Shown here: one piece after another, positions 1-64,000 of the stretch
Position numbering within the stretch: the first letter of the stretch is position 1
How the letters are laid out: the number at the start of each line of letters is the position of its first letter
DNA from: a virus
Lineage: Duplodnaviria; Caudoviricetes
IMG/VR virus record: IMGVR_UViG_3300031867_000015
Location: 1-64,000 of that record
Length of the DNA stretch: 64,000 bases
Strand: one strand, 5' to 3'
Program-made: the position numbers and the translations under genes
The notes under the pieces: model-generated
Told to the model about the DNA's origin: nothing
What the model saw: the letters and a program-made list of their open reading frames with translations, nothing else
Databases searched by the model: none

Positions 1-8
1 GACGAAGA

Positions 9-146
9 ATGAGTAATGCTAAATTAAAACTCATGATTGCTGTATTCAGCCGCAGAATTAATCAGGGAGAAACTTTTGAGGAAATTGCAGAGGACTATCC
101 GAAACTGACAGCAGAGGATTTAGAGCAGATAAAGGCAACGCTGTAA
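9..146 (+). CDS. small DUF433-like protein (45 aa, below ORF-track cutoff)
   Basis: MSNAKLKLMIAVFSRRINQGETFEEIAEDYPKLTAEDLEQIKATL; GETFEEIAEDYPKLT resembles the DUF433 motif. Confidence 0.55.
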   Translation: MSNAKLKLMIAVFSRRINQGETFEEIAEDYPKLTAEDLEQIKATL

Positions 147-188
147 ACCAATAAAGGTACAAAACTAACCATAACAATATTAAACAAC

Positions 189-218
189 AAGAGGGTAGAA
201 TTAACTACCCTCTTTTAT
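189..218 (+). terminator. intrinsic terminator
   Basis: aagagggtag-aattaa-ctaccctctt hairpin followed by T-rich tract. Confidence 0.75.
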
Positions 219-237
219 ATTTTACCGAGGTGGTATT

Positions 238-273
238 ATGAAAATTAAAGATAGACTTGCAAAAGGTTTATAA
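238..273 (+). pseudogene. orphan 5' remnant of holin gene (MKIKDRLAKGL*)
   Basis: RBS gaggtgg then ATG; peptide matches the start of the intact holin at 1054 (MKIKDRISKL). Confidence 0.75.
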
Positions 274-320
274 ATAAATTGACCTCAAATCTATATTAAC
301 TTTAATTAAAGGAGTACGAT

Positions 321-1037
321 ATGAGAATTGAATTTAAAGATTTAACTGGAAAAGAATTTGGTTATTTAACTGTCATTGAATGTTTAGATGATACAACAAA
401 GGGATATACGAGGTTACATTGGAGATGTAAATGTAAGTGCGGTAATGATAATTTTATAACCACTACCAGTCGATTAACTTCTAATAATACAAAATCTTGC
501 GGATGCCTTAAAAAAGAAAGCAGTCCTAACAATGGTAAAAAAACAAAAAAATATAATGACTATGAAGTACAAGAAGATTATGTTATTATGTATACTTCTA
601 AGGGTGAGCCATTCTATGTTGACTTAGAGGACTTCTGGAAGGTTAAGGATATTTGTTGGCACAAAGATAAAAACGGATATATCGTTGATAAACACAGCAC
701 ATTGATACATCGTGTGATAATGGATTCACCTAAAGGAATGGATATTGACCATATACATGGCGAGCAATCAAGAAATGATAATCGTAAAGAGAATTTAAGA
801 GTTGTAACACATCAACAAAATATGATGAACTGTAAAACACAAACAAATAATACTTCTGGATATACAGGTGTAAGTTTCAAAAAAGAACGAAAACTATGGG
901 TTGCAACTTTGTGTCATAAAGGAAAGCATTATTATTTGGGGGCAAGTAAAAATAAAGAAGAAGCAATTAAAATGCGAAAAGAAGCTGAAAATAAATATCA
1001 GGGTGAATTTTCGTATGACAACAGTCAGTCTTATTGA
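321..1037 (+). CDS. HNH homing endonuclease with AP2 domain
   Basis: CKCKCG and SCGC N-terminal motif, IDHIHG..NDNRKENL HNH core, NTSGYTGV..YLG AP2 domain. Confidence 0.9.
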   Translation: MRIEFKDLTGKEFGYLTVIECLDDTTKGYTRLHWRCKCKCGNDNFITTTSRLTSNNTKSCGCLKKESSPNNGKKTKKYNDYEVQEDYVIMYTSKGEPFYVDLEDFWKVKDICWHKDKNGYIVDKHSTLIHRVIMDSPKGMDIDHIHGEQSRNDNRKENLRVVTHQQNMMNCKTQTNNTSGYTGVSFKKERKLWVATLCHKGKHYYLGASKNKEEAIKMRKEAENKYQGEFSYDNSQSY

Positions 1038-1053
1038 TAAAGTGGTGAGGTAA

Positions 1054-1248
1054 ATGAAAATTAAAGACAGGATTTCTAAATTGATTGATGTTAAAACCAT
1101 TGTTACTTTCGCACTTACCATATCATTTGTTTATCTTTCAATCTCAGGGCAAATTGAACCTCAAATCTTTATGGCTATTTATACAATGGTTATAGGTTTT
1201 TACTTTGGAACACAGTCAAATAAATCAAATAATGAGAAAGGAGAATAG
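1054..1248 (+). CDS. holin (2 TM)
   Basis: two hydrophobic helices, IGFYFGTQ motif, basic tail, directly upstream of endolysin. Confidence 0.8.
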   Translation: MKIKDRISKLIDVKTIVTFALTISFVYLSISGQIEPQIFMAIYTMVIGFYFGTQSNKSNNEKGE

Positions 1249-1249
1249 T

Positions 1250-2017
1250 ATGGGAAACTTATCTGAACATTTTGATTCGTCAGAATTTTTATGCTCATGT
1301 TGTGGTGGATATAAACCTATGTCAACATTGCTCATATCAATGCTTGAAAAGGTTTATGCTTACATGAACGCTAAAGCTATTATAATTAGTAGTGGTTATC
1401 GTTGTGAAAATAATCCGTGGGGATATAAAAATGATGCACATAGAAAAGCTATGGCGGCTGACCTTTGTGTACAAAAACAGGACGGAAGTTTTTATTCCTC
1501 ATGGGATATTGCAGAGGTAGCGGAGCGTTTAGGATTCAGAGGTATAGGTATTATAGATAACACATATGTTCATCTTGACACAAGAGGACACGAACCATTT
1601 GTTTATGACTTTTGGTTTGGTAATGAAATGACAGGTGAAAACTATACTACATTTCAACGTGGTACAATTTTCTATGGAGATAATAATAAGATTTCAGAGA
1701 CAATTGATGATACACTTGAAATCAAATTACAGAAGATACTTAATAACAAGGGTTATAACTTAGATGTTGATGGAATAATTGGTAATATCACACTCACTGA
1801 CCTGAGAGATTATACAATTGAACCTAATGATAGCGGTGAACTTACTAAATGGACACAGGAGTTATTAAAGGTTCGTGGCTATGATGTAGATGTGAATGGA
1901 ACTGCTGACGAAAAAACCATGAACGCTATTCACGCATTTCAGAAAGACAACAATCTTGGTGAAGGAATTTTATCTGGTGGAGACTGGGGTGTGCTTTTAC
2001 AGAAAGGTCAGGTGTAA
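1250..2017 (+). CDS. endolysin, peptidase M15A plus peptidoglycan-binding domains
   Basis: LSEHFDSSEFLC, SSGYRC, H..AMAAD, YVHLDTR; two PG-binding repeats (LQKIL..DGIIG; QELL..FQKDNNL); start moved to ATG 1250 behind gaaaggag. Confidence 0.9.
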   Translation: MGNLSEHFDSSEFLCSCCGGYKPMSTLLISMLEKVYAYMNAKAIIISSGYRCENNPWGYKNDAHRKAMAADLCVQKQDGSFYSSWDIAEVAERLGFRGIGIIDNTYVHLDTRGHEPFVYDFWFGNEMTGENYTTFQRGTIFYGDNNKISETIDDTLEIKLQKILNNKGYNLDVDGIIGNITLTDLRDYTIEPNDSGELTKWTQELLKVRGYDVDVNGTADEKTMNAIHAFQKDNNLGEGILSGGDWGVLLQKGQV

Positions 2018-2020
2018 TAT

Positions 2021-2242
2021 ATGCTTACTCAGGAAGATTTCGCACAGCTTGATAATATCTATGTACGCAAAGATGATTGTAATGACCGTCACGCAGACAC
2101 AGCAAGAGAGATAAGCGAACTTACTATTTCTCAAACCAAAATTAATACTCAGTTAGGTATGCTTATTAAGATTAATGCCGCTGAGTTAGGTGCTGTGGGT
2201 ACAGCAATCATAGCGGCAATTATGAAATTAATACTGAATTGA
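2021..2242 (+). CDS. small membrane protein, holin/XhlA-like
   Basis: coiled coil then C-terminal TM, in lysis cassette. Confidence 0.6.
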   Translation: MLTQEDFAQLDNIYVRKDDCNDRHADTAREISELTISQTKINTQLGMLIKINAAELGAVGTAIIAAIMKLILN

Positions 2243-2253
2243 GGTGATAACAA

Positions 2254-2616
2254 ATGTCTACCGATTGTAAAGCGTGTGAGAACCAAAAGTGGAAAGAGCA
2301 TTACTTAACAGCGCAAAAAAGATTTGATAAGGTATTAGTGGGATTAACAATCGGATTTGTTATCATGTTTACCGTGATGGTACTATGTCTTTTTGTCACC
2401 GCTTGTATGGTAATAAGGACACAAAGATTTATTAACGAATTTGAATACGTAGAAGAAACCGAAATACAAATTGAACAAGATTGTAATGGACATAATGTTG
2501 TTATGTTACCAAATGGAGATGAGGTGAAAACAGATGGGACAAAAGTACACGGAGAAGAAGAAAAGATATTGGAGAAAGAAAGCAACAAGAACAATGTTAT
2601 TTCAATCGCCAAATGA
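2254..2616 (+). CDS. membrane protein, hypothetical
   Basis: single TM, RBS gaggtg. Confidence 0.6.
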   Translation: MSTDCKACENQKWKEHYLTAQKRFDKVLVGLTIGFVIMFTVMVLCLFVTACMVIRTQRFINEFEYVEETEIQIEQDCNGHNVVMLPNGDEVKTDGTKVHGEEEKILEKESNKNNVISIAK

Positions 2617-2674
2617 AAAGAGAACATTCAAACAGAAGATAAGAGACTTTATATATAAAGTTTTTGGAATATAA
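2534..2674 (+). CDS. overlapping basic 46-aa peptide
   Basis: gaggtg RBS at 2521; MGQKYTEKKKRYWRKKATR..VFGI ends just before the terminator. Confidence 0.45.
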   Translation: MGQKYTEKKKRYWRKKATRTMLFQSPNEKRTFKQKIRDFIYKVFGI

Positions 2675-2682
2675 TTATTCTT

Positions 2683-2724
2683 TAGGGGATAGTGAGTTTA
2701 ATACTTGCTATCCCCTATTTTTTT
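2683..2724 (+). terminator. terminator ending the late/lysis operon
   Basis: taggggatag..ctatccccta hairpin plus T run. Confidence 0.85.
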
Positions 2725-2862
2725 GTTATGTTACACTTTCATTTTGCTTGATTTCGCTATAATAAATATGATATAATTAAGTAAAAGGAAGGTGATGTTA
2801 TGGATATTTATAGCTATGTATATTATATTTCGATAGCAATAGAAAAAGGTAGTAATTAAATA

Positions 2863-2973
2863 CTACCTTAATCCTCTTATCTCTTTAGATACATTTTTAT
2901 ATTCTTCTTTTGTGATTACGTTTCTTATTAAAAGAATCTTTGCTATCATTTCCATCCATGCTTTCTTATCCAT
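2863..2973 (-). CDS. 36-aa SHOCT-like peptide
   Basis: gaggtg RBS; MDKKAWMEMIAKILLIRNVITKEEYKNVSKEIRGLR with ITKEEY motif. Confidence 0.5.
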   Translation of the reverse strand: MDKKAWMEMIAKILLIRNVITKEEYKNVSKEIRGLR

Positions 2974-3107
2974 ACTATCACCTCATAATAATTATAGGCA
3001 TATTGCTTCGTGTTTATGCGTATTTGCCACGCTGTACGTTTTCAAGTGTAATTATATTACCTGTAACAACGTGGCTTATAACGCATTGTAGAGCCGTTAG
3101 AAGTGAT

Positions 3108-4127
3108 TTACTTTAGAGAAGAACCTAATGCTCCGTCACTACGCTCAGACTTTATGTTCTTTAAATCCTCAAAGGAAATCTCTTTGACTTCTGTTTTAAT
3201 TGGCTTTAATGTTTTACGAGAAAGTGTAAGTTTATAACCACAGGCTTCACAAATAAAAGTATCATTCTTTTGGTAATAAGGTGAATAGATATCAAACAAT
3301 AAACATTCATATTCAAATCTTTTTTGAATTGCTTCTATTTTAGAACCATATCTACCTATAAAATATTTTTTATCATTTAGTTTGATTTCGGCACACCATT
3401 TATTGTTTTTCTTATCGAACCATACTCCTGTCATTCCAGATGTGTTATCGTTTCTTTTTGATGAATTTAAAACATTACAATGCTGTGTTACGATTCTCAG
3501 ATTTGATTTTCTGTTATCCAATGGATTTCGATTCCAGTGGTCTACTACGAATTTATCGTTTTCGCATCCTGTAATTATACGATTAAGTCTTTTATCGCCA
3601 GAAACAACATAGCCCTGTTTGTTAAGATACCAACAAATATTTTGTATTTTTGGCACATCTTCTGCATCGACTATAAATTCTATTCCATTGGACATTGTGC
3701 CATAAGCAATGTTGTTTTCATATCGAAATGAATTTGTTTTATGGTAACTTTCTTTTATTCTTTCAAGACGTAAACAACCACAAGATAATTTTTTTACCTT
3801 TCCTGTAAGTTTGCTAACAGGAACTTCACAAGTATTTCCACACTGACAGTTACAGTGCCAATAAGTTTCACCATCTTTTTTGTAATAGTATTGAGGAATT
3901 AATTTGCCTATCAGTTGGTTTGTTAAATCTTTAATTCTACTACAACCGCAGGATTTTGTTCTACCACTTGATAATCTTCCTTCAAAAATCACAGATATGG
4001 TTTTGTTTTCACATTGGCATTGACATTGCCAATAGACCCCTTTTGTTTTCATTTCTTTTGGACGTTCAACTTCCTTTAATAATAGCCAGTTGCCTATCAT
4101 ATCATTAGGCTTAAACTTGTTGCTCAT
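3108..4127 (-). CDS. HNH-AP2 homing endonuclease with fused dUTPase-like C-terminal tail
   Basis: two CxC..SCGC repeats, VDHWNRNPLDNRKSNL, NTSGMTGV AP2; tail SERSDGALGSS resembles dUTPase motif V. Confidence 0.85.
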   Translation of the reverse strand: MSNKFKPNDMIGNWLLLKEVERPKEMKTKGVYWQCQCQCENKTISVIFEGRLSSGRTKSCGCSRIKDLTNQLIGKLIPQYYYKKDGETYWHCNCQCGNTCEVPVSKLTGKVKKLSCGCLRLERIKESYHKTNSFRYENNIAYGTMSNGIEFIVDAEDVPKIQNICWYLNKQGYVVSGDKRLNRIITGCENDKFVVDHWNRNPLDNRKSNLRIVTQHCNVLNSSKRNDNTSGMTGVWFDKKNNKWCAEIKLNDKKYFIGRYGSKIEAIQKRFEYECLLFDIYSPYYQKNDTFICEACGYKLTLSRKTLKPIKTEVKEISFEDLKNIKSERSDGALGSSLK

Positions 4128-4555
4128 TACTTTACTCCTGTACTACCAAATCCATTTCGGCTTGTATCGTTCAAATGTTCAACTTCTTCTATATTAAATC
4201 GTGGCTGTATTTTATTAATTCGGAACTGACATATACGGTCGTTCTTGTTTATTGTGATATCTCTTGTGGCATATACAGGGTATTTCCATTCATCATTGTC
4301 ACCTGAATAACTATTATCTATAACTGCAAAGCAGTTAGTTTGAATAATTCCATAGTTTTTAAATGTACTTGACCTCGGAACAATATTAGCTTCGTAGCCA
4401 TTCGGTAATATCATTCCTACTCCAAGTGGAATCAGTTTAAATTCACCTGCTTTAAGTTCAACTGTCTCTGCGGCTCTAAGGTCAACCCAGTCTCCCTTAT
4501 CCATGTGTTCAATTTTGTCTATTTCTTTATCAAAATACTTTACCTTTATATTCAT
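4127..4555 (-). CDS. dut: trimeric dUTPase
   Basis: DLRA, PRSS, VIDNSYSG, RICQ and RNGFGSTG motifs I-V. Confidence 0.95.
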   Translation of the reverse strand: MNIKVKYFDKEIDKIEHMDKGDWVDLRAAETVELKAGEFKLIPLGVGMILPNGYEANIVPRSSTFKNYGIIQTNCFAVIDNSYSGDNDEWKYPVYATRDITINKNDRICQFRINKIQPRFNIEEVEHLNDTSRNGFGSTGVK

Positions 4556-4568
4556 CTTTCATTCTCCT

Positions 4569-4883
4569 TTAAGTTAAACAAGCATAATGGTTTATTGTTT
4601 TTATTTCTTCCTCTGTTGCATTGCGATAGTCATATTTGATTACATCCTCTGGTTTAACATATTTTTTATCACTATAACAACCTATCAATCTGTATATTGA
4701 AATGTTTGATTCTGTTGTGACTTCCTTACGGTGTAATTCAAATCCCATGTGAGTACCAAGTTCATCTGACACAAGAAATTTTGCATCAGATGGAGCATTG
4801 TGAATTTCAATATATATACCTGCTGGCATATGCTCTCTACGATTACCCATCATTTTACAAAACGCACAATTGGCTTTCATCAT
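4569..4883 (-). CDS. hypothetical protein
   Basis: ORF with aaggag RBS in operon. Confidence 0.6.
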   Translation of the reverse strand: MMKANCAFCKMMGNRREHMPAGIYIEIHNAPSDAKFLVSDELGTHMGFELHRKEVTTESNISIYRLIGCYSDKKYVKPEDVIKYDYRNATEEEIKTINHYACLT

Positions 4884-4918
4884 TCATTCTCCTTTATTAA
4901 CTCCTTTATTAATCTTTA

Positions 4919-5323
4919 TTAATCAACTATAGTTGGTACACTTGGTAGCCACATATGAGGATTAAAGTTAATCTCATAATGATATTCATTTACTCCTGTT
5001 GTTTCTAAGTCCTCTACAATATATGTTACATTATCACTCAGACCTATTATCTGTTTATTGTACATACCCTTCTGATATTCAGTAATAATTTCAAGCTGAT
5101 TGTCTGCTGTATCTGCCATGATAGATGAACGTCCTGTCATCTGAAAAAGGGTATCTCCTGTAATACAATCAATTACGGTTATTCTTCTTACGCAATTGAA
5201 ATTGTCAGCTTCTTGTGCAAGATTTACTCTTACTCTCTCAGCTTCGTTACAACTTGTTAAAGTAAATACTGTCATCATAGCAACGAAAGCCATTGTTATC
5301 ATTGTAATTATTCTTCTCATCAT
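4919..5323 (-). CDS. phage lipoprotein
   Basis: signal peptide with LTSC lipobox; EADNFN..RRITVI..IGLSDNVTY pattern. Confidence 0.8.
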   Translation of the reverse strand: MMRRIITMITMAFVAMMTVFTLTSCNEAERVRVNLAQEADNFNCVRRITVIDCITGDTLFQMTGRSSIMADTADNQLEIITEYQKGMYNKQIIGLSDNVTYIVEDLETTGVNEYHYEINFNPHMWLPSVPTIVD

Positions 5324-5904
5324 TCGTTCTCCTTTATTAGTGATTCAATCATCTTGACCTTATTATAAATTTCATTCCAGTCCTTTGCTCTGGTAAACAT
5401 TGGAACTGATTCTTCTAATTCGGTTGTATTCCACGGATAAGTAAGACATACGGAATAGTATTCTTTATCTCCTACTAAATTCTTTAAACAGTCATCAATT
5501 AAGATATCACATTTCATATACTGTTTTCGTGGACAAGAATATAAACATTTACGTATTTCAAGGAATGGAAGATTACGTTGCAACCAATTCTTTTTCTTAG
5601 GAAGATTTTCTGCTTCTGTGGTTGTAACAAATATAATCTTATGTCCTTCGTTATGAAGTTTAGCAATAACCTCACGGCATCCGTCAATAATAGATATTCC
5701 CTTCCAAACCCTTTTATCAAGAAAGTAATGCCAAAAGGTTTCCTTATACTCAGGCTTCACAAAGTTTTCTATATGATAAGCTGTAATATCAGACAGAGAG
5801 AGATTGTCTCCGCTGTCTGCGTTATAGACTTTAAGGACAGATTCAGTTAAATTGTTAAGGCAGTTGTCAATATCCACACCGATTGTAAGTCCCATATTAA
5901 TCAC
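5320..5904 (-). CDS. 5'(3')-deoxyribonucleotidase (NT5C, HAD family)
   Basis: VDIDNCL, K..WL, DILIDD and PWN motifs. Confidence 0.9.
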   Translation of the reverse strand: MINMGLTIGVDIDNCLNNLTESVLKVYNADSGDNLSLSDITAYHIENFVKPEYKETFWHYFLDKRVWKGISIIDGCREVIAKLHNEGHKIIFVTTTEAENLPKKKNWLQRNLPFLEIRKCLYSCPRKQYMKCDILIDDCLKNLVGDKEYYSVCLTYPWNTTELEESVPMFTRAKDWNEIYNKVKMIESLIKENE

Positions 5905-6245
5905 CCCAGTAAAGATTTAAGATATTCTGAAAAAGGTTTATTATTATTAATAGGCTCTCCCTTAAATTCAACAGTAAAATCACTTGGGAGATGCTTGTGG
6001 CAAGGGAAATCGTCAGTCTTTATTTCAATACTCTTTACAAGTGAGTAGCTTTCGTCATGCTTTTCATTAAATGCCTTGATAGCATTTTTAATAGCTGTAA
6101 GTTCTTTTTCCTTTTCTTCCTTCTTTTTCTTTTCTGCTTCTCTCCTTTCCTGTTCGATTGCGTTTTCGATTTCTGCTCTCTTAATGTAGAGTTCTTCAAT
6201 CTGTCTGTCGATGCTGTCAAGCATATCCTTGTTATTAATAGCCAT
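5901..6245 (-). CDS. hypothetical coiled-coil protein
   Basis: ORF with RBS in operon. Confidence 0.6.
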   Translation of the reverse strand: MAINNKDMLDSIDRQIEELYIKRAEIENAIEQERREAEKKKKEEKEKELTAIKNAIKAFNEKHDESYSLVKSIEIKTDDFPCHKHLPSDFTVEFKGEPINNNKPFSEYLKSLLG

Positions 6246-6250
6246 AATTA

Positions 6251-7036
6251 TTATTCTCCTTTTATAAATTTATTATCATATAAACCATTCTTATGAACGA
6301 ATAGTTTTTCAACTGCTCTCATAGTATTATCTGTTGACTTCATGCTACGCTGTACATCTTTTTGCCAAATACAAATAAAATCATTAGGTGCTTCAAGTTC
6401 ACTGATAAGAACATAATTAGTTTTACTCCATTTACGCATTGTTTCCCAAAACTCATCGTAATTAAAGTTTTGGGAATTAGCAAACTGTTTTGTATTGGCA
6501 TAAGGTGGGTCACAATAAATTACACAATTATATGCTTGTCCTTTAGTCCATATGTCTCTGTAATCTTTACAATCAAACCATATATCCTGTAAGTCCTGTA
6601 CTTGTGATTCAAGATTACGTTTGCTTTCCTGATAATAGTCTCTGTATCTTTCGCCTGTTTTGGTTTTTTCATATCCTGACGGTGCGTAACCACCGTCAAA
6701 GAATCTACCATTATAACTTGCAAGGAATCCTACGTTTGCTATAAGCCAATCAGAAGCCTTACAAGTTCCATTACGATATTCAGTTCTTATAGTGTTATAT
6801 AAGTCTCTTGGTACTTTATCAAGAAGTTTACCGTTTGCTTGAACGTGTTTAAGCAATGCAATTAGATATTGGTTCTCATCATATCCGATTCTTCTCCAAC
6901 ACTTAATCTTATCAATTACATTTGCTCCACCTACAAATGGTTCAATATAAGTATCGCTGTGTGAATCATCTATACATTGCTGTATGATAGGAACTATCTG
7001 TTTGGCAATGCGTGATTTACTTCCCATGTACCTCAT
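6251..7036 (-). CDS. DNA adenine methyltransferase (D12/Dam-like)
   Basis: MRYMGSK, EPFVGGA, YCDPPY; start at ATG 7036 overlapping the upstream stop (ATGA). Confidence 0.9.
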   Translation of the reverse strand: MRYMGSKSRIAKQIVPIIQQCIDDSHSDTYIEPFVGGANVIDKIKCWRRIGYDENQYLIALLKHVQANGKLLDKVPRDLYNTIRTEYRNGTCKASDWLIANVGFLASYNGRFFDGGYAPSGYEKTKTGERYRDYYQESKRNLESQVQDLQDIWFDCKDYRDIWTKGQAYNCVIYCDPPYANTKQFANSQNFNYDEFWETMRKWSKTNYVLISELEAPNDFICIWQKDVQRSMKSTDNTMRAVEKLFVHKNGLYDNKFIKGE

Positions 7037-7572
7037 GTTATATACCTCCAACGATATCCTAATGCTGATTTGCGCTTTCCAGAACAAGCGTTTGATATAC
7101 TTCCTTGTCCTATACACCCTCCTGTTAAATACAATGCGGCTTCTTTCTGACTATTAAAAATTTTTAATGGTTCTAAATAATCATTATCATATTTATCATA
7201 CATTGCAACCTTTTTATTGGTGTTGTATAAATTTTGTACTTTCCATGCTTTATACAAATTTTCTTCATTCGTCATTTCGATAAGATTACTTTTTCTATTA
7301 TTAAGTTTGTTACCGTCATTATGGTCTATAACAACATTCGTATCGTTACATTTCATAATCATTCTATGAATAAAAATTGTATGATTTTCAATCATAGTGT
7401 ATACATATCCTTTATTTGAAATATACCATCCGTATCTTCTTACAATTGGAAAATCTTCCTTGTCTACGTAAACTTTAATTATGTTCCCTATGTTATAAAA
7501 TCCTTTTGAATCAGAAGCGTATATATAATCATTATCTTCCAATTTTAAATTAATATCTTTTATTCTATTCAT
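7033..7572 (-). CDS. HNH endonuclease with NUMOD1-like C-terminal domain
   Basis: IDHNDGNKLNNRKSNL; FNSQKEAA..ISNACSGKRKSALGYRW; probable start MNRIKD. Confidence 0.85.
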   Translation of the reverse strand: MNRIKDINLKLEDNDYIYASDSKGFYNIGNIIKVYVDKEDFPIVRRYGWYISNKGYVYTMIENHTIFIHRMIMKCNDTNVVIDHNDGNKLNNRKSNLIEMTNEENLYKAWKVQNLYNTNKKVAMYDKYDNDYLEPLKIFNSQKEAALYLTGGCIGQGSISNACSGKRKSALGYRWRYIT

Positions 7573-7573
7573 A

Positions 7574-7789
7574 TCATACAATTTGCCCCTTGTCCTTAAT
7601 ATGTTCATACAAGTCCTCTGGATTATCACTTGTATATCTTGTTTTCTTGTTATCTTTCCATAGTTGATATTCATTGCGGTACAGGTCTGATACAATGTAC
7701 CAAACCTGACCATCTTCTCCTGTGTAAGTTAACCACAGTAGTAAATTCTTATCGTACTGAAAACGATTTGTTACGCAAGAATCAAGCAT
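7574..7789 (-). CDS. hypothetical protein
   Basis: ORF overlapping the nrdD stop. Confidence 0.55.
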   Translation of the reverse strand: MLDSCVTNRFQYDKNLLLWLTYTGEDGQVWYIVSDLYRNEYQLWKDNKKTRYTSDNPEDLYEHIKDKGQIV

Positions 7790-10118
7790 TGCTTACCCCT
7801 TCACTTTCGTCATCATGTGGAGTTCTCATTTCAACCTCTTGTTGTTTACCCTCATTAAAGGATGTTTTGTAATCGCCAGTTAAATATCCTGTAACTCTAC
7901 GCAATCTTGCAATATCATCACTATCACATATGGGACAACGCTCATCTATACTTCCTATAAAGCCACAATTATTACAGGTATCATTAGGTACATTTATAGC
8001 AAAGTATGGGATATCCTTGTTCATTGCATAAGTAACAATCTTTTCAAGAGCCTGTGGGTTATCAAATGCATAACCGTCATTCTCGATATAAGTTATACAA
8101 CCTGCGGATGAATAGCCTGTAAGCTGTGATTCAATATCTATTTTTTCTTTCATTGAACACTTATACCAAACAGGAACATGAATAGAGTTTGTAAAGAATT
8201 TATTTTCAGAAACTCTCGGAATAACACCGTACTGAGATTTGAATTTAGTCATTGCCGTAAAACACAAATTCTCGGCAGGTGTATAATACACTCCAAAGTT
8301 AAGCCTATACTGTTGCTTAAACTCGGAACATCTGTCTTTAAATAACTGCTCTATCTTCTTAGCAAGTTCCATGCCTTTTTCTGTAGTATGGTCACAGCCT
8401 ATAAGAATCTGCAATGTTTCTGCAAGTCCAAGTTGACCAAGTGCAAGAGTACCATGCTTTAATGCTGAACGAATATCCTTACCGTCATAACCAATCATTG
8501 TGCCGTTTTCATACATAAACTTAGCACTGTCTGCTGACTGAGAACAGATATATTCAAAACGTTCAATCAACATATCCTTTGCTTCGTGAATTTTAGTATC
8601 AAGTATTTCAAAGAAGCTATCAATATCTTTGTTGTAAACTTCTCCTTTTGCCATCATTGCAAGTGTTGGCATTATAATGGTTACAGGACAAATGTTTCCT
8701 CTACCGTCTTTTGTCTGTGGATTAACACCTTCATCGGCATTGATATCATAACCGTTTGCTGTCCTACATCCCATTGTACTAAAATAGGTTTTGGGGTCAT
8801 TGCGGTCATAACCCACATTGCCACTCCAATCACAATTTGCATAGTTAGGATAAAGTCTTTTTGCAGTTGACTTAATGGCAAGTTGGAATAAGTCGTAGTT
8901 TGGAGAACCCTTATCGTTTACTCCTTTCATATACTGAAAAATACCACAAGGGAATATGCTCGTTCTATGAAGTCTACCTACACCAGAAATAGATGCCTGT
9001 AACAAGGTTTTAATTACAAGTCTACCCTCTGGAATAGTACACGTTCCATAGTTGATACTACTGAATGGTAACTGATTACCAGACCTACTTTGCAAGGTAT
9101 TAAGGTTATGATAAAGCCCTTCTATACCCTGTTTTAATTCAACGATTGTATCAAGCAGAGCCGAGTTATAATACTTTTCATTAAGATTTGATTTGTTACC
9201 TATCCTATAATCTTCTTCCACGGTGTTTGTCTTATTAAAGAAATCAGACTTATTATCTTCAATCCATTCGTCAAATCTATCTCTTACAATACCATGCTCA
9301 GTGTATAAATCAAATGCCATTTCTTCTATATTCATTTCAGAAAATTTTGTAGCATTATCTTTTATATAAGCATAGATATACCGTTTTAAGAAAGTCTTTC
9401 TTACATAAGGGACTAAAGACCAATCTAAATGTGTGGCTGAGACACCGCCAAACTGTTGTAAAGATTGTATCTGAAAAATTACAGCAATCAATTGTAATGC
9501 TGTACTTACGGAATTAGCAGGTCTTACATCACACTGTCTTGTATTAAATCCTTTAGCTAACAATTTATCTACTGGACACGAAAGACAGTTGTGGTCGCCC
9601 ACAGCATAATGGTCAAGGTCATGTTCGTAAACCATATTTCCTTCATGATTCTTTTTCGCCATTGGTGACATAATATACTTTAATGCATAATGCTTGCTAA
9701 TTGCAGAAGCCATACTACCTATTCTTCCACCAAAAGACCTTTCGTCCATATTGGCATTTTGATTCTCGACATTCTTAGCACCAAGTTTTTCTGCAACTTC
9801 TTTCATCAATGAATCATAATCATCTCTTGCTAACTTACGTCTATACCTGTACGTAATATATGCTTTCGCTACATAAAAGTCATACTGTGATATTTCCTGT
9901 TCAACGATATCCTGTATTGTTTCAACATGAATAACATCAGTAAACATATTCAGTGTATCAACTACATTATTCGTGATAGTTTCAATCTCATCTTCTTTCT
10001 CAGTGATATTATCGTAAACGTCTACGTAAGCATATGATATGGCTGAATAAATTTTACTTTCGTTAAAGTCAACCGTGTCTCCGTTTCTTTTGCATACTTT
10101 AGTTATCATCTTCATCAC
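7782..10118 (-). CDS. nrdD: anaerobic (class III) ribonucleotide reductase with ATP cone
   Basis: ATP cone VCKRNG, HDLD, MGCRT, TPAE, CxxC..CxxC, RRVTGYL glycyl radical motif. Confidence 0.95.
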   Translation of the reverse strand: MMKMITKVCKRNGDTVDFNESKIYSAISYAYVDVYDNITEKEDEIETITNNVVDTLNMFTDVIHVETIQDIVEQEISQYDFYVAKAYITYRYRRKLARDDYDSLMKEVAEKLGAKNVENQNANMDERSFGGRIGSMASAISKHYALKYIMSPMAKKNHEGNMVYEHDLDHYAVGDHNCLSCPVDKLLAKGFNTRQCDVRPANSVSTALQLIAVIFQIQSLQQFGGVSATHLDWSLVPYVRKTFLKRYIYAYIKDNATKFSEMNIEEMAFDLYTEHGIVRDRFDEWIEDNKSDFFNKTNTVEEDYRIGNKSNLNEKYYNSALLDTIVELKQGIEGLYHNLNTLQSRSGNQLPFSSINYGTCTIPEGRLVIKTLLQASISGVGRLHRTSIFPCGIFQYMKGVNDKGSPNYDLFQLAIKSTAKRLYPNYANCDWSGNVGYDRNDPKTYFSTMGCRTANGYDINADEGVNPQTKDGRGNICPVTIIMPTLAMMAKGEVYNKDIDSFFEILDTKIHEAKDMLIERFEYICSQSADSAKFMYENGTMIGYDGKDIRSALKHGTLALGQLGLAETLQILIGCDHTTEKGMELAKKIEQLFKDRCSEFKQQYRLNFGVYYTPAENLCFTAMTKFKSQYGVIPRVSENKFFTNSIHVPVWYKCSMKEKIDIESQLTGYSSAGCITYIENDGYAFDNPQALEKIVTYAMNKDIPYFAINVPNDTCNNCGFIGSIDERCPICDSDDIARLRRVTGYLTGDYKTSFNEGKQQEVEMRTPHDDESEGVSNA

Positions 10119-10231
10119 CCTTTCTTAAATTGATTTGTTCCATATATCTTTCACTTTTACCTGCTGATTTACAGCAACATAAAAGACAGATAGCATTTAT
10201 AGCTGTACAAGTTAATATAAAAGCAATCATA

Positions 10232-10801
10232 TTATATCTCCATAGTGCCATATATTCTTGAATTGTAATGCTCCAATGTTAGTGCAATATAATCTACAAT
10301 ATCATTCATCTGATTTCGATTCTCGTTAGTAAATATAAAATCACATATATGCTTGCCATCCTTGAAAGCCTTTGAATCGTAATCAAGTCGCTTCATTATC
10401 TGTTCATCCGAATCCCCTCTGTCTGCCATACGCTTTGCGACTATTGAACTATCACAATCAATAAAGAAAGAAAGGATAGTCTTGCATCCCTGATACTTTT
10501 CTTTAAGTTCACAAAAACCAACGATATCTGTTACGTACAGGTCTGCTTCATCAATCTGCTGTTGTGTGGCAAAGTATTCATAACCATTGTATTTATTGTA
10601 AGCAACTATATTGTCCTTGTAGTTCTCGACTTCATCACTGGATATAAATGTGTGAGTGTAAATATCCTTATCGTCATTCTCACGAATAGGTCTTGTAGTA
10701 TAAGAACGTACAGACTTATATCCATATTTACGTTCAAGTCTATTTACTATTGTTGATTTGCCTGAGCCACTGACTCCAATAATACAAATTATAGGCTTCA
10801 T
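10232..10801 (-). CDS. gmk: guanylate kinase-like
   Basis: GVSGSGKS P-loop, SYTTRP, RGDS. Confidence 0.88.
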   Translation of the reverse strand: MKPIICIIGVSGSGKSTIVNRLERKYGYKSVRSYTTRPIRENDDKDIYTHTFISSDEVENYKDNIVAYNKYNGYEYFATQQQIDEADLYVTDIVGFCELKEKYQGCKTILSFFIDCDSSIVAKRMADRGDSDEQIMKRLDYDSKAFKDGKHICDFIFTNENRNQMNDIVDYIALTLEHYNSRIYGTMEI

Positions 10802-11496
10802 TACTTATATTCCTCCTTTACAATATCCTTTAATGGCTTATGTCTACCACATCCCTTATATTCAGAACAGTAAGGAATTTCAAAACTTTCACACTTGGGT
10901 ACAAACAGCTTATCAAGGATATCCTTATCTTCGTCCGTAAGGTCAGGGCAGGTTAGAATTGCTTTCTTCATAGCTTTCGCTACTTCTCTTATTTCTCTGC
11001 TTGCTCTTTGGCAAAGTCTCAAACCAAAAAAGTTCATTAATGCTCTTATGTTCATCGTTTCAACCATATTTGTAGGTGTTGCATTAGGAAGAACTGAACG
11101 TGCTTCATCGGGAACACAACCAAGACTGAGTAATTCTTTATATGTTCTTAAAGATTCATTGCAACTATTCGTCATTTCATCTTCAAGATACATGGTATCA
11201 TCTGTATATGGCATTAAGGCAGTTGGTAGTACCCATGCAAGATTATCATATTCAACGTATCTTTGTGATTCAACGGATGGGCTTGCGTGTCTGTGTCTTG
11301 TTATCTGTGCAAGAAAACTACGTGAAACACCTGTAATTTTAAATGTAAAAGAAGCGTGTTCAAGTATTGAAGTATGACCACTTTTAATACATCCTTTTAC
11401 TATCTTTCTGCTTGGCTCACTGGCATAACACATCGAAGCGGCAATAGCGCAAGTCCCTATTGGGTCTTTAGTCCATGAGATTAATTCAACTTTCAT
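10801..11496 (-). CDS. thyX: flavin-dependent thymidylate synthase
   Basis: GHTSILEH, RHRHAS..SQRYV, ARSVLP, LRLC. Confidence 0.95.
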   Translation of the reverse strand: MKVELISWTKDPIGTCAIAASMCYASEPSRKIVKGCIKSGHTSILEHASFTFKITGVSRSFLAQITRHRHASPSVESQRYVEYDNLAWVLPTALMPYTDDTMYLEDEMTNSCNESLRTYKELLSLGCVPDEARSVLPNATPTNMVETMNIRALMNFFGLRLCQRASREIREVAKAMKKAILTCPDLTDEDKDILDKLFVPKCESFEIPYCSEYKGCGRHKPLKDIVKEEYK

Positions 11497-11744
11497 ATGT
11501 TTACTCCCCTTACAAAATACTTACTGATAAAGATTTCGGCAAGTCCCTCATCTTCTTCCGAGTAACTAACCACAACAGGCTTGCTTGTATCAAGACTAAG
11601 GATTCCAAGTAGGCTACGTCCATCAACTACGTATCTTCCACTTGAACTTACATCAACTTCTCTTAAAAACTTATTTGTCTGCTTAACAAAATCCTTAACC
11701 TTGTCAACTGTGTCAATTAGGATTGGTCTTGTAATTCTTCTCAT
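11493..11744 (-). CDS. HPr/Crh-family protein
   Basis: VDGRSLLGILSL (Ser46 region); no His anywhere in the protein. Confidence 0.8.
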   Translation of the reverse strand: MRRITRPILIDTVDKVKDFVKQTNKFLREVDVSSSGRYVVDGRSLLGILSLDTSKPVVVSYSEEDEGLAEIFISKYFVRGVNI

Positions 11745-11926
11745 ATCTTTATCTCCTTTATATAGTTTGGATTATCACCAAAAATCTTTGCAAATTCTTC
11801 TGGTGTTAACTGTCTTGTTTTAACTTCTGCGTTCTTGTTTATTTCTTCCGCACGTTCAACACTTCTTGTCATTTCTTCTATAAATCGTGCTTTCCAAAGT
11901 GATGCTGAATTAACTGCTGTTGGCAT
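11741..11926 (-). CDS. hypothetical protein
   Basis: ORF with RBS. Confidence 0.5.
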   Translation of the reverse strand: MPTAVNSASLWKARFIEEMTRSVERAEEINKNAEVKTRQLTPEEFAKIFGDNPNYIKEIKI

Positions 11927-11951
11927 AAATCAATTTTACCCTCCCTTCCTT

Positions 11952-12656
11952 TTATTCAATTACTGTTATTGTTATCGGAACTCTACCTGCATTTAAGAAT
12001 CCCTCTGGTATTTCTGAATTATCATAAAAATAAAAATCAATTGTATTATAATTACCTACACCGCAATCATCTACACGAAACGTTCCGTTCATGTATTCAG
12101 ATTCAATATAAAGTAATGTGCCAAAATCAAAATAATCACTGGCTACCGAGTAACCTGAGATTAACTGATTTCCACTTGCACCACAAGGATGATATGTGTA
12201 ACCCATTGATGTAGCGGCATAATAAGTCATATCCCAATATCCACTTAAAGGTTCTGTCTTTGTGATTGGCTCAACGATAATTGGTTCTGTCCTTGCAACC
12301 ACTTCTGTTTCTATTGGATATACAACTGACTCTATGATTGAATCAGTCAATGTACTCATCATCTGAGTTGTTGTTGGGTTCATCTTCGCAATTATCGCAT
12401 CCGTAATAGTTGTCGTATTCGTTGTCGTATGGTTCTTTGCAAACTGTGGTATAGTAACCCCTACTGTCGTAGTAGTCATAGTAGGTTCGCCAACTGTAAC
12501 ACTTTGGGACATACTTGCTTGTGAATTTGACTGACATTCCTTTTCACTCCTTATCGCTTTTGGACATTTTGTACACGATGTTAGTGCTATTATCATCAAC
12601 ATAGCACAGCTTAATGATTTAAAACGATTAATAAATACCACTCTCCAAATATACAT
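11952..12656 (-). CDS. exported/lipoprotein with Thr-rich linker and 3D cell-wall hydrolase domain
   Basis: LTSC lipobox-like, Thr-rich linker, TYY..VASD..GTLLYI..VDDCG..IDFY. Confidence 0.75.
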   Translation of the reverse strand: MYIWRVVFINRFKSLSCAMLMIIALTSCTKCPKAIRSEKECQSNSQASMSQSVTVGEPTMTTTTVGVTIPQFAKNHTTTNTTTITDAIIAKMNPTTTQMMSTLTDSIIESVVYPIETEVVARTEPIIVEPITKTEPLSGYWDMTYYAATSMGYTYHPCGASGNQLISGYSVASDYFDFGTLLYIESEYMNGTFRVDDCGVGNYNTIDFYFYDNSEIPEGFLNAGRVPITITVIE

Positions 12657-12710
12657 TTTACTCTTTGATAATCATAAATAATATGTGGCTATCATTCCAA
12701 CCACAATAAT

Positions 12711-12739
12711 ATTATAACATACAATTCACTCTTTGTCAA
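12711..12739 (-). promoter_or_regulatory. sigmaA promoter with embedded phage operator motif
   Basis: TTGACA-17-TATAAT; spacer contains AGAGTGAATTGTA. Confidence 0.85.
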
Positions 12740-12783
12740 GTGTTTTTTGAAAAAAAATATATTTTTTTCAAAATATTTTTTAA

Positions 12784-12993
12784 TCAATCACAGGTACTAC
12801 CAAGCCAAAAGCTTACATAATAACCATCATGTTCATCCTTGTGTACTGTAGTTCCGTATACTCCATAACCACGAATCTCACCATATGAAAAAATATCTTC
12901 CATATCCTGTGGGGCAAGATAACCATGATACTCGTTAATAGCAAGGTCATACTGTTCCTTCGTAATAGGTCTACGTAAATACTTTTCAAACAT
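12784..12993 (-). CDS. hypothetical protein
   Basis: MFEKY..GEIRGYGVYG..GSTCD. Confidence 0.6.
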   Translation of the reverse strand: MFEKYLRRPITKEQYDLAINEYHGYLAPQDMEDIFSYGEIRGYGVYGTTVHKDEHDGYYVSFWLGSTCD

Positions 12994-12994
12994 T

Positions 12995-13189
12995 TTACTT
13001 TCTCCTTCCGTACTTCTCGGCAAACTTCCAAATCAGTTCAATCATTTCATCTTCTTCGTAATAGAACAAATCGCCATATTCTTTTTCAAGATTCATAAAC
13101 AGTTGTCCTACTCGACAATCAGGAAAATACACTTTATGAATATGGTTTAATTCTGCATAGAAGTTATTAAGTCTTTCGGGCTTACGCAT
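12995..13189 (-). CDS. hypothetical protein
   Basis: MRKPERL..PDCRVGQL..DLFYYEED pattern typical of small phage proteins. Confidence 0.65.
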   Translation of the reverse strand: MRKPERLNNFYAELNHIHKVYFPDCRVGQLFMNLEKEYGDLFYYEEDEMIELIWKFAEKYGRRK

Positions 13190-13194
13190 AATTT

Positions 13195-13608
13195 TTACTC
13201 CTTTGTTAATTTAACTTTCTTACAATTTGATTCTTTACAATTTGAATTAAACATTCCTATCCTTACAATAGGTGTTCCTGTTAACATATCAAACCCAACT
13301 ATACGTTCCATTTCTTCTACGTGAAGGAAATCTACATAATTGCATCCATCAATATAAAAAGTTAAATGGTCATAAAAGGTATTTCTTTGAACATTAATTG
13401 ATATCTCACCAATAAAATCACCATTGCAAAAGTTAACACCATTAAGATAACATATAACAGTAAATACTGCCTTGTCATTTTCAATTGTCTTACATGAACA
13501 TATTGCTTCAAACTGTATATGGCGAATATAATAAAAATGAAACTGTGTGAAAACAGTAGGGTCAAATAAGATTATCTCTTTTGTTTTTGTTAGTTTCATA
13601 TTGCGCAC
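13195..13608 (-). CDS. hypothetical protein
   Basis: ORF in operon. Confidence 0.5.
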   Translation of the reverse strand: MRNMKLTKTKEIILFDPTVFTQFHFYYIRHIQFEAICSCKTIENDKAVFTVICYLNGVNFCNGDFIGEISINVQRNTFYDHLTFYIDGCNYVDFLHVEEMERIVGFDMLTGTPIVRIGMFNSNCKESNCKKVKLTKE

Positions 13609-13611
13609 ATC

Positions 13612-13962
13612 CTAACTTTCATATTCGTATATTTCTTTTACCTTGCGTGTAAATTCTACATATAATTCAATAACACTCTGTTTAATAACAGGAACAAAGT
13701 ATTCTTCAAAGTCCTTGCGGTCAAAGTTATCAAAGAACATAAAATAATCTGGTACTGCGACTTGTAATCCTAACCGTAATACATCCGAATATGTGCCTGT
13801 TCCTTCTATATAGACACTAACTCCATTAGGAACATACCATTTGTTAGTGGGGATTACTTTAGTTACTGTACCCACACAATCAATTGACTGAGGTATTATT
13901 GAATTAACAACTTTCTTCGTTATTTCAATCGCATATGATAATACTTCATTCAAAACAAGCAC
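13612..13962 (-). CDS. hypothetical protein
   Basis: ORF in operon. Confidence 0.5.
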   Translation of the reverse strand: MLVLNEVLSYAIEITKKVVNSIIPQSIDCVGTVTKVIPTNKWYVPNGVSVYIEGTGTYSDVLRLGLQVAVPDYFMFFDNFDRKDFEEYFVPVIKQSVIELYVEFTRKVKEIYEYES

Positions 13963-14206
13963 CTTCTTCTTGTAAGTATAGATTTTTATTATTAATTAAA
14001 AGTATTCCTTCAAAAATAAATACCTGATAGTTTCTGATAAAGGTAATTTCAATATGGTTTTTGTTTTCATCAACAACAATACTTTTAATACCTATCTCTT
14101 TATTTTCTGATAAGTTTGAATTACGTACAGTATAAGAGGATAAGGTGTATTTGAGTTTACAACTAAGTAAACTACTTTCAATATTGACCTTCCCTGAGAG
14201 CATCAT
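13946..14206 (-). CDS. hypothetical protein
   Basis: ORF in operon; start uncertain. Confidence 0.4.
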   Translation of the reverse strand: MMLSGKVNIESSLLSCKLKYTLSSYTVRNSNLSENKEIGIKSIVVDENKNHIEITFIRNYQVFIFEGILLINNKNLYLQEEGACFE

Positions 14207-14270
14207 TTAAAACATCGTCTACAAGATTTATTGCTTTCTGAATCGTTTCGTTCATGATTATCTTCCTTTC

Positions 14271-15539
14271 TTAAAACAAGGCACATCCTTGTCTCTTAAA
14301 GTCAGCAATTGTATCATTCCAATCTTCGTTATTCATATTATTCTGTTCCATTAAATGTTTTTTGCAATATATTTTATTAGTATTTCTTCCAAATAATTTT
14401 AAGTTCATTGCTATCACTTCACTTTGCCTAACATTTTTGTTGCAAATACAACACACTTGATTGAAATATTGCAATGCCGTTTGTTGGCTAATTCCTTTAT
14501 GCTTCATAAATTCTTCAATTACTTTGTCTGTTGGTTCTGGTCTATATAATCCTCCATGCCACGCTTCATTAATATATTCGTCAATTGTACAGTTTAATTT
14601 AGTCCAACGCTCATTTTTGATAAAATCTTTTCTAAGTATTTCATGCCATCTGTCAAATAAATATCTATACCAATATTTATCAAGCACCCATGTATACTTA
14701 GTGTAGTAAGGGCAAGCTATTCCACATCCTACTCGTTTATATCCCTTTCGATATTTATTATTAATTTCAAGATTATATTTAAAAATATACAGCCATATAT
14801 ACAATTCGCTCCATTCTCTGATAGGCAAACAGCTTATCCAGTTACGCTGTCTCCATATAGGATTATGGTCAAAATCTTTGCGGTCTGCCCTATCGTATGA
14901 TTCGTCATTTCTAATTCCCATAAAAAAACAAATCTTATCTTTCTTATTGAAATATTGCATAGCCTGTGTCTCTTTGAATAGTCCACAACATTCTTTGCTA
15001 AATCTTGTAGGAATAAAATTGTTTTCTTTTATGTGTTGGTAAAAACCATAATCAGGATTAATGATATGCCAATTTTTGTGTTTCTTCACCATTTTGTATG
15101 TGTCAGCTACATCAAGTGTTGTGTTATTAAAATATATTGTAGGTTTCTGAACTCTGCGTTTAACAAGATGAAGTGTAACCATACTATCTTTACCAGTAGA
15201 AACAAGAATATATTTTTTATGTTTGAAGTATTTAGTGACAGCTTCATTAATAATACTCAATGCTTTATCTTCCATTGCTGATAGTTCATCATCTAACCGA
15301 TTCAATGTTTCACTCCATGTTTCATATTGGTTAATGTCATTAATTTTGGCATCCTTATGTGGTGATATTTTAATACTTAAATCCTCAAACACTCGGTATT
15401 TATATAGCTTGATTAATTTACCATTGGAATCAAACCCACATATAAAATGATTATCTAACCAAAATCTGTCCTCTTGTATTGGTAGGGGATAACCTAAATC
15501 CTCCCACATTTTTATCATTTCCTTAAATATAGGTTGCAT
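14271..15539 (-). CDS. PAPS reductase family (DndC/SspD-like) protein with C-terminal Cys-rich domain
   Basis: STGKDS PP-loop, CCGLFK, GIRNDES..R, PIREW, RVGCGIACPY; tail FKRQGCALF. Confidence 0.85.
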   Translation of the reverse strand: MQPIFKEMIKMWEDLGYPLPIQEDRFWLDNHFICGFDSNGKLIKLYKYRVFEDLSIKISPHKDAKINDINQYETWSETLNRLDDELSAMEDKALSIINEAVTKYFKHKKYILVSTGKDSMVTLHLVKRRVQKPTIYFNNTTLDVADTYKMVKKHKNWHIINPDYGFYQHIKENNFIPTRFSKECCGLFKETQAMQYFNKKDKICFFMGIRNDESYDRADRKDFDHNPIWRQRNWISCLPIREWSELYIWLYIFKYNLEINNKYRKGYKRVGCGIACPYYTKYTWVLDKYWYRYLFDRWHEILRKDFIKNERWTKLNCTIDEYINEAWHGGLYRPEPTDKVIEEFMKHKGISQQTALQYFNQVCCICNKNVRQSEVIAMNLKLFGRNTNKIYCKKHLMEQNNMNNEDWNDTIADFKRQGCALF

Positions 15540-15585
15540 ATTAATTTTGTCCCCACTTCACTTTATATATCACAATAGTATTTAA

Positions 15586-15855
15586 TCATTCTATAATACC
15601 CCTCTCTCTTATTCCTAATGCTGTAAGATTAACAACATTCTTAGGAAACTTGCGGTCTATTAAATAATTATAACCACCTGTTTTAAATTCTTCTAAATAC
15701 TCAGGGTCAATAACACTAACTGTGTTGGGTTTATTAAACCCAACTATAATGCCCTCGGTAAAAGAAGAATGATATCCCTTTGATGCTCTTTCATTGTAAA
15801 GCACTACATCTCCCTTATTGATTTCGTGTCCAAAATAATCTTTAGCAATTGTCAT
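15586..15855 (-). CDS. hypothetical protein
   Basis: DYFGHEINKGDVV, RBS. Confidence 0.6.
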   Translation of the reverse strand: MTIAKDYFGHEINKGDVVLYNERASKGYHSSFTEGIIVGFNKPNTVSVIDPEYLEEFKTGGYNYLIDRKFPKNVVNLTALGIRERGIIE

Positions 15856-15868
15856 TTTCGTTCTCCTT

Positions 15869-16087
15869 TTAATCCTCTTTCCATTTCATAAACCCTACAA
15901 TATTAATAATCATGTATACCACATACATTAATACCATAGGAATATTAGGATTACCAAGAAAATTAACAGCAATCCAAACCACATTTCCAATGAGCCATAT
16001 TAACCAACCCATACGATTTTTCTTGGCGATAAATATATTACCGCCAAGACTTAATATCGTTCCTATAATTGAAAGAATCAGTATCAT
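15869..16087 (-). CDS. PnuC-like small membrane protein
   Basis: 3 TM, GWLIWLIGN..INIVGFMKW. Confidence 0.7.
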   Translation of the reverse strand: MILILSIIGTILSLGGNIFIAKKNRMGWLIWLIGNVVWIAVNFLGNPNIPMVLMYVVYMIINIVGFMKWKED

Positions 16088-17367
16088 TACTTATTGTCCT
16101 TATCCTCTGAGGTCAGCTTATCCATAGCATCTTTAACAAGCTGTTCTTTTCTTTCCTTTTCAAGTCTTTCCTTTGCCATTCTCATAGCGTGTTTACGTTC
16201 AAGATATTTATTCAGCTTATCAACCTTACGCTGTGCATGAGCCTGTTCACATTTTCTTGCTTCGTTTACGGTATTATATACCTTATGGCATACCTTACAG
16301 GTTCTCTGTTCCTTGTCATAGTCAGCAACTTCCTTCTTCCACTTCTTATAAGTTGTGTTGAAGTCACCACCAACTGCTCTATTTGCAAGTGTCTCTAAGA
16401 TAGTTGTGCAAATTGATTCACCCCAAGACTTAATAGCAATCTGATACATCAGGTTAGCTTCTTCTGACTTACTGGCAATTATCTTAGCTGATGCTACAAG
16501 ACAACCTGTACGCTCGTTAAAATCTTCCTCATCACAGGTAGTAGAGCCTTTACCGTTAATAGTCTTAGCTGTTGTTGTAATAGTAGGAATCTTTACTTCT
16601 CTTGTTTTCTTTTCAAGAATCGTCTTGTTCTTGCTGTCCTTATGTTCGATAGTATCGACCACGATAGCTGTACGCTCACCCTTAGTAAAAGTAAATGTGT
16701 TTCTCATTGTTTCATTCTCCTTATTCTTAATATTTTCAAGTGCTTTCTTATCAACCGTAAAAGTACGGCATCCCATTGTGGATATTTTATCTACAACTGT
16801 TCTTGCTATATCAGCAGACTTATCAATCTGTGCGAATGATACAACGAACTCCCGATTAGTGTCTGGGTTTGAGACAAGTCCAAGTTCATTCTCGTTGTAT
16901 ATATCGTCAAATTCATATATCGGAAGTTCTGAGTACGGAGGATTGGTTTTATACCAATTAATATCACTGTAAGCATGAATTTTTCCATCTTCAATATGAT
17001 ATGCCGTATTGTTTCCATAAGGTGTCCAACACTTATCAGCAGACCACATACCATCGGCTTCAAGTCTGATAAACAGTATATCTGCATCTCGCTGTGTTCT
17101 TGTGTGAATCAGGCAATCTATTTCCTTCTCTTTAATTTTAGAGAATGTTGGAGCAACAGGCTCAACAAGTTCAATGTCACTTTCTCCAACCCACCAACCG
17201 TGACCATCTTCGCACCTACCGTCTAAAGTATGCATAACTGCTTGATACTTTTTAAACTCTACTCCAAAGTAATCATCATTAATAGCCCTCACTATTCCCA
17301 TCTCTTTATCAATAAATGGAAATGCTTGTGTACCTCTTACCCAATCTCCAATTTTAAATTTACTCAT
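16087..17367 (-). CDS. hypothetical multidomain protein
   Basis: MSKFKIGDWV SH3-like start, CxxC..C..H near C-terminus. Confidence 0.7.
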   Translation of the reverse strand: MSKFKIGDWVRGTQAFPFIDKEMGIVRAINDDYFGVEFKKYQAVMHTLDGRCEDGHGWWVGESDIELVEPVAPTFSKIKEKEIDCLIHTRTQRDADILFIRLEADGMWSADKCWTPYGNNTAYHIEDGKIHAYSDINWYKTNPPYSELPIYEFDDIYNENELGLVSNPDTNREFVVSFAQIDKSADIARTVVDKISTMGCRTFTVDKKALENIKNKENETMRNTFTFTKGERTAIVVDTIEHKDSKNKTILEKKTREVKIPTITTTAKTINGKGSTTCDEEDFNERTGCLVASAKIIASKSEEANLMYQIAIKSWGESICTTILETLANRAVGGDFNTTYKKWKKEVADYDKEQRTCKVCHKVYNTVNEARKCEQAHAQRKVDKLNKYLERKHAMRMAKERLEKERKEQLVKDAMDKLTSEDKDNK

Positions 17368-17457
17368 ATGATTTCTCCTTTAATATACATTTTACTCTAT
17401 GCTAAAGTAAAGAGAGTAGTGCGATTTTATATCGCACTTGTTCTCCTTACATTTACT

Positions 17458-17486
17458 ATTATACTATACTTTTCACTCTTTGTCAA
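17458..17486 (-). promoter_or_regulatory. sigmaA promoter with operator variant
   Basis: TTGACA-17-TATAAT. Confidence 0.8.
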
Positions 17487-19764
17487 TACCTTTTTTAAAA
17501 TTTTCTAAAATATTTTTTGTCCATGTTTGTCTTGCAACAGTTTTATTTGTGTTGATACATTTCTTAAAAGCAGAAGGTTCAGCAAGTAATAAACACTTTT
17601 CTTTTGCTCTTGTAAGAGCCGTGTACAGCAAGCAATTGTCAAGCAGAACATAATGAGTATTATCAATAATAATGATTACAGCCTTATATCCCGAACCCTG
17701 TAAAGAATGAATTGTCATAGCATAAGCTAAGTCAATTTGGTCTACCTCGCTCTGCATATAAACTACCTGTTTGTTTTCTTTGCCCGAAGCAAATTCTATG
17801 GTAAATTTATTAACCATTTTATTTCCTTCTTTTTCTTGGAATATGTCTATGATATATCCAATATCTCCATTGAACACATCTTTTTCATAATCGTTTGTTC
17901 TCTGGATTACCTTTGCTCCCAGTTTATATTTACGTGTACCATATACAATACATCTGGTTTCGTTAGGAAGAAGTAAATCCTGTATCTTTTCATTAAGTGA
18001 AGCGGTACAATTAGTACAATTACTCTTGCGAGGTACACCAATAAGAACATCATCAACTCCGTATTTCTTAATCGCACCCATAAATGATTTAATTGCAATG
18101 CTGTTAAGCATATCTCTATCATCACGAAACATATAGGTCATGTCGTTGAGTTCACCTGTTACTATCTTTAACTCAGGCTTTGCTATCGGATTAATACCAT
18201 CTCTAATCTTATTAGCATCTGACAGTATTCCTGACTTCTCTGCCTGACGTAATACCTTTGTAAGTGTAAATGTCTTAATAACATTGTTTAAAACAATATC
18301 ATTAAAGGTATTACCATATCCGATAGGTGGTAACTGACGATTATCACCGCAAATAATTATCTTAGTTGTGGGTCTTACAGCACGAAGCAAATAATAAAAG
18401 ATTTCTGTACTATTCATAGAACCTTCATCAATAAGTAATACACTATATGGCAAAGGGTTATTTTCATTGTATGTGAACTTGTTCAGTCCGTTGCTCCCCA
18501 ATAATCTATGAATTGTATTAGCTTGGAATCCAGTAGATTCTTCGATAACCTTTACGGCTTTAGCTGATAATGCACAACAAGCAATTGAACAATTAGCTTC
18601 TTTATATATGTTCAAAATAGTGCGAACAGAACTTGTTTTACCTGTACCTGCCTTACCGCAAATAGCAACAGCATTACTATTTAAAGAATCCATAGCAATT
18701 GCCATCTGTTCTTCTGTAAGAGAATATCCCTGTTCTTGTTCTGCCTTAATGATACCATTCTTTATGTTTTCTTCACTAACTGATAAGGGGTTTTGGTTAG
18801 AAATTTCATTCAGCTTTTCAATAATCTTGTATTCCATATCATAATATTTTTGTAAACCTATCTTCCGTCCTTCAATGTGGAGAAATGGTCTGTCTGATTC
18901 TTCATTTTCTTGATAACACTCGTCAAGATATTTGTGACACTCTCTAACATTATTGATAATTTCTTCTTCTAATACTCCCTTGTCAACCCATGTGTGACCG
19001 CTACCCTCGCCTGTTTCTGTCAAGAACCATCTAATAAAAGCCTTTAATCTTTTATCAGATTCCTTTAACTCAGGATTTAATTTAATCGCAAGAGCGTCAA
19101 CCTTTTTGAAACCAAAACCTCTGATACTTGTAAGTATATAGGGGTTCTCAATTAATTCCTTTTTGAGTAGAACTGCATTAGGTTCATAGGTTGTGAGTTT
19201 TTTAATTGCATTAAGAGTAACTCCCAACGGCTGTAACATGGAAAGAATGTCAGAAATAACATAATTATTGATTACCTTTTCTTTTATCTTATCATATGTT
19301 ATCTTACCAATACCTTGAAGTTTATCGAAATCAACATTGTCCTTACCATCCATAATATCTTCAACAATATTAGGATATGCGGCTATCAATGTCTTAGCTT
19401 GGCTCTCGGTAAGAATTGAAAGAAGGAATGATTCCTGTTCTTCTGCCGTTTTAAGAACGGCTGAATTGATTCTTATAGGCTCATACTGATACTTGTTATA
19501 CTTCTTGCTGAATACAAGTTTAGCAACAACATCATATTTGTCACCTTCATAAAGTCTCTGCATACGTCCCGACAGGACTCCATTATAAATAGTATCTGTA
19601 TGTTCTTCTCCCCAGTCAATATTTCTACCGATTGAAATTTGCTTTTCAAGTTCTGGCATTTCATCAGGTGTCTTAAAAGAGTAAACACCGTAAGAGGTTG
19701 CATCACTATAATACAACTCTCTTATAACCTCTACTGTAAATGAATACTCACGCTCATCAGCCAT
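17473..19764 (-). CDS. recD2: RecD2-like SF1B helicase
   Basis: HhH repeats (LQGIG, GFGFKKVD), GKAGTGKT, DEGSM, GDNRQLPPIG, TIHSLQGS, LYTALTRA. Confidence 0.92.
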   Translation of the reverse strand: MADEREYSFTVEVIRELYYSDATSYGVYSFKTPDEMPELEKQISIGRNIDWGEEHTDTIYNGVLSGRMQRLYEGDKYDVVAKLVFSKKYNKYQYEPIRINSAVLKTAEEQESFLLSILTESQAKTLIAAYPNIVEDIMDGKDNVDFDKLQGIGKITYDKIKEKVINNYVISDILSMLQPLGVTLNAIKKLTTYEPNAVLLKKELIENPYILTSIRGFGFKKVDALAIKLNPELKESDKRLKAFIRWFLTETGEGSGHTWVDKGVLEEEIINNVRECHKYLDECYQENEESDRPFLHIEGRKIGLQKYYDMEYKIIEKLNEISNQNPLSVSEENIKNGIIKAEQEQGYSLTEEQMAIAMDSLNSNAVAICGKAGTGKTSSVRTILNIYKEANCSIACCALSAKAVKVIEESTGFQANTIHRLLGSNGLNKFTYNENNPLPYSVLLIDEGSMNSTEIFYYLLRAVRPTTKIIICGDNRQLPPIGYGNTFNDIVLNNVIKTFTLTKVLRQAEKSGILSDANKIRDGINPIAKPELKIVTGELNDMTYMFRDDRDMLNSIAIKSFMGAIKKYGVDDVLIGVPRKSNCTNCTASLNEKIQDLLLPNETRCIVYGTRKYKLGAKVIQRTNDYEKDVFNGDIGYIIDIFQEKEGNKMVNKFTIEFASGKENKQVVYMQSEVDQIDLAYAMTIHSLQGSGYKAVIIIIDNTHYVLLDNCLLYTALTRAKEKCLLLAEPSAFKKCINTNKTVARQTWTKNILENFKKGIDKE

Positions 19765-22700
19765 TATTTCTTCTCCTTTTTCTTCTTGATATAATTTAAC
19801 CACGAATCATATGAACGCATTTGATTGCACACTACATTGGTTTCACTATCCTTCTTACAAAGCATAGCAATCTGACTACCCTTTTTAATCAAGTCCTCAT
19901 ATTCTTTAAGCTGTGAACTCCATACCACGGCTTCAATAAGACCAAATGATGAGTAGATATTTACGAAAGCAAACTGCTGTCCAGTTTTAGTTTTCTTTTT
20001 TTGTACCTTTGAGATTACACCTATGATTATACAAGTATCACCTTCCTGTACATCTTGGAAACTTGTATCAATATATTCATAAGCCTTTTCAAAAGGGTTC
20101 TCACCTAAGAAAATCTGTAATGCTTCAAAGTCCCAAAACTGTTCATTCTGTAAATACTTTTCACTACACTCTGTAATGTACTTTTGATATTCAATTTCCT
20201 TTTTAGTGTAATAGTCTGTCTTTTCTTTCTGTTCTTTCTTCTTATTATATTCTACAAGCACAGCCTGTTTGTCTACCTTATTACCAATCTTGTATTTGTC
20301 AACATCAATGCCCCATACTTCTAACATTTCTTTCTTTGTCTTGTATGTCTTTACTGGTGTATATTCAAATGGTGATATATCGAATTGAGACTTTAAATAA
20401 TTTATTAAGCATTGCTTTTTATTTTTTGTTGGTATAGCACCTGCTTTAATTAAAGAAACAATCTGAGCCTTAGTAATTGAAACTCTTTCTGTAAGATTAT
20501 CAATACTTACAAACTTACCGCACTTGCGTTCTTCAAGAATAGTGTTAGCAAGGTTTTCGCCTATACCACTAATTGCAGATAGTCCAAACATAATCTTACT
20601 ATCGTAAATTGAAAAATTCATTACAGATTTATTAATGTTAGGTGCAATAACTTCGACATTAAAACTCTTTCCATCAAGAATATACTTGTTAACCATACCT
20701 GCTTTATCCTTGTTTAAATTAAGCAAAGCCTTAAAGAACTGCAAGGGGTAATTCTGTTTGAGGAAAGCTGTTTGGAAACAAAGCACAGCATATGAAAAGC
20801 TATGTGATTTGTTAAATAGATAACCACCTTTGGTAGATAGTTCATCACTGATAGTCTTTGCAAGTTCCTTACTATAACCGTTGTCAATAATTTCTTGATA
20901 CAACTTTGCCGATTCTTGTTTTACAAGTTCGATATTCTTTTTGCCAATCGCCTTGCGGAAAAGGTCAGCACCACCGTAAGTTCTACCACCAAATGTACGA
21001 ACTATATCCAAGAGTTGTTCCTGATATATCATACAACCGTAAGTCTTTTCAAGAATAGGTTTCATATCAGGGTGGATATACTTGACCTTTGAAGGGTCAT
21101 GCTTGCACTCAATAAATTCTTCCAACGCTCCCATGCTATCAGGACGATACAAAGCAAGTACCGCTGATAAATCTTCCATGCTTGACGGTTTCAGTCTGGA
21201 CAACAGGTCTTTCATACCTGCACTTTCAACTTGGAACACACCATCCGTAAGAGCCTTACAAAGAATTTCATAAGGAGAGGTATCTTGTTCAAACTCAGGA
21301 TTATTTATATCAATATCCCAGTTAGTCAGTCCTGTATCTTCTTGTACTTCGGTAAGGAGATTAAGTGTAGCAACACCAAGCAAATCAAATTTAATGATAC
21401 CTATTTCTTCAATGATACGCTTGTCAACCTGTATAACGTGTTCGCCATCAGTACCAAGTTTCATAGCCATGTAGTCATCCATAGTAGTATCAACAATACC
21501 AACACCACCTGCATGAATAGATACTGTCTTTACTCTACCGCTTAAATGACTTGCAATATCAAATAGTTCTTTATACTCAGGATGTTCAATAAGAAGCGTA
21601 CTGTTATGTTCAAGACATTCCTCAAATGTTGGATATGAAAACTTTTTACTCAGTTTATCCATTTCCTTGTATGGAAAACCTAAAGTTTTACCTACGTCCT
21701 TAATTGCAACAACAGGTGTAATATAAGAGAAGTTAATAACTTGACATACTCTGTCAGAACCATATTTATTAACAAGATATTCAACAACCTTACTTCTATC
21801 AGAAAGGTCAATATCCAAGTCAGGCATACTAATTCTCTCAGGGTTTAAGAATCTTTCAAAAATAAGATTGTACTTGATAGGGTTAAGGTCTGTGATTCCC
21901 ATAAGATAGCATACAAGACTACCTGCACCACTTCCTCTACCTGCACCAACTTTAACCTCATGGGTTTTAGCCCAGTTGATAAAATCCCATACAATAAGAA
22001 AATAACCATCGAATCCCATCGTGTGAATGATGTTCATTTCATAGTCAAGACGGTCACGGTAAATCTGTTGTTCATTTTTATTGTATGTGTTAATATGTCT
22101 TTTGTTCCATCCTTCTTCTGTAAGGTATTTCAGATAAGAATAATTATCATTAAAACCATCTGGAAGTGGAAATGTAGGTAACTGTGGAGACTGAAACGGC
22201 ATATCAATATCATCTATCATATCAGCAATAGCATTTGTATTAGCCAGTCCAGTTTCAACAGCTTCATATCCAATTTGAGAATCCATTGTCTCATGGATTT
22301 CTTCTACGGTCTGTAAATAACAACCCTCATAAGGCTCAGAAGCAGTTTCGTTATCCCTTGCAATTCTAACAAGCTGACCCTGATAATACAAATCTTCTTT
22401 TCTTGCGGCATGACTATCAGTAGTAATAATATATGGTGTTTGTGTCAGCTTGGCAAGTTCCATTATTTTCTTATTATATTCAGCTTGTTCATCACTTTTA
22501 TGTGACTGCATTTCAAGAAAGAACCACGGAAACATAAGTTTATATTCCTTGATATATTTGATACACTGTATTAAATCCTTTTCTCTTGCTATCTTAGAAG
22601 CGAGACAAGCAGAGCATACAATTAAATCATCACCATATCCCTTAAAATCAGAAAGTTCTATACGTGGTTTATAATAGAATCCTTCAAGGTTTGATAATGT

Positions 22701-23015
22701 TACAAGGTGGTTAAGAGCCTTTCTTCCACGCTCGTTCTTAGCAAGAACAAGTAAGTGAAAGTATTTTGAATTTTTATCCTTGATATTGCGGTCAAAACAT
22801 TCGTACATTTCAACACCATAAATCATTTTAATATCAGGATAATTCTTTTTTAGCTTATCGAAATAACACCACGAATATTCATTACCATGTTCAGTGATAG
22901 CAAATGCTTTAAGTCCTATTTCTTTTGCTCTGTTAAGGTATTCCTCTGGTGAGGAATACCCATCAAGAAGCGAATAAAAGGAATGATTGTGAAGGGAAGT
23001 ATAGTTTTCAATCAT
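19764..23015 (-). CDS. dnaE: DNA polymerase III alpha subunit
   Basis: PHP domain HNHSFYSLLDG, GRGSGAGSL, PDLDID, KFDLLG, FNKSHS, C-terminal OB fold. Confidence 0.97.
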   Translation of the reverse strand: MIENYTSLHNHSFYSLLDGYSSPEEYLNRAKEIGLKAFAITEHGNEYSWCYFDKLKKNYPDIKMIYGVEMYECFDRNIKDKNSKYFHLLVLAKNERGRKALNHLVTLSNLEGFYYKPRIELSDFKGYGDDLIVCSACLASKIAREKDLIQCIKYIKEYKLMFPWFFLEMQSHKSDEQAEYNKKIMELAKLTQTPYIITTDSHAARKEDLYYQGQLVRIARDNETASEPYEGCYLQTVEEIHETMDSQIGYEAVETGLANTNAIADMIDDIDMPFQSPQLPTFPLPDGFNDNYSYLKYLTEEGWNKRHINTYNKNEQQIYRDRLDYEMNIIHTMGFDGYFLIVWDFINWAKTHEVKVGAGRGSGAGSLVCYLMGITDLNPIKYNLIFERFLNPERISMPDLDIDLSDRSKVVEYLVNKYGSDRVCQVINFSYITPVVAIKDVGKTLGFPYKEMDKLSKKFSYPTFEECLEHNSTLLIEHPEYKELFDIASHLSGRVKTVSIHAGGVGIVDTTMDDYMAMKLGTDGEHVIQVDKRIIEEIGIIKFDLLGVATLNLLTEVQEDTGLTNWDIDINNPEFEQDTSPYEILCKALTDGVFQVESAGMKDLLSRLKPSSMEDLSAVLALYRPDSMGALEEFIECKHDPSKVKYIHPDMKPILEKTYGCMIYQEQLLDIVRTFGGRTYGGADLFRKAIGKKNIELVKQESAKLYQEIIDNGYSKELAKTISDELSTKGGYLFNKSHSFSYAVLCFQTAFLKQNYPLQFFKALLNLNKDKAGMVNKYILDGKSFNVEVIAPNINKSVMNFSIYDSKIMFGLSAISGIGENLANTILEERKCGKFVSIDNLTERVSITKAQIVSLIKAGAIPTKNKKQCLINYLKSQFDISPFEYTPVKTYKTKKEMLEVWGIDVDKYKIGNKVDKQAVLVEYNKKKEQKEKTDYYTKKEIEYQKYITECSEKYLQNEQFWDFEALQIFLGENPFEKAYEYIDTSFQDVQEGDTCIIIGVISKVQKKKTKTGQQFAFVNIYSSFGLIEAVVWSSQLKEYEDLIKKGSQIAMLCKKDSETNVVCNQMRSYDSWLNYIKKKKEKK

Positions 23016-24753
23016 CTTCGTAAGTCACCTCATAATCTTCAATAATAATCTGTGCTGTCTTTATGCCATTGAAAAAGCTATATCCAAACTTGCCGATAAC
23101 ATTTATCTTGTATACTCCCTGTGCATCTAAGAATACGTCATCTTCTGGACACTTGAACTTAATGAGTTTAATAGATTCATCACATATCATAGTACACCAA
23201 GTATCTTGACCCTTGCCTTGTATAACTATATCATCAGCGTTAATAGGGATATTTTTTACAAGCACATTACACTCTTTTAATCCAGTAGCATAATATGGTT
23301 TTAGTTCTGCAATGTCTCTAAAAAGACTAATATCCAAATCGTTATAATCTATTTCAAAATCTACAGGAATATCACCAACGTCTACAAGATTCATCTCTTG
23401 GATATAATCATCAAGAAACTCTATGCTTTCCTTGATATTATGTTTAAATATTTCTGCTCCACAAGCTGATGCGTGACCCTGTGCAGAGAAGAATGTCATG
23501 GTGTTCAACATATTCTTAAAGTTCTCTATTGGACTTGTATCAGGAACTCTCACTGAGCCACCATATACATCATTTCCTTTATCTCTCAATAAAATAGTAG
23601 GCTTATGAAATGCACCTGCCACCTTAATAGCAACAACACCTGTCATAGTGGATTCGATATAATCTGTTACATTTGTAACTATAACTTCGTGTTTGTCTTG
23701 TCCTTTATTTTTTATATGATTAATGATAAGCGGTAACTGTTTATCAACAATTGTTTTCTGTCTGCCCTTTGCGTTAGAACAGAAACGAACTGCTCTTTCA
23801 TATATATTTTCTGTTATTTGCTCTTTTGTTCTTGGCTTTGTGTAATCGAAAGTTTCAGATTCATCACCAATAAATGCTCTGAATAAAATATCCTTTTCTT
23901 CCTGAGAACCTATGCGAATCAGAGCATTAATGAGTGGTGTTATATAGAACTGCACTCCTATAATTGTTGTGCCATCTGGAAAATAATAGGACTGTTTCTT
24001 TAATAGTTCTTCAAAGAAAGCATTTGTAATGAAATCAAGTCCCTTTAAAACAAGATATTTTGTTTCTGGTTCTTTCATATCCATATTGTCACTGATATTT
24101 GCAAGAGCCACAAGGTCAAGATAATCGTCAGCTTCATCACACCACATATCTTCGTCAACGGCTTGTAAAAACTTATAGACTATACCTGCCCCACACAGAT
24201 TTTTATTATCATACTTATGGCTACACTGGTTATTCACAACAATTGCATAAGGATTATCAATCTCTCTTTCGTGATGGTCTAATATGATTATATCAATACC
24301 TTTGTCTTTGAGAGCCTTGCACTGTTCTGTGTCATTTGTACCTGCATCGGGAATGATAAGAAGCTGTGTATCTTCTGGAATCTCAATATCATCTGTTAAA
24401 CCATGTTGCTTTCCTGTGTGAAGTAAGTACGTCAGCTTACACTCAGGATTCAAGTTCTTAGTGTACGCATATATTATTGAAGCGGAGGTATATCCGTCAA
24501 CGTCACAATCAACTATTATTGTTATATTTGAATTGTTTTCAATGTGTGACTTGTATACCTCTACTGCCTTATCAATGTTATCAAGGTTCTGATAAGGAAT
24601 AAGTATATCTTCACTTACATTTATATAACCATTGATATCCTTGATACCTCTATTTTCAAGAAATGTTTCCAATGGAGTATCATAACTTCCATTTCCTAAT
24701 ATTTTATAATTCAATAATACCAAACCTTTCTTTATACAATTTGCTCTATGCAT
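23008..24753 (-). CDS. recJ: RecJ-like ssDNA exonuclease (DHH family)
   Basis: DCDVDG, LDHH, GAGIVYK, GHASACG; true start probably a downstream TTG. Confidence 0.92.
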   Translation of the reverse strand: MHRANCIKKGLVLLNYKILGNGSYDTPLETFLENRGIKDINGYINVSEDILIPYQNLDNIDKAVEVYKSHIENNSNITIIVDCDVDGYTSASIIYAYTKNLNPECKLTYLLHTGKQHGLTDDIEIPEDTQLLIIPDAGTNDTEQCKALKDKGIDIIILDHHEREIDNPYAIVVNNQCSHKYDNKNLCGAGIVYKFLQAVDEDMWCDEADDYLDLVALANISDNMDMKEPETKYLVLKGLDFITNAFFEELLKKQSYYFPDGTTIIGVQFYITPLINALIRIGSQEEKDILFRAFIGDESETFDYTKPRTKEQITENIYERAVRFCSNAKGRQKTIVDKQLPLIINHIKNKGQDKHEVIVTNVTDYIESTMTGVVAIKVAGAFHKPTILLRDKGNDVYGGSVRVPDTSPIENFKNMLNTMTFFSAQGHASACGAEIFKHNIKESIEFLDDYIQEMNLVDVGDIPVDFEIDYNDLDISLFRDIAELKPYYATGLKECNVLVKNIPINADDIVIQGKGQDTWCTMICDESIKLIKFKCPEDDVFLDAQGVYKINVIGKFGYSFFNGIKTAQIIIEDYEVTYEDD

Positions 24754-24793
24754 GGTAAAAAGAAAAAATCCAAACCATTAACATTACATATAT

Positions 24794-24822
24794 ATTATAC
24801 TATACATTTCTCTCTTTGTCAA
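24794..24822 (-). promoter_or_regulatory. sigmaA promoter with operator variant
   Basis: TTGACA-17-TATAAT. Confidence 0.8.
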
Positions 24823-24856
24823 TGGTTTGGAATATATTTTTATATTTTAACTAATC

Positions 24857-25876
24857 TTATTTGATTAGGTACTTATTATCACTCAATAACTTTTTAAATT
24901 TATCTGGCACATCAGACGGACTTTCCTTTTCGTCCAAGATATTATCTTTATCTATCAATGCATATATATTAACACTTTCAATAAATCTATCGGCTAATTC
25001 TTCTATCTCCGATTGCTCAACATCTTTATCAAAGCAGAATATAATTTTAACACACAGTCTTGATAGCATATCAATCTGTGCCTGAGACACTTTCTTGCCA
25101 CCTGTTGCAACGCAGTTACGGATTCCCATGCTCCATAACTGCATAACCCCTTTTTCGCTCTCTACAACATAAACACATTGTTCTTTTTGAATATATGGTA
25201 GTGATAAGTTTAACCCATATAAAATTCTACTACGATTACAAGGTTCGATGTACAAATATTTTAAATCATCTTCTCTTAGTTCTTCTTGAAATAACCTTCC
25301 TTTAACCCCTACAAGATTGTTTAATTCATCCCTAATAGGTATGGTAATTCTGTTTGTGAAATCATCATATCCTATTTCAAATAACTTCTGTACCTCATAT
25401 GAAATACCATCCTTTTTAAACATATTATTTACATAAGGATAGTAATATGAAAGTATTACTTCTGGAATTGGTTTTAGCGGAGCATTATCTTCTTCTGTAT
25501 TTACTCCGCTATCCAGTTCTAATAATAGCTTGGTTAGCCTTATAGCTTCTGGTAAATCCTCATTCCAGTCTTTATAATAATCAAGGTCACACCAATCACA
25601 CAATTGCTTGACCGTTTCAAAGAAATTTATTTTCAAATAAAATTCAGCAAGGTCAAATATGTCATGGCACTTCTTGTTGTTTAATGAACGTGTATAATTA
25701 ACAACCGTAAGGTTGGTATTAAGATAAACAGTAACGGCACTCTGATTGTCTCCATCAGGATTACCACAGGTAATATAATCACCCTTGTCCTTAATATGAT
25801 GGCATCCCAAGTTCTCTAATATGGTTTCAACATATTCATTTTCCAAGATATATTCTTTCATCATTGGTATATCCAT
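24857..25876 (-). CDS. DNA primase (DnaG-like, TOPRIM)
   Basis: RITIPIRD..VGVKGR, LYGLN, VVESEK, FDKD. Confidence 0.9.
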   Translation of the reverse strand: MDIPMMKEYILENEYVETILENLGCHHIKDKGDYITCGNPDGDNQSAVTVYLNTNLTVVNYTRSLNNKKCHDIFDLAEFYLKINFFETVKQLCDWCDLDYYKDWNEDLPEAIRLTKLLLELDSGVNTEEDNAPLKPIPEVILSYYYPYVNNMFKKDGISYEVQKLFEIGYDDFTNRITIPIRDELNNLVGVKGRLFQEELREDDLKYLYIEPCNRSRILYGLNLSLPYIQKEQCVYVVESEKGVMQLWSMGIRNCVATGGKKVSQAQIDMLSRLCVKIIFCFDKDVEQSEIEELADRFIESVNIYALIDKDNILDEKESPSDVPDKFKKLLSDNKYLIK

Positions 25877-25895
25877 GCCATTACTTCCTTTACTA

Positions 25896-27386
25896 TTATT
25901 TTCTTACTAACTCTCCGCACTCTCTCCACGTGTTTTTATCGAGGTCAAGTTCAAATAGAACTTTAGGCTTGCGACCAAAACGATTCTTGTCTACATTACA
26001 ACAATAATATCTATGTCCTTCTTGTAGTGGTTTACGTTGTGGCTCTCCCCAATCTTCATCAACTTGAAGATATTCATATCTATTAAACTCGTTTGCAAGA
26101 ATCTCCTTAAAAAGCATCATGGTGTACATAACACGTTTAATTGCCTTACAATTTGCGATATGTGTAGATGAAACTCTATCAGGGTCAACACTTGCTATCT
26201 CATCAAGAAGCTGAATCGACAGATAACCGAATGTCTCAGTTTCTTTTGCTACTGTAGCTAACTTAGTAGCAGAGTTCATCATTGCCGCCCAATCACCAGT
26301 GTCATCTGTGTCTGACTTAAACGTATCATAGAACCAGTAATTACAACCCAGTGTCATTTTTGCCTTGCGGATTTTAAATTCAAGCGTTTTATCATCATAA
26401 GCATCAGAAACATCATCAACGAATATTGAAGTCTGTAACTCAGAATCAATCCATTCTGCTACTTGCATTATCTGATTAAATTCTTCACTATCTTTTTCTA
26501 CTCGTCTGATAAAATCGTCATCTGATTCTAACGGTTCACCCTCATCATTTACTTTACGATAGATAAAGTCACCGTTTTTGTCTTTATATAATCCCATATC
26601 CAATTCTGATTCATTCTTTTTTATATCAAAACCATGAAGTGCTTGAAACTCAGAGTTGTTAATGACTGTGCAAATTAAGCAATCTCTTAACTCAGCAATA
26701 TCCATTTCGTTAACCATTGCATAAACTTTTTGTCGCAAAACTAATGCGATATATGCGATAAGCAATACCATAAATCTTGTTTTACCTGCATTAGATACCA
26801 TGCCACCAACCATAAGTGTTTTGAGTTTCATTCCTCTGAATACTTCACTCAATAAAGAAAATGGCATTGGTAATCCCATACTTGGTTTTGCCATATGGTC
26901 AAGTAAGGTTTTCTTTGTACCTTTATTTAAAACCTCAGTCTCAGAACTACCGAGGATAACTGTGTGAATCTTATCTGCCTTGCCACGAACCAACCTGTAA
27001 ATATCATTAGCAGTAAATGTCTCAAACTTGCTATGTTTTAATATACCTGTAATATCAAAACCCTTACGCTGATACTCTCTAAGTAATGAATACTTTTTAA
27101 GAATATCATAATAGTTTTTCTGATTCTCAGGCTGAGAAAGTTTCTTCCAACTGTCGATGAGTTTGATACCACCGTACTTCTTAAACAGGTCAAGACGTTC
27201 CTTATCCTCTGACATAAAGGCTACGATAGTATTATTTTTAAACTCCTGAGAACGTGTCTGATACATTGTCTCAGCACAATCATAGAAGAATCTTGTGGAT
27301 TCATCATAGAAATCATATTTGCTTTTTACAAGCTGTATATATTCTACTAATAGTTCTGGATTAGAATAAATACTACCTACAAACAT
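25896..27386 (-). CDS. replicative DnaB-like helicase
   Basis: SNAGKTR Walker A, NEM, YDTFK, DKNRFG; frame stays open upstream to an ATA at 27419. Confidence 0.85.
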   Translation of the reverse strand: MFVGSIYSNPELLVEYIQLVKSKYDFYDESTRFFYDCAETMYQTRSQEFKNNTIVAFMSEDKERLDLFKKYGGIKLIDSWKKLSQPENQKNYYDILKKYSLLREYQRKGFDITGILKHSKFETFTANDIYRLVRGKADKIHTVILGSSETEVLNKGTKKTLLDHMAKPSMGLPMPFSLLSEVFRGMKLKTLMVGGMVSNAGKTRFMVLLIAYIALVLRQKVYAMVNEMDIAELRDCLICTVINNSEFQALHGFDIKKNESELDMGLYKDKNGDFIYRKVNDEGEPLESDDDFIRRVEKDSEEFNQIMQVAEWIDSELQTSIFVDDVSDAYDDKTLEFKIRKAKMTLGCNYWFYDTFKSDTDDTGDWAAMMNSATKLATVAKETETFGYLSIQLLDEIASVDPDRVSSTHIANCKAIKRVMYTMMLFKEILANEFNRYEYLQVDEDWGEPQRKPLQEGHRYYCCNVDKNRFGRKPKVLFELDLDKNTWRECGELVRK

Positions 27387-27428
27387 AATCTCATTTGTTA
27401 CATTGCTTACGGCTTCTATACTACCACC

Positions 27429-27926
27429 TCATATCTCATCTATTATATCGGATATATCTGTTTCATTTGGAGTTTGTATCTGTATAGGCTTAACTACTGA
27501 AATAGCTTTCATTCGTTTGGTCTGTTCTGCGAAAGTCTTTTCCTGTTCGTGAATTGCGTTCTGCTTTTCTTTCCAACGCTTATATGAATCGTACTTATTA
27601 ATTAGAATAGCAAGGTCATAACATACCCTGTTTGCTCCGTACATATCCTTACCGTGAGTTTTGTTATACTCATACGTCTGCTTCAAGTAATCCATTTTGC
27701 GTTGCCACATATCGTATAAATCAAAGATTGATATTTGTAATGGCTCTTTTGTATTCTTAGTGTACTCACCCTTGTATAGTGAGGTTATTTGCATAAATAC
27801 ATATTGAGGAAGTGTGGACACATTGTATTCTTTATAAATAAAATCATACAATTTTTCACAACATTCTATTTCTTCCCTTGTTCGTTTATATCTTTTAGGC
27901 TTATCAGTTTTTGATTTATTTGCCAT
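27429..27926 (-). CDS. hypothetical replication-module protein (yorH position)
   Basis: synteny between AAA ATPase and helicase; acidic tail DISDIIDEI. Confidence 0.65.
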   Translation of the reverse strand: MANKSKTDKPKRYKRTREEIECCEKLYDFIYKEYNVSTLPQYVFMQITSLYKGEYTKNTKEPLQISIFDLYDMWQRKMDYLKQTYEYNKTHGKDMYGANRVCYDLAILINKYDSYKRWKEKQNAIHEQEKTFAEQTKRMKAISVVKPIQIQTPNETDISDIIDEI

Positions 27927-27987
27927 AACAAACTCCCTTCATGGAATAACAGGCAAGACTACTGCCTTGCCCCATTCCATAATGTTA

Positions 27988-29163
27988 TTAATTGATACTT
28001 GAAATGGTATCAAGATACTTCTTTAAAGTCTCAATATCATCAATGTTCTTTGTGGCTGTGGGAAGTCCTGCATCTGCAAGAGCCTGCTTTGCCCTTGATT
28101 TCTGCATTGGATTAAGCGACTTCTGCTTTGCTGAAATCTGTGCCTTGATATCGTCAACTTCGCTTGTGGTTGTTTCAGTTTCCTTTGTTGTGTTATCTGT
28201 CTTGTCAATTGGCTTACCTGCTGTACCAAGAACCTCTCTTGAATAGATATCCTGTTCCTTTTCTACGCTCTGTACAAGGCTGTTCTTGACAGCAAATTCC
28301 TTATTCTTAGCAGTCTTATCAATTACGGACTGCCAATCAACAAGAGTTGGGTCAACAAGAATTGCGTTATCTTCGTGTACGTGAGTTCTATCCTTTTCAA
28401 CGTGTCCACACACATTACCATCTTCATCACGGAACATACGGATTACTGTCTTGGCATTATATCCTAAATCCTTAAATCCATCAGGCTTCTTTCTACCAGT
28501 AACTACACTTGTTACAGAACCATCAGGCTGTTTTACAGATACCTTTTCGTCTGTTTCTCTTGCGGTAACGATGAAATGCTTACCACATCCCATGAGGTCA
28601 AGAATTAAATCCTGTCCCTTAAAGTTAATAGTATTGTAATCTTTAAGTTCAAGACCTGCACCTTCAATCTTAACAAGTCTCTCATCACCAACAAGTCCCT
28701 GTGCCTTTGCCTTAACTGAATTACGCTTCTTAGAAAATTCTACAAGGCTCTGCTTAGTAGAAAGGTTAAGAATAGTCGTACCATCAATTACGATAGCATC
28801 TGGTCTGAATGGTTCTCCATCAGCATCAGTTACAACCTCATCTGTTTCATTACCATCTTCGTCAAGTTCGTAATAATCTTCACCTGTTTTTGCCTTTTTA
28901 ATATACTCCTGTACTTCACCAAGCGACTGAGTATAAACGATATAAATATTGCCGAGGTCAATTCCATTTTCTTCAAGGTCAGGGAGGTAGTCATCAATTG
29001 AACCACTCTCAGGGTCAAGATAAAGCACTCTGAATGGCTTACCATCTGGTCGCTTAAAATAAGCTAACTGCATAGCCATTGTAGACTTGCCTGTGAACTG
29101 TTCTCCGTAAAGTACCATAGCCAACTTACTCTGTGTTGCTGATGCCTTTCTTGCTGTTGCCAT
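27988..29163 (-). CDS. AAA ATPase (Sak4/YorG-like)
   Basis: YGEQFTGKS, LDPESGS, IVIDG, EKDRT. Confidence 0.85.
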   Translation of the reverse strand: MATARKASATQSKLAMVLYGEQFTGKSTMAMQLAYFKRPDGKPFRVLYLDPESGSIDDYLPDLEENGIDLGNIYIVYTQSLGEVQEYIKKAKTGEDYYELDEDGNETDEVVTDADGEPFRPDAIVIDGTTILNLSTKQSLVEFSKKRNSVKAKAQGLVGDERLVKIEGAGLELKDYNTINFKGQDLILDLMGCGKHFIVTARETDEKVSVKQPDGSVTSVVTGRKKPDGFKDLGYNAKTVIRMFRDEDGNVCGHVEKDRTHVHEDNAILVDPTLVDWQSVIDKTAKNKEFAVKNSLVQSVEKEQDIYSREVLGTAGKPIDKTDNTTKETETTTSEVDDIKAQISAKQKSLNPMQKSRAKQALADAGLPTATKNIDDIETLKKYLDTISSIN

Positions 29164-29238
29164 AATTAATCATTCTCCTTTAATTTTATAAATGCTTTCT
29201 GTGTGTACAATTCGCTCTTTGATGAATGGTAAAATTAA

Positions 29239-30285
29239 TTACCATTCATCTTCCTCGTCTGTAGCCTTACTTCCAACTGAACCCCAGTCATCATCAGAAT
29301 CCTTACCACTGAACTCATTCTGTGCCTTGTTCTTAGCGTTCAGCTTTGCAATAGCACCTTCAACAGATTCCTCAGTATAAAGTTCTGTGTCAATACTATC
29401 CTTGTCTGCACCAGTAACAACAAGTTCCTGTACAAACGGCTGATTAACACGCTCCATCTTATTTGGTTCGCCCCAACCATCATCTTCATCCTCAACTTCT
29501 TCAACGGATGTTACAGTTTCGATATCACCGAATACAGTAATTGCAGTATATGGCTTTAACTTCTTTAAGTTGCTTGCCAGTTTAGCATGATAGGTTACAA
29601 ATTCAAAATCTTCAATGGAAGAATAGCCAATAATCTTAGCTGAAATAATAAACTTATCTCTGTCCTTACACTCCTTATCCTTTGCAATACCCATGTAGAC
29701 AATCTGCTGAGTGAAGTTATTTACAGATTCAAACTTCTCGTCCTCGAAATCAATATCACTTGAACAAAGACTTATCTGCTGTGGAACGAACTTGCTCTGG
29801 TGCTTTTCCTTATATGTGCTATACTCAATCTTACCCTTAATAAACACGCTCTGACCATCATTAAGATTAGTTCCGATTGCACCGCAAGCATCATACTCGG
29901 AAAGAGTTTCCTTCTTGTTAGCAGTCTTGCCGTTATCATCAGTAATCTTTTCAAGACCAAGACGAACACCAATAAGGTTATATCCTTCCTCGTTGAAGTT
30001 AAATCTGTCTGACCAGTCAACAGGCTTTACATCTGTTGTTTTCTTTCCATCCTTTTCAGTCTGCTTTGAGAAATGAACCTTGTCCTTTACCATACCATTG
30101 AGTGAAATGAATGACCTCTTATCCTTGTCATATTCAACACCGAAGTTCACCATTCTCATTGGCTTATTGCTCTTGGTAGTAATCTCCTTGTAAAAGCCAT
30201 CCTTTGCTGTACCAGTTACAATTCCTCTGAACTGAAACGAGCCATTAGTCTGCTGTAAATCGTGATTGGGATTCTTTGTTGCCAT
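29239..30285 (-). CDS. putative ssDNA-binding protein (YorF-like)
   Basis: tandem OB-like beta pattern, acidic C-terminus ending DEEDEW, position in replication operon. Confidence 0.65.
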   Translation of the reverse strand: MATKNPNHDLQQTNGSFQFRGIVTGTAKDGFYKEITTKSNKPMRMVNFGVEYDKDKRSFISLNGMVKDKVHFSKQTEKDGKKTTDVKPVDWSDRFNFNEEGYNLIGVRLGLEKITDDNGKTANKKETLSEYDACGAIGTNLNDGQSVFIKGKIEYSTYKEKHQSKFVPQQISLCSSDIDFEDEKFESVNNFTQQIVYMGIAKDKECKDRDKFIISAKIIGYSSIEDFEFVTYHAKLASNLKKLKPYTAITVFGDIETVTSVEEVEDEDDGWGEPNKMERVNQPFVQELVVTGADKDSIDTELYTEESVEGAIAKLNAKNKAQNEFSGKDSDDDWGSVGSKATDEEDEW

Positions 30286-30393
30286 AGTTTATCTTCTCCT
30301 TTTAAAATATAATTGATATTTATAAAACGGTTAAACCGTAATATACATTTTGCTCTTTGTAGTTAAGAAATAAATCATCTTGACTACATATAT

Positions 30394-30422
30394 ATTATAC
30401 TATACTATTTGCTCTTTGTCAA
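30394..30422 (-). promoter_or_regulatory. sigmaA promoter of replication operon
   Basis: TTGACA-17-TATAAT; second operator copy near 30343. Confidence 0.8.
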
Positions 30423-30451
30423 CCCTTTAAGAAATATTTTTTTATTTTAAC

Positions 30452-31063
30452 TTAATCAATCCACCTTATTACAGGCTCAGTAGAACTTCCCTTAACCCAC
30501 ACGAACCATGCGAAACAAATTGTTTCAGCCCACTTCTTGCCAGTATCAGGATTCTTCTTAAATCCGTTCTTCCATGTAGCCATACGGTTTCTAAAAACGT
30601 AAATGTACTTTGGTGGGTATTTTCTGAACAACTCTTTACGTTTTGCTCCTTCAAGGAATTGTAGCTTCAAGAACATACAGCACATACCATTATAGTCAAG
30701 TAGCTTCATGCTCTTTTCTACGAACTCAGATGCTAAAGAATATGGTGGATTTGTAATTATAAAATCAAACCTTTCATCTGTTTCCCACGTAAGATAATTT
30801 TGAATCAATGTGCCAAGATAACCTCTATCTACTATATCAAGATAAGTCCATTGAGGGCATATGTCAATTGCATCCATTGCTGTTATAATATTTCCTGTAC
30901 CAACACAAGGTTCAAGACAATTGTTGTGGCTATAATATACCCCATCTTTGTGAAAAGAATCAAGCAAATCCACAACTGCTACTGGGTCTGTTGCATAAAA
31001 ATCATTCTCAGCCCTTTGGGTATTTGAGTTACCACCCGAAAGTTGACCACCTGATAAACTCAT
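30452..31063 (-). CDS. DNA adenine methyltransferase
   Basis: DFYAT, LEPCVGTG, IITNPPY, FAWFVW. Confidence 0.88.
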   Translation of the reverse strand: MSLSGGQLSGGNSNTQRAENDFYATDPVAVVDLLDSFHKDGVYYSHNNCLEPCVGTGNIITAMDAIDICPQWTYLDIVDRGYLGTLIQNYLTWETDERFDFIITNPPYSLASEFVEKSMKLLDYNGMCCMFLKLQFLEGAKRKELFRKYPPKYIYVFRNRMATWKNGFKKNPDTGKKWAETICFAWFVWVKGSSTEPVIRWID

Positions 31064-31084
31064 ATTAATTCACACTCCTTTATT

Positions 31085-31492
31085 CTAACTTATTAATTCG
31101 AGATTATCATATTTATTTCCAATTACTTCCACTTCTTCTATAAACGAACGTAATGTCCATAATGTACATCCGTCATGACATAGATAATAATTGCCTTCGA
31201 CAAATTCAATGATAAATGTATCAGTGCCAATTGACCGTTGGTATTGATTTGTTTTTACAATATCTCCCTCAAATATCTTAGTGCCGTTCTTATCAGTTAA
31301 ACCTGTATATTCACATATGGTTTCGGGATTCACACACACAGTATCAGATGTGGTTAAATTTTCTTTTTTAATAGGGGTTAGCCAATACTTAAATATACTG
31401 CCTGTAAACCAAGTACAATGAACAAAACCATACTGCCACCCTTTGTTAAAATAATCATCTTTAAGTTTTGCTCGGAATAATATTTCTCTCAT
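31085..31492 (-). CDS. YopX family protein
   Basis: MREILFRAK, EYTGLTDKNGTKIFEGDIV, EVIGNKYDN. Confidence 0.9.
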   Translation of the reverse strand: MREILFRAKLKDDYFNKGWQYGFVHCTWFTGSIFKYWLTPIKKENLTTSDTVCVNPETICEYTGLTDKNGTKIFEGDIVKTNQYQRSIGTDTFIIEFVEGNYYLCHDGCTLWTLRSFIEEVEVIGNKYDNLELIS

Positions 31493-31496
31493 ATAA

Positions 31497-31931
31497 TCAC
31501 TTCCAATCACACACAAGAATTTCAATATCTGTATCAGCGAATACTTCTTTAATAATCTGTTCTACATCATTCCATTTAAGTCTGTCTAAGCCACAACCTA
31601 TCTTTGGCATTGCAATTTTGTCACCGCCTATAAGATGTTCTTTCAGAGAGTTAAGAGATTGTCTAAGAGTAAGTAATGTTGGCTTGTGCCAGAACTTTTC
31701 TTTAGTGACGAGGTTTAACTCTCCCCATTCTGTTGCCAATGTAAATAAACATTTTCCTTCTCCGTTCCATTCACATGGTGCATAAAGATTTATAAGGTTG
31801 CCTCTGACACCAAGTTCAGCAAACTTCTTAGCGATACCAGCACCTAAAGCAAAGTCTGCTGATATGCAATGGCAAAGGGTATAATCTTTAGGCACTGTAA
31901 ACAAATCACGATGTTCAATTGTAAACTTCAT
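31497..31931 (-). CDS. macrodomain ADP-ribose hydrolase (TARG1/DarG-like)
   Basis: DLF..HCISADFALGAGIA, NLVTK, MPKIGCGLDRLKW. Confidence 0.9.
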   Translation of the reverse strand: MKFTIEHRDLFTVPKDYTLCHCISADFALGAGIAKKFAELGVRGNLINLYAPCEWNGEGKCLFTLATEWGELNLVTKEKFWHKPTLLTLRQSLNSLKEHLIGGDKIAMPKIGCGLDRLKWNDVEQIIKEVFADTDIEILVCDWK

Positions 31932-31935
31932 ACTA

Positions 31936-32142
31936 TCAACCTCCCACGTTAGCCTTTAATATGACTGCTTCTTCATCGAGATTAACCTGTGAAATATTAA
32001 TCTTCTTTGCTTCTTTAAAATTATATGATGACCAACGTGCCTTTCTTTCAGCATGAAGTTCATCCTCGGCAATAACAACCATTGCATAATCGTCACCGTA
32101 GGTGTATTCACCAACAGGTAATTCAACTAAGTATACATTCAT
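31936..32142 (-). CDS. hypothetical protein
   Basis: VVIAEDELHA pattern. Confidence 0.6.
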   Translation of the reverse strand: MNVYLVELPVGEYTYGDDYAMVVIAEDELHAERKARWSSYNFKEAKKINISQVNLDEEAVILKANVGG

Positions 32143-32357
32143 TATTTGCTCTCACTCCTTATCTGTTACAGGCGGCAGTCCTAATGATTCAGAATCGAAT
32201 CGCATTACAGGTATTGCCCTTAAACCCTCAATTTCTTGTCGCAATTTTTTATTTTCTTCGGCAAGCAGTTCTAATGTTCGCACAAGACTCTTTATCATAT
32301 CCTTATCGGTATATTCACCCATGTTTTTTACAACTCCTTTCTAATAAAATGTAGCTT

Positions 32358-32570
32358 CTATCTTGTTGGTATTGATTTGTTGGTGAGTTTGCCACAATTG
32401 GGGCATTTACATTCCCACCATTCTGTTCCTTCTCTTTGACTAAACTGATACTTATACTCTGTATTATCGGCTTCAAACACACAACCACAGGTAGAACATT
32501 CAAATTGTCTAACTCGTTTAATGATTCTGTCAACTTCTTCTTTTGACTTACCCTGTTTAATAATTTTCAT
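32358..32570 (-). CDS. Zn-ribbon protein
   Basis: CSTCGC..CPNC; paralog of 33044-33277. Confidence 0.7.
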   Translation of the reverse strand: MKIIKQGKSKEEVDRIIKRVRQFECSTCGCVFEADNTEYKYQFSQREGTEWWECKCPNCGKLTNKSIPTR

Positions 32571-32616
32571 TTCTGTTCACCTCTTTTATTAGGATTCATT
32601 ACTTACTTATACTCCT

Positions 32617-32982
32617 TCATTCATTATATTCAAGACCAAAATCTCTTGCTCTCCGAATGTACGCTTCTCTTGCTACCCAATCTGTGTATTCTTCTGCACA
32701 GCTAATACAATTGTCAAGAGGGAATTTTATCAGGTCTTGCATGGTTTTAATAGAATCATAATATTCTTTAATTCGTTTTTCGTGACGTTTTTTAACTTCG
32801 GATATAAGCTGTTCGTAAGTAGGAAATATCATATCTTCAAAGGCTCTAAACTCACTGTAGTATTCAGGCTCAATTTCATTTTCATTTGTTCCTATGATTC
32901 TATCTACACCTCTAAATACATATACATACTTGTTTACTTCCTTTACAAAATGAACTTCTCCTGTGGGTTTACCTCGAAACAA
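32617..32982 (-). CDS. hypothetical protein (5' end possibly frameshifted)
   Basis: frame open up to 33043, but the RBS-linked ATG is out of frame. Confidence 0.55.
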   Translation of the reverse strand: MFRGKPTGEVHFVKEVNKYVYVFRGVDRIIGTNENEIEPEYYSEFRAFEDMIFPTYEQLISEVKKRHEKRIKEYYDSIKTMQDLIKFPLDNCISCAEEYTDWVAREAYIRRARDFGLEYNE

Positions 32983-33043
32983 TCCGAAATCCCACCCATT
33001 TGCACTTTGAAAATAATATACATTGCCAATCTAAGGTGTCATA

Positions 33044-33277
33044 CTATTCCTCCTTTATATGAGAATGTTTGGGTAAATCATCTTGAAAAGTACCTATTGC
33101 ATATATCTCTGTTTTACAACAAGGACATTTGCAATATACTGGAATAGAATATTTACTCCAATCTTCTTTGTATTCATTCTTATTAGCTTGCCATATACAA
33201 CCACAAATCTCACACTCAAATCTCTTTATTTTATCTTCCTTCTTAGCTTTGGGATTTCCCAGTCTTAAAATATTCAT
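33044..33277 (-). CDS. Zn-ribbon protein
   Basis: CEICGC..CPCC. Confidence 0.7.
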   Translation of the reverse strand: MNILRLGNPKAKKEDKIKRFECEICGCIWQANKNEYKEDWSKYSIPVYCKCPCCKTEIYAIGTFQDDLPKHSHIKEE

Positions 33278-33837
33278 ACTTTAGTTCTCCTTATCTTCTG
33301 GTAAATATAAAGGTAAAAAATATTATCAATTGTATTTCCAATCAAAGCAAACACAAACAGCAATCTCAAATCAAAATCAAGCATCATAGCTACACCTGCA
33401 CCAATCAAGGTAGCAATGGCATTAACTATACTTGAATTATTATCATATTGCTCTCGCTCTATTTCTGATGGATTTACTATCGCTCTCATTTTCGTACCGC
33501 CACATGACAAGTTCTTGGTTATCACAGAATAGATAATAATATTTAGCAAGAAATAAAACTTCAAATCATTACGGATTAAAACGTCAGCAAATAATATCAG
33601 GTCTGCTATTATTTCTAATATTAAAAATAACCTATAGTGTTTAAACAATCTATCAGAATACATATTCCATGCCTTGCAAAATATTATTGTACCTACACAA
33701 GCAAGTATCTGTTCTATTCCTATATAGAAATGAGGAACTACTTTAATAGTCTCTGCATAGATGTATGGATAGGACATTGAATAGAATAGTGTACAGATTA
33801 GATTGAACAAAAGCATTAAGTTACTGAGTTTCTTCAT
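33274..33837 (-). CDS. multi-TM membrane protein (half-MFS-like)
   Basis: about 6 hydrophobic helices. Confidence 0.65.
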   Translation of the reverse strand: MKKLSNLMLLFNLICTLFYSMSYPYIYAETIKVVPHFYIGIEQILACVGTIIFCKAWNMYSDRLFKHYRLFLILEIIADLILFADVLIRNDLKFYFLLNIIIYSVITKNLSCGGTKMRAIVNPSEIEREQYDNNSSIVNAIATLIGAGVAMMLDFDLRLLFVFALIGNTIDNIFYLYIYQKIRRTKV

Positions 33838-33840
33838 CCT

Positions 33841-34149
33841 TTACTTCCTTATTAAATGTTTCCTTAGTCCTTTTCGCCAATTTCTTTTTGCCATAAACTC
33901 AGCCCTACGCATCTTGGTAAATAATCTTGCTCGTTCGTTATTATTATCAAATATACTATATGAATATGTGAACTCATGTTTACCAAAATAAACTCCGTAT
34001 GAACCATAGGCAAATTCAGTAGAGTAATTACAGCGTGTGCAATTGCCATATTCTTCAACAACACCTACACTATCCTCGGTATAATACTCTACTATTACCT
34101 TACCACCACATATGGGACAAGTTGTTTCATAAGTCACCATTATTTTCAC
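33841..34149 (-). CDS. hypothetical Zn-binding protein
   Basis: CPIC..CTRC. Confidence 0.6.
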   Translation of the reverse strand: MKIMVTYETTCPICGGKVIVEYYTEDSVGVVEEYGNCTRCNYSTEFAYGSYGVYFGKHEFTYSYSIFDNNNERARLFTKMRRAEFMAKRNWRKGLRKHLIRK

Positions 34150-34633
34150 TCACTTTCTCATAGTTATCACATTTGGTTTTCATTTCAAATGCACCATCTT
34201 GTCTTGGTTCTAATCTACTCCGTCTTTTAAACTTTGATTTCTGTATCTTATCATACTCACACTCTTGCCAAAGCAAACCTATACTCAATCTTTCAACCTT
34301 AAAATATTTACAAGTCATGCATTTATATATTTTCTTTAACTGTTCAAATTCGTTATCACAATCTGTCTTAAATGATTTCTCAACCATTTTCATAGTCCAC
34401 TCAGGAAGTTTAAGAAATCTCCACACAGGAAGTCCATTATAGATGTCCTGTGTAAATCTATCATATATTTCTTCTTTAGTGCTGTAATCAAAATACTCTG
34501 CACCACACTTGAATGAATTAATATAATTATCAATAGCATCGTAATCAAACTCATACTGTCCACCTATCTCTGTATCAACAAAGATAGTAAGTATATCTAT
34601 TATAGCAGAGAATATCATTAATTGTTTACTCAT
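34127..34633 (-). CDS. hypothetical protein
   Basis: ORF in operon. Confidence 0.55.
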   Translation of the reverse strand: MSKQLMIFSAIIDILTIFVDTEIGGQYEFDYDAIDNYINSFKCGAEYFDYSTKEEIYDRFTQDIYNGLPVWRFLKLPEWTMKMVEKSFKTDCDNEFEQLKKIYKCMTCKYFKVERLSIGLLWQECEYDKIQKSKFKRRSRLEPRQDGAFEMKTKCDNYEKVSENNGDL

Positions 34634-34639
34634 TGTCCC

Positions 34640-34915
34640 TCACTGACCTAACATTCCTTTAGTAAGTTTTTTATAATTGCGAAACATATTTCTTTCATCC
34701 TTCATATATTCTAAATTTTGTTCAAGCATATCAACGTATTCCTTACGGCAACTAACAACCATCGAAGGACAGAAACCAAGACTTTTGCCAACTGCATAAT
34801 ACCAATTGTTTATAGGTCTTAATATAACACTTGGGATTGTTTTTAACGATTGAGCCACATATTCATAACTTGTTGTCCATCCTACAAGATAATAATTACG
34901 CTCTCTATAATCCAT
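34640..34915 (-). CDS. hypothetical protein
   Basis: aggag RBS. Confidence 0.55.
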   Translation of the reverse strand: MDYRERNYYLVGWTTSYEYVAQSLKTIPSVILRPINNWYYAVGKSLGFCPSMVVSCRKEYVDMLEQNLEYMKDERNMFRNYKKLTKGMLGQ

Positions 34916-34925
34916 GTTTCTCTCC

Positions 34926-35296
34926 TTATCTTTTTTTATCCATTATCTGTTTTATTTTATACAGTTTATCAATTTCTTCCTTATGGTAACTAATTAAGTC
35001 ATCAACAGAATCCCAACCAAATTCTTCTTCTCTTGCGATATATATTCCAGTTCCACTAATACCATCACCAAATCCCCATTCTTCTTTAAGATATAAAGCT
35101 ACATCCTGTGCATTATCAAGAACGTATAAATATCTGGCATGGTCTAAAGTATATGTGGTTTCTGTATCAATTAGTTCAAATTTCTCATCATACATAAGAA
35201 AAGAATTTTTAAGGTTATAGAAATTTTTTCATATTCTATACATTCCTTTTCAGTTTCAAACTCAGTTCCGTCATCAGCAATAAATAAAGTTTTCAT
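34926..35296 (-). pseudogene. hypothetical gene split by a 1-nt frameshift in an A6 run
   Basis: MKTLFIADDGTEFETEKECIEYEK joins NFYNLKNSFLMYDEKF if one A is added near 35225. Confidence 0.6.
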
Positions 35297-35656
35297 TTAA
35301 TCCTCTCCTATCAGTTTTAAGGCTTCGTCAGCGTATCGCCATTGATAATCAGTATCACAGCCACCGTCATCAGGACAACTACATTTGCCTATTTGAGACT
35401 CCCACTTACAACATTCACAAATTACACCACCGTTGTAAACCTCGGTAGCAGTAGCATTTAAATCTTCAATTGCCGCTTTCAGAAGTCGCTTGTACTCTGC
35501 TATCTGCTCTCCATTTTCCTTTATCAGTCTGTCGAACTCGCTTATCAGATATATGTTTTCTGCCAATAATACCATTAGATAAAATATAGCCATGATAATA
35601 AGTAGTATGATAAAACAACCGCCAAGCGTAAGAAACCCCAATAAGATTTTAACCAT
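35297..35656 (-). CDS. membrane-anchored hypothetical protein
   Basis: N-terminal TM, Cys cluster, WRY motif. Confidence 0.55.
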   Translation of the reverse strand: MVKILLGFLTLGGCFIILLIIMAIFYLMVLLAENIYLISEFDRLIKENGEQIAEYKRLLKAAIEDLNATATEVYNGGVICECCKWESQIGKCSCPDDGGCDTDYQWRYADEALKLIGED

Positions 35657-35657
35657 C

Positions 35658-36566
35658 TCAATCCTCCCAATTTGTAGTCTTTACAATCTCAAACATTTCA
35701 TCAATGGTCATTCCGTTAATCAGTATGCTCTTTACCTTTGCAATAACACTGTTCTTTGAGAATGTCTGATTAACAAGGTCAATATAAAAGGTAAATGTAC
35801 CATCATCACCCATGTAGAATCTTTCCCATTCTTCTTCACTCATTAATCGCTTAACATCAAGCTGACGAATGGCAAGATTGTCAAATGAAAGATTCTTAAA
35901 CCATCCTTCTTTTACAATTGTAGGGAGCATAAATCCAAGATAAGTTGTGTTCTTCGTAAGTTCTTTAAGATTGTTTGAACGATATTCAAGACCTCTGCCT
36001 GTTGTTTTATATCCAAGTATCAGAATCTTTAAATCGTGATTGGCAAGTCTACCAAGGTCGTTCTCCGTAAGGATTCCATTGATAGTGTGAATAACTGCAT
36101 TAGGAATAGTCTTTACAAGATTAATAAAAGCATCTGTAGGTTCTCTCAATGATATACCCAATCCCCATATTAACTTCTTATCAAGAAGTTCCTTGATAAA
36201 ATAGTAGAATCTTTCAAAATGAATCTGGTTTACTGTCAGATTTGCAATAACTTTCTTCTCCTTTAACTTTGAAAGAAAAGCTATAAGGTATGGATGTGAA
36301 AGGTCATTGCCGTTGAGAGCCATTTCTGTATACGGATGAAGCGAATTAATAAATGTATCATTCATTATATCTCCATGCTTACCTAACGTAGTGCAACCCT
36401 CATAACAGAACTGACAACCGCCATCACATCTATCCGTAATCTTACAATCTACGTTTTCTGCAAAGACAGGTCTGAACTCATCATCCTCAGTACGTCTAAC
36501 AGTTGTACCATCATCCCAACGTATCACACTTACATTTCCATTCTTGTATCTTGCTAAAAGTTTCAT
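35658..36566 (-). CDS. radical SAM protein
   Basis: CDGGCQFC (CxxxCxxC); start MKLLARYKNGN behind aggagg. Confidence 0.88.
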   Translation of the reverse strand: MKLLARYKNGNVSVIRWDDGTTVRRTEDDEFRPVFAENVDCKITDRCDGGCQFCYEGCTTLGKHGDIMNDTFINSLHPYTEMALNGNDLSHPYLIAFLSKLKEKKVIANLTVNQIHFERFYYFIKELLDKKLIWGLGISLREPTDAFINLVKTIPNAVIHTINGILTENDLGRLANHDLKILILGYKTTGRGLEYRSNNLKELTKNTTYLGFMLPTIVKEGWFKNLSFDNLAIRQLDVKRLMSEEEWERFYMGDDGTFTFYIDLVNQTFSKNSVIAKVKSILINGMTIDEMFEIVKTTNWED

Positions 36567-36638
36567 AGTATTTCCTCCTAAATTATTTCTTCTCCTAAAT
36601 GGAGTATGTATTAGGAGCATACGCTCCTATATTAATTA

Positions 36639-36950
36639 TTAATCGTGTCCATAGTAACCAAACGCAACAACTGTTTCACCATTAGGTGTAGTATATCTCT
36701 CTGAAAATGTTTCGTATTCAATATAGTCCCAATCATGAAATTCATCATATGTTAAATACTGTGTATATCTTCCATCATTTTCTCTTTCCTTTTCGATTTT
36801 TTCATTTGATTCAACAATTTGCTTTGCATATCTATCATAATATACCTCACCATTTCTCCACTTACTGTACTCATCATCAGAACACATTGTAAGCGAATGA
36901 ACTGAACTGCTGTTTGTTTCAAAAATACCTCTGCGAATTACTTCTTTCAT
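36639..36950 (-). CDS. FETNSSS-motif protein
   Basis: IRRGIFETNSSSVHSL..VVAFGYYGHD. Confidence 0.75.
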   Translation of the reverse strand: MKEVIRRGIFETNSSSVHSLTMCSDDEYSKWRNGEVYYDRYAKQIVESNEKIEKERENDGRYTQYLTYDEFHDWDYIEYETFSERYTTPNGETVVAFGYYGHD

Positions 36951-36964
36951 AATTAATTCTCCTT

Positions 36965-37495
36965 TTAGTTTCCTTTTATAAAATAATCAAAGTTTTCTGA
37001 ATCGTGATACGGATTAAGTTCTTTACCATCATTACCCCAGTAATATTCATCACCTACAAAACAGGTGTCAAGATAATCATTGCTACCACAATTATCATTT
37101 CCTGTATATACAACGCTGTCATTGTCAAACAGATATCTGAGAAGTAAATCCTCGTTGTCAAGTACAGCATTTACAAACTCAATTGTATCTTCTGAGTGGT
37201 CAATTCCCCACCAACGAGAAGCCTTTTCCTCTGGCTGAAATGTATAATCAATTTCATACTTGTCAAGAATTGATTTCAGCTTATCGAGAAGATAATCGGA
37301 AAGGCTCTGGCACATAATAGCAGTATAAAGATAATCTGGTGTATCGACTGTACTATTCTCCCATCCGTATTCGCCAAGATAAAAAGAGATTTTCTTTCCC
37401 TTAACATCACCAACTGGCTTCTTTGAAATGCATATCGAATGTACACTTGAACTATTTGTCTCAAACATTCCGTTTCTGATTACTGTTTTGCTCAT
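36965..37495 (-). CDS. FETNSSS-motif protein
   Basis: IRNGMFETNSSSVHSI..YGWE..IDHS..TGNDN. Confidence 0.75.
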   Translation of the reverse strand: MSKTVIRNGMFETNSSSVHSICISKKPVGDVKGKKISFYLGEYGWENSTVDTPDYLYTAIMCQSLSDYLLDKLKSILDKYEIDYTFQPEEKASRWWGIDHSEDTIEFVNAVLDNEDLLLRYLFDNDSVVYTGNDNCGSNDYLDTCFVGDEYYWGNDGKELNPYHDSENFDYFIKGN

Positions 37496-37812
37496 TAAAA
37501 CTCACCCCTTTCCGCAGGATTATCAACCTTTGGTGTTGATTCAGACCTTAAATTATATATTTCCTCTTTGAGTTTCGCCACTTCTTCTTTGAGTTTTCTG
37601 TTCTCACAGTCTCTTTCGTACTTGTCCCGATTAGCTTTATCAATATCCTGTTTCTTTGTTGCTACTTCTTCGACAAGGTTACGGTATTCGTGAAGTGTAA
37701 CCGTAACTGTAAGTTCTTGTGGTGCTGTAAAGTTATCAAGATTATTATTGCTATAACAATCCATTTTCTTTTCAAGCACAACATTGTTTGTAATTGTATT
37801 TTCCATAATCAT
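37495..37812 (-). CDS. hypothetical coiled-coil protein
   Basis: ELTVTVTLHEYRNLV. Confidence 0.6.
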   Translation of the reverse strand: MIMENTITNNVVLEKKMDCYSNNNLDNFTAPQELTVTVTLHEYRNLVEEVATKKQDIDKANRDKYERDCENRKLKEEVAKLKEEIYNLRSESTPKVDNPAERGEF

Positions 37813-38326
37813 TCTTCCTCCATTTCTGCGTTTAACCAATCACAACATTTCTGTATGATTTCTTTTGAACTGAAATAAATAATATTTCTATCACATACAC
37901 TTTCCCAGTCCCAATCATACTTTCCATATTCCGAATCAAAATATATATATAGTAGGCACGATTATCGTAATCACCTGAGAAAACAGGCTTATAATCTCTG
38001 TCATAGCACCACTTGAAAGCTAAAAGTTTATCATTAAATTCTTTTATTTTCTGTGCCTGTTCTGCGTATTCTTTTGTGAGATAGTTGGAGTAACGGTCTG
38101 TACGAATGTCATCATATTCGCCAAATAGTTTAGCATCATCGACCTTGTTAGAAACGTCCACATAAAACGCACTTTCTCCACTGTTAAGACAATTCCAGTA
38201 TTCAGCGAGAACGCTTTCTGTGTTTTTCTTTTCTTCATTTTCCTTTTCTTTCTTTATCTCTGCAAGCAGTTTATTAGTTTCTGCTATCTGTGATTCAAGT
38301 AATTCTATCTTTTCGTCAATGGTCAT
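37809..38326 (-). pseudogene. hypothetical gene frameshifted at a (TA)n tract
   Basis: removing one TA unit near 37945 gives C-terminus YFDSEYG..YFSSKEIIQKCCDWLNAEMEEE. Confidence 0.6.
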
Positions 38327-38338
38327 AGTATTTCCTCC

Positions 38339-39238
38339 TTAAATAAATTTCTTTGCAATGCTCATGCCAATTGAATTTGCAACCTTACCAAAGTTTTCAA
38401 TTTTTGATACAATCTCAGGTTCTTCTTTTAAACAATCCTCGAATATTCTCTTGCAAAGATTCTTAGCCACAATCGGCATTTCTTTTGCTCCCCAGTTCTC
38501 AGGAAGAATCCCCTCGTCAACAAGTTTGTGAAGAATCTTCGTTACTCTTGCTTCTGTTACAATGCTTTCACAAAGAGCCTTATTTTCTTCCTGTGCTTTA
38601 AGTTGTTCTGGTGTCACCACTTTAGCATGATGTTCATGTGTTTCTTGAAATTTCTCACTGACAATCTTAATATAAAACGGTGTTCTGCCATTAGGGTCAT
38701 TCAGTTTTGTCTGATTCTTAATAACAATTCCCTCGCCCATTTCACCGTCCATTTCAGTCTTACCTACAAAACTCAGGCAATGTTCCCAAGACTGGAACTC
38801 ACCTTTGTAAAATACTGGAACAAAATTAAGACCAAGTTCCTTTGCCTTTTCTTCTACGATATCCTGTGGAAGATATTTCTCTGCATCTGTATTATAGATA
38901 TCATAGGCATAGAACTGATTGTACTTTTCGTCAGGATATTTTACGGTATGTGGAACAAGCCACTCTCCAAAGAATACCAGATTATTACCAAGAACTTCTC
39001 TTACCTTGTTCTTATCAAGTGTCTGCGACCATTCGTACATTCCTCTGAGGTTATTACCAATAGAAAGAATCTGTTTTCTGCTCTGTGCAACAACACAGTC
39101 ATTCTCACTATCATATCGAATAGCGGAGTTTGCCCCATCTATTTTTTCCTGTATGACAATATAATCTCCCTTTTCAAATCCGTTTACATTCACTTCCTTA
39201 ATTCTTTCAATGTCCATAAACTTCTTATGATTCACCAT
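38339..39238 (-). CDS. RNA ligase (Rnl2-like)
   Basis: QEKIDGAN motif I, FGEW, FYAYDI, EGIVIK, KIVSEKFQE. Confidence 0.85.
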   Translation of the reverse strand: MVNHKKFMDIERIKEVNVNGFEKGDYIVIQEKIDGANSAIRYDSENDCVVAQSRKQILSIGNNLRGMYEWSQTLDKNKVREVLGNNLVFFGEWLVPHTVKYPDEKYNQFYAYDIYNTDAEKYLPQDIVEEKAKELGLNFVPVFYKGEFQSWEHCLSFVGKTEMDGEMGEGIVIKNQTKLNDPNGRTPFYIKIVSEKFQETHEHHAKVVTPEQLKAQEENKALCESIVTEARVTKILHKLVDEGILPENWGAKEMPIVAKNLCKRIFEDCLKEEPEIVSKIENFGKVANSIGMSIAKKFI

Positions 39239-39259
39239 TAATAAATCCTCCTTATAAAA

Positions 39260-39559
39260 TTATAAATTATTTAAAGATTCCATTTCGAGAATCCTTATAC
39301 CGCATCTCCCAAACCTATCACGGTCATAAGCTATATTGCAATAAAGAATAACTGGATATTCATAACTCCACGGCTCACTATCAATATTATGTTCTTGTGC
39401 ATACTCTCTAAGAGTTTCAAGTTCATTTCCTTCTTCATCGGTTTTTAATCTAATCCCGAAGAACTGCTCCCAATCTTCGGGACAATCAAAATTATCTCTC
39501 ATTTTTTCCACAAAAGAAATAAACTCGTCACGACTATTCAATTTGTAGAATCTACTCAT
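39260..39559 (-). CDS. hypothetical protein
   Basis: RBS aaggag. Confidence 0.55.
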   Translation of the reverse strand: MSRFYKLNSRDEFISFVEKMRDNFDCPEDWEQFFGIRLKTDEEGNELETLREYAQEHNIDSEPWSYEYPVILYCNIAYDRDRFGRCGIRILEMESLNNL

Positions 39560-39596
39560 TTACAATTCACTCCTTGTTTTGATATAAAAAATAAAG

Positions 39597-39686
39597 TGGG
39601 GCAAGAGGGAATCGAACCCTCGGTGTTTACCACATGGGTATTGGTTTTTAAGACCAATGCGTTTCATCCAACTTCGCCATTGCCCC
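39597..39686 (-). tRNA. tRNA-Leu(TAA)
   Basis: anticodon arm TTGGT-CTTAAAA-ACCAA, long variable arm, GGTTCGATTCC; CCA not encoded. Confidence 0.9.
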
Positions 39687-39860
39687 ATTAATGAGACTTC
39701 TTTTTACAAGTCAAGTCCCCAATATCTTGCGTATACGATATGGATATTGCTCTTGGAATCCATTAACACCACCGCTTAAAGTAGGGAACGATTTACACAC
39801 CAAAAATGTTGCAACGTTGGTGTCATCCCATCTTTCTTAAAGGAAAAGCGATATTCCTAT

Positions 39861-39943
39861 TGGTGTCCTCTATGAGAGTCGAACTCATACGCTTTCGCAA
39901 CTGATTTTGAATCAGCCATGTCTACCAATTCCATCAAGAGGAC
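39861..39943 (-). tRNA. tRNA-Leu(CAA)
   Basis: GCTGA-TTCAAAA-TCAGT, GAGTTCGACTCTC, ends ACCA. Confidence 0.92.
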
Positions 39944-40021
39944 TTATGTATGCCCTACCAAGTAGGGCTATATGGAGGAACACGTTATGTCAGAACGTGT
40001 GAAGATTGCTTGCCCTGACAA

Positions 40022-40696
40022 TCAGGGCATCTTAGGAGGTGGCTTACTATGACAAGTCAAATTATATTTGTTTTTAAGTTTATCTTCTATAAATTCAATA
40101 GCAACTTTTTCTCCTTGATTTTTCACTAATCTATTAATATAATTAGTTCCTATATCTGGAATTAAAGAAGCCCATTGTCTACCACTTAATGTTACCGTAG
40201 CTGTAATATAATTAGTAGTAGATTTAAACCTTGTATTTGTTTCAACATCAATCCACCTACAATTATCTGGTGTATAATTTTTATTATCTTCGACCCTATC
40301 AATGGTCAAATTACTTTTATAGTTGTTGTGCAAAGCCCATATTTCAAACAATCTCGGATTATCTATCCATTCTTGACATACTCTTATACCTTTAGCACCA
40401 TAAAATTTATAGTCTTTGCTATCAGGAATATAGCATCTTCTTAGTATACCATGAAAAATATGAGCCAATCTTTTATCATCTATTTGATTTGATTTTATTT
40501 TAATATCTCCGTATACTAACCAGTGAGGACATTTGTAAACTATATTATGAGATATCTTTGAATATCTAAATGTCTTACATTCTCCACATTCACATTTTGC
40601 AATATACATTTTGTGTCCATCATTTGACTTTTCATCTGACACACCAACGATGGTGTATATACCATATTTTTCTCCGATGTGATTAATATTTAGCAT
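40022..40696 (-). CDS. HNH-type endonuclease in tRNA cluster
   Basis: RCY..YGAKGIRVCQEW, LTIDRVEDNKNYTPDNCRW; start MLNINH behind aaaggag. Confidence 0.8.
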   Translation of the reverse strand: MLNINHIGEKYGIYTIVGVSDEKSNDGHKMYIAKCECGECKTFRYSKISHNIVYKCPHWLVYGDIKIKSNQIDDKRLAHIFHGILRRCYIPDSKDYKFYGAKGIRVCQEWIDNPRLFEIWALHNNYKSNLTIDRVEDNKNYTPDNCRWIDVETNTRFKSTTNYITATVTLSGRQWASLIPDIGTNYINRLVKNQGEKVAIEFIEDKLKNKYNLTCHSKPPPKMP

Positions 40697-40936
40697 CTCC
40701 TTTATTATAATGTTTTGATTGTGAGTATCAACTCTGCCCGATTCTAATACCATTAATGACAGTAACAAAAATCGAACTCATATGAACTACACTGTCATAT
40801 GTATTATGCGGTAGATTAGCCCCTACCGCAAGGCAGAAAGGAGGTGTTACAAATGCATCTGGTTATTGGTGTTAGATTGGAGGGGACTACACAACTGTCC
40901 CTAACAGCTTGACTGCTATTGTGTACCCAATCTAAT

Positions 40937-41010
40937 TGGTGGGAACAGAGAGAATCGAACTCTCAACTAATCCTTAAAAGGGACTTGTTTTACCATTAAA
41001 CTATATTCCC
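40937..41010 (-). tRNA. tRNA-Lys(TTT)
   Basis: AGTCC-CTTTTAA-GGATT, GAGTTCGATTCTC, ends ACCA. Confidence 0.92.
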
Positions 41011-41290
41011 AGTAATATGCTGTTCAAAACCACCAACCAAACAGCACTTGCGAACTCCATCTATCACATATCCGCAGTTCCTACAGTTCACTATCCTATC
41101 CGCATTTCAGCGAATCACATCATTGACCACTCCACTGACAAGTATAGTCAATTACCATTCCGAATTTCAATAGCCTTTGGCAAGAAGGTCTATCTACACC
41201 GTTACCTTTTTTGAAAGTAAATCTTTCACATCTTCTTATTTATTGGAGAGATGAAGTAGACACGGTTCTCTTAACACATAATTGTCCCAT

Positions 41291-41366
41291 TGGTTGTGGA
41301 TGTGAGATTTGAACTCACGTATGCAGGAGTCAAAGTCCTGTGCCTTCACCGCTTGGCGAATCCACA
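41291..41366 (-). tRNA. tRNA-Gln(TTG)
   Basis: CAGGA-CTTTGAC-TCCTG, GAGTTCAAATCTC, ends ACCA. Confidence 0.92.
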
Positions 41367-41437
41367 TTATACATTTTACTCTTTGTACTATTTAATATAC
41401 AGAGATTAGGTTTTTTATTTCCCTCTCTCTGTATATT

Positions 41438-41466
41438 ATTATAGCACACTATTTCTTATTTGTCAA
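41438..41466 (-). promoter_or_regulatory. sigmaA promoter of tRNA operon
   Basis: TTGACA-17-TATAAT. Confidence 0.85.
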
Positions 41467-41676
41467 GGGGTAAATTATATATTTTTTTCATTTAACTAAT
41501 TCTCTTATCTGATTCTGAACATTCTTTAATTCATTTTGAATTTTTACATCTGAGATAGAATTGATAATAGAATCAAGTTTGACAATAATATCATTTACAT
41601 TCTGAGAATTTGCGTACTTTACCTTGTTATTCAACACATTCTTAGTAAAGATACAATTTCCATTTTCTTTTCCTCC

Positions 41677-42021
41677 TTAATTTTTAATAAGACCAAGCTG
41701 AATCATAATACAAGCATCAACTCTGTTCATAGTCTCATCGTCTACCTTGCCTATATACTGACGAAGTATCGTTTTGTTGACTGTTTGTATTTGTTCTGCT
41801 AAAGCTGTGGATTCTTTGAGAAGTCCTCCACTTTTAATTGTTGTATGTATTGGTAATGTTTTTTTATTCTTTGAAGTCAATGGTATTACCTGTACCGTTG
41901 GTGCGTGTGCATTACCAATATCATTCTGAATAATTAATACTGGTCTGAGTCCACCTTGTACGGAACTGTGTTCGTCAAGGATGGGTAGCCTTGCCATATA
42001 AATACTACCTCTTGTAAGCAT
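41677..42021 (-). CDS. mazF: PemK/MazF family endoribonuclease (orphan)
   Basis: QGGLRPVLIIQNDIGN..PLTS..ALAEQI, close to B. subtilis EndoA. Confidence 0.9.
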   Translation of the reverse strand: MLTRGSIYMARLPILDEHSSVQGGLRPVLIIQNDIGNAHAPTVQVIPLTSKNKKTLPIHTTIKSGGLLKESTALAEQIQTVNKTILRQYIGKVDDETMNRVDACIMIQLGLIKN

Positions 42022-42043
42022 TTAATATCCTCCTTGTAATTAA

Positions 42044-42072
42044 ATTATAGAACAGATGTTCTTATTTGTCAA
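42044..42072 (-). promoter_or_regulatory. sigmaA promoter with LexA/DinR SOS box in spacer
   Basis: TTGACA-aataaGAACATCTGTTC-TATAAT; GAAC-N4-GTTC at 42050-42061. Confidence 0.8.
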
Positions 42073-42132
42073 TAGTAGATTGATGGAAATTATGTTATAA
42101 TTTAATGGTAATTATAATTATTCTGTGTTCAC

Positions 42133-42210
42133 TTAGTGTCGAGAACGTGAACGTAAATATTTTTCTCTTTCAATGTTATAATACTTTTTTATAACATCAT
42201 ATCCGAGATT
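42133..42210 (-). pseudogene. displaced original 3' end of tyrosine recombinase gene (includes predicted TnpB guide)
   Basis: translates NLGYDVIKKYYNIEREKYLRSRSRH*, versus recombinase tail [22 protein letters not shown]. Confidence 0.85.
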
Positions 42211-42330
42211 GAACCATTTGTCTTGTAATAAGACTTCTTTCTTGCTTCAACGTCCTCGCAACCTACTAACTCCACAAGCGTAAATTCCGATAATTCCTAC
42301 CGTACTAATTGTTTATTAGACTGCTAATAA
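42189..42330 (-). ncRNA. TnpB omegaRNA (scaffold plus guide); 5' end approximate
   Basis: IS605-type right end directly after tnpB: gtacggtaggaattatcggaatttacgcttgtggag..gaagcaagaa..ggttcaa, then flank-derived guide. Confidence 0.7.
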
Positions 42331-43428
42331 TCCTTGTTTAAGAATATTCTTAGCCGCATTAATATCCCTATCATGTTTTGCACCGCACTCAGGACAAGTC
42401 CATTCTCTTACAGATAAATCCTTAGTCTCAGGATTTATACAACCACAACAACTACACGTTTGACTACTTGGACAAAACCTATCTATCTTTGAAATAGTCC
42501 TACCATACCAATCAGCTTTATACTGCAACATCCTTACAAACTCAGACCATGAACAATCTGATATGGACTTTGCAAGGCAATGATTTTTAACCATGCCTGA
42601 TACGTTCAAATCCTCTAAACAGATTACATCATATCTACGAATTAATTCAGTAGAGAGTTTTTGTAAGAAGTCTGTTCGCTGATTAGTTATCTTGTCCCAT
42701 GCTCTTGCTAATCTGATTCTTGCTTTGTCCCAATTGTTACTACCCTTTGACTTTCGGGATAGCTGTCTTTGTAACATAACAAGTTTCTTTTCTGATTTGG
42801 CAAGATACTTGGGACTTGATATTTTATCTCCATTTGATGTGATAGCAAAATCTTTAATACCGAGGTCAATGCCTACATTGCAATCAGTCCTTGTAAACGG
42901 TTCGTAGTTCTCTTGCTCTACTAAAACAGAACAATAATATTTACCACTTGGAGTTTGACTTATTGTAGCTGATTTGATTTTACCGTCAAACTTTCTGATT
43001 CCTCTTACTTTAACCCATTTGAGTTTAGGAAGTTTTATTTTGCGATTATCAAAATTAACTTCTATTGTAGGTCTGCCAATATAATTACAATTTGTTTTAT
43101 AAGACTTGCGATTATTTTTCTTAGACTTAAACTTCGGGAATCCTTTGTGTTCCCTAAAGAACTTTTGATATGCCGAATCGAGATTAATAACAGCATTATC
43201 TAAAGCAAATTTATCTACTTCTTTTAACCATTCGTACTCAGATTTGAGTGTGCGATTTTTGTAATTATTGACATCAATTTTAGACAAAGTTATTTCTTCT
43301 GTTTTGTACTTATTTATTTTATATGCTAAACATTGATTATACACAAATCGTACACATCCAAAAGTTTTCTGTATAAGTAACTCTTGTTCTTTATCTGGAT
43401 AAAGTCTGAATTTATAACCTTTTAACAT
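42316..43428 (-). CDS. tnpB: RNA-guided endonuclease TnpB (IS200/IS605 OrfB)
   Basis: [48 protein letters not shown]; RuvC D-E-D intact; no tnpA in window. Confidence 0.95.
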
Positions 43429-44374
43429 ACTTTTCCTTTTCTACCTCAAAATATTTCTTTATAACATTAAGACCGAGATTCATATTCATATCTATATTCT
43501 TTTTAATACTTTCAAAATCCCCACAATAACGACTTGTTGTAACAAGATTGCTGTGGTTTAAATCCCAGTTCAAGAACTGCATAGCCGCTGTGTGAGCCTG
43601 TCCCATATCGCCATACATTTCTTGGAAAAGCTGTTCAACTTTATTGGAATATAATTTTCTCAATGAATGGGTAGCGTATCTTACTTTACCATCTGTGCAG
43701 TTTTCTCTACCTTTAAGCTGTATACCCAAATCATCTACTAACTTTTTTGACATAAGATTATAGATTCTTGAATAACTTAATGGGTCAAGAATTTTATTTC
43801 CGTTCTCATCAAGTTCATACTGGAAGTCACCATTAATTTTTAAAGGTTTACCAGTCTTAGGGTCTTTAAGTTTGCGATAGTTTTTATATCCACCGTCAGA
43901 AATAATGAGCCAATCAAGCGGAGAAAAATCACCACTCCATGTTACCATAAGTACACACATCTTTATAGCATCATTGATATACATAGTACGTGGCTTTCCT
44001 GTTTTCAATTCTGAGAATAAACAGCTTTCACGGAACTTGTTATGCTCATTTAAAAAATCTATCCTCTTGATTATTCTTGCATCGGAGCATCTTACTCCCC
44101 AGTTTGCCTGTGTTACAAAGAATAATGCATCTCTGAATCCTTTATAACCACCTTGTTTGAAACAGGTTTCAAGTACCTGATTAAACACTTCTTCTGGCAA
44201 AGAATCCATGCCTATCTTTTCAGCCCTACGTTTTTCAAGTTCTTTGATTCTCTGATAATCTCCGTCCTGTATGTTTACATCGGGAACAAGGTCATCGAAA
44301 TCAATATCATCATTACCTAATCGGTCTGATATGTCAATTACCTGACATTCGTTTTCTTTTAATTTATGTATCAT
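43412..44374 (-). CDS. tyrosine recombinase/integrase family protein
   Basis: GVRCSD (R), ELKTGK (K), HSLRK (HxxR), LNHS (H), TSRY (Y). Confidence 0.85.
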
Positions 44375-44390
44375 ATTATCCTCCTGTCTA

Positions 44391-44517
44391 TTGACTTTAT
44401 GGGTTATTCGTGTTATAATAAAAACGATAAAACTTATCGTTTCTATGTTTAGATTATATCATAGAACACGATAATTGTCAAGTGTTTATAGACATAAATT
44501 TTATCATGTTCTATGAT
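44391..44517. promoter_or_regulatory. face-to-face promoters with inverted operator pair
   Basis: + TTGACT-17-TATAAT at 44391-44419; - TTGACA-17-TATAAT at 44481-44453; atcatagaacacgataa / ttatcatgttctatgat inverted pair. Confidence 0.7.
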
Positions 44518-44552
44518 ATGTATTTGTTTATTTTCTACAAAGGGGTGATTGT

Positions 44553-44768
44553 ATGCCGAGAAGTGAAGCACAGAAAAGAGCAGACAAAAAATACATTGCT
44601 AAAACGTATAAGCGTTATGCTATTAATACAAGACTTGAATACGTTCCGACAATCGAAAAGTATATGAGTGAACACAACTTTACATCTTCATCATCTTTCT
44701 TTAATACCGCTGTCAAATATATTATTGAAAATAATATAGATATAAGTGGGATAAAAGAAAAAGAATAA
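44553..44768 (+). CDS. small DNA-binding protein (RHH/antitoxin-like)
   Basis: SEAQKRADKKY..S.FFNTAV pattern; only credible + strand gene among the early genes. Confidence 0.65.
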   Translation: MPRSEAQKRADKKYIAKTYKRYAINTRLEYVPTIEKYMSEHNFTSSSSFFNTAVKYIIENNIDISGIKEKE

Positions 44769-44776
44769 TTGTCTTA

Positions 44777-44812
44777 CCCTCAGTCAAATGACTGAGGGAT
44801 TTATTTTTTTTT
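44777..44812 (+). terminator. intrinsic terminator
   Basis: ccctcagtc-aaat-gactgaggg plus T tract. Confidence 0.8.
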
Positions 44813-45359
44813 AATACGAATCTTCCATATCACACAGTATATCACTCTGAGTTATAGGCTTATCCCAAATAGTTTCATTGATAGATATTACGAACTTTGC
44901 CGTTTCTGGATAGCTGTCTCTTGAACATTCGATGAAATGATATACGTCCTCAATGTTATATGCTTCATAGTTCATGGGCTTTATTTCCGTCCCCACTTCT
45001 CCCTTTGGAATACAGTACGCATTAAATGTCAATGTCACAACTGGCATCTGCTTTTCGTGTGAACTGTTATAAGCGTATCGTGTAAGGATATTACTTGCAT
45101 CTACGGCAGTAACCATTCCATCATAATTTGTGTCTGCAAGCCAACGCTGTGTTGATGTGAACGAGCGTTCATTCCCAACTGAAATACTCGCATATTCAGT
45201 AAGTACCATTGAAGCATCAATACCATCCACTCTACCATCAAGATTAACGTCATATCGGAGTGTCCCCATATCATGCTGTCTTGCGTGTGTGGTCATTGGT
45301 GTTGCCATACCTATTGCAAGCATGGCTGATAAAATCATTGTTGTTTTTTTCATAATCAT
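44811..45359 (-). CDS. secreted type I dockerin domain protein
   Basis: signal peptide; YDVNLDGRVDGIDASMVLTEYA and ADTNYDGMVTAVDASNILTRYA duplicated Ca-binding repeats. Confidence 0.88.
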   Translation of the reverse strand: MIMKKTTMILSAMLAIGMATPMTTHARQHDMGTLRYDVNLDGRVDGIDASMVLTEYASISVGNERSFTSTQRWLADTNYDGMVTAVDASNILTRYAYNSSHEKQMPVVTLTFNAYCIPKGEVGTEIKPMNYEAYNIEDVYHFIECSRDSYPETAKFVISINETIWDKPITQSDILCDMEDSY

Positions 45360-45381
45360 TTCTCCTTTAATTAATATTGTT

Positions 45382-47175
45382 TTAAGCGTTAATGCTTAGT
45401 AAAGCCTGTGTGTTGTTTATTCCACCAAGATAATACTTTCTATTACCTATTATTTTGTCATACTCTCTTTCGCCTGAGAAACTATCAACAACTTTCTTTT
45501 CTTCCTCATTCATCTGCTTGTATGTCTTTGTACCAAAATCAAAGGGTAGCCATCCACGATTCTTTCCTACATAGATATTATATTTCTGAATTAGTTCTGG
45601 ACAGTTGAAAGTTATATGAACACTACCCTTTAAGTACAGATTGATGGTAAAGTATTTAAGAGGAATGTTCTTTGTAACTCCCTTGTCTACGTACTCCTTC
45701 ACTGTACTGTAAATATCTACGTCAGCGGTCATGTTTCCATCAAAGTAATTGAGAATACGCTCTATGTCGGAAAGTCTTTCATTTAACTTGTATAAATCCA
45801 AGTGACCAAAGATTGAATCATAAAGACCATAGAACGGCATAATAACCTTCTTGCCAATCTTGTGACCAATGTTAGTTTTCCATGCGTTATAAAGGTATTT
45901 AGAGTTATCTGAACAAGCATAATCAACAGTCATTTTATCAAACATCTTTTCAATCTCATTCTCAATGCCTGTTTTTACCTTGCTTTTCATTTCCACAAGT
46001 AGATTCTTGATATTAAATTCGGAGAAGTCATACTCTGAAAATGTCTCTACTTTCGCCCTGTACTGTTCCTGTAACTTAGTTGTGAGGTTTCCAGTGAACT
46101 TTGGATTTGAAAACAGTGCCCTCCAATACTTGTAACGGACTGCCTTGACATATTTATTAATGGTCATCTTATCTTTTCCATAGCCATCTGTAAGCTGTAT
46201 AATGGGTGTGGGGTATCTATCTTCTGTATCAAAAGAACTTGAAAGATAAGGTTTCATTCGTTCAAAAGAATTAATAAGTTCAATTCCTGATTTGATTTCC
46301 ACATTGTATTTATTAACAACTGACTTTAAATAATCTGTAACATCAAGTGCAGTTATTTCTTCTGCCGTAGGTTCTTCGTAGTGTTCTTCCTTTTTGAGTT
46401 TATCGAATATAGAATCATCATTATCATTAACACTCATAGGAATGTTTACATAAACCATAGCAACTTCTACATCTGTCTGACGTTCTGCGTTATTAAATTC
46501 TCCGCTATAATATTCTATATTTGCATTATACTCATTCAGTATCTTGATAAGTTCTTTGCGTGTCTCTGTGTAGGGATTTCTGATAGTCTCCGCATTAAGT
46601 AAGCACACTATCTGTCCTCCATACTTCTGAATTTCCAATGCCTTTAACAAATGCTTATCTCCATTACTGAATGGTGGATTCATAATGATAACATTGTACT
46701 GCTTGTATGCTGTAAAGGTAAGAAAATCATCATGAACAAGATGCACGTTTTTTCCCTTTACTTCTTTACGTTCTGTGTCAATCGCTCTCAGTCTTGAATT
46801 GTCTGGTTCTGGAACAGGAACATACTGTCTAAGTTCTTGATTATAATACTTATAATTTTCACTCCATGAATCAAAGTCATTGTACTGCTTTGTTATCTTC
46901 TTCTTTTCGTCAAGCAGTCTATTAGAATTTTCCTCAGAAAAAGTATACAGAAATATCTGTCTCAGATTGTTGTCAATCTCTATGCAGTCTATATCAAGCT
47001 TTCCATCAGTTTTGCGATTAAGGTATCTTACTATATCTCCCTTGCCTACTGATGGTTCAAGAACCGTATTAACATAATTCCAATTCACCTTTGAATACAT
47101 CATCTGAATAAGATTCTCAGGTGTAGGATAGAACTCTGATGTATTTTTATCCTCTACATAATTAACTATCTGCAT
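45382..47175 (-). CDS. adenine methyltransferase with DUF4942 domain
   Basis: EFYPTP, LEPSVGKG, IIMNPPF; C-terminal YFTINLYLKGSVHITF. Confidence 0.85.
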   Translation of the reverse strand: MQIVNYVEDKNTSEFYPTPENLIQMMYSKVNWNYVNTVLEPSVGKGDIVRYLNRKTDGKLDIDCIEIDNNLRQIFLYTFSEENSNRLLDEKKKITKQYNDFDSWSENYKYYNQELRQYVPVPEPDNSRLRAIDTERKEVKGKNVHLVHDDFLTFTAYKQYNVIIMNPPFSNGDKHLLKALEIQKYGGQIVCLLNAETIRNPYTETRKELIKILNEYNANIEYYSGEFNNAERQTDVEVAMVYVNIPMSVNDNDDSIFDKLKKEEHYEEPTAEEITALDVTDYLKSVVNKYNVEIKSGIELINSFERMKPYLSSSFDTEDRYPTPIIQLTDGYGKDKMTINKYVKAVRYKYWRALFSNPKFTGNLTTKLQEQYRAKVETFSEYDFSEFNIKNLLVEMKSKVKTGIENEIEKMFDKMTVDYACSDNSKYLYNAWKTNIGHKIGKKVIMPFYGLYDSIFGHLDLYKLNERLSDIERILNYFDGNMTADVDIYSTVKEYVDKGVTKNIPLKYFTINLYLKGSVHITFNCPELIQKYNIYVGKNRGWLPFDFGTKTYKQMNEEEKKVVDSFSGEREYDKIIGNRKYYLGGINNTQALLSINA

Positions 47176-47196
47176 TATACAATTTCCTCCGTTTAA

Positions 47197-47427
47197 TTAA
47201 GATTTGATTTCTGCAAAACCTACTCTTGTAAGTTCTTCTATCATCTTTTCAATATCAGATTTGCGTATTAATTCATACACATATGGTCTATCTATATCAC
47301 AAAAGGGAGTAATGGATTTTGCGTATGTCTTTCCGGTGTAGTCTACGCTTAACCACACGTTATTTGCACATCCATCCCATTTCTTTTGAAGATATACATA
47401 CTTTACAATCATTGCAATACACCTCAC
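47197..47427 (-). CDS. hypothetical protein (paralog of 49581-49790)
   Basis: YVYLQKK..NVWLSVDY..VYELIRKSDI. Confidence 0.65.
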   Translation of the reverse strand: MRCIAMIVKYVYLQKKWDGCANNVWLSVDYTGKTYAKSITPFCDIDRPYVYELIRKSDIEKMIEELTRVGFAEIKS

Positions 47428-47966
47428 TCAATTGGAATTTCTGTCATATGTTTGTCGCTTTCAAATCCTTGTAACATAACAGGCATTATAAGCCATGCGA
47501 AGCCATTACCTTGCATTAATAATCTTTTTCCCTTATGTGGCACAAATAATATATTTGATTTTGTTGTTTCCATAGCATCTATAAGGAACTTTGGATTAAT
47601 ACCTATCCATATCCTATCTGTTGTTGTTCCTAACTTAAACGGAACTCTCAGTCCTTTGTGAATCTTTTTAGTTTCCTTTACCCATGCTTTTATCTGCTCT
47701 ATAGTGTAGGGAATTTCCAATGAATCATAATCAATTTCGTTTGCTTGTTCGTACTCTCTCTTACAATTGTATTGATTTTCGCCTTCCTCAAAAACAGGAG
47801 CGTCTGCTATTGCGTTCTCAACTCCAAATTGTACTACTCTGAATCCGTCTGTAGCATAATAGAATCCGTCCTTGAATACCAACTTCTTTGTCTGCTCATG
47901 TTTTGGATTGATAACCTTATTAATTATCTTTTCAAATTTCTTTAACATCAGATATTCTCCTTCCAA
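47424..47966 (-). CDS. hypothetical protein, weak beta-clamp-like motifs
   Basis: YATDGFR..INPKFLIDAM..LIMPV. Confidence 0.55.
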   Translation of the reverse strand: MEGEYLMLKKFEKIINKVINPKHEQTKKLVFKDGFYYATDGFRVVQFGVENAIADAPVFEEGENQYNCKREYEQANEIDYDSLEIPYTIEQIKAWVKETKKIHKGLRVPFKLGTTTDRIWIGINPKFLIDAMETTKSNILFVPHKGKRLLMQGNGFAWLIMPVMLQGFESDKHMTEIPIE

Positions 47967-48235
47967 TTTACATCCATAACAATTACGGTATTGTAATCGT
48001 CTTTTCCCTTAGTGGACTGTGCGTAAGCTATTCCCTTGCTCTTTAGCCATATACAAGCGGCTCTGACATTGCTTGCGGCATTTCTATCCCCTCGCAATTC
48101 CTCTGCAAAGGTATAGTAACTGCCAACGTATTCTCCATTATTGTTTATTAAATACTCCACAATATCAAGGGCAAGTATATGTCCCTTAAAAAGTCTTGTG
48201 AACCTGATTGTCCAGTTTATATCCTGTGTAGTCAT
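47948..48235 (-). CDS. hypothetical protein (possible winged helix)
   Basis: ORF with RBS. Confidence 0.5.
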   Translation of the reverse strand: MTTQDINWTIRFTRLFKGHILALDIVEYLINNNGEYVGSYYTFAEELRGDRNAASNVRAACIWLKSKGIAYAQSTKGKDDYNTVIVMDVNWKENI

Positions 48236-48381
48236 ACTTAATCCTCCTTTAAGATATTAGTAAAGTTCTGTTATTCTTATAAACAGTGGAATAAATCCAA
48301 GAAACCACAGTGATTCAATTTTCTTAGGGTTATACATTATGCTATTATATTCCTTAATCCTAACTCTCCATACGAACATAC

Positions 48382-48774
48382 TTAATCCTCCTTTATATTC
48401 TTTGTAAACATATCCATGAGATAATGATATGTTTTTTCTGAACCATAACCTGTAAGAAGTTTATCAATCTCGTTTATCCATTCATAGTTGAAGTCCTCAT
48501 CATCAGGCATATAACTCCATGAATCCTCTGTTATCTTTTTGAATGTTTCTGCGTTGTCCTCTATGAATTTATTCCAGTCAGCGATACATTCGTAATCGCT
48601 TGTTTCCTCAATAACATCAACGTGTTTCAGAATAAAATTGCAGAACTTGTCATACCATTCCATTCTATTTTCTTCTACCTCATACGGAACACATACCGTT
48701 ACACATATATCATATACGGTATCGTATGTATCATAGTCATTATCCTTTTCCTTTAACCAATCATAAAGATTCAT
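48382..48774 (-). CDS. acidic hypothetical protein
   Basis: aggagg RBS. Confidence 0.6.
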   Translation of the reverse strand: MNLYDWLKEKDNDYDTYDTVYDICVTVCVPYEVEENRMEWYDKFCNFILKHVDVIEETSDYECIADWNKFIEDNAETFKKITEDSWSYMPDDEDFNYEWINEIDKLLTGYGSEKTYHYLMDMFTKNIKED

Positions 48775-48936
48775 TTACTTTTCCTCCTTGTTTCTTTCGA
48801 TTATCCGCTTCATTTCTTCTTCGTTTATCCAATTCAGAAGATAACTCTGAATAAAATATATTTTTTGTTCATCTTTAAACTGTGTATTTAAAATTCCTTT
48901 GATGATTCCTATATTTTTGTTAGCCATAATCTTACC

Positions 48937-49131
48937 TCACTTTGCCATATCATATATTCTCTGCGGAACTTTGTAGATATAACTGCCACACTGTACAAGC
49001 AGAGCATCTTTTCCGTAGTATTTTTCTTTCATTCCTTTGATACTTCCTGACTTATGAAAGTTGGGATAGTTTTCTATATGAAGTCTTTCTCCCCTTGCGA
49101 CTGTTAGATATTTTACTCTTGCCATAATCAT
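48937..49131 (-). CDS. hypothetical protein
   Basis: GSIKGMKEKYYGKDALLVQCGSYIY. Confidence 0.65.
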   Translation of the reverse strand: MIMARVKYLTVARGERLHIENYPNFHKSGSIKGMKEKYYGKDALLVQCGSYIYKVPQRIYDMAK

Positions 49132-49140
49132 TCTACCTCC

Positions 49141-49344
49141 TTACTTTATAACATTCAGATTAAATTGCCTATCGCATACAGTCCAGTCATAAACTCTTGC
49201 ATTTTTCCATTCTTCGTGAAGCCCATCCTCTTGTTTAATCTGATTGGCTGTCATGTCAATTTCTACATTTTCGTTGACTTCATACAGATTAACATTAAAT
49301 TTCATTAGGCTATCAAAATTTTCAAAAAATTCCTTTACTGTCAT
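49141..49344 (-). CDS. hypothetical protein
   Basis: aggagg RBS. Confidence 0.6.
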   Translation of the reverse strand: MTVKEFFENFDSLMKFNVNLYEVNENVEIDMTANQIKQEDGLHEEWKNARVYDWTVCDRQFNLNVIK

Positions 49345-49580
49345 AGTATTTCCTCCTTTTAATTGTTCACCAAAATATCACCGTTTCACCTGTCTTACGT
49401 TCTATATAATCTATTATTTCATCTATAACAGATTGTTTAGCTTCAATGATGGGTCTTGTTACTTCATTGCTATTAATAAGGTCATTACTTAAATCCACAT
49501 GAAATGCATTTAAGTAATCAAGTATGCAGTTTAATTTCTCACGGTCAGTCATAAGCTTCCTCCTTGATAGAATCACTCTT

Positions 49581-49790
49581 TTATTCTTCCGTAAAGCCAT
49601 TTTTTACAAGCTGGTTTATCATATCATCAATATCACTTTGTCTCACAAGTTCATACACTCCTGATACTGTATTAGAAAATGGTGTGACCAACTTATTATA
49701 AGTCTTTTTCTCATAGTCAACTGTCAACCATACGTTTCTGACACAGCCCTCGCATTTCTTCTTTTGAAGATAAACATAACTTAATCTCAT
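49581..49790 (-). CDS. hypothetical protein (paralog of 47197-47427)
   Basis: MRLSYVYLQKK..NVWLTVDY..VYELVRQSDI. Confidence 0.65.
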   Translation of the reverse strand: MRLSYVYLQKKKCEGCVRNVWLTVDYEKKTYNKLVTPFSNTVSGVYELVRQSDIDDMINQLVKNGFTEE

Positions 49791-49821
49791 AATTTTCCCT
49801 CCTGTTAAAATACACTTTTCA

Positions 49822-50139
49822 TTATCTGTTGTAAACGTTATCCCAATATCTCTTATACGTTGGCTCAATTATCTGTCCGTTGCTATTCCTTATTGCTCTG
49901 AGATATTCGATAGCCTTTTCGGTTTTCTCTATTCTCCTATTCAGTTCAGATATTCCGATAAGCTGTGGAGCATATGAGGGCAAGCCCATGAATCCTATTG
50001 ATGACGATGTTGGTTTACCATCCCTTGCTTTTTTATAAAGTTCCAATGCGTTCTCGTTACTTTCGATTGCCCTATCACACATCTCGTTTTGATATTCCGT
50101 ATAGGTATATCCTTTGAATCTATTATTATTCATATACAA
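49822..50139 (-). CDS. hypothetical protein
   Basis: aggagg RBS. Confidence 0.55.
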   Translation of the reverse strand: MYMNNNRFKGYTYTEYQNEMCDRAIESNENALELYKKARDGKPTSSSIGFMGLPSYAPQLIGISELNRRIEKTEKAIEYLRAIRNSNGQIIEPTYKRYWDNVYNR

Positions 50140-50208
50140 TTTCCTCCTTGTATTTTATGCATTTTCTCACCCATGCTATTAAGCACAGGTGAGAATCCGT
50201 ATTGGTTA

Positions 50209-51231
50209 TTAACCTTCCATAACGAACTTGTAAAGTTCATCATTTCTTGTGATTACATTTGATGCTCTCATAGTTCCGTTGGTGCAAGCTTCGTTATAAT
50301 CCGCACTTACTGTAGCACCATCTGTTCCATCAAAGAACTGTGACAGCTTATCTCCGTAGATTGAAACCTTATCCTCATATTCTTCTTCGCTTTCATCCAT
50401 GAACTGCTTTGCTACATACAGAACAGTTATGAGATTTGCCTTTGAAGTGATACGCTTGATAATCTTCTTATCATCTGTAGCCGCTTCGATTGCAAGGTAT
50501 GTGAAGTCAAGAATTGAATTGATTTCATTAACTGTGTTTTCTCCAAATGTGAATGTCTCATATGCCTGACGTACATTCTTTGAAGAAAGTTCACTCTGGT
50601 CATTCAGTAATAAAGCAAGCTTGATAATGATATCTTCATTTGCATATCCCTTGATAGCAGTTGCAGAAAGATTATCCATAAGAAGCTTATGTGAAGCCAT
50701 TCCCTTGATAATATTAAGCTGTTTTGCCTTGATTCTTGCGTTCTCTGTTCCAGTAAGAACCTTGCCGTTGTTAAGTCTGCTCATCATTTCTGCTATTTCT
50801 TCTTCCGTAGCATCTGAGAAGTAGTACATTGTAAATACATAAGAACTTACACTCTCCTGTATATCCTCGTCCAGTTCACTGAATGTTTTACCGTTAGGGT
50901 CATATGAAGTTCCATCTTCATATTCGATAGGTTCAAGACCGCTAAGAGCAAATTCATCATTAAGATACCTTGCTACTGTTGTGAATCTCTGCTTTCCGTC
51001 AATGCAGTCATACACTGAAACTTCCTTGCCCTTGACTGTAATCTTTTCATTGCTCCTGATTGCAAATGTTGCAGGGATAGGATATCCTCTGAACATTGAG
51101 TCGATGAGAAGCGACTGTCTCTTGATATCCCATACGTAGCCACGCTGAATAGGATTGTTGAACTTGATTGTTCCATTCTCGATTGCCTTTGAAATCTGCT
51201 TTGCGCTCCAATTTACATTTGCTTTTAACAT
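50209..51231 (-). CDS. DUF262 (GmrS/ParB-like) domain protein
   Basis: QRGYVW..LIDSM..YPIP, IDGKQRFTT, RLNNG. Confidence 0.85.
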   Translation of the reverse strand: MLKANVNWSAKQISKAIENGTIKFNNPIQRGYVWDIKRQSLLIDSMFRGYPIPATFAIRSNEKITVKGKEVSVYDCIDGKQRFTTVARYLNDEFALSGLEPIEYEDGTSYDPNGKTFSELDEDIQESVSSYVFTMYYFSDATEEEIAEMMSRLNNGKVLTGTENARIKAKQLNIIKGMASHKLLMDNLSATAIKGYANEDIIIKLALLLNDQSELSSKNVRQAYETFTFGENTVNEINSILDFTYLAIEAATDDKKIIKRITSKANLITVLYVAKQFMDESEEEYEDKVSIYGDKLSQFFDGTDGATVSADYNEACTNGTMRASNVITRNDELYKFVMEG

Positions 51232-51298
51232 AATAATTTCCTCCTAAGAATTAACTTTAAATTTTATTTTCGGACTTGCTGTCCTTTGCTATGGTTTT

Positions 51299-51327
51299 AT
51301 TATACTATATTATTTGCTCTTTGTCAA
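51299..51327 (-). promoter_or_regulatory. sigmaA promoter with operator variant
   Basis: TTGACA-17-TATAAT. Confidence 0.8.
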
Positions 51328-51567
51328 GCACATTTTGAAATTTTTATTTTTTAACTTATTCCAAAATGTGCTTGACGTTTTCTTAATAGATTCTTCCATC
51401 CTTTTCGATGGTAAGAAGTCCATCCCTGTACCTTGTTTCCTTGCTTAACTCCTTGATAGCTTCTTTAGCCTTATCAAGAGTATCACATTCTCCAACAAGG
51501 ATTTCTTCGTTTCCTTTTGTAAATACTATGCTGTACTTTGACATTTAATTCCTCCTTTCATGATTCT

Positions 51568-51596
51568 ATTATACCATATACAATTCACTCTGTCAA
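51568..51596 (-). promoter_or_regulatory. sigmaA promoter with operator
   Basis: TTGACA-17-TATAAT containing AGAGTGAATTGTA. Confidence 0.8.
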
Positions 51597-51614
51597 GAGC
51601 AAATTGAAATATTT

Positions 51615-51851
51615 TTATTTTAACTTAATAACCCATCCGATTCCTTCCTCATGAACGCTGAATCCATATTTAACATAGAAGTCTTTTACACGTTCGCTGA
51701 TAGTTCTGGTTTCTCCGTCATTCAGAATCCCTACCATTGCATCCCATGCTTCATGGGCTTCTGATGGTGTCATTTTATAGCGTTTAAGATTCCCATTATA
51801 AAATATATCTTCCAACGCTACCTTTGCTTTTGTGACTTTTCTTGTGTCCAC
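51615..51851 (-). CDS. hypothetical protein
   Basis: GTG start behind ggaggt. Confidence 0.55.
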   Translation of the reverse strand: MDTRKVTKAKVALEDIFYNGNLKRYKMTPSEAHEAWDAMVGILNDGETRTISERVKDFYVKYGFSVHEEGIGWVIKLK

Positions 51852-51864
51852 TGTTTTACCTCCG

Positions 51865-52035
51865 TTATATAATTCCGTTCTCTTTGAACTCTTTGAGAAG
51901 TCCGAATTTCTTTCCCATGCGTTCAAAGTATCTTTGCATTTCTGTAAGTTCTTCATAGCTTAACTGAAACTCTGACATTGTATTCTGCCATTCAATAGCT
52001 TCTTGTCTCAGCTTTTCCTTTAACTCCTTATACAT
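51865..52035 (-). CDS. 56-aa hypothetical protein (below ORF cutoff)
   Basis: MYKELKEKLRQEAIEWQ..FGLLKEFKENGII. Confidence 0.6.
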   Translation of the reverse strand: MYKELKEKLRQEAIEWQNTMSEFQLSYEELTEMQRYFERMGKKFGLLKEFKENGII

Positions 52036-52424
52036 CACTCATACTCCTTTAAGACAGCTTCTTTTGCTGTCTCTGACAGCCGTAGTTCATATGGATATCC
52101 ATATTTATTAGGACAGATATCTCTGCCAAAGGAAACTAATCTCCATGTTCCCTTATGATATCTACATCTTATCCATGAAGAATATGGTGTCCATCTGTAA
52201 CAGTTTGGAAAGTGCTGACGGAAGTCATAAACAAATTCCGTTCCTTCAACAGCTTTCTTGAATCCTCTTGGTGTAATAATATTTAATCGTTTTTCCACAT
52301 CATTACAGATACCTTCTATTTGGTAATAGCTATAGAAGATTCTCTCTGTTGCTCCGCCCTGTATTACATTCAGCGCAGACATAATCTTTTCTGCATTGGA
52401 TTCCTTTATGACGATTTCTTTCAT
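52035..52424 (-). CDS. hypothetical protein
   Basis: aggagg RBS. Confidence 0.6.
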   Translation of the reverse strand: MKEIVIKESNAEKIMSALNVIQGGATERIFYSYYQIEGICNDVEKRLNIITPRGFKKAVEGTEFVYDFRQHFPNCYRWTPYSSWIRCRYHKGTWRLVSFGRDICPNKYGYPYELRLSETAKEAVLKEYE

Positions 52425-52438
52425 GATAATGTTCCTCC

Positions 52439-52969
52439 TTACTTGATTCTGTTAAGTTCTCCACCGCACTTACAGCGGAACGACTGTGGATGTTCTATCA
52501 CTTTACTCATGCGGTATCTTCCGATTTTTGCACCGCATTTCTCACATTGTACAACGTATGTAAATTTCTTTACAACGTCCTGTTCTTTCTCATCTACTCC
52601 CTTGTCGTTATCGTTTCCGCAACGCTTTATATCTATTCCGTAACGGTCATAAACCATTTTAGCATATGTTTTCCACTGTGTACCATGACCGTGACAGTCA
52701 GGACAAGTATGAAGCAATTCATGAATCATTGTATTCATAAGTCCTTCATCCGTAGGTGTATACTTTTCATTAATCAGCTTGTAAGATATGCTGATTTTAA
52801 AATCAGCCCTTTCTCCTGTGCCTATACTCTGTCTCCATGAGGTCTGTCCCCATCTTCTTTCCGCATGAGATACAGAAAGTTCCTTGATGTCTTTACAGTA
52901 TGGGATGTTCAGTTCATCAAGCATCCTCATACACTTTTCCATATAGTTTTTAAGTTTACGCTGTGCCAT
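52439..52969 (-). CDS. SprT-like zinc metalloprotease
   Basis: HELLH, HGTQWK, C-terminal CxxC..CxC. Confidence 0.85.
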   Translation of the reverse strand: MAQRKLKNYMEKCMRMLDELNIPYCKDIKELSVSHAERRWGQTSWRQSIGTGERADFKISISYKLINEKYTPTDEGLMNTMIHELLHTCPDCHGHGTQWKTYAKMVYDRYGIDIKRCGNDNDKGVDEKEQDVVKKFTYVVQCEKCGAKIGRYRMSKVIEHPQSFRCKCGGELNRIK

Positions 52970-52982
52970 AGTTTAATCCTCC

Positions 52983-53498
52983 TTAATCGTAATATCCCCA
53001 TGCTTCACGGTCTGCTATATCTCTTTCCAGTTCTGCTTCTGGTGTATGATGATAAGCAATAGCATCAGGAATTGTCCACTTGTCAAGTGAATATCCGCTT
53101 GCGCCCCCAATGTAGAAATAAAAACCTGTCTCATCCTGTTTGATATCAAAACGATGTAATGAATAAAGGTGTGGAATATCCGCTGTTAAAAGTCCTTTTA
53201 AATTCGCTTTAAGAGAAACTTCCGTAAGCTGTTCGCTTAAAAGTTTCCATGTTTCATCAACCTTATTTTTAATTTCTTTCTTTGGTGCTCCCGAAAAACT
53301 AACCATTGTCAAAGAGTTTCCACACTCAGGGTCATGTACTCTAAAAAGAAATTCCGCTGTATAAGCTGTCTCAGATTCTTCATCAAAGACCTCAACTGTA
53401 CCCTGTATATATCCCTTTAAATATCCGCTTGTATAATATACTGCGCTGTGAGTCCATGATTTATTTGCAAGGTCATTTAAGATTAAGTTGATGTTCAT
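52983..53498 (-). CDS. hypothetical protein
   Basis: aggagg RBS. Confidence 0.6.
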   Translation of the reverse strand: MNINLILNDLANKSWTHSAVYYTSGYLKGYIQGTVEVFDEESETAYTAEFLFRVHDPECGNSLTMVSFSGAPKKEIKNKVDETWKLLSEQLTEVSLKANLKGLLTADIPHLYSLHRFDIKQDETGFYFYIGGASGYSLDKWTIPDAIAYHHTPEAELERDIADREAWGYYD

Positions 53499-53556
53499 AT
53501 ATGTTTCCTCCTTATGGAGAGTGAACTGTTATACAATTCACTCTCCGAATATATTT

Positions 53557-53961
53557 TTACTTGATTCCTAATTCGCTTCGTACATCCAATTCAGAAACCC
53601 TTCGTAATTCCATTGTCTGTAAATCGTTGTATGATTTGATTTCCAAACGATACATTTTGATGTAGTTATTTGTTCCATAGGTAGATGAGTTTTCAAGTCT
53701 TGATTTTACGAAAGAGTTTCCATCAACTCCGCTGTCTCTGATTCCGATGTAAAGCACATCATTTTCAAAGTTCTGAACGACTTTCTCTATCGCTGTCAGA
53801 GTATAATATAAATCGCTTGCGTAGTATTCGCAGGTCATTCCTGCCGCCTGTATAAGTTCCGTAAAGATATCCGAATAATTAATATTTGTTGTGGGTTCTC
53901 CATTGTATGAACTTGTGTAGACCTGTCCTTCGCAGGTGATTTTCTGTCCGTGATGTAACAT
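53557..53961 (-). CDS. hypothetical protein
   Basis: CEYYASDL..GIRDSGVDG. Confidence 0.6.
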   Translation of the reverse strand: MLHHGQKITCEGQVYTSSYNGEPTTNINYSDIFTELIQAAGMTCEYYASDLYYTLTAIEKVVQNFENDVLYIGIRDSGVDGNSFVKSRLENSSTYGTNNYIKMYRLEIKSYNDLQTMELRRVSELDVRSELGIK

Positions 53962-53973
53962 ATTATTTCCTCC

Positions 53974-54153
53974 TTAAAAATCAAAGTCCTCATAATCTTC
54001 CAGTGCAGATATAAGTCCGTCAAAATCCTCTGATGTTCCTAACATACTTGCAAGCATTGCAACTGTTCCGTAGTCAATTCCGTAATCATCCGCAAGACTT
54101 TCAAGATATTCCTTGCGATTTTCATATCCGTTTTCCTTATAAATGTTTGACAT
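53974..54153 (-). CDS. 59-aa acidic hypothetical protein (below ORF cutoff)
   Basis: MSNIYKENGYENRKEYLESLADDYG..LGTSEDFDGLISALED. Confidence 0.65.
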   Translation of the reverse strand: MSNIYKENGYENRKEYLESLADDYGIDYGTVAMLASMLGTSEDFDGLISALEDYEDFDF

Positions 54154-54213
54154 ATTGATTCCTCCTTATGCTTATGTATCATAGAGTGAATTGTATCTCT
54201 CTGCTATGGTTTT

Positions 54214-54242
54214 ATTATACCATATACAATTCACTCTGTCAA
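54214..54242 (-). promoter_or_regulatory. sigmaA promoter with inverted operator pair
   Basis: TTGACA-17-TATAAT; inverted operator copy at 54180-54195. Confidence 0.8.
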
Positions 54243-54266
54243 GTGTTTTTTTATTATTTTTTTATT

Positions 54267-54545
54267 TTAACTTTCTTCGTATGTTCCGATAAGATATTTA
54301 TGACCGCAGATTGATATTGTAATTTCTCCATTAGTAGTTGATACACGTTTATTTTTCTTCATCATGTTGATTCTTGCTTTCGTTTCTGAATCGTATTTCC
54401 AGAACATAACTTCTGCTGTTCTTCCGTGTACATCCGTTACATAAAATCCATCAACGGTTCTTTTCCAACCGTCATTATCTTCAATTACACGCTGTTTATC
54501 AAGCCATTTGTCTGACCAGTCAGGTGTTGCTTTTACTCTAAGCAT
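54267..54545 (-). CDS. hypothetical protein
   Basis: aggagg RBS. Confidence 0.55.
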   Translation of the reverse strand: MLRVKATPDWSDKWLDKQRVIEDNDGWKRTVDGFYVTDVHGRTAEVMFWKYDSETKARINMMKKNKRVSTTNGEITISICGHKYLIGTYEES

Positions 54546-54557
54546 TATTATCCCTCC

Positions 54558-55424
54558 TTAATAATCGTGTTCCATGCACCATTTGTTGAAGTCTCTTTTA
54601 GCTGATTTGAACGCTTCTTTCATAGTATCGTTCATTTCTCCACATCCAGTTGAGTAAGCCGCTTCTGCAAATCTTCCACCATACATACATTCATAGTTGA
54701 AGAACTCATGGTAGAAAGCTTTTTTCCAGAACTCAAAATTGTTTGCAAGTTCTTCCTTTGCCTTTTCAATACTTTCCGCAAGATTGTTTATTTTCTTACA
54801 AAATTCCTTAGACTTATAGTAAGCGTGAGTTATCGCACTTACATACAGTCCTTTTGTTTCTGCTCTATACCATTCTTCCATGCCCTCATGATTAAAGATA
54901 TGGAAACGTGATACATGGTTCTCTCTGTCTCCGTAGTAGTTGACAAGATAGTATTCACGGTTCTTTAAATCCGCATAAGATTTGATTGGAGTTGAAAGTT
55001 CTTCATCCGTGTACAGCTTTTCCGTAAGCTGTTTTACGTAAATTTCCTTTAACTCTGCATGAGTTTTTCCAGAACGATGAAGTTCATAGTCACCTGCGTA
55101 TCTTATCTGATGACTGTTAAAGAAAACAACCACAGAATATCCAAAGCCGTTTCCAAAGTCAATAAAATAGCAGTCATGCTCCTTTATTTTTTCATAGTCA
55201 TCACTCATAACAATAGCGATTTCCTCTGTAATAGATTCGATATCATCAATTGTCCATTTATCCACGTTCTGAGCCACAGCAAGAGCCGCTGTTCCACTAA
55301 TAATCTTATCAGGTTTTGTGATTGTCCACATCTCGTCTGATAATACAGGAGCATTGTTCTCTCCGTAATATTCATTGAGTGCCTGTCTGATGTTTTTGTT
55401 TCTGTACATTTCCTTTACGTTCAT
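54558..55424 (-). CDS. hypothetical protein
   Basis: 288 aa ORF, aggagg RBS. Confidence 0.7.
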   Translation of the reverse strand: MNVKEMYRNKNIRQALNEYYGENNAPVLSDEMWTITKPDKIISGTAALAVAQNVDKWTIDDIESITEEIAIVMSDDYEKIKEHDCYFIDFGNGFGYSVVVFFNSHQIRYAGDYELHRSGKTHAELKEIYVKQLTEKLYTDEELSTPIKSYADLKNREYYLVNYYGDRENHVSRFHIFNHEGMEEWYRAETKGLYVSAITHAYYKSKEFCKKINNLAESIEKAKEELANNFEFWKKAFYHEFFNYECMYGGRFAEAAYSTGCGEMNDTMKEAFKSAKRDFNKWCMEHDY

Positions 55425-55695
55425 AGTAATTTCCTCCTTTGATTTAGGTTTAAAACCCTTATATCAGGGCATCGGAATTTCCAATGCCCTATTATAAAAG
55501 TTCTCATACCTCTCTTACTACATTTTCTTTGACGAACTCCATATACCATTGTACGGTAAACCCTTTTTCTTTGGCATACTTTTCAAGGTATTCCAGTGTT
55601 GCATCATAAAGGGCTTTTGGAATATCTACCCATTCGTCATATTTTCCGTGACCGTTAACATATTTTAAATTTCTCTGATACATATAAGTCCCTCC

Positions 55696-56139
55696 TTATA
55701 CTTCGTGAATGTGCCATCCGTCTTTGTCAAGCAGGATATTATCTGCACATCTTTCCGCATTGTCTCCGCTGTTGTAAATGTCCATAATATATTTATCATC
55801 AATCACCTTTGTTAACTTCTGTAAATCCGCAAAGGATTTTCTTGTCTTGCTGTATGGAATTGTTCTAAACAATCCCAGTCCAGAAGATGAAGCCATACCA
55901 TTTCCACAAGAACTGAATTTACTGATATGCAGATTGATTTCCAGTCCTACCTGTCTAAAGTTCTGATACTTTTCCGAGAACCAAAGCTGTGCTTCGATAT
56001 ACTCAGTATCATTCAACTTGATGACCTTAACAGGCTGTTTCTCTCCGCTATGCATATAGAAATGTCTCAGGTCAAACTTCCAATTGTTTGACATTTTTTC
56101 GTTGTACTTCTGTACCTGTGCTGTTGTAATATTTGCCAT
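55696..56139 (-). CDS. hypothetical protein
   Basis: aggagg RBS. Confidence 0.6.
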   Translation of the reverse strand: MANITTAQVQKYNEKMSNNWKFDLRHFYMHSGEKQPVKVIKLNDTEYIEAQLWFSEKYQNFRQVGLEINLHISKFSSCGNGMASSSGLGLFRTIPYSKTRKSFADLQKLTKVIDDKYIMDIYNSGDNAERCADNILLDKDGWHIHEV

Positions 56140-56212
56140 AATATTTTCCTCCTAAATTGTATATATTTTACTCTATGCCATGCGAATATAAAATCCGCAT
56201 GGCTATTGTTTG

Positions 56213-56683
56213 TCAGCAAGTGAGTGTTGCTACCTTTATGGTGTCCACGAACTGTGAACCGTATATATCACGGATTCTGTTCATGGAATATCTTGAAGCC
56301 CTTCCTCCCTTCGTTTCATCATCCGCTAAGTAATAGCGTTTCTGCTTTGTGCTATATTGGAATCCCATTGACTTGATTTTTACAAGATACTTTCCTACGT
56401 TGTCAAGCCATATCCAACCGCCTATTATCTCGATACGGATATCCGAAAAGTGTATCAGCTTTTCAATTATCCCTCTAAACTTCTCAGGGACTTCTTTTGA
56501 AGCTTTTTCCTTTTCCTTTTTGTTTCCGTGAGTAGCGAAATACTTAATCATTTCATCGTATTCGCTGTTGATTTTCTGCATTGTCTCCACATCACCGCCC
56601 ATGTCAGGATGATATTTCCTGCACAGCTTGTGATATAATTTTTTCAGTTCATCCAGTGTCTTGACTTCTTTGAAAAAATTCAT
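56213..56683 (-). CDS. J-domain (DnaJ-like) protein
   Basis: ELKKLYHKLCRKYHPDMGGD..MQKINSEY; EIIGGWIWL. Confidence 0.85.
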   Translation of the reverse strand: MNFFKEVKTLDELKKLYHKLCRKYHPDMGGDVETMQKINSEYDEMIKYFATHGNKKEKEKASKEVPEKFRGIIEKLIHFSDIRIEIIGGWIWLDNVGKYLVKIKSMGFQYSTKQKRYYLADDETKGGRASRYSMNRIRDIYGSQFVDTIKVATLTC

Positions 56684-56736
56684 ATATGTTCCTCCGTTTC
56701 CAAAGAGTAAATTGTATATCTCTTTGCTATGGTTTA

Positions 56737-56765
56737 AGTATATCATACAATTCACTCTTTGTCAA
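56737..56765 (-). promoter_or_regulatory. sigmaA promoter with inverted operator pair
   Basis: TTGACA-17-TATACT; inverted operator copy at 56701-56716. Confidence 0.75.
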
Positions 56766-56795
56766 GTAGTTTTTATATATTTTTTTGTTTTAACT

Positions 56796-57026
56796 TTATC
56801 CCTCCCATTCTCCGTAAAGTCCCTGTGGCTTTTCAAAAAAGCTGTCGTTTTCTGCATCCACAAACACATCACAGGGCGCACGATGAAGCAGTTTTGATAT
56901 CTCAATAATAGCTTCATCCCTTGGTTTATCCGTTGTATATGTTCCTACTTGTGAAGCATAAGTCCACGAACCATCAGGAATTTTTGCGATAACTCCAAAA
57001 GTATAGGAAGTATAGGCTGTTTTCAT
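56796..57026 (-). CDS. hypothetical protein
   Basis: ORF in operon. Confidence 0.55.
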   Translation of the reverse strand: MKTAYTSYTFGVIAKIPDGSWTYASQVGTYTTDKPRDEAIIEISKLLHRAPCDVFVDAENDSFFEKPQGLYGEWEG

Positions 57027-57220
57027 TCTTCATCATCCTCCATATAATCATAGTCAATATCAAGTTTATCCATAAGTTCTTCCAATGCCATGACCTGTGC
57101 AGAACACCACTGATACTGCTCTCTTTTCCGAACGCTTCTTCTGTCCTCATCGTATGCCTTTTCAGCTTCTTCCTCTGCCTTTAAACATTCCGCATAATAT
57201 TCAAGTATTTTCTGTTCCAT
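57023..57220 (-). CDS. hypothetical protein
   Basis: aggagg RBS. Confidence 0.55.
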   Translation of the reverse strand: MEQKILEYYAECLKAEEEAEKAYDEDRRSVRKREQYQWCSAQVMALEELMDKLDIDYDYMEDDEE

Positions 57221-57224
57221 GATA

Positions 57225-57449
57225 TTATCCTCCTATCTTTTCCGATATGATTTCCAGTACCCTTTTCTGTGTAGGAATATCCCACATACCGCCTGTACTG
57301 AATCCATCAATGGTCATATTCTGAATAGACTTTCCATAAAGTTTGATACCTATGATATGACCATCAACTTCAAAAGTTCCGTTTAACCATTCGTTTTTGA
57401 AGTTGCGCATATGGTTTTTAACCATTGCAAGAAATTCCGCTTTATTCAT
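57225..57449 (-). CDS. hypothetical protein
   Basis: aggagg RBS. Confidence 0.6.
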   Translation of the reverse strand: MNKAEFLAMVKNHMRNFKNEWLNGTFEVDGHIIGIKLYGKSIQNMTIDGFSTGGMWDIPTQKRVLEIISEKIGG

Positions 57450-57502
57450 AATAATCCTCCTTATGTATCATAGAGCAAATTGTATATCTTTGCTGTGATT
57501 AT

Positions 57503-57531
57503 ATTATATCATATACAATTTGCTCTGTCAA
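57503..57531 (-). promoter_or_regulatory. sigmaA promoter with inverted operator pair
   Basis: TTGACA-17-TATAAT; inverted operator copy at 57469-57484. Confidence 0.8.
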
Positions 57532-57558
57532 TAGCTTTTTAAAAAGTTTTTATTTTAA

Positions 57559-58047
57559 TTAATCCGTAACTCTTACAGTTTCCTCAAACGGATTAATCTC
57601 AATGTCAATTGAACCTGTTGTATCATCCGTAAACTCATAATAGATATGCGCTGTTGTAATTTCCGATATAGTCAGTTCATACTGTCTACACGGCTCTCCA
57701 TTTACAAAGTCTATCTCATAATAGAGCATAAGATTATCCACAAAATCTTCACGCTCCATATATTCAGTTGTGTAATTTTCCCACGCTATATCAACAATAG
57801 TTTCCTCATCAAGCGTGATTTCGTTTCCATACGTGCAGTTATCTTCGTACCGTTTCCGTACTCCTACGGCATCCGCTATGGTTAATTCTCCGTCACCGTT
57901 GAAGTCAAGGTGTTCATGGTATTCCTCATTGATTACCTTATCAATTATGATATCTGATATCTCAGGGGATATCCATGAATGATAGTTTTCCGCAGGTTGT
58001 GGTGTACCTGCAAGAAGTGAAAAGCACATAAATAAAGTTTTTAACAT
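57559..58047 (-). CDS. secreted protein with single dockerin/EF-hand-like repeat
   Basis: hydrophobic N-terminus; LDFNGDGELTIADAV. Confidence 0.7.
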   Translation of the reverse strand: MLKTLFMCFSLLAGTPQPAENYHSWISPEISDIIIDKVINEEYHEHLDFNGDGELTIADAVGVRKRYEDNCTYGNEITLDEETIVDIAWENYTTEYMEREDFVDNLMLYYEIDFVNGEPCRQYELTISEITTAHIYYEFTDDTTGSIDIEINPFEETVRVTD

Positions 58048-58288
58048 GATTATTCCTCCGTATAGTCTGTATCATCATATTCGCATGGTGCTTTATCGTC
58101 AGGGCATCGGTTCTCCCAGTGACAACAAGCACGTTCTTCGTCATCTTCTTTCCAGAAGTAGCAACAGTAACGTATGGTTCACCTATAGTCAATGATGTTT
58201 CCAGACCTATTGCATTAGCCTTCTTTGCGAACCTGTTAAACTGCTTTTGCAGTTCTTCCAAACGGTTCATAAAAATCGTCATTTCCAT
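57962..58288 (-). pseudogene. probable out-of-frame fusion of two genes
   Basis: 3' part reads YCCYFWKEDDEERACCHW..APCEYDDTDYTEE* in another frame, ending at 58050. Confidence 0.45.
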
Positions 58289-58367
58289 AACAGTACCTCC
58301 GTGATATGTATTAAGTGCAATGGCACTTTATGAAGCCTATCGAAAAATCCGATAGGCTTGAAAAATG

Positions 58368-58568
58368 TCAATACACAAAGTCAGTGTAAACAGTTTTGTT
58401 TCCGTCAAAGTATCGTGAATAGCTGATATCGTCACATCTTCCGCAGTCGTATTTCTTTTCAGTTCTGTCATATTCTCCCTTGATGTAAACTTGACTATCT
58501 GTAACGTGCTTTTCTCCATGTGGTTTAAGGGCGAATAAATCGCCCTTTTTGAGTTCTTTTAATTTCAT
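58368..58568 (-). CDS. hypothetical protein
   Basis: MKLKELKKGDLF..VYIKGEYDR..VYTDF. Confidence 0.65.
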   Translation of the reverse strand: MKLKELKKGDLFALKPHGEKHVTDSQVYIKGEYDRTEKKYDCGRCDDISYSRYFDGNKTVYTDFVY

Positions 58569-58569
58569 A

Positions 58570-59151
58570 TTATCCCTCCATTGGCATTGGTGTTAATCCG
58601 TAGTCAGCACATTTGCTGACTACTTCATTGTATGTAAGTTCCTTGACAATACGCATATTACCTGCAATTATCCAAGTTCCAAACATATTTGGATTGGTCT
58701 TGTAACGGTAATATCCGTGAAGGTCTACCATTTCAAGCTGTGCATTTTTAGGAATGATTTTTCCCTGTTTGTTTCTGCCTTTTTCGTTTGCCATAGGCTG
58801 ACAGTCAACAGTTGTTTCATATTCCACTAAGCACCAAACATGGTCTTTTTTCTGCACTTTGTTAAAACGTCTGCCTGTATTCTTTTCCAGTTCTGCACCA
58901 TTATCGCAATAGTGTTTTCCGTATATGTGCGTAACATACGGACATTCCTCGTTTAAGTGCCAACCGCCACGGTAAGCAAGTTCTCCAAGCTTGCTTTTAA
59001 CCTTGCCAGACTTTGTGCGTTCTCCGCACTTTGCGAACATCCATGTATTCATGGGAAGGATTTCACTTGCATTGACATACAAGGGATGAAGATTTCCCTT
59101 GCTGTCTTTTCTGAAAAGTTTATATCCGTGAGCTGTTTTGATAATACTCAT
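58570..59151 (-). CDS. hypothetical protein
   Basis: GYKLFR..LHPLYV..LAYRGGWH..YRYKTNP..WIIAG. Confidence 0.7.
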   Translation of the reverse strand: MSIIKTAHGYKLFRKDSKGNLHPLYVNASEILPMNTWMFAKCGERTKSGKVKSKLGELAYRGGWHLNEECPYVTHIYGKHYCDNGAELEKNTGRRFNKVQKKDHVWCLVEYETTVDCQPMANEKGRNKQGKIIPKNAQLEMVDLHGYYRYKTNPNMFGTWIIAGNMRIVKELTYNEVVSKCADYGLTPMPMEG

Positions 59152-59474
59152 GATTATTTCCTCCTATTATGTATTTAGTAGTATTTCCAGTAGTCAGGGC
59201 TTTAGACCTTTTGACTGGTAACAAGCTACATTAACGGTGCATCCGCACCGCCTATCTGTATTCGTATCTGTATTCGGTGGACGTTCCGCAAGTTGTGGGA
59301 TATTCCCTCCCTTGCTTTCCGTGATGTTGGTATGATATTCAGTTGACGGAATTTCCTCCGCTGTCTGCATTGGAATTTCCGTCAGAATCTTTGCGTATGG
59401 TGGTAGTTCCGCAAGGTAATCAAAATACGTTGTCCCTTGCCAAAGGTAAAAACGTCTATGGTATTTTCTTGTCA

Positions 59475-59747
59475 TTATTCCTCATCCTCCTTAATGAATA
59501 AGTGTACACAGTCAACCATGAAGTCAAAGGCAAAACTGCTGAAAGTTCCACCGTATTCAATATACAGTGAGTTGTCAGAGTGTTCCCAGATATCACGGCA
59601 TATTGCTATGATATCCGCATCACTCATGCACTGGTCTGCACGTTTCAGCATAGCGGAATAATCCGCATTATTGCCCTTTGTGTACATTCTGTTCTTAATG
59701 CAGTAGTTGCGAACCTCGTCCGCAAACATTGTTTTGTCAATTGTCAT
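59475..59747 (-). CDS. hypothetical protein
   Basis: VRNYCIKNRMYTKGNNADY. Confidence 0.6.
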   Translation of the reverse strand: MTIDKTMFADEVRNYCIKNRMYTKGNNADYSAMLKRADQCMSDADIIAICRDIWEHSDNSLYIEYGGTFSSFAFDFMVDCVHLFIKEDEE

Positions 59748-59841
59748 AATTCATTCCTCCATATGAAAATTAGCATCCGTCTACTTTGGATATGACGGAG
59801 TAGCTTTAAAGGACTACGTTTCCGCAGTCCTCCCATCAGCG

Positions 59842-60024
59842 TTATGCTTTTTCGTCTATTGAAAAGTAAGTGTAGAACAGTTCTACAGCGGATTCATCGT
59901 CAATGTTAGTTCCAGATTCCAGAAGTCTATCTTCCAGATAGTCCTGACATTCGTTAAATGTTCCAGAGAACACAACGTCAGCAAAATTGCCGATTTGTTC
60001 CCATACCTGATATGTTTTCTCCAT
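59842..60024 (-). CDS. hypothetical protein
   Basis: ggaggt RBS. Confidence 0.55.
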   Translation of the reverse strand: MEKTYQVWEQIGNFADVVFSGTFNECQDYLEDRLLESGTNIDDESAVELFYTYFSIDEKA

Positions 60025-60064
60025 GATATACCTCCATTTTTATTATACAATTCATTCTTTGTTA

Positions 60065-60382
60065 TTAAACGAATGAAAAGTCGCTTTTTATAACCTCGAA
60101 TCCGATTGACTCTTGGTTGAAGGCTTGCTTTAAGGCGAGAGCCAGTCTTTTCATGCTCTCAATGTCAATGCCTGACACTTCGATTCTGAGTGTAGGCTCT
60201 TGTACAATCTCACCATTTTCGTGAGTGTACACTCCGCAGGCTTCGGTAATTGTACCAAAGCCGATGATCTCCGTGAGAAGATTTGAAGCCACTTTGTAAG
60301 CGTCAAGAGTTGACACTTCCTGAGCCTTTGAATCCTTGTCGAATAAGCCACAGAATAAAATTACCTTAGTTGCATTTGTCAT
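60065..60382 (-). CDS. hypothetical protein
   Basis: GLFDKDSKAQ..GVYTHENG..FNQESI. Confidence 0.65.
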   Translation of the reverse strand: MTNATKVILFCGLFDKDSKAQEVSTLDAYKVASNLLTEIIGFGTITEACGVYTHENGEIVQEPTLRIEVSGIDIESMKRLALALKQAFNQESIGFEVIKSDFSFV

Positions 60383-60459
60383 AATATACCTCCGTTTAAA
60401 GTCCATGAGACTATGTAATTGGTGCCAATCATAGCGGATTTACGCTAATCTTGACATAA

Positions 60460-61245
60460 ATAAAGCGGTAAATCGTAAGAAATACCGCTTGACAAATCAG
60501 ATAAATTATGATAAAATCAGTATGTAGGATTAGTCACTCAGATTAGCCAATTGTAGCTTATTGCCAATTATGGCAACTTCGGTTACTCACAGGTACAATA
60601 CTCTCATATTGCCGAGGGCTTCACAGCCTATCGTTTTACCCACCATCTGCATACAAGCTATAAAATACAGATGCATTTATTTTGACTATTTTTCACGCTA
60701 AGAGTGTATTCTTGCAAACGCACCCAACCCTAATCAGTACACGATTTAAGACGGTTTTAAGACTTTCAGCTTTTTATCTCACAAGTCAAAATAGAGAACT
60801 ACCAATATTTTGACCACGTTCCCCTGACAGATGTATGCATCCTAAGCCGTTTTACTTCCCATTTGTCACTTTAGTAAAACTACCCCCGATACACCTAACA
60901 CTACTTACAGATGTAAAGTCTGTTTTTGTGCGTTTTCAGTCAATTCGTGCTGTTTATTACAGCTTTACTTGCCTACTTTTCGCATCCGTGATACTTTAGT
61001 CAAACTACTATTTACCGCTTTACGTTGTGCTTTTTGGTTTAGCTGTAAAAAGATACAGCACCCCCCACGGCTCACTACAACACTTTTATCGTCAAATACA
61101 TGGAGTTAGAGCGTTCTCACTTGCATTGACTATCAGATTTTAGGTTACTGCAAACCACCTTTTTGCTATAGTATACCCCATAGACTTATAGGAAGGCTAT
61201 TCCTACGATGAACATTCAGCAAGTCTTTTTCAAGTCCCTTGCTAT
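60460..61245 (-). ncRNA. candidate large (~790 nt) structured non-coding RNA
   Basis: promoter at 61280-61252, terminator-like hairpin at 60463-60490, no ORF >=60 aa or clear RBS, many helices. Confidence 0.45.
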
Positions 61246-61247
61246 GG

Positions 61248-61474
61248 TTTTATTCTATCACATATTCACGAATTTGTCAACTGTCAAATTGCACAAACTT
61301 TAAACCGTGTTTTTGTGATATCTGATAAACTACATTGAAAAGCACTTTTCAGCTTTTTCAAGCTGTTTTTGTGTTTTGTTCATTTCGTTTACCGTGATTT
61401 TATTCTATCACATATTCACGAATTTGTCAACTGTCAAATTGCACAAACTTTAAACCGTGTTTTTGTGATATCTG
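61248..61474. repeat. 77-bp direct repeat x2 (period 150), each with a - strand sigmaA promoter
   Basis: 61248-61324 identical to 61398-61474; TTGACA-17-TAGAAT in each. Confidence 0.9.
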
Positions 61475-63615
61475 TCAATCGGAGCAAATCAAACATTTTT
61501 CAACTTTTTCAAGCTGTTTTGTGTTGTTGTCTGTTGACAGTTATTATTATAGCCGATATTGCACACGATGTCAATACTTTTTTTGACGTTCTACCTTTTG
61601 CACATATAATTATTGTTTTGCGATATCTTGTGTTGTATAAAATGCACTAAAAAAGGAAGAAAAATATACTCGATGTAGAAGTTCGGGTATATCTGATATT
61701 GATTTTTATACTGTCTGTATACTCTCTTTATATTCTAATAGGTATTATAATATTAATACCTATTAAATACAAAGAGAGCAATACGTTCATTTGATTTGCA
61801 AATAAGTTCTTATGAACCTATTACTATCAGAGCTGGAAACTGTATATACTGTATATGTACAATATATACAGTTTTGTAGTCCCGATAGATTCAACAGATA
61901 GTATAAATTATGTATCATTGGTTTACTATTTGTATATTTTGCGACCGTGTAAACCTTTACTTTTTGTATAGTCTATTTATGGCTATTTATAGCGGTTTAT
62001 TCACTGTTGAATAAAAATATACGATACTTTTTGAATATTTTTCAAATTGAATTTGACTGAATGTATAATAATTATTGTTTTTCAATATCAGTTTATTGAA
62101 TAACAATATTATTGTTAACATAGTAAACTAAATAGATGATATCAGGCTGTTTTGTAAAAAGATAAAATAAAATAGTCTTTTTGTGTTGTCTCAAAACAGT
62201 GTTTAAAATGCTTTTTGACGGCTTTTTATTATCGGAATGATATTATATTACCCATATGTTACAAAGGGCATTAGAAACGATTTTGCTGTTTTGTAGCGAT
62301 ATACGGTAGTTTGAAGGCTGTTGAAAACTTTGCTTTAATTGTTGAAAGTTGTATACATTGCACAAATGTATTCATTAAGTAGTGAATATTCATGAAGATA
62401 GATTCGGAGTTTATGCCTATATTTCGGATAGAATCGGGATTTTATGAATATGAATATTCAGTATTTTGTGTATATTTTAGTGTGTTTTGGTGTTATATTA
62501 CTTATTGTTTATTTGTATGGTATTTATACAGATTGTTATTGAAGTGAATGTGTTATAGGTATAGACTATTAATTTTATTTGTGTTATTGGTTTTAGTTAT
62601 ATATTATTGGTGCATTGGTTATGTGTTATGTTTTGATATCGGTATGATATCAAAATGATATCAAAAAATAAAAGTGTTGCAATTGCAACAAAACTACCGA
62701 CAAAATCACTGTAAACTAAAATTGCTTTACATATGTATATGGATATTATATAACAGCATTAAAAAAATATATATGAATGATTCTTCAATTGTTAAAGATT
62801 TATCGTATACTATTATAATATAAAAGGGAAATGTGTTAGGCGGTACTAACAGTAGGAAATGTGCGAACCTACTGTTAGCAAGCCCTAACTTGGCGATATA
62901 TAGGGGATTGGTTTACATCGTAAAATCTTTTAACAACTGTTTTACACGGTAAAGGTATTCCATTCACAGCCTTCAAAAAAAATTACATACACTTCATATG
63001 CACCTTATATACACTTCACATACATTCCAAAATGCAATTCAAAATCATATAACTTCACACATACTCTTATTGCTTCTCCCCCTCACCTCTCTCCCTCAAA
63101 ACTATCCCTTATCAGATATCGGCTTAATACATTCAATATAATATCTAATATTAAATTTCAAATAAACATCTCTTAATTCCTAAAAACTTAATCTAATCCA
63201 ATCAAGAACGTATCTATCCTATTATTTTATTATCTATATAATTAATCACTTTATAATACTCCTATTCGCTCTACAATAAACTACAATCAATTCTAACAAC
63301 ATAAGTAGTGTAACTATATTCTAATTAATACAAAGCCTTACAGCGCATTTAAAAGCGTATTATAATACTATAAAATATTTCCCATTCAATAAATAAAAAA
63401 CAAGTCAGATAGTTTTACCTTTAAGCGGATGCGAAGCAGACGATTAAAGGTAAATCTGATTATGCGAGTATGAGAACGAGCGGAGCGAATGTTCTCATAC
63501 GGCAGAATCAGACAATGCCATAGGCTACAATTAAGATAGTATTAATTAATAATCCAGTGTAAAAAATTGGGGGTATGTTTAATAGTAGCTATGCAACAAT
63601 TTTTGTAACGGTCTA

Positions 63616-63644
63616 TTGACAAAGAGTAAATTGTATGTTATAAT
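63616..63644 (+). promoter_or_regulatory. rightward sigmaA promoter with the same operator
   Basis: TTGACAaagagtaaattgtatgtTATAAT. Confidence 0.85.
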
Positions 63645-63932
63645 ATAAGTTAGAATGTGAGATGATAATTGTAGGATATTGTGAAGATAATTGCCCGAAC
63701 TCCGATTCTCTCCGTTCGTTCACTTATCTTCACGAACAATAATCCGCAAGCGGCTTATTGTTCCATCTCTTTTTTGTTTTTTATTTATTATTAATTATAT
63801 TATATATATTTATATTAATTATATTATATATTAATTATTGGCAAGCGTATCGGGTGTGTGTATTACGAGCAACGTAAACGACCAAAATCGGGACTATTTG
63901 CCTATGTATAGCGGTTTTTTAGGAATTGCACC

Positions 63933-63984
63933 CTCGCCTGAAATGTCCGAAAAAGGGGGTGTTTCTCGCCTGAAATGTCCGAAA
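63933..63984 (+). repeat. 20-bp direct repeat x2 (iteron-like)
   Basis: ctcgcctgaaatgtccgaaa at 63933 and 63965. Confidence 0.8.
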
Positions 63985-64000
63985 TTTTTAAAAACCTCTT

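Follow-up and report, generated by a model that had tools for sequence, protein, structure and literature searches.

A phage-restricted family of dockerin proteins with predicted signal peptides and a variable C-terminal domain

The phage genome and the dockerin gene

The IMG/VR virus record IMGVR_UViG_3300031867_000015 is 115,128 bp long and is rated 100% complete by CheckV. The window, that is, the whole stretch of DNA analysed, is its first 64 kb. An earlier note on this DNA, made by a model from the letters alone, had taken it for phage DNA, and the full record bears this out: it is a phage genome that encodes a DnaE-type polymerase, NrdD, RecJ and DnaB and has a late arm. A leftward block from about 3.1 to 60.4 kb carries the genes for the DnaE-type DNA polymerase, NrdD, RecJ-like and ExoV-like nucleases and a DnaB-like helicase. 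From 64 kb onward the genes run rightward, and this block holds the late genes together with an M23 peptidase and a DGR reverse transcriptase. A temperate lifestyle is probable, because the right end of the record shows 90-96% amino acid identity to a contig with a canonical integrase and the record terminates within an integrase-like gene.

The dockerin gene occupies 44811..45353 on the minus strand, with its stop codon at 44811-44813. The open reading frame singled out by the earlier note, 44811-45359 on the minus strand, is present in the ORF list, and its assignment to the early region agrees with the position of the gene in the leftward arm with the replication genes, from which its timing is judged. 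The ribosome-binding site read from the sequence, AGGAGA (45361..45366, minus strand), stands 2 nt from an ATG at 45359, which would give 182 residues, and 8 nt from a second in-frame ATG at 45353 (its GGAG core also lies 8 nt before that codon), which would give 180. Because of this spacing, and because the homologues and the calls of other gene callers start with MKK, the product is probably the 180-residue form translated from 45353. The Atlas record begins at residue 3; residue numbers here count from the ATG at 45359.

Upstream of the dockerin gene, across a gap of 22-28 nt, lies a DNA methyltransferase gene (MTase + DUF4942; 45382..47175, minus strand) recognized by Pfam, PHROGs and PADLOC. 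Within the methyltransferase gene, upstream of the dockerin gene, a promoter scan finds no site matching more than 9 of 12 positions, hence no strong candidate, and the two genes are probably co-transcribed, as judged from their arrangement. Directly past the stop codon is a GC-rich hairpin (44777..44798, no strand assigned), which a terminator scan scores as the terminator of a convergent plus-strand ORF. It probably ends the dockerin transcript as well, a reading kept conditional by the poor T-run on the minus strand. The convergent ORF (44553..44768, plus strand, from the ORF list) encodes 71 residues and has its own near-consensus promoter at 44391-44419, found by the promoter scan; its weak match to DUF6290 (E 0.037) suggests that it is possibly a ribbon-helix-helix regulator. 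Beyond it, at 43412..44374 on the minus strand, is a divergent tyrosine recombinase with HxxR...Y motifs, matched by phrog_216 with an E-value of 4.6e-9 and provided with its own perfect sigma-70 promoter at 44481-44453. The surroundings of the dockerin gene include accessory and mobile genes, namely the methyltransferase, the recombinase and a TnpB-like gene. An invertible-promoter or shufflon layout was considered and rejected, since no convincing inverted repeats flank the gene or its upstream region.

Architecture of the protein

From its N-terminus the protein comprises a Sec signal peptide, a full dockerin with two loops and a domain of about 75 residues with the order beta-beta-alpha-beta-beta. 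In the full-length AlphaFold model (mean pLDDT 85, pTM 0.76), the signal peptide is disordered, with most of residues 1-27 below pLDDT 50, while the C-terminal domain (residues about 103-178) exceeds pLDDT 90.

The signal peptide, residues 1-26 (45282..45359, minus strand), is recognized by sequence features: a KK pair, a hydrophobic core, a Pro at -6 and the residues T-H-A preceding the cut, which is predicted to be made by signal peptidase I. In an alignment of 13 members (A5), A26 is invariant and P21 nearly so. These features indicate that the protein would be exported through the Sec pathway.

The dockerin module, residues 33-102 (45054..45263, minus strand), consists of two symmetrical repeats. 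It is identified both by its match to the dockerin structure 8AJY and by the Pfam model Dockerin_1 (PF00404), which scores 34.9 bits over residues 36-90 against a cutoff of 22.9 (E 1.7e-8). No other dockerin is encoded anywhere in the 115-kb genome. Calcium-binding loop 1 spans D37-D48 (45216..45251, minus strand) and loop 2, read from the sequence, spans D76-D87 (45099..45134, minus strand). Both are 12 residues long, with Asp or Asn at positions 1, 3, 5 and 12 (D37/N39/D41/D48 and D76/N78/D80/D87). In the AlphaFold model a helix follows each loop, at residues 46-60 and 85-100. The recognition positions 10 and 11, as defined in PMC12270676, are Gly46-Ile47 in loop 1 and Ala85-Val86 in loop 2.

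The remainder of the chain, residues 103-182 (44814..45053, minus strand), is delimited by alignments A1 and A4 and by the AlphaFold model, and is referred to here as the cargo domain. The earlier note had described a signal peptide, a complete duplicated dockerin and a short unknown domain, and this description holds in each part. Residues 1-26 carry the Sec features and the conserved A26 and P21; both calcium loops had been quoted correctly, with full ligands, and the Dockerin_1 search proposed there gives a score above the model cutoff; residues about 103-178 are conserved in the family and adopt a fold modelled with high confidence.

Dockerin type and candidate cohesin

A phmmer search of the PDB places the phage dockerin closest to the ScaH dockerin of Ruminococcus flavefaciens, 8AJY (E 8e-13, 47% identity), followed by the dockerins of CttA, 4IU2/4WKZ (4e-3), and the group-2 dockerin 9GVB (6e-3); past these, only distant clostridial type I dockerins are matched. 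None of the matches at E <= 10 carries a label of R. flavefaciens group 1 or 5. Structure comparison likewise ranks 8AJY first, with Z 9.0 and an rmsd of 1.2 A over 75 residues, and Z no higher than 6.5 for other dockerin types (6.5 for C. thermocellum type I, 6.0 for R. flavefaciens group 1, 5.0 for group 5). The ScaH, CttA and group-2 dockerins share a binding partner, the cohesin of the anchoring scaffoldin ScaE, which is attached to the cell wall (PMC5301203; PMC12270676).

Internal two-fold symmetry of the repeats is a criterion for group 4 of the R. flavefaciens dockerins (PMC2930009). The repeats of the phage module agree at 12 of 21 positions, and the short linker and 12-residue loops fit the group-4 definition; the group-1 signatures (VxIMQxxxNP, ALxIQKxxL and a linker of 37-45 residues) are absent from its sequence. 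Residues L17, T18, Y20, A21 and S24, which contact ScaE in the group-2 complex, are retained in both phage repeats. FD-1 group 4a, to which the ScaH dockerin bound to the ScaE cohesin in 8AJY belongs, shares with the phage module the symmetrical 12-residue calcium loops and the short linker, as do the CttA XDoc (4IU2/4IU3) and the group-2 dockerin (9GVB). The DA[ST]xxLxxYA helices of ScaH-type dockerins have the same hydrophobic contact positions. In FD-1, group 4a attaches non-enzymatic cargos of 'unknown' type directly to the cell surface. The phage module differs in being phage-encoded, not bacterial, in showing no evident counterpart of the extra fourth helix of group 4, the chain entering a beta-strand of the cargo directly, and in its dyads, which are Gly-Ile and Ala-Val, not Gly-Arg.

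The dyad bears directly on the choice of partner. The Arg at position 11 of the Gly-Arg dyad forms a salt bridge, and its mutation cut the binding of a group-2 dockerin to ScaE about 100-fold (PMC12270676); the dyad is typical of proven ScaE binders, which is not a statement about all 40 members of the group. In the phage dockerin this Arg is replaced by Ile47 and Val86. Across the family the dyads are mostly Ala-Val, Ala-Ile or Ser-Val, with Gly-Arg in a few members. Within FD-1, seven dockerins of untested specificity are nearer to the phage dockerin than ScaH is; the nearest (57% identity) matches it exactly in its Gly-Ile/Ala-Val dyads, and the other six are of Ala-Val or Gly-Val types. 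The phage dockerin is therefore called group-4-like (4a-like), without a claim to ScaE specificity. A ScaE-type cohesin or a close relative is most likely the partner of the phage dockerin, since this dockerin comes closest to the group-4 dockerins of R. flavefaciens that occupy the same socket, although the loss of the position-11 Arg and the prevalence of Ala-Val/Ile dyads in the family mean that the partner may be a cohesin other than ScaE. The group assignment that the earlier note had called for thus comes out as group-4-like by symmetry and by similarity to ScaH and CttA, apart from the Gly-Arg dyad.

The partner might instead belong to the phage. On that account the dockerin would bind a cohesin-like module of the phage's own particle and decorate virions. 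Neither the Pfam cohesin models nor phmmer searches with FD-1 ScaE, ScaH, ScaC and ScaA find a cohesin in the phage, although a divergent one could be missed, since the Pfam model responds weakly to the cohesins of ruminococci, giving ScaE itself only 22 bits. The gene lies in the replication or early arm, far from the structural genes, and the Sec signal peptide directs the protein out of the cell, whereas virions are assembled in the cytoplasm. We regard a role in the virion or its assembly as highly improbable.

Likely host

The motif DAS[ML][VI]LxEYA, searched in one genome per species across 185,579 species, matched 246 stretches, of which 226 were confirmed. Of the 79 best motif loci, 70 bear the label Ruminococcus, most of them from R. 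flavefaciens or from herbivore-gut MAGs. Together with the ScaH dockerin as nearest structure, this sustains the view of the earlier note that the dockerin is of R. flavefaciens type. A 20-kb stretch of late genes has collinear relatives, at 33-52% amino acid identity, in three genomes of the FD-1 genus. A search with one 20-kb segment found no CRISPR spacer that matches the phage: the short matches of 33-38 nt are imperfect, and the one inspected does not lie in a repeat array. By these sequence relationships the host is probably a Ruminococcus. The earlier note had named a host lacking cohesins as an observation that would tell against its proposal; in the R. flavefaciens (FD-1) genus, Pfam matches to cohesins were obtained for 157 of the 161 genomes.

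A phage-restricted family

Run exhaustively, phmmer returns 1,853 matches, mostly ordinary dockerins. The cargo domain is found in 44 of the 153 proteins returned by two sequence searches, and all 44 are 112-217 residues in length; no longer fused form of the cargo was found, a null result of little weight. The family comprises at least 40 clusters at 50% identity. All 42 aligned members match Dockerin_1, with architecture and calcium ligands intact. Every member with a readable context is located on a phage contig, in an early or replication region. One (L002) is accompanied by methyltransferases, SSB and recombination genes, and another (L099) lies between a DnaD-like loader/PAPS-reductase-like gene and a methyltransferase.

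A third member (L100) shares 4 nt with the end of a Rha/antirepressor-type regulator gene and stands upstream of primase-helicase genes, an arrangement that places it in the early lytic operon of a temperate phage. Its position, which does not adjoin an integrase, bears on whether the protein serves lysogenic conversion, in which a product made from the prophage would alter the surface of the lysogen, for instance by letting it adhere, capture nutrients or withstand a host or protozoal factor. The probable temperate nature of the phage studied here, with its integrase-linked right end, would suit such a role, as would the position of its dockerin gene amid accessory and mobile genes and ending at its own hairpin. 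The location of the L100 member in a lytic early operon speaks against it, as does the lack of a strong promoter-like site in the methyltransferase gene upstream, and we consider lysogenic conversion improbable.

The family is restricted to phages. In the 161 genomes of the FD-1 genus neither a full-length member nor a cargo domain was found, with 21 candidates scored per genome in one of the searches, and the 79 bacterial motif loci likewise lack the family cargo domain. Chromosomal counterparts of similar layout do exist: SIGN-Doc-UNK proteins are listed in group 4a (supplement, PMC5301203), and a 401-residue Doc-nuclease of FD-1 (L005, 8007-9212) has the same order of signal peptide, dockerin and cargo, with a dockerin 53% identical to that of the phage and Ala-Val dyads. 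The cargos of the chromosomal SIGN-Doc-UNK proteins are larger and different. A tblastn search of the GenBank phages in INPHARED gave no match to the protein. Of the patterns derived from family alignments for scanning, that from A2 matched L001 only, and A1 proved too diverse to yield one.

The gene is also retained. Thirty-six near-identical copies (at least 90% identity) were assembled independently from several sources, the contigs reaching 115 kb in length. A family member is also present in both complete relatives of the 115-kb phage, one of them a 113-kb genome that has terminal repeats and a polymerase 80% identical. In a tree of the dockerin module that includes 41 phage-family sequences, 5 changes of label suffice, against 34.8 for shuffled labels, and a single phage-family clade is not rejected (p-AU 0.435, from 71 columns with poor resolution). 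The best bacterial dockerin is only 57-60% identical to the phage dockerin. These results leave little room for the idea that the gene is an inert passenger, derived by recent capture from part of a host dockerin gene and without function in the phage. Phages do pick up fragments of host genes, and this dockerin clearly descends from the Ruminococcus repertoire. A recent capture is hard to reconcile with the distance to the best bacterial dockerin, with the clustering of the phage sequences, with at least 40 diverged clusters that all keep their architecture and calcium ligands, or with the independently assembled copies, and the idea is close to refuted.

Cargo domain and recombinase-linked slot

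The two halves of the mature protein differ in conservation. Mean pairwise identity across the family is 48% for the dockerin and 19% for the cargo, and by this measure the cargo evolves much faster than the dockerin. Some cargo positions are nonetheless conserved: E137 is nearly invariant in the family (invariant in the smaller alignments A1, A2 and A7), and T109 and F112 are conserved. In the dockerin part, Y95 is invariant in the family alignment.

The beta-beta-alpha-beta-beta fold of the cargo comes from the AlphaFold model. The domain has no match in the Pfam, PHROG, NCBIfam or PADLOC HMM libraries, no neighbours in the ESM Atlas and no paralogue in the phage. Fold searches were made with the model of the whole protein and with the cargo alone; their matches to kinesin fragments, the RuBisCO small subunit (Z 4.2), anastellin (5.9), AcrIF9 (5.4) and ERH form flat lists of unrelated proteins and were rejected as signs of homology. 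Modelled by itself, from a shallow alignment, the cargo reaches a pLDDT of 64.

In four lineages, this phage, G163, L002 and L106/L107, the dockerin gene lies just upstream of a tyrosine recombinase of phrog_216, with a gap between the two genes of 15 nt to about 0.8 kb. Identities between lineages show that the two genes reassort independently: the dockerin proteins of G163 and L106 are 68% identical and their recombinases 39%, while those of L002 and L106 are 37% identical and their recombinases 92%. Cargos are thus swapped between phages whose adjoining recombinase is 92% identical. G163 and the phage studied here have polymerases that are 80% identical and dockerin proteins that are only 34% identical. 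A conserved slot with fast-changing content is what is expected of a gene engaged in conflict or in host specificity. A pattern scan built on the recombinase alignment gave no matches, and it missed the known loci too.

Proposed function

Cellulosomes are organised on the principle of cohesin-dockerin pairing, and to our knowledge that of R. flavefaciens is the most elaborate version known. We propose that the phage dockerin anchors a fast-evolving phage effector on a cohesin of the host surface, its most likely purpose being to exclude superinfecting phages or to mask a receptor; the proposal is a tentative one, to which we give somewhat less than an even chance. The protein would be made within the Ruminococcus host, probably from a leftward transcript shared with the DNA methyltransferase, and exported, whereupon its dockerin would attach in a calcium-dependent manner to a cohesin already displayed on the host surface. 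The dockerin would serve as an anchor only, holding at the cell surface the working part, which would be the small and rapidly changing C-terminal domain. The target of the cargo would most likely be other phage particles or some surface component that varies. The outcome would be superinfection exclusion, or progeny would be spared from loss on debris, as with Llp of T5 and Ltp of TP-J34.

T5 Llp is a lipoprotein that blocks the FhuA receptor, and Ltp of the Streptococcus phage TP-J34 is a lipoprotein that blocks DNA injection. The phage dockerin protein, for which export is predicted, resembles them as a small phage-encoded protein that would be held at the surface and combine a generic anchor with a small effector. 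Llp and Ltp have a lipid anchor in place of the putative dockerin-cohesin joint, and no similarity of sequence or fold to them was found. Searches with PHROG, PADLOC, NCBIfam and by structure gave no match to known exclusion proteins, and exclusion is proposed by analogy, since the best structural match of the cargo, at Z 5.9, stands in a flat list and is uninformative.

The same protein could act through its dockerin rather than its cargo. The dockerin would then be the effector, occupying the anchoring cohesin or another scaffoldin cohesin and keeping partners of the ScaB/CttA type off new sockets. A phage receptor would be masked in this way, or the cellulosome of the infected cell and its grip on fibre would be loosened, and the C-terminal domain would only stabilise the dockerin, like the X-modules of ScaB and CttA. 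The dockerin is indeed the better-conserved half of the protein (48% against 19%), and its nearest solved relatives bind the anchoring cohesin. Support of group-4 dockerins by X-modules is established (PMC5301203), and the compact model of the whole protein (pTM 0.76), set beside the poor model of the cargo alone, is compatible with a cargo that leans on the dockerin. Many group-4 dockerins function without an X-module, however, and a nearly invariant Glu and the exchange of cargos between near-identical phage backbones are unexpected of a mere stabiliser. Since existing cohesin-dockerin pairs are very tight, the phage protein could compete only for newly exported cohesins, and nothing indicates that a scaffoldin is the receptor of this phage. 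A dockerin acting purely as a plug is the main rival to our proposal, but we judge it unlikely. The earlier note had suggested that the phage may occupy host cohesins to mask a receptor, displace enzymes or tether a cargo domain at the cell surface; tethering is favoured here over a pure plug, because the cargo is always present, has conserved residues and evolves much faster than the dockerin.

A broader scheme joins the plugging of sockets to the recombinase-linked slot. Ruminococcal phages would carry a diversifying cassette, always in the recombinase-side slot, that plugs cohesin sockets and so rewires the host surface, either by blocking the mounting of the cellulosome and CttA or by masking a scaffoldin receptor; the slot would be an integron-like point of exchange. 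This scheme is speculative, and we consider it unlikely. With the mounting blocked, CttA and the cellulosome would be missing and the cell would let go of its fibre; in either case, if the scheme were right, phages would directly modulate fibre degradation in the rumen.

If a diversified, exported phage family does use cohesin-dockerin pairing, viruses join the players that edit the surface of cellulosome-bearing cells, and the family offers a natural set of small dockerin-cargo proteins whose specificities could be read on existing cohesin arrays. The question whether the cellulosome or its anchor is a battleground or a receptor for rumen phages becomes testable. The cargo adds an unclassified fold family with a nearly invariant glutamate, and its slot shows cassette-like reassortment.

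The dockerin domain itself is known, and the novelty lies in the phage-restricted family, the cargo domain that goes with it and the recombinase-linked slot. The open-access literature on dockerins in connection with phage, prophage, virome or rumen yielded one unrelated case from an archaeal virus and no description of a dockerin from a Ruminococcus phage. Two UniProt entries from uncultured gut phages, A0A8S5M688 (Myoviridae sp. ctCL221, 211 residues) and A0A8S5NQH0, bear the automatically assigned name 'Dockerin type 1'; both are documented as database entries, and no study of either was found. The first is 39% identical to the phage protein over 62 aligned columns.

Tyrosine recombinase adjoining the dockerin gene

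Four phage lineages carry a divergent tyrosine recombinase gene beside the one for the dockerin protein. The example in the window (43412-44374, minus strand) was assigned to phrog_216 and has no Pfam match; in the other lineages its homologs are at L002:4626-5561, L106:2325-3263 and L204:2061-3020. The two genes reassort independently. One pair has dockerin proteins 68% identical and recombinases 39% identical; a second pair has dockerin proteins at 37% and recombinases at 92%. The neighborhood resembles a cassette slot; repeats of att-like or inverted type were not identified. A gene for a TnpB-like transposase (42316-43428, minus strand; phrog_506, E 4e-140) overlaps that of the recombinase at its 3' end.

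The stretch that separates the recombinase gene from a convergent ORF of 71 amino acids, possibly a ribbon-helix-helix protein, contains two back-to-back promoters (within 44391-44519). The minus-strand promoter matches the sigma-70 consensus at 12 of 12 positions and the plus-strand promoter at 11 of 12. Both are overlapped by a 19-nt inverted repeat (44456-44474 and 44501-44519, 95% complementary), which looks like an operator switch.

Variant forms and chromosomal counterparts

One subfamily of the dockerin-cargo protein (L002:3891-4481 and proteins P0005, P0007, P0008 and P0009) lacks a plain signal peptide. In its place is an N-terminal CxxC...CxxC zinc-ribbon-like motif of about 25 residues; a hydrophobic stretch and a site resembling AxA come after it. 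One member matches Pfam model DZR_2. These features suggest a membrane-tethered, N-in version of the protein.

The chromosome of R. flavefaciens FD-1 encodes a 401-residue protein (L005:8007-9212) in which a signal peptide and an N-terminal dockerin, sharing 53% identity with that of the phage, accompany a DNA/RNA non-specific endonuclease-like region; it would be a surface-docked nuclease. In the same genome, the cohesin of the scaffoldin ScaE (L197:1324-2316, on G001:C10) itself scores 22.1 bits with the Pfam cohesin model, below the cutoff. A negative Pfam result for ruminococcal-type cohesins in a phage is therefore of little weight.

Other candidate surface proteins

Two minus-strand ORFs in the window (4919-5323 and 11952-12656) begin with leaders of lipoprotein type that end in L-T-S-C, which makes their products candidate surface lipoproteins and alternative candidates for superinfection exclusion. 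A tail-fiber-region protein of the full record (105356-106462, or L092:5356-6462) gives a match to a BspA-type leucine-rich repeat (LRR_5, E 7e-6, under the cutoff), a module that many surface proteins with dockerins in R. flavefaciens share.

Right end of the record

Beyond the window, positions 112881-115117 match a metagenome contig (L100:11-3112) at 61-96% amino acid identity, mostly 90-96%. That contig encodes an integrase of canonical type, along with another member of the dockerin family, distinct from the one in this phage. Because the phage record appears to stop within an integrase-like gene, the phage is probably temperate and its record probably slightly incomplete or permuted. An exact second copy of the record's opening 127 nt is present at 110107-110233.

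What the first reader, a model, noticed from the sequence alone, without database searches (positions are those of the whole stretch)
51600..60420. Strong strand-polarised TCCG (coding-strand CGGA) enrichment confined to the early region
Manual count: about 85-90 TCCG versus about 12 CGGA on the + strand in these 8.8 kb (about 10 per kb). There are about 18 in 44.8-51.6 kb and only about 2 in 19.8-24.8 kb. Most are TCCGY. They occur across unrelated genes and spacers, and density rises toward the non-coding divergence region, so protein composition is an unlikely cause. Inference: a polar DNA signal written over the coding sequence. Candidates are a Chi-like site limiting AddAB degradation (B. 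subtilis Chi is AGCGG), a loading site for a phage DNA-binding or entry protein, or a modification target.
Basis: partly seen in the sequence, partly recalled or inferred. Interest (0 to 1): 0.78.

Follow-up and report, generated by a model that had tools for sequence, protein, structure and literature searches.

The report
Sense-strand CGGA signal in phage early genes
A 115-kb rumen phage and its relatives have written the four-letter word CGGA about ten times per kilobase into the sense strand of their immediate-early genes by choosing synonymous codons, which points to a selected nucleic-acid signal whose reader is still unknown.

Summary
In 51600-60420 there are 88 TCCG against 11 CGGA on the + strand. 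All genes there lie on the minus strand, so the word is CGGA in the sense strand. The rest of the 115-kb genome has about 1.3 per kb, and there is no mirror image on the other arm.

Codon usage, amino-acid composition and dinucleotide content do not explain it. Ala, Thr and Ser codons end in CG about half the time when the next codon starts with GA, and 4-12% otherwise. This context effect is missing from the phage's other genes and from candidate Ruminococcaceae hosts.

Four relatives show the same enrichment even though most of their early genes are unrelated. Individual sites turn over while density is kept. The 825-nt leader upstream of the first gene has the same G+C and CpG content but only one CGGA.

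I read it as a selected, density-type signal of the immediate-early operons. It is most likely read in the mRNA, with logic like T4 RegB and GGAG (confidence about 0.3). A Chi-like AddAB barrier is a weaker rival. No reader was identified.

The scan holds a second note on this same stretch. Its notes on CGGA in other genomes concern four-base glycine codons, which do not apply here.

The parts
51600..60420 (-). CGGA-rich immediate-early block: about 22-27 small, mostly orphan genes. 88 sense-strand CGGA against 11 antisense, about 10 per kb.
   Evidence: Pfam finds only weak SprT-like, DnaJ-like and S-AdoMet-lyase-like matches.
44800..51599 (-). Shoulder of the signal. Density falls from about 6 per kb (50-52 kb) to about 3 per kb. 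No significant context effect remains (z = 1.2).
50209..51231 (-). GmrSD_N/DUF262 (ParB-like) gene at the distal edge of the block. It is the only early gene shared by all relatives that carry the enrichment, so it is a candidate reader. This is a lead only.
   Evidence: Pfam 3.1e-18. Present in G000, G002 and G005, and not found in G003 or G004. Orthologues anchor L129 and L130. The structure model was poor, pLDDT 52.
60065..60406 (-). First gene of the early operon, with a weak S-adenosylmethionine-lyase-like match. Its ribosome-binding site is CGGAGG, and the enrichment starts here.
60421..61245 (-). Non-coding leader between the triple promoter and the first gene. It has the same G+C (0.383) and CpG density as the block but only 1 CGGA and 6 GGA.
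   Evidence: Poisson P(<=1) = 1.5e-4 at the block's density, computed over 60421-61600.
61252..61574 (-). Three tandem consensus sigma-A-type promoters pointing into the early block.
   Evidence: 12/12, 11/12 and 11/12 matches.
51299..57531 (-). Five further consensus promoters inside the block, at 57531, 56765, 54242, 51596 and 51327, each with an A-rich upstream element.
   Evidence: They resemble strong promoters of Ruminococcaceae genomes.

Best explanation
CGGA is a positively selected, density-type signal written into the sense strand of the immediate-early operons of this phage clade. The core is GGA, with a strong preference for C in front. CCGGA is excluded because the phage avoids CCGG. 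The signal is made by context-dependent synonymous codon choice, NCG before GAN and NNC before GGA. It also occurs in ribosome-binding sites. Shown: the signal is real, frame-independent, region-specific and clade-conserved, it is maintained by turnover of individual sites, and it is absent from the non-coding leader. Inferred: it is read in the early mRNA by a factor with a short recognition word, most likely a sequence-specific endoribonuclease or RNA-binding protein of the host or the phage. That factor would give early messages a fate different from middle and late messages, for example rapid decay once early promoters are shut off. The logic resembles T4 RegB cutting GGAG in early mRNAs. 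The structured leader RNA is spared because it lacks the word.
For: 1. Selection at nucleotide level. GCG is used for Ala 54% of the time before D/E and 12% otherwise (Fisher p = 2e-6). ACG is 56% against 5% (p = 6e-9). TCG is 38% against 4% (p = 7e-4). NNC before GGA is 51% against 28% (p = 8e-5). None of this appears in the rest of the phage, which if anything avoids G|GA.
2. Two codon phases are used equally, 39 and 39. 46% and 32% of all dipeptides that can carry the word do carry it, against 5-6% elsewhere. Such dipeptides are themselves about 1.2-fold in excess in early proteins.
3. The signal extends beyond ORFs. C precedes GGAGG in 6 of 28 cases in the block against 2 of 48 elsewhere (p = 0.046), and spacers hold 7 sites in about 1.3 kb.
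4. The leader lies downstream of the same promoters and has the same G+C and CpG density, yet has 1 site where 11 would be expected. This argues against a regional mutational bias and fits a word tied to the coding messages.
5. It is conserved in G002, G005, L129 and L130 (z = 8.9, 3.6, 3.1 and 3.8), although only about 6 of about 25 early genes are shared between G000 and G005.
6. Spacing is somewhat more even than random (CV 0.78, no gap under 10 nt where 8 are expected), as expected if coverage matters.
7. A near-threshold Twister-P5 self-cleaving ribozyme lies inside the block, suggesting that early messages may be processed.
8. Precedent from the literature: T4 RegB inactivates early mRNAs at the 4-nt word GGAG (PMC1702504 and PMC3014915, listed).
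Against: No reader was found. RegB and RelE/ParE profiles find nothing in G000, G002 or G005. The phage's orphan MazF is absent from G005, and the genome avoids UACAU instead (81 against 130 expected, z = -5.5). CGGA sites show no preference for unpaired RNA (0.443 against 0.432 expected from base composition). Middle and late genes are only weakly depleted (107 against 129, z = -2.1), so discrimination by a nuclease would be quantitative only. Every gene in the block has the same orientation, so mRNA and the non-template DNA strand cannot be told apart. Individual sites are not more conserved than neighbouring synonymous sites (third-position divergence 6.0% against 7.7%, G000 against G002; 6 of 25 positions shared with G005).
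Confidence: 0.3

Rival explanations
1. A Chi-like barrier at DNA level. RCGGA (or its complement) is the recognition word of the host's AddAB-type helicase-nuclease. A dense one-orientation cluster would attenuate degradation of phage DNA, and with it CRISPR spacer or pAgo guide capture. It would work like the terminal Chi clusters of lambdoid phages.
For: Precedent: phages LLS and MD8 carry 20:3 and 32:0 oriented Chi sites clustered near one genome end (PMC12315714). Spacer-acquisition hotspots run from free DNA ends to the nearest chi site (PMC8860600). Here the polarity is 8:1 in a roughly 9-kb block next to the large non-coding zone. From my own knowledge, the Bacillus subtilis Chi is only 5 nt (AGCGG); AGCGG occurs 13 times in the block against 6.6 expected. 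Total site number is similar in G000 (about 90) and G005 (about 75) although the blocks differ in length.
Against: In 309 kb of the best host candidate, the leading-strand skew of CGGA is ordinary for a G-rich word: rank 12 of 240, with ACGGA 126 and GCGGA 34 of 990. The 3.6-kb non-coding zone nearest the presumed end has no enrichment. If the early end enters first, the strand ending 3' at that end carries TCCG, not the G-rich form (inference from the geometry quoted). There is no cluster on the other arm. The phage encodes RecD-like and RecJ-like enzymes, unlike the Chi-rich lambdoid phages that lack recombination modules.
Confidence: 0.15
2. Translational adaptation. Early genes are tuned to the host's tRNA pool and codon-pair preferences because they are translated before the phage's own tRNAs accumulate. 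On this view CGGA is a side effect.
For: Early genes shift toward C-ending codons, CAG and CTG, and away from CAA and TTG, which the phage tRNAs Gln-UUG and Leu-CAA serve. Candidate hosts also prefer NNC before GGA, 0.43-0.63 against about 0.3 in three of the four genomes sampled. 19 of 22 early genes have a full GGAGG ribosome-binding site.
Against: The NCG|GA effect (odds ratios 8-23) is absent or weak in the four host-family genomes sampled, 0.21 against 0.20, 0.27 against 0.26 and 0.14 against 0.08. GGA makes up 65% of Gly codons here against 10-30% in those hosts. The host sense/antisense ratio for the word is only about 1.4:1. The word is also enriched in ribosome-binding sites and spacers. 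Highly expressed late genes do the opposite.
Confidence: 0.1
3. Non-adaptive origin. The enrichment comes from a regional, strand-specific mutational bias, or from the compositional signature of a shared pool of exchangeable early-gene cassettes.
For: Individual sites are not conserved beyond neutral expectation, and gains balance losses, 6 against 7 between G000 and G002. Cassettes are swapped between G000 and G002, with no alignment over 54281-55703, 59371-60037 and 60444-62078.
Against: The leader has equal G+C and CpG content but lacks the word. Nearly half of all possible sites are occupied, and permissive dipeptides are in excess. Relatives of the 193-aa early protein in the low-G+C phages G003 and G004 carry few sites, 2 of 16 and 1 of 7 possible. 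The trait is kept in five phages with largely different early genes.
Confidence: 0.12
4. A DNA-level site array for a phage protein or a strand-specific DNA modification. An example is the conserved ParB-like DUF262 protein, whose relatives in SspE-type systems sense a short one-strand phosphorothioate word.
For: The DUF262 gene is the only early gene present in every relative with the enrichment, and it was not found in G003 or G004, which lack the context-dependent signal. That DUF262 domains can read short asymmetric modified words is from my own knowledge, not tested here. The phage also encodes a PAPS-reductase-like (DndC-like fold) protein.
Against: The co-occurrence is confounded by phylogeny (one clade). 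There is no DNA-binding or nuclease domain call beyond GmrSD_N, no PDB relative, and an uninformative model. There are no sites in the non-coding zone.
Confidence: 0.12
5. A sponge for a GGA-binding regulator such as CsrA. Abundant early messages would titrate the host protein.
For: The core of the signal is GGA, at 291 against 47 on the two strands, 33 per kb. G|GA is also favoured after A/G-ending codons, 0.50 against 0.32, p = 0.002. In G005 the top context-dependent word is GGAA, 245 against 173 expected, z = 10.5.
Against: There is no preference for unpaired or loop positions. CsrA was found in only 2 of 4 host-family genomes, and not in the best host candidate or in the phage. The non-coding leader, the natural place for a sponge, has only 6 GGA.
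Confidence: 0.06

Closest known systems
Terminally clustered, oriented Chi sites in lambdoid phages (LLS, MD8; PMC12315714)
   Same: A short word written over coding sequence, with a 7-8:1 or stronger strand polarity, concentrated in one part of the genome next to a landmark. Density rather than position is maintained.
   Different: Chi there is the host's known 8-mer at about 0.5 per kb, and its orientation fits a mapped end. Here the word is 4-5 nt at 10 per kb, is not shown to be a host Chi, shows no special host skew, and is missing from the non-coding zone. The genome ends are unknown.
T4 RegB endoribonuclease and its GGAG targets in early mRNAs (PMC1702504, PMC3014915)
   Same: A four-letter, GGA-containing word in the sense strand of early messages, and a way to give early messages a separate fate.
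   Different: RegB sites act mainly in ribosome-binding sites. Here most sites lie inside ORFs. No RegB homologue was found, and no cleavage has been shown.
Polar chromosome words (KOPS/FtsK, SRS/SpoIIIE; PMC3384302)
   Same: Strand-polar words superimposed on genes and read by a translocating machine.
   Different: Those are 7-8-mers skewed along whole replichores. This is a 4-mer confined to about 9-15 kb of one arm.
Early/late codon-usage differences in phages (for example lambda, PMC5737525)
   Same: Early genes differ in synonymous usage from late genes, and part of the shift here is toward host-like codons.
   Different: The main effect here is a tetranucleotide spanning codon boundaries in two phases, plus ribosome-binding sites. 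It is not explained by codon frequencies.

Membership tests
Chi / AddAB-RecBCD regulatory sequence | Over-represented in the host genome and skewed to the leading strand regardless of gene direction | tested here: inconclusive
   In host candidate G001 (309 kb, strands inferred from gene majority and GC skew), CGGA is 1409:857 in leading-strand genes and 196:164 in lagging-strand genes. It ranks 12 of 240, like other G-rich 4-mers. ACGGA ranks 126 of 990. Host identity is uncertain.
Chi / AddAB-RecBCD regulatory sequence | Oriented so that a nuclease entering at the exposed DNA end meets the word from its 3' side | not testable with these tools
   Genome ends are unknown: all runs are held as contigs only and the read-laying run failed. 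If the early end enters first, the G-rich form is in the inactive orientation (inference).
Chi / AddAB-RecBCD regulatory sequence | Recognised by the host helicase-nuclease (attenuated degradation, RecA loading) | not testable with these tools
   Needs biochemistry.
RegB-type early-mRNA inactivation | Phage encodes a RegB (or RelE/YoeB-fold) sequence-specific endoribonuclease | tested here: not met
   PF10715 gives only an 11.9-bit chance-level match inside the non-coding zone. PF05016 gives none in G000, G002 or G005.
RegB-type early-mRNA inactivation | Target word concentrated in early messages and scarce in late ones | tested here: met
   10.3 against 1.26 per kb of sense strand. Late genes are only mildly depleted against their own null (z = -2.1).
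CsrA/Rsm sponge RNA | GGA words presented in hairpin loops or unpaired stretches | tested here: not met
   Mean unpaired probability of CGGA is 0.443 against 0.432 expected from its bases.
CsrA/Rsm sponge RNA | Host encodes CsrA | tested here: inconclusive
   PF02599 is found in G376 and G078 but not in G001, G270 or the phage. G001 is an incomplete metagenome-assembled genome.
Codon-usage / host-adaptation bias | Enrichment disappears when synonymous codons are shuffled with the region's own usage | tested here: not met
   81 observed against 43.4 +/- 5.3.
MazF (mRNA interferase) target enrichment | Cleavage word of the phage's MazF equals the enriched word, and the toxin is present wherever the word is enriched | tested here: not met
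   The MazF gene at 41677-42021 has no homologue in G005. The genome avoids UACAU, the word of EndoA-type MazF (z = -5.5).

The most novel reading that the evidence does not exclude
The phage clade marks its immediate-early messages with a frame-independent four-letter barcode, CGGA, at about one per 100 nt. An as yet unknown host or phage factor would read it to separate the fate of early from later messages. That would be a RegB-like temporal control in phages of Gram-positive anaerobes, without any RegB homologue, and written mostly inside coding sequence.
Probability: 0.3. Interest if true: 0.8.

Novelty: new variant of a known kind. Interest (0 to 1): 0.62.

Why it matters
Short strand-polar words superimposed on genes, such as Chi, KOPS and RegB sites, have each led to a machine that reads them. 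Here almost half of all codon pairs that can spell the word do so, in five phages whose early genes are largely unrelated. That implies strong, continuing selection by a reader nobody has described.

If it acts on DNA, it could reveal the unknown Chi-type word of rumen Ruminococcus, or a new entry-protection device.

It also offers a practical sequence mark for finding the immediate-early region in uncultured phage genomes of this group.

Tried and rejected
1. Protein composition and plain codon usage: rejected by synonymous and codon-order shuffles.
2. Dinucleotide content: rejected.
3. Host-like codon-pair usage: explains at most the NNC|GGA half. The NCG|GA half is absent from four Ruminococcaceae genomes, including ribosomal-protein/tuf loci.
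4. Restriction-site avoidance: the genome strongly avoids CCGG, GGCC, CGCG, GATC and CTAG. This explains why C never precedes CGGA, but it cannot produce an enrichment.
5. The phage MazF as reader: rejected.
6. RNA loop context and CsrA: not supported.
7. Four-base CGGA glycine decoding, a lead from earlier notes of this scan: not relevant here. In-frame CGG before A occurs only 3 times in the block, and the phage has no tRNA-Gly.
8. CRISPR spacer matches to name the host: a 20-kb query against 401 Ruminococcaceae genomes gave only short promoter-like matches of about 80% identity and no spacer-like hits.
9. Phage database: no similar DNA among 50,697 phage records.
11. Structure of the DUF262 protein: the model was too poor to search, pLDDT 52, and there is no PDB relative by sequence.
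12. Rfam: no family matches the leader.
13. Literature searches for a CGGA or early-region tetranucleotide signal in phages found nothing relevant.

Full report
**What the window is.** The window is bases 1-64000 of a 115,128-bp virus record that CheckV rates as complete. Sequencing runs that hold it are mostly bovine gut or rumen metagenomes. Genes run on the minus strand from about 60.4 kb down to 2.5 kb, and on the plus strand from about 64 kb onward. The minus arm carries replication genes: a DNA polymerase, a RecJ-like enzyme, a RecD/Dda-like helicase, a DnaB-like helicase and NrdD. The plus arm carries a terminase-like gene. Between the arms lies a 3.6-kb non-coding zone. Three tandem consensus sigma-A-type promoters at 61574, 61430 and 61280 point into the minus arm. 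Five more consensus promoters lie inside 51.3-57.5 kb, and they resemble strong promoters of Ruminococcaceae genomes. The genes in 51.6-60.4 kb are small and mostly orphans. Pfam gives only weak SprT-like, DnaJ-like and S-AdoMet-lyase-like matches, the last in the first gene. Calling this block 'immediate-early' is an inference from that layout.

**The observation.** In 51600-60420 the + strand has 88 TCCG and 11 CGGA. Because the genes are on the minus strand, the word is CGGA in the sense strand. The rest of the genome has about 1.3 per kb of sense strand, and there is no mirror-image block on the other arm. The density profile is a plateau of 8-13 per kb from 53 to 60.4 kb with a shoulder down to 44.8 kb, and it ends sharply at the first gene. 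The base before CGGA is A in 48 cases, G in 33, T in 14 and C in 0; the base after is rarely C. The missing C follows from a genome-wide avoidance of CCGG, 5 found against 106 expected. GGCC (0), CGCG (1), GATC (14 against 371) and CTAG (0 in ORFs) are avoided too.

**More than chance and more than codon usage.**
- Dinucleotide-preserving shuffles of the region give 27.0 +/- 4.5 against 88 observed.
- Synonymous-codon shuffles with the region's own codon usage give 43.4 +/- 5.3 against 81 in ORFs (z = 7).
- Shuffling codon order gives 32.7 +/- 4.9.
- CGGA is the top 4-mer by both the shuffle z-score and the early/rest ratio of 7.9-fold.
- The word sits equally in two codon phases, NCG|GAN (39) and NNC|GGA (39). 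It is rare in frame as CGG|A (3), where it would need the rare Arg codon.

The decisive result is context-dependent codon choice.

| Codon choice | In the motif context | Otherwise | Fisher p |
|---|---|---|---|
| GCG for Ala, before D/E | 54% | 12% | 2e-6 |
| ACG for Thr, before D/E | 56% | 5% | 6e-9 |
| TCG for Ser, before D/E | 38% | 4% | 7e-4 |
| C-ending codon, before GGA | 51% | 28% | 8e-5 |

NCG is not raised before other G-starting codons. The phage's other genes show no such effect and rather avoid G|GA. After A/G-ending codon families, G|GA is also favoured in the block, but only about 2-fold (0.50 against 0.32, p = 0.002). So the core is GGA, with C in front strongly preferred.

Of all dipeptides that could spell the word, 46% (phase 1) and 32% (phase 2) do so, against 5-6% elsewhere. 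Such dipeptides are about 1.2-fold in excess in early proteins. The block's extra CpG and much of its extra G+C are simply these added words: CGGA makes up 33% of CpGs in the block against 7% elsewhere.

**Not confined to ORFs, but absent from the leader.** Spacers inside the block hold 7 sites in about 1.3 kb. Five are CGGAGG ribosome-binding sites and two lie at the stem-loop junction of hairpins. C precedes GGAGG in 6 of 28 cases in the block against 2 of 48 elsewhere (p = 0.046). In contrast, the 825-nt leader between the triple promoter and the first gene has the same G+C (0.383) and CpG density as the block, but 1 CGGA and only 6 GGA. The rest of the non-coding zone has 5 CGGA and 6 TCCG. 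At the block's density, 11 sites are expected in the 1.18-kb stretch 60421-61600 that contains the leader; P(<=1) = 1.5e-4. This argues against a regional mutational bias. It also argues against a DNA signal that should be densest next to the non-coding landmark.

**Relatives.**

| Relative | Relation to this phage | Early-region CGGA signal |
|---|---|---|
| G002 (111 kb) | near-identical; 98% identity in the 193-aa early protein | 83 CGGA in 8 kb, z = 8.9 |
| G005 (113 kb) | DNA polymerase 80% identical | 72 CGGA against 9 TCCG in 15 kb, z = 3.6; ACG\|GA 35% against 11% |
| L129 | anchored on the shared DUF262 gene | 5.4 per kb, z = 3.1; [AST]CG\|GA 31% against 10% |
| L130 | anchored on the shared DUF262 gene | 6.6 per kb, z = 3.8; [AST]CG\|GA 36% against 10% |
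| G003, G004 | more distant | no context effect in G003 (z = 1.9; 2.9 per kb against 1.8 elsewhere); no regional peak in G004 |

G005 shares only about 6 of about 25 early genes with this phage. L129 and L130 start abruptly after their own non-coding zones. In G005 the top context-dependent word is GGAA, 245 against 173 expected.

Between this phage and G002, 63 of 70 aligned sites are kept, 7 are lost and 6 gained. Third-position divergence inside the word (6.0%) is not clearly below that outside it (7.7%). Between orthologues in this phage and G005, only 6 of 25 site positions are shared, and many differences are synonymous gains in one lineage. Cassettes that differ between the two closest phages are CGGA-rich in both. 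Selection therefore acts on density, not on particular sites.

**Host-related tests.** A phage dockerin protein matches dockerins of an uncultured Ruminococcus genome (G001) at 45-52% identity. In G001 and three other genomes of its family, most sampled loci carry 4-6 CGGA per kb of sense strand and 3-5.5 TCCG. GGA is only 10-30% of Gly codons. NCG|GA shows no or weak context effect. NNC|GGA is preferred in three of the four genomes (0.43-0.63 against about 0.3). So host mimicry could account for part of one phase only. The general early-gene shift to C-ending codons, CAG and CTG, and away from codons served by the phage's own tRNAs (Leu-UAA, Leu-CAA, Lys-UUU, Gln-UUG, Glu-UUC), is ordinary. 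In 309 kb of G001, with strands inferred, CGGA leans to the leading strand no more than other G-rich 4-mers (rank 12 of 240). ACGGA ranks 126 and GCGGA 34 of 990.

**Tests of specific readers.**
- RNA accessibility: CGGA is no more unpaired than its base composition predicts, 0.443 against 0.432.
- CsrA: found in two of four host-family genomes, but not in G001 or the phage.
- MazF: the phage's orphan gene has no homologue in G005, and the genome avoids UACAU, the EndoA-type word (81 against 130, z = -5.5). It is therefore not the CGGA reader.
- RegB and RelE/ParE profiles find nothing.
- DUF262/GmrSD_N gene: it is the only early gene common to all phages with the enrichment and was not found in G003 or G004. 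This is one clade, the model was poor and no solved relative exists.
- Spacing: somewhat even, CV 0.78 with no gaps under 10 nt. Sites are spread uniformly along genes.

**Weighing the readings.** I hold with about 0.8 confidence that the word is under selection as a nucleic-acid signal. The grounds are the saturation of possible sites, its frame independence, its presence in ribosome-binding sites, its conservation across unrelated genes, and the clean leader.

Which molecule is read is open, because all genes in the block share one orientation. I favour the mRNA, at about 0.3 for the specific mechanism, for three reasons:
- The signal tracks the coding messages and not the adjacent leader or the non-coding DNA.
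- A near-threshold Twister-P5 ribozyme (37.2 bits against a 37.6-bit cut-off) inside the block would fit processing of early messages.
- T4 offers a working precedent of a four-letter GGA-containing word, GGAG, that marks early messages for RegB (PMC1702504, PMC3014915).

The Chi-like rival has a good precedent in phages (PMC12315714) and a plausible benefit (PMC8860600). But it lacks host support, lacks sites in the zone nearest the presumed end, and has unfavourable geometry if the early end enters first. I give it 0.15. Translational adaptation, a non-adaptive origin, a DNA site or modification array, and a GGA-protein sponge are each at about 0.06-0.12.

**Novelty.** I found no description of such a signal and no similar phage DNA in the reference collection. 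It belongs with known polar words written over genes but differs in length, density, confinement to the early operons, and lack of a known reader. The scan's other notes on CGGA concern four-base glycine decoding in other genomes. That does not apply here, because in-frame CGG-A is nearly absent and the phage has no tRNA-Gly.

Noticed in passing
window 59195-59260 (-): Candidate type-P5 twister self-cleaving ribozyme inside the early operon. It overlaps the 3' end of ORF 59194-59475, just upstream of the next gene. It scores 37.2 bits against a gathering score of 37.6, and the conserved CAGA, UAAUG, GC, GGUC and AAGCCC positions match.
   Followed up: partly
whole genome (window and L054-L056): Extreme avoidance of short palindromes: CCGG 5 (106 expected), GGCC 0, CGCG 1, GATC 14 (371 expected), CTAG 0 in ORFs, and TCGA 141 (371 expected). 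This suggests heavy pressure from Type II restriction systems. The distant relative G003 does not avoid CCGG.
   Followed up: partly
window 41677-42021 (-) and genome-wide: UACAU, the cleavage word of EndoA-type MazF toxins, is depleted in middle and late genes (81 against 130 expected, z = -5.5). The phage carries an orphan MazF gene, which is present in G002 and has no homologue in G005.
   Followed up: partly
window 39596-41366 (-) and L054:15398-15716 (+): The phage tRNA set is Leu-UAA, Leu-CAA, Lys-UUU, Gln-UUG, Glu-UUC and Met. Lys, Gln and Glu are the tRNAs typically attacked by anticodon nucleases, so the set may be counter-defence as well as codon supply.
   Followed up: no
window 56165-56200 and 58330-58360 (-): Two similar intergenic hairpins whose stems end in CG and whose loops begin GAUUUU, each containing a CGGA at the stem-loop junction. 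Neither is followed by a T run.
   Followed up: no
window 54281-55703, 59371-60037, 60444-62078: These segments have no alignable counterpart in the otherwise 92-99% identical phage G002. This is cassette replacement inside the early block and of the leader / non-coding zone.
   Followed up: partly
window 60421-61245 (-): 825-nt G-rich leader with no long ORF and no Rfam match. A consensus-like promoter at 60489-60517 and terminator-like hairpins on the + strand suggest that the opposite strand may also be transcribed.
   Followed up: partly
G005 (L061-L066) 77.3-92.7 kb: In this relative the strongest context-dependent word of the early region is GGAA (245 against 173 expected, z = 10.5) rather than CGGA. 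The preferred flank of the GGA core therefore differs between lineages.
   Followed up: partly

Follow-up and report, generated by a model that had tools for sequence, protein, structure and literature searches.

There is little doubt that the minus strand of an uncultured rumen phage genome encodes a real, selected and so far uncatalogued large structured non-coding RNA at the start of its early genes. The best overall explanation of the locus, to which we assign a probability of roughly 0.55, is that this uncatalogued RNA is made as a free early RNA that is later silenced by antisense. The window analysed here comprises the left 64 kb (bases 1-64000) of a 115-kb IMG/VR virus record. The whole RNA, about 790 nt, is predicted at positions 60455 to 61245 (minus strand), from the start at the proximal early promoter to the end of a terminator tail, both ends being placed from consensus motifs. 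Within it lies a conserved core of about 480 nt (60491 to 60973, minus strand), defined by nhmmer homology across four lineages and closed by a 6-bp long-range helix.

Genomic setting

The record represents a Firmicutes-type phage whose related contigs were sourced from cattle and other rumen metagenomes. Nearly all genes of the window lie on the minus strand (G+C about 0.35), and the genome encodes a family-A DNA polymerase, a DnaB-like helicase, a RecJ-like nuclease, an anaerobic ribonucleotide reductase and a TnpB-type transposase. The helicase is only about 32% identical to any helicase of a cultured phage, the nearest ones belonging to Firmicutes phages. Four tRNAs are present in the genome, at 39.6-41.4 kb and thus about 19 kb away from the RNA locus, which is positioned at the head of the leftward (early) arm. 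To the right of the locus, an AT-rich zone without genes (61.7-64.0 kb) is followed by the rightward arm.

The first protein gene downstream of the RNA (60065 to 60382, minus strand) encodes 105 amino acids behind a strong ribosome site. This first early protein matches PF23780 (S-adenosylmethionine-lyase) at 19.9 bits, under the cut-off of 28, and a precomputed S-adenosylmethionine-lyase domain is found on two of its 122 homologs. These matches suggest that a putative anti-restriction gene stands directly after the RNA.

Homologs of the RNA

Using the 105-aa protein as an anchor, we fetched about 45 loci from related phages, and homologs of the RNA were recovered by nhmmer and by one motif scan of JGI metagenomes, which yielded two true copies. 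Six distinct further copies were obtained, giving, with the window copy, seven sequences in four lineages; all are located in the same slot on rumen metagenome contigs and derive from independent rumen samples. Full-length or nearly full-length homologs make up two groups of the close lineage, one comprising L052 (identical to L053 and L055) and the other L031, L050 and L051. The distant lineages, L025 (identical to L026-L028) and L032, have only the 3′ two-thirds in common with the window RNA. No match was obtained by distant blastn among INPHARED phage records, and two motif patterns found nothing in GTDB species-genome contigs. In IMG/VR, four motif patterns returned nothing similar beyond the phage's own record, the other hits being chance matches in coding DNA.

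The earlier note had proposed the entire stretch of about 790 nt as one structured RNA. Homologs with compensatory changes on the minus strand bear out the structured RNA, but only about 480-520 nt (60973-60455) are common across lineages and the 5′ 270 nt are lineage-specific. Comparison of the lineages shows short islands without any change, separated by variable stretches that also differ in length. The most conserved single-stranded element, 15-16 nt at 60769 to 60784 (minus strand), is invariant in all 7 copies, and complements of the two most conserved single-stranded elements, this one included, were found nowhere else in the 115-kb genome. Nucleotide identity between the window and L052 is 96% in the RNA core, compared with 71% in the neighbouring gene, which indicates that the cassette recombines independently of its neighbours. 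L052 also carries an extra ORF placed between the RNA and the 105-aa gene. The G+C content of the RNA is about 0.40, compared with 0.29 in the adjoining AT-rich zone.

Fold of the RNA

The core is closed by the helix 60973-60968 / 60496-60491 (6 bp), in which all cells of the alignment are paired and the only changes are one-sided switches between G·U and A-U. Its 5′ portion is domain 1 (155 nt, 60819 to 60973, minus strand), comprising a closing helix, a nested three-helix arm (60895-60833) and two further hairpins. In a plain MAFFT alignment of the five close copies, the 42 pairs of this domain were 99.5% paired and included 7 two-sided changes, compared with 31-43% paired and 0-1 two-sided pairs in slid controls, where partners were moved by 1-3 columns. 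A covariance model of domain 1 built from these five close sequences alone detected both distant copies, L032 at 60 bits (E = 7e-11) and L025 at 51 bits (E = 6e-9), and nothing else in 207 kb that included all other cassette types found at this position. In the seven-sequence alignment, where the two distant copies are those fitted to the covariance model, two-sided changes affected 15 of the 42 pairs and 97.8% of cells were paired (slid controls, 30-43%); since five of the seven sequences are close (93% identity), such covariation counts are partly non-independent. None of 500 shuffles reached the observed values. The closing helix of the domain (60943-60939 / 60828-60824) occurs in five sequence versions, all of which pair. 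Covariation among collected homologs, which the earlier note had named as one way to examine the RNA, goes beyond both slid controls and shuffles.

The same comparison reveals which strand is folded. G·U cells number 35 against a single A·C cell, and the opposite strand would be only 84.9% paired. This asymmetry identifies the minus strand, the sense of the early promoters, as the folded one.

The 3′ domain (60527 to 60822, minus strand) holds hairpins at 60815-60784, 60752-60727, 60725-60702, 60673-60644, 60641-60591 and 60577-60560, with the short helix 60822-60820 / 60529-60527 as a candidate for its closure. Within the close lineage only, the 3′ part (60822-60454) comprises 65 curated pairs, 99.7% of them paired, with 5 two-sided and 11 one-sided wobble-compatible changes. 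Of the three hairpins that bear GNRA tetraloops, two are either complete or wholly missing in any one close relative: the hairpin 60725-60702 is optional, as is one of the two GNRA-loop hairpins in 60641-60591. The two distant lineages have in common a 3′ domain distinct from that of the window, in which hairpins stand at matching places but differ in sequence, and a covariance model of the first 96 nt of the 3′ domain scored the distant copies at a non-significant 12-13 bits (E about 0.3). The 5′ domain (about 270 nt, 60974 to 61245, minus strand) is present in the closest lineage only and absent from L025 and L032; it too is folded and contains 6 one-sided wobble-compatible changes besides 3 two-sided ones.

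Several helices that had been read from the single sequence are upheld by the homologs. The 9-bp helix 60673-60665 / 60652-60644 carries three two-sided compensatory changes and the hairpin 60880-60873 / 60856-60849 carries two, while the hairpin near 61056-61039 is present and invariant. For the hairpin at 60577-60560 the outcome is mixed: it is present and invariant in the close lineage, but a different hairpin takes the same place in the distant lineages. The long-range pairing of 10 bp proposed between 60793-60784 and 60687-60678 exists as complementarity but is not supported as a helix, because its 5′ arm can pair locally with 60815-60806 instead and this local pairing covaries in a distant relative. 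The suggested pairing of the RNA's two ends found no support, the 5′ element forming a local hairpin of its own.

Two other readings of the locus were discarded. A 17-nt inverted repeat (61022-61006 / 60477-60461), considered as an antiterminator or as transposon ends, was rejected as a conserved feature because the nearest relatives keep the upstream copy together with a terminator stem that is unable to pair with it. A sponge similar to CsrB was dropped, as no loop motif is repeated.

The folding energy of the single sequence departs from that of shuffles by z = -1.3 over the entire stretch and by -1.9 in the core (-2.1 for the opposite strand). Being only modestly better than shuffles, it leaves the case to rest on the comparative data. 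The fold model consists of nested helices only, and structure across lineages is firm for domain 1, the core closing helix and a few hairpins, not for everything.

Coding capacity and known RNA families

The absence of coding sequence noted earlier for the stretch of about 790 nt holds on both strands and for ORFs as short as 8 amino acids. Between 61245 and 60455 there is no ORF of at least 60 aa, no Shine-Dalgarno motif precedes any ORF of at least 8 aa on either strand, and genetic codes 4 and 15 open no minus-strand ORF. Conserved small ORFs, which the earlier note had named as a finding that would speak against an RNA, do not explain the region, as no peptide is conserved among the homologs in any frame. 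No tRNA- or tmRNA-like parts were found in the RNA.

Large RNAs borne by phages are already known, and the earlier note had named ROOL and GOLLD as RNAs of similar size to neither of which the stretch could be assigned; our searches agree. All 4227 Rfam families, searched both at the gathering score and at E up to 10, gave only unrelated sub-threshold chance matches. The ROOL model (RF03087; gathering score 99.1 bits) had no match at E up to 10 in 59800-62200 or in five homologous loci; over the whole 115-kb genome it scored three candidates, none with an E of 10 or better, and control genomes likewise gave no match. The covariance models of GOLLD (RF01998) and OLE (RF01071) were also without a match.

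ROOL is a large multi-domain RNA of 581 nt on average that was first found in rumen and is carried by phages and prophages (PMC5737381, PMC12286853). The RNA described here, with its core of about 480-520 nt, is likewise a large, multi-domain, phage-borne RNA of the cattle rumen without a known protein partner or function. However, ROOL is usually found near tRNA islands, whereas this RNA is 19 kb from the tRNAs, behind early promoters and facing a convergent promoter. GOLLD, also phage-borne and about 800 nt long, is conserved in its 3′ part and less so in its 5′ part (PMC12286853), a layout that recurs in our RNA. Unlike GOLLD, the latter is not near tRNAs and is far rarer, with seven distinct copies, all of them from rumen. 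Membership in either family fails because no model matches and the genomic setting is a different one. To our knowledge, ROOL and GOLLD are self-assembling cages of unknown purpose, and bacterial or phage RNAs of such size and complexity are rare, those that are understood being ribozymes or ribonucleoprotein cores.

Early promoters, terminator and convergent promoter

Three tandem promoters lead into the RNA on the minus strand. The two recognized earlier, at 61280 and 61430, are real, each matching the consensus at 11 of 12 positions with an extended -10, and a third matching at 12 of 12 begins at 61574. In the direction of transcription, early promoter 1 (61546 to 61574) has a perfect sigma-A/sigma-70 consensus and is followed by promoter 2 (61402 to 61430) and the proximal promoter 3 (61252 to 61280), which lie within a 150-nt tandem repeat; the transcript from promoter 3 is predicted to start near 61245. 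Consensus promoters of this sigma-A type number 16 in the 64-kb window, against 0.6 expected by chance. Downstream of the RNA, the next minus-strand promoter is at 57531, which leaves about 3 kb without a strong sense promoter.

At the other end, the terminal hairpin and T-rich tail described in the earlier note are present, with the hairpin at 60490-60463 and the T tract interrupted (60455 to 60490 in all, minus strand), and together they probably form a leaky intrinsic terminator. A terminator scanner missed the hairpin because its loop is 12 nt long. Relatives keep a hairpin at this position with a different stem sequence.

The plus-strand promoter that had been read at 60489 to 60517 is also real. 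The 64 kb contain just one other plus-strand promoter of consensus type. The promoter at 60489-60517 has an extended -10, converges on the early promoters and overlaps the core closing helix, on its 3′ strand, with the -35 box; its transcript is predicted to start near 60524. With varying spacer and -10, this promoter is kept in 3 of 4 lineages and in 5 of the 6 other copies (L031, L050, L051, L052 and L025). The L032 copy has no -10 box and so no antisense promoter, and keeps the fold. On the plus strand, a terminator-like hairpin (61350 to 61365) lies inside the promoter repeat, and a second, weaker copy is found about 150 nt upstream. As judged from sequence, these hairpins in the promoter repeats would halt antisense transcripts before they exit the locus.

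An exchangeable cassette in sister phages

The arrangement of the locus is common to the roughly 45 related loci, in which one to three tandem early promoters are followed by 600-1000 nt without a called gene and then by the anchor gene. The content of this gap varies between unrelated cassette types. In the closest relative, the flanks are 94-97% identical to those of the window; homology ends at 61236, about 10 nt past the -10 box, and resumes at 60444, just beyond the terminator, with a different sequence of 601 nt between the promoter and the terminator region. Unrelated cassettes occupying the same slot in close relatives show that the RNA is a swappable accessory module. The other cassette types are not detected by nhmmer or by the covariance model, and we therefore rejected the idea that they are divergent members of the RNA.

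Type A cassettes (L002:3339-3939; L023:2200-2640; L024:3050-3495), carried by the closest relatives, contain a small hydrophobic ORF preceded by a strong ribosome site. Copies agree in this site and in the start codon but differ in the ORF body, which has been replaced (26 aa vs 31 aa). A 3′ element forms pairs with the ribosome site, in which relatives differ by one compensatory change, and the cassette closes with a convergent consensus promoter. In type C (L029:2677-3421), a 30-aa hydrophobic ORF behind a ribosome site is followed by a hairpin and a convergent consensus promoter. From these features, at least two of the cassette types look like type I toxin-antitoxin loci. A common fourth cassette, type D (L033:1760-2460, L034-L046; about 560 nt), ends in a perfect convergent promoter, its copies, at 93-99% identity, being too similar for a folding test. 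A convergent consensus promoter ends every cassette type, with the exception of the L032 lineage of the RNA type.

Possible roles of the RNA

The features described above are consistent with the following course of events. Transcribed on the minus strand from the three strong tandem promoters, the RNA would be the earliest product of infection and probably also the most abundant one. Termination at the end hairpin would release most of it as a discrete free RNA, and the remaining transcripts would continue into the early genes and supply them, no strong promoter being available to these genes for about 3 kb. The RNA would then adopt a compact tertiary structure, as suggested by its multi-domain fold, closing helix, modular GNRA hairpins and invariant single-stranded elements, and may work as a free scaffold, decoy or assembly in host takeover or counter-defence. 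Such a role is the natural guess because a putative S-adenosylmethionine lyase adjoins the RNA. Once the early promoters fade, antisense RNA from the convergent promoter would interfere with the sense RNA and silence it. We regard this mechanism, trans-acting and silenced by antisense, as plausible, with a likelihood that comes close to even odds without reaching them. More tentative, and on balance rather improbable, is the further proposal of a new class of large ornate RNA serving on its own as a first-strike effector, made in bulk within the first minutes after infection, forming a compact and possibly multimeric particle that would disable a host function or defence, turned off by antisense, and functionally interchangeable with the small membrane-toxin cassettes of sister phages.

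An alternative to a free RNA is a leader acting in cis on the early operon, which would modify RNA polymerase or switch its fold and so bring about processive antitermination or attenuation. HK022 put, lambda nut/boxA and the Bacillus EAR are cis-acting antitermination RNAs of about 70-120 nt that are essential to their own operons. Like them, the RNA directly follows early promoters and precedes terminators through which the operon has to be transcribed: all early transcription has to pass its end hairpin, no strong promoter follows until 57531, and the segment 60793-60784 has two alternative partners that could form a switch. This alternative pairing, however, is not conserved in the distant lineages, and the RNA is 5-10 times larger than put, nut or EAR. 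At 480-790 nt and with modular GNRA hairpins it is too large for the type, the antitermination RNAs known to us all being far smaller. The RNA is, moreover, dispensable: sister phages with 94-97% identical flanks do without it and carry unrelated cassettes, some of them similar to type I toxins, which makes a core regulatory role unlikely, and in L052 another ORF separates the RNA from the first gene. We thus find a cis-acting leader doubtful. Action in trans is favoured over it because the fold is large and has a closing helix and GNRA modules, because the invariant elements have no complementary target elsewhere in the genome, and because of the interchangeability with toxin cassettes.

That same interchangeability raises the question of whether the RNA is itself half of a sense/antisense pair similar to a type I toxin-antitoxin system, of which txpA/RatA and bsrG/SR4 of Bacillus prophages are examples; the peptide would have been lost or the sense RNA would itself be harmful, and mutual neutralisation would be the only point of the pair. 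As in such systems, a strongly promoted sense RNA is opposed by a convergent promoter that overlaps its 3′ part, and types A and C fill the same slot with small hydrophobic ORFs behind ribosome sites, with the same promoter in the same position and, in type A, a 3′ element whose pairing with the ribosome site is maintained by a compensatory change. Nevertheless, the RNA has no small hydrophobic ORF with a ribosome site on either strand, no peptide is conserved in any lineage, and its sequence does not resemble that of the toxin-type cassettes. A conserved multi-domain fold of about 480 nt goes far beyond what an antisense target needs, and L032 keeps this fold without the antisense promoter, so we judge a pair of this kind improbable. 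It is less probable still, to the point of being hardly credible, that no functional RNA exists and that the helix-like inverted repeats belong to DNA in decay or to an element acting at the DNA level, such as an origin, a packaging site or operators. The locus does adjoin a 2.4-kb AT-rich gene-free zone between divergent arms, folding z-scores are modest on both strands, and closely related phages manage without the RNA, but compensatory changes keep the pairing across four lineages, an excess of G·U over A·C is unexpected for double-stranded DNA sites, the stretch is conserved at least as well as the gene beside it, and the G+C content is well apart from that of the AT-rich zone.

The structured RNA, which we take as the preferred reading, constitutes a new family of large phage RNA and adds to the few giant phage RNAs of unknown function. 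Its distinctive setting is proximal to promoters, opposed by antisense and swappable. This setting is unusually informative: the RNA is the predicted very first transcript of a lytic-type phage, placed between tandem promoters and an antisense promoter and exchanged with toxin-like cassettes, a context that confines its role to the very beginning of infection. Natural genomes with and without the RNA are on hand for comparison, and its function, if found, could illuminate large phage RNAs in general.

Further observations on the early arm

Most minus-strand promoters between 12711 and 63644 of the window share a conserved spacer motif, and the three promoters before the RNA are without it; the sequences hint at two classes of promoter in the window. 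The 2.4 kb between the divergent arms (61700-64000; G+C 0.29) are gene-free, rich in palindromes and 94% identical in the closest relative. A segment at 61683-62078 has no homology to this relative, which carries a divergently transcribed 68-aa ORF there (L002:2989-3195), and in most relatives a gene of 62-73 aa is called at the corresponding place. Further into the early genes, the window has 666 nt with two small ORFs (59371-60037) that are extra relative to the closest relative, and at 58059-58168 it is missing a 1.2-kb segment with a 384-aa ORF. Such insertions and deletions are typical of a mosaic early region. Among the early genes of L032, a type-P5 twister ribozyme is matched at 43.3 bits (L032:2710-2777, plus strand; Rfam gathering score 37.6), a match that the window does not have. 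A TnpB/IS605-type transposase pair of 370 and 320 aa (42316-44374, minus strand) lies within the phage genome.
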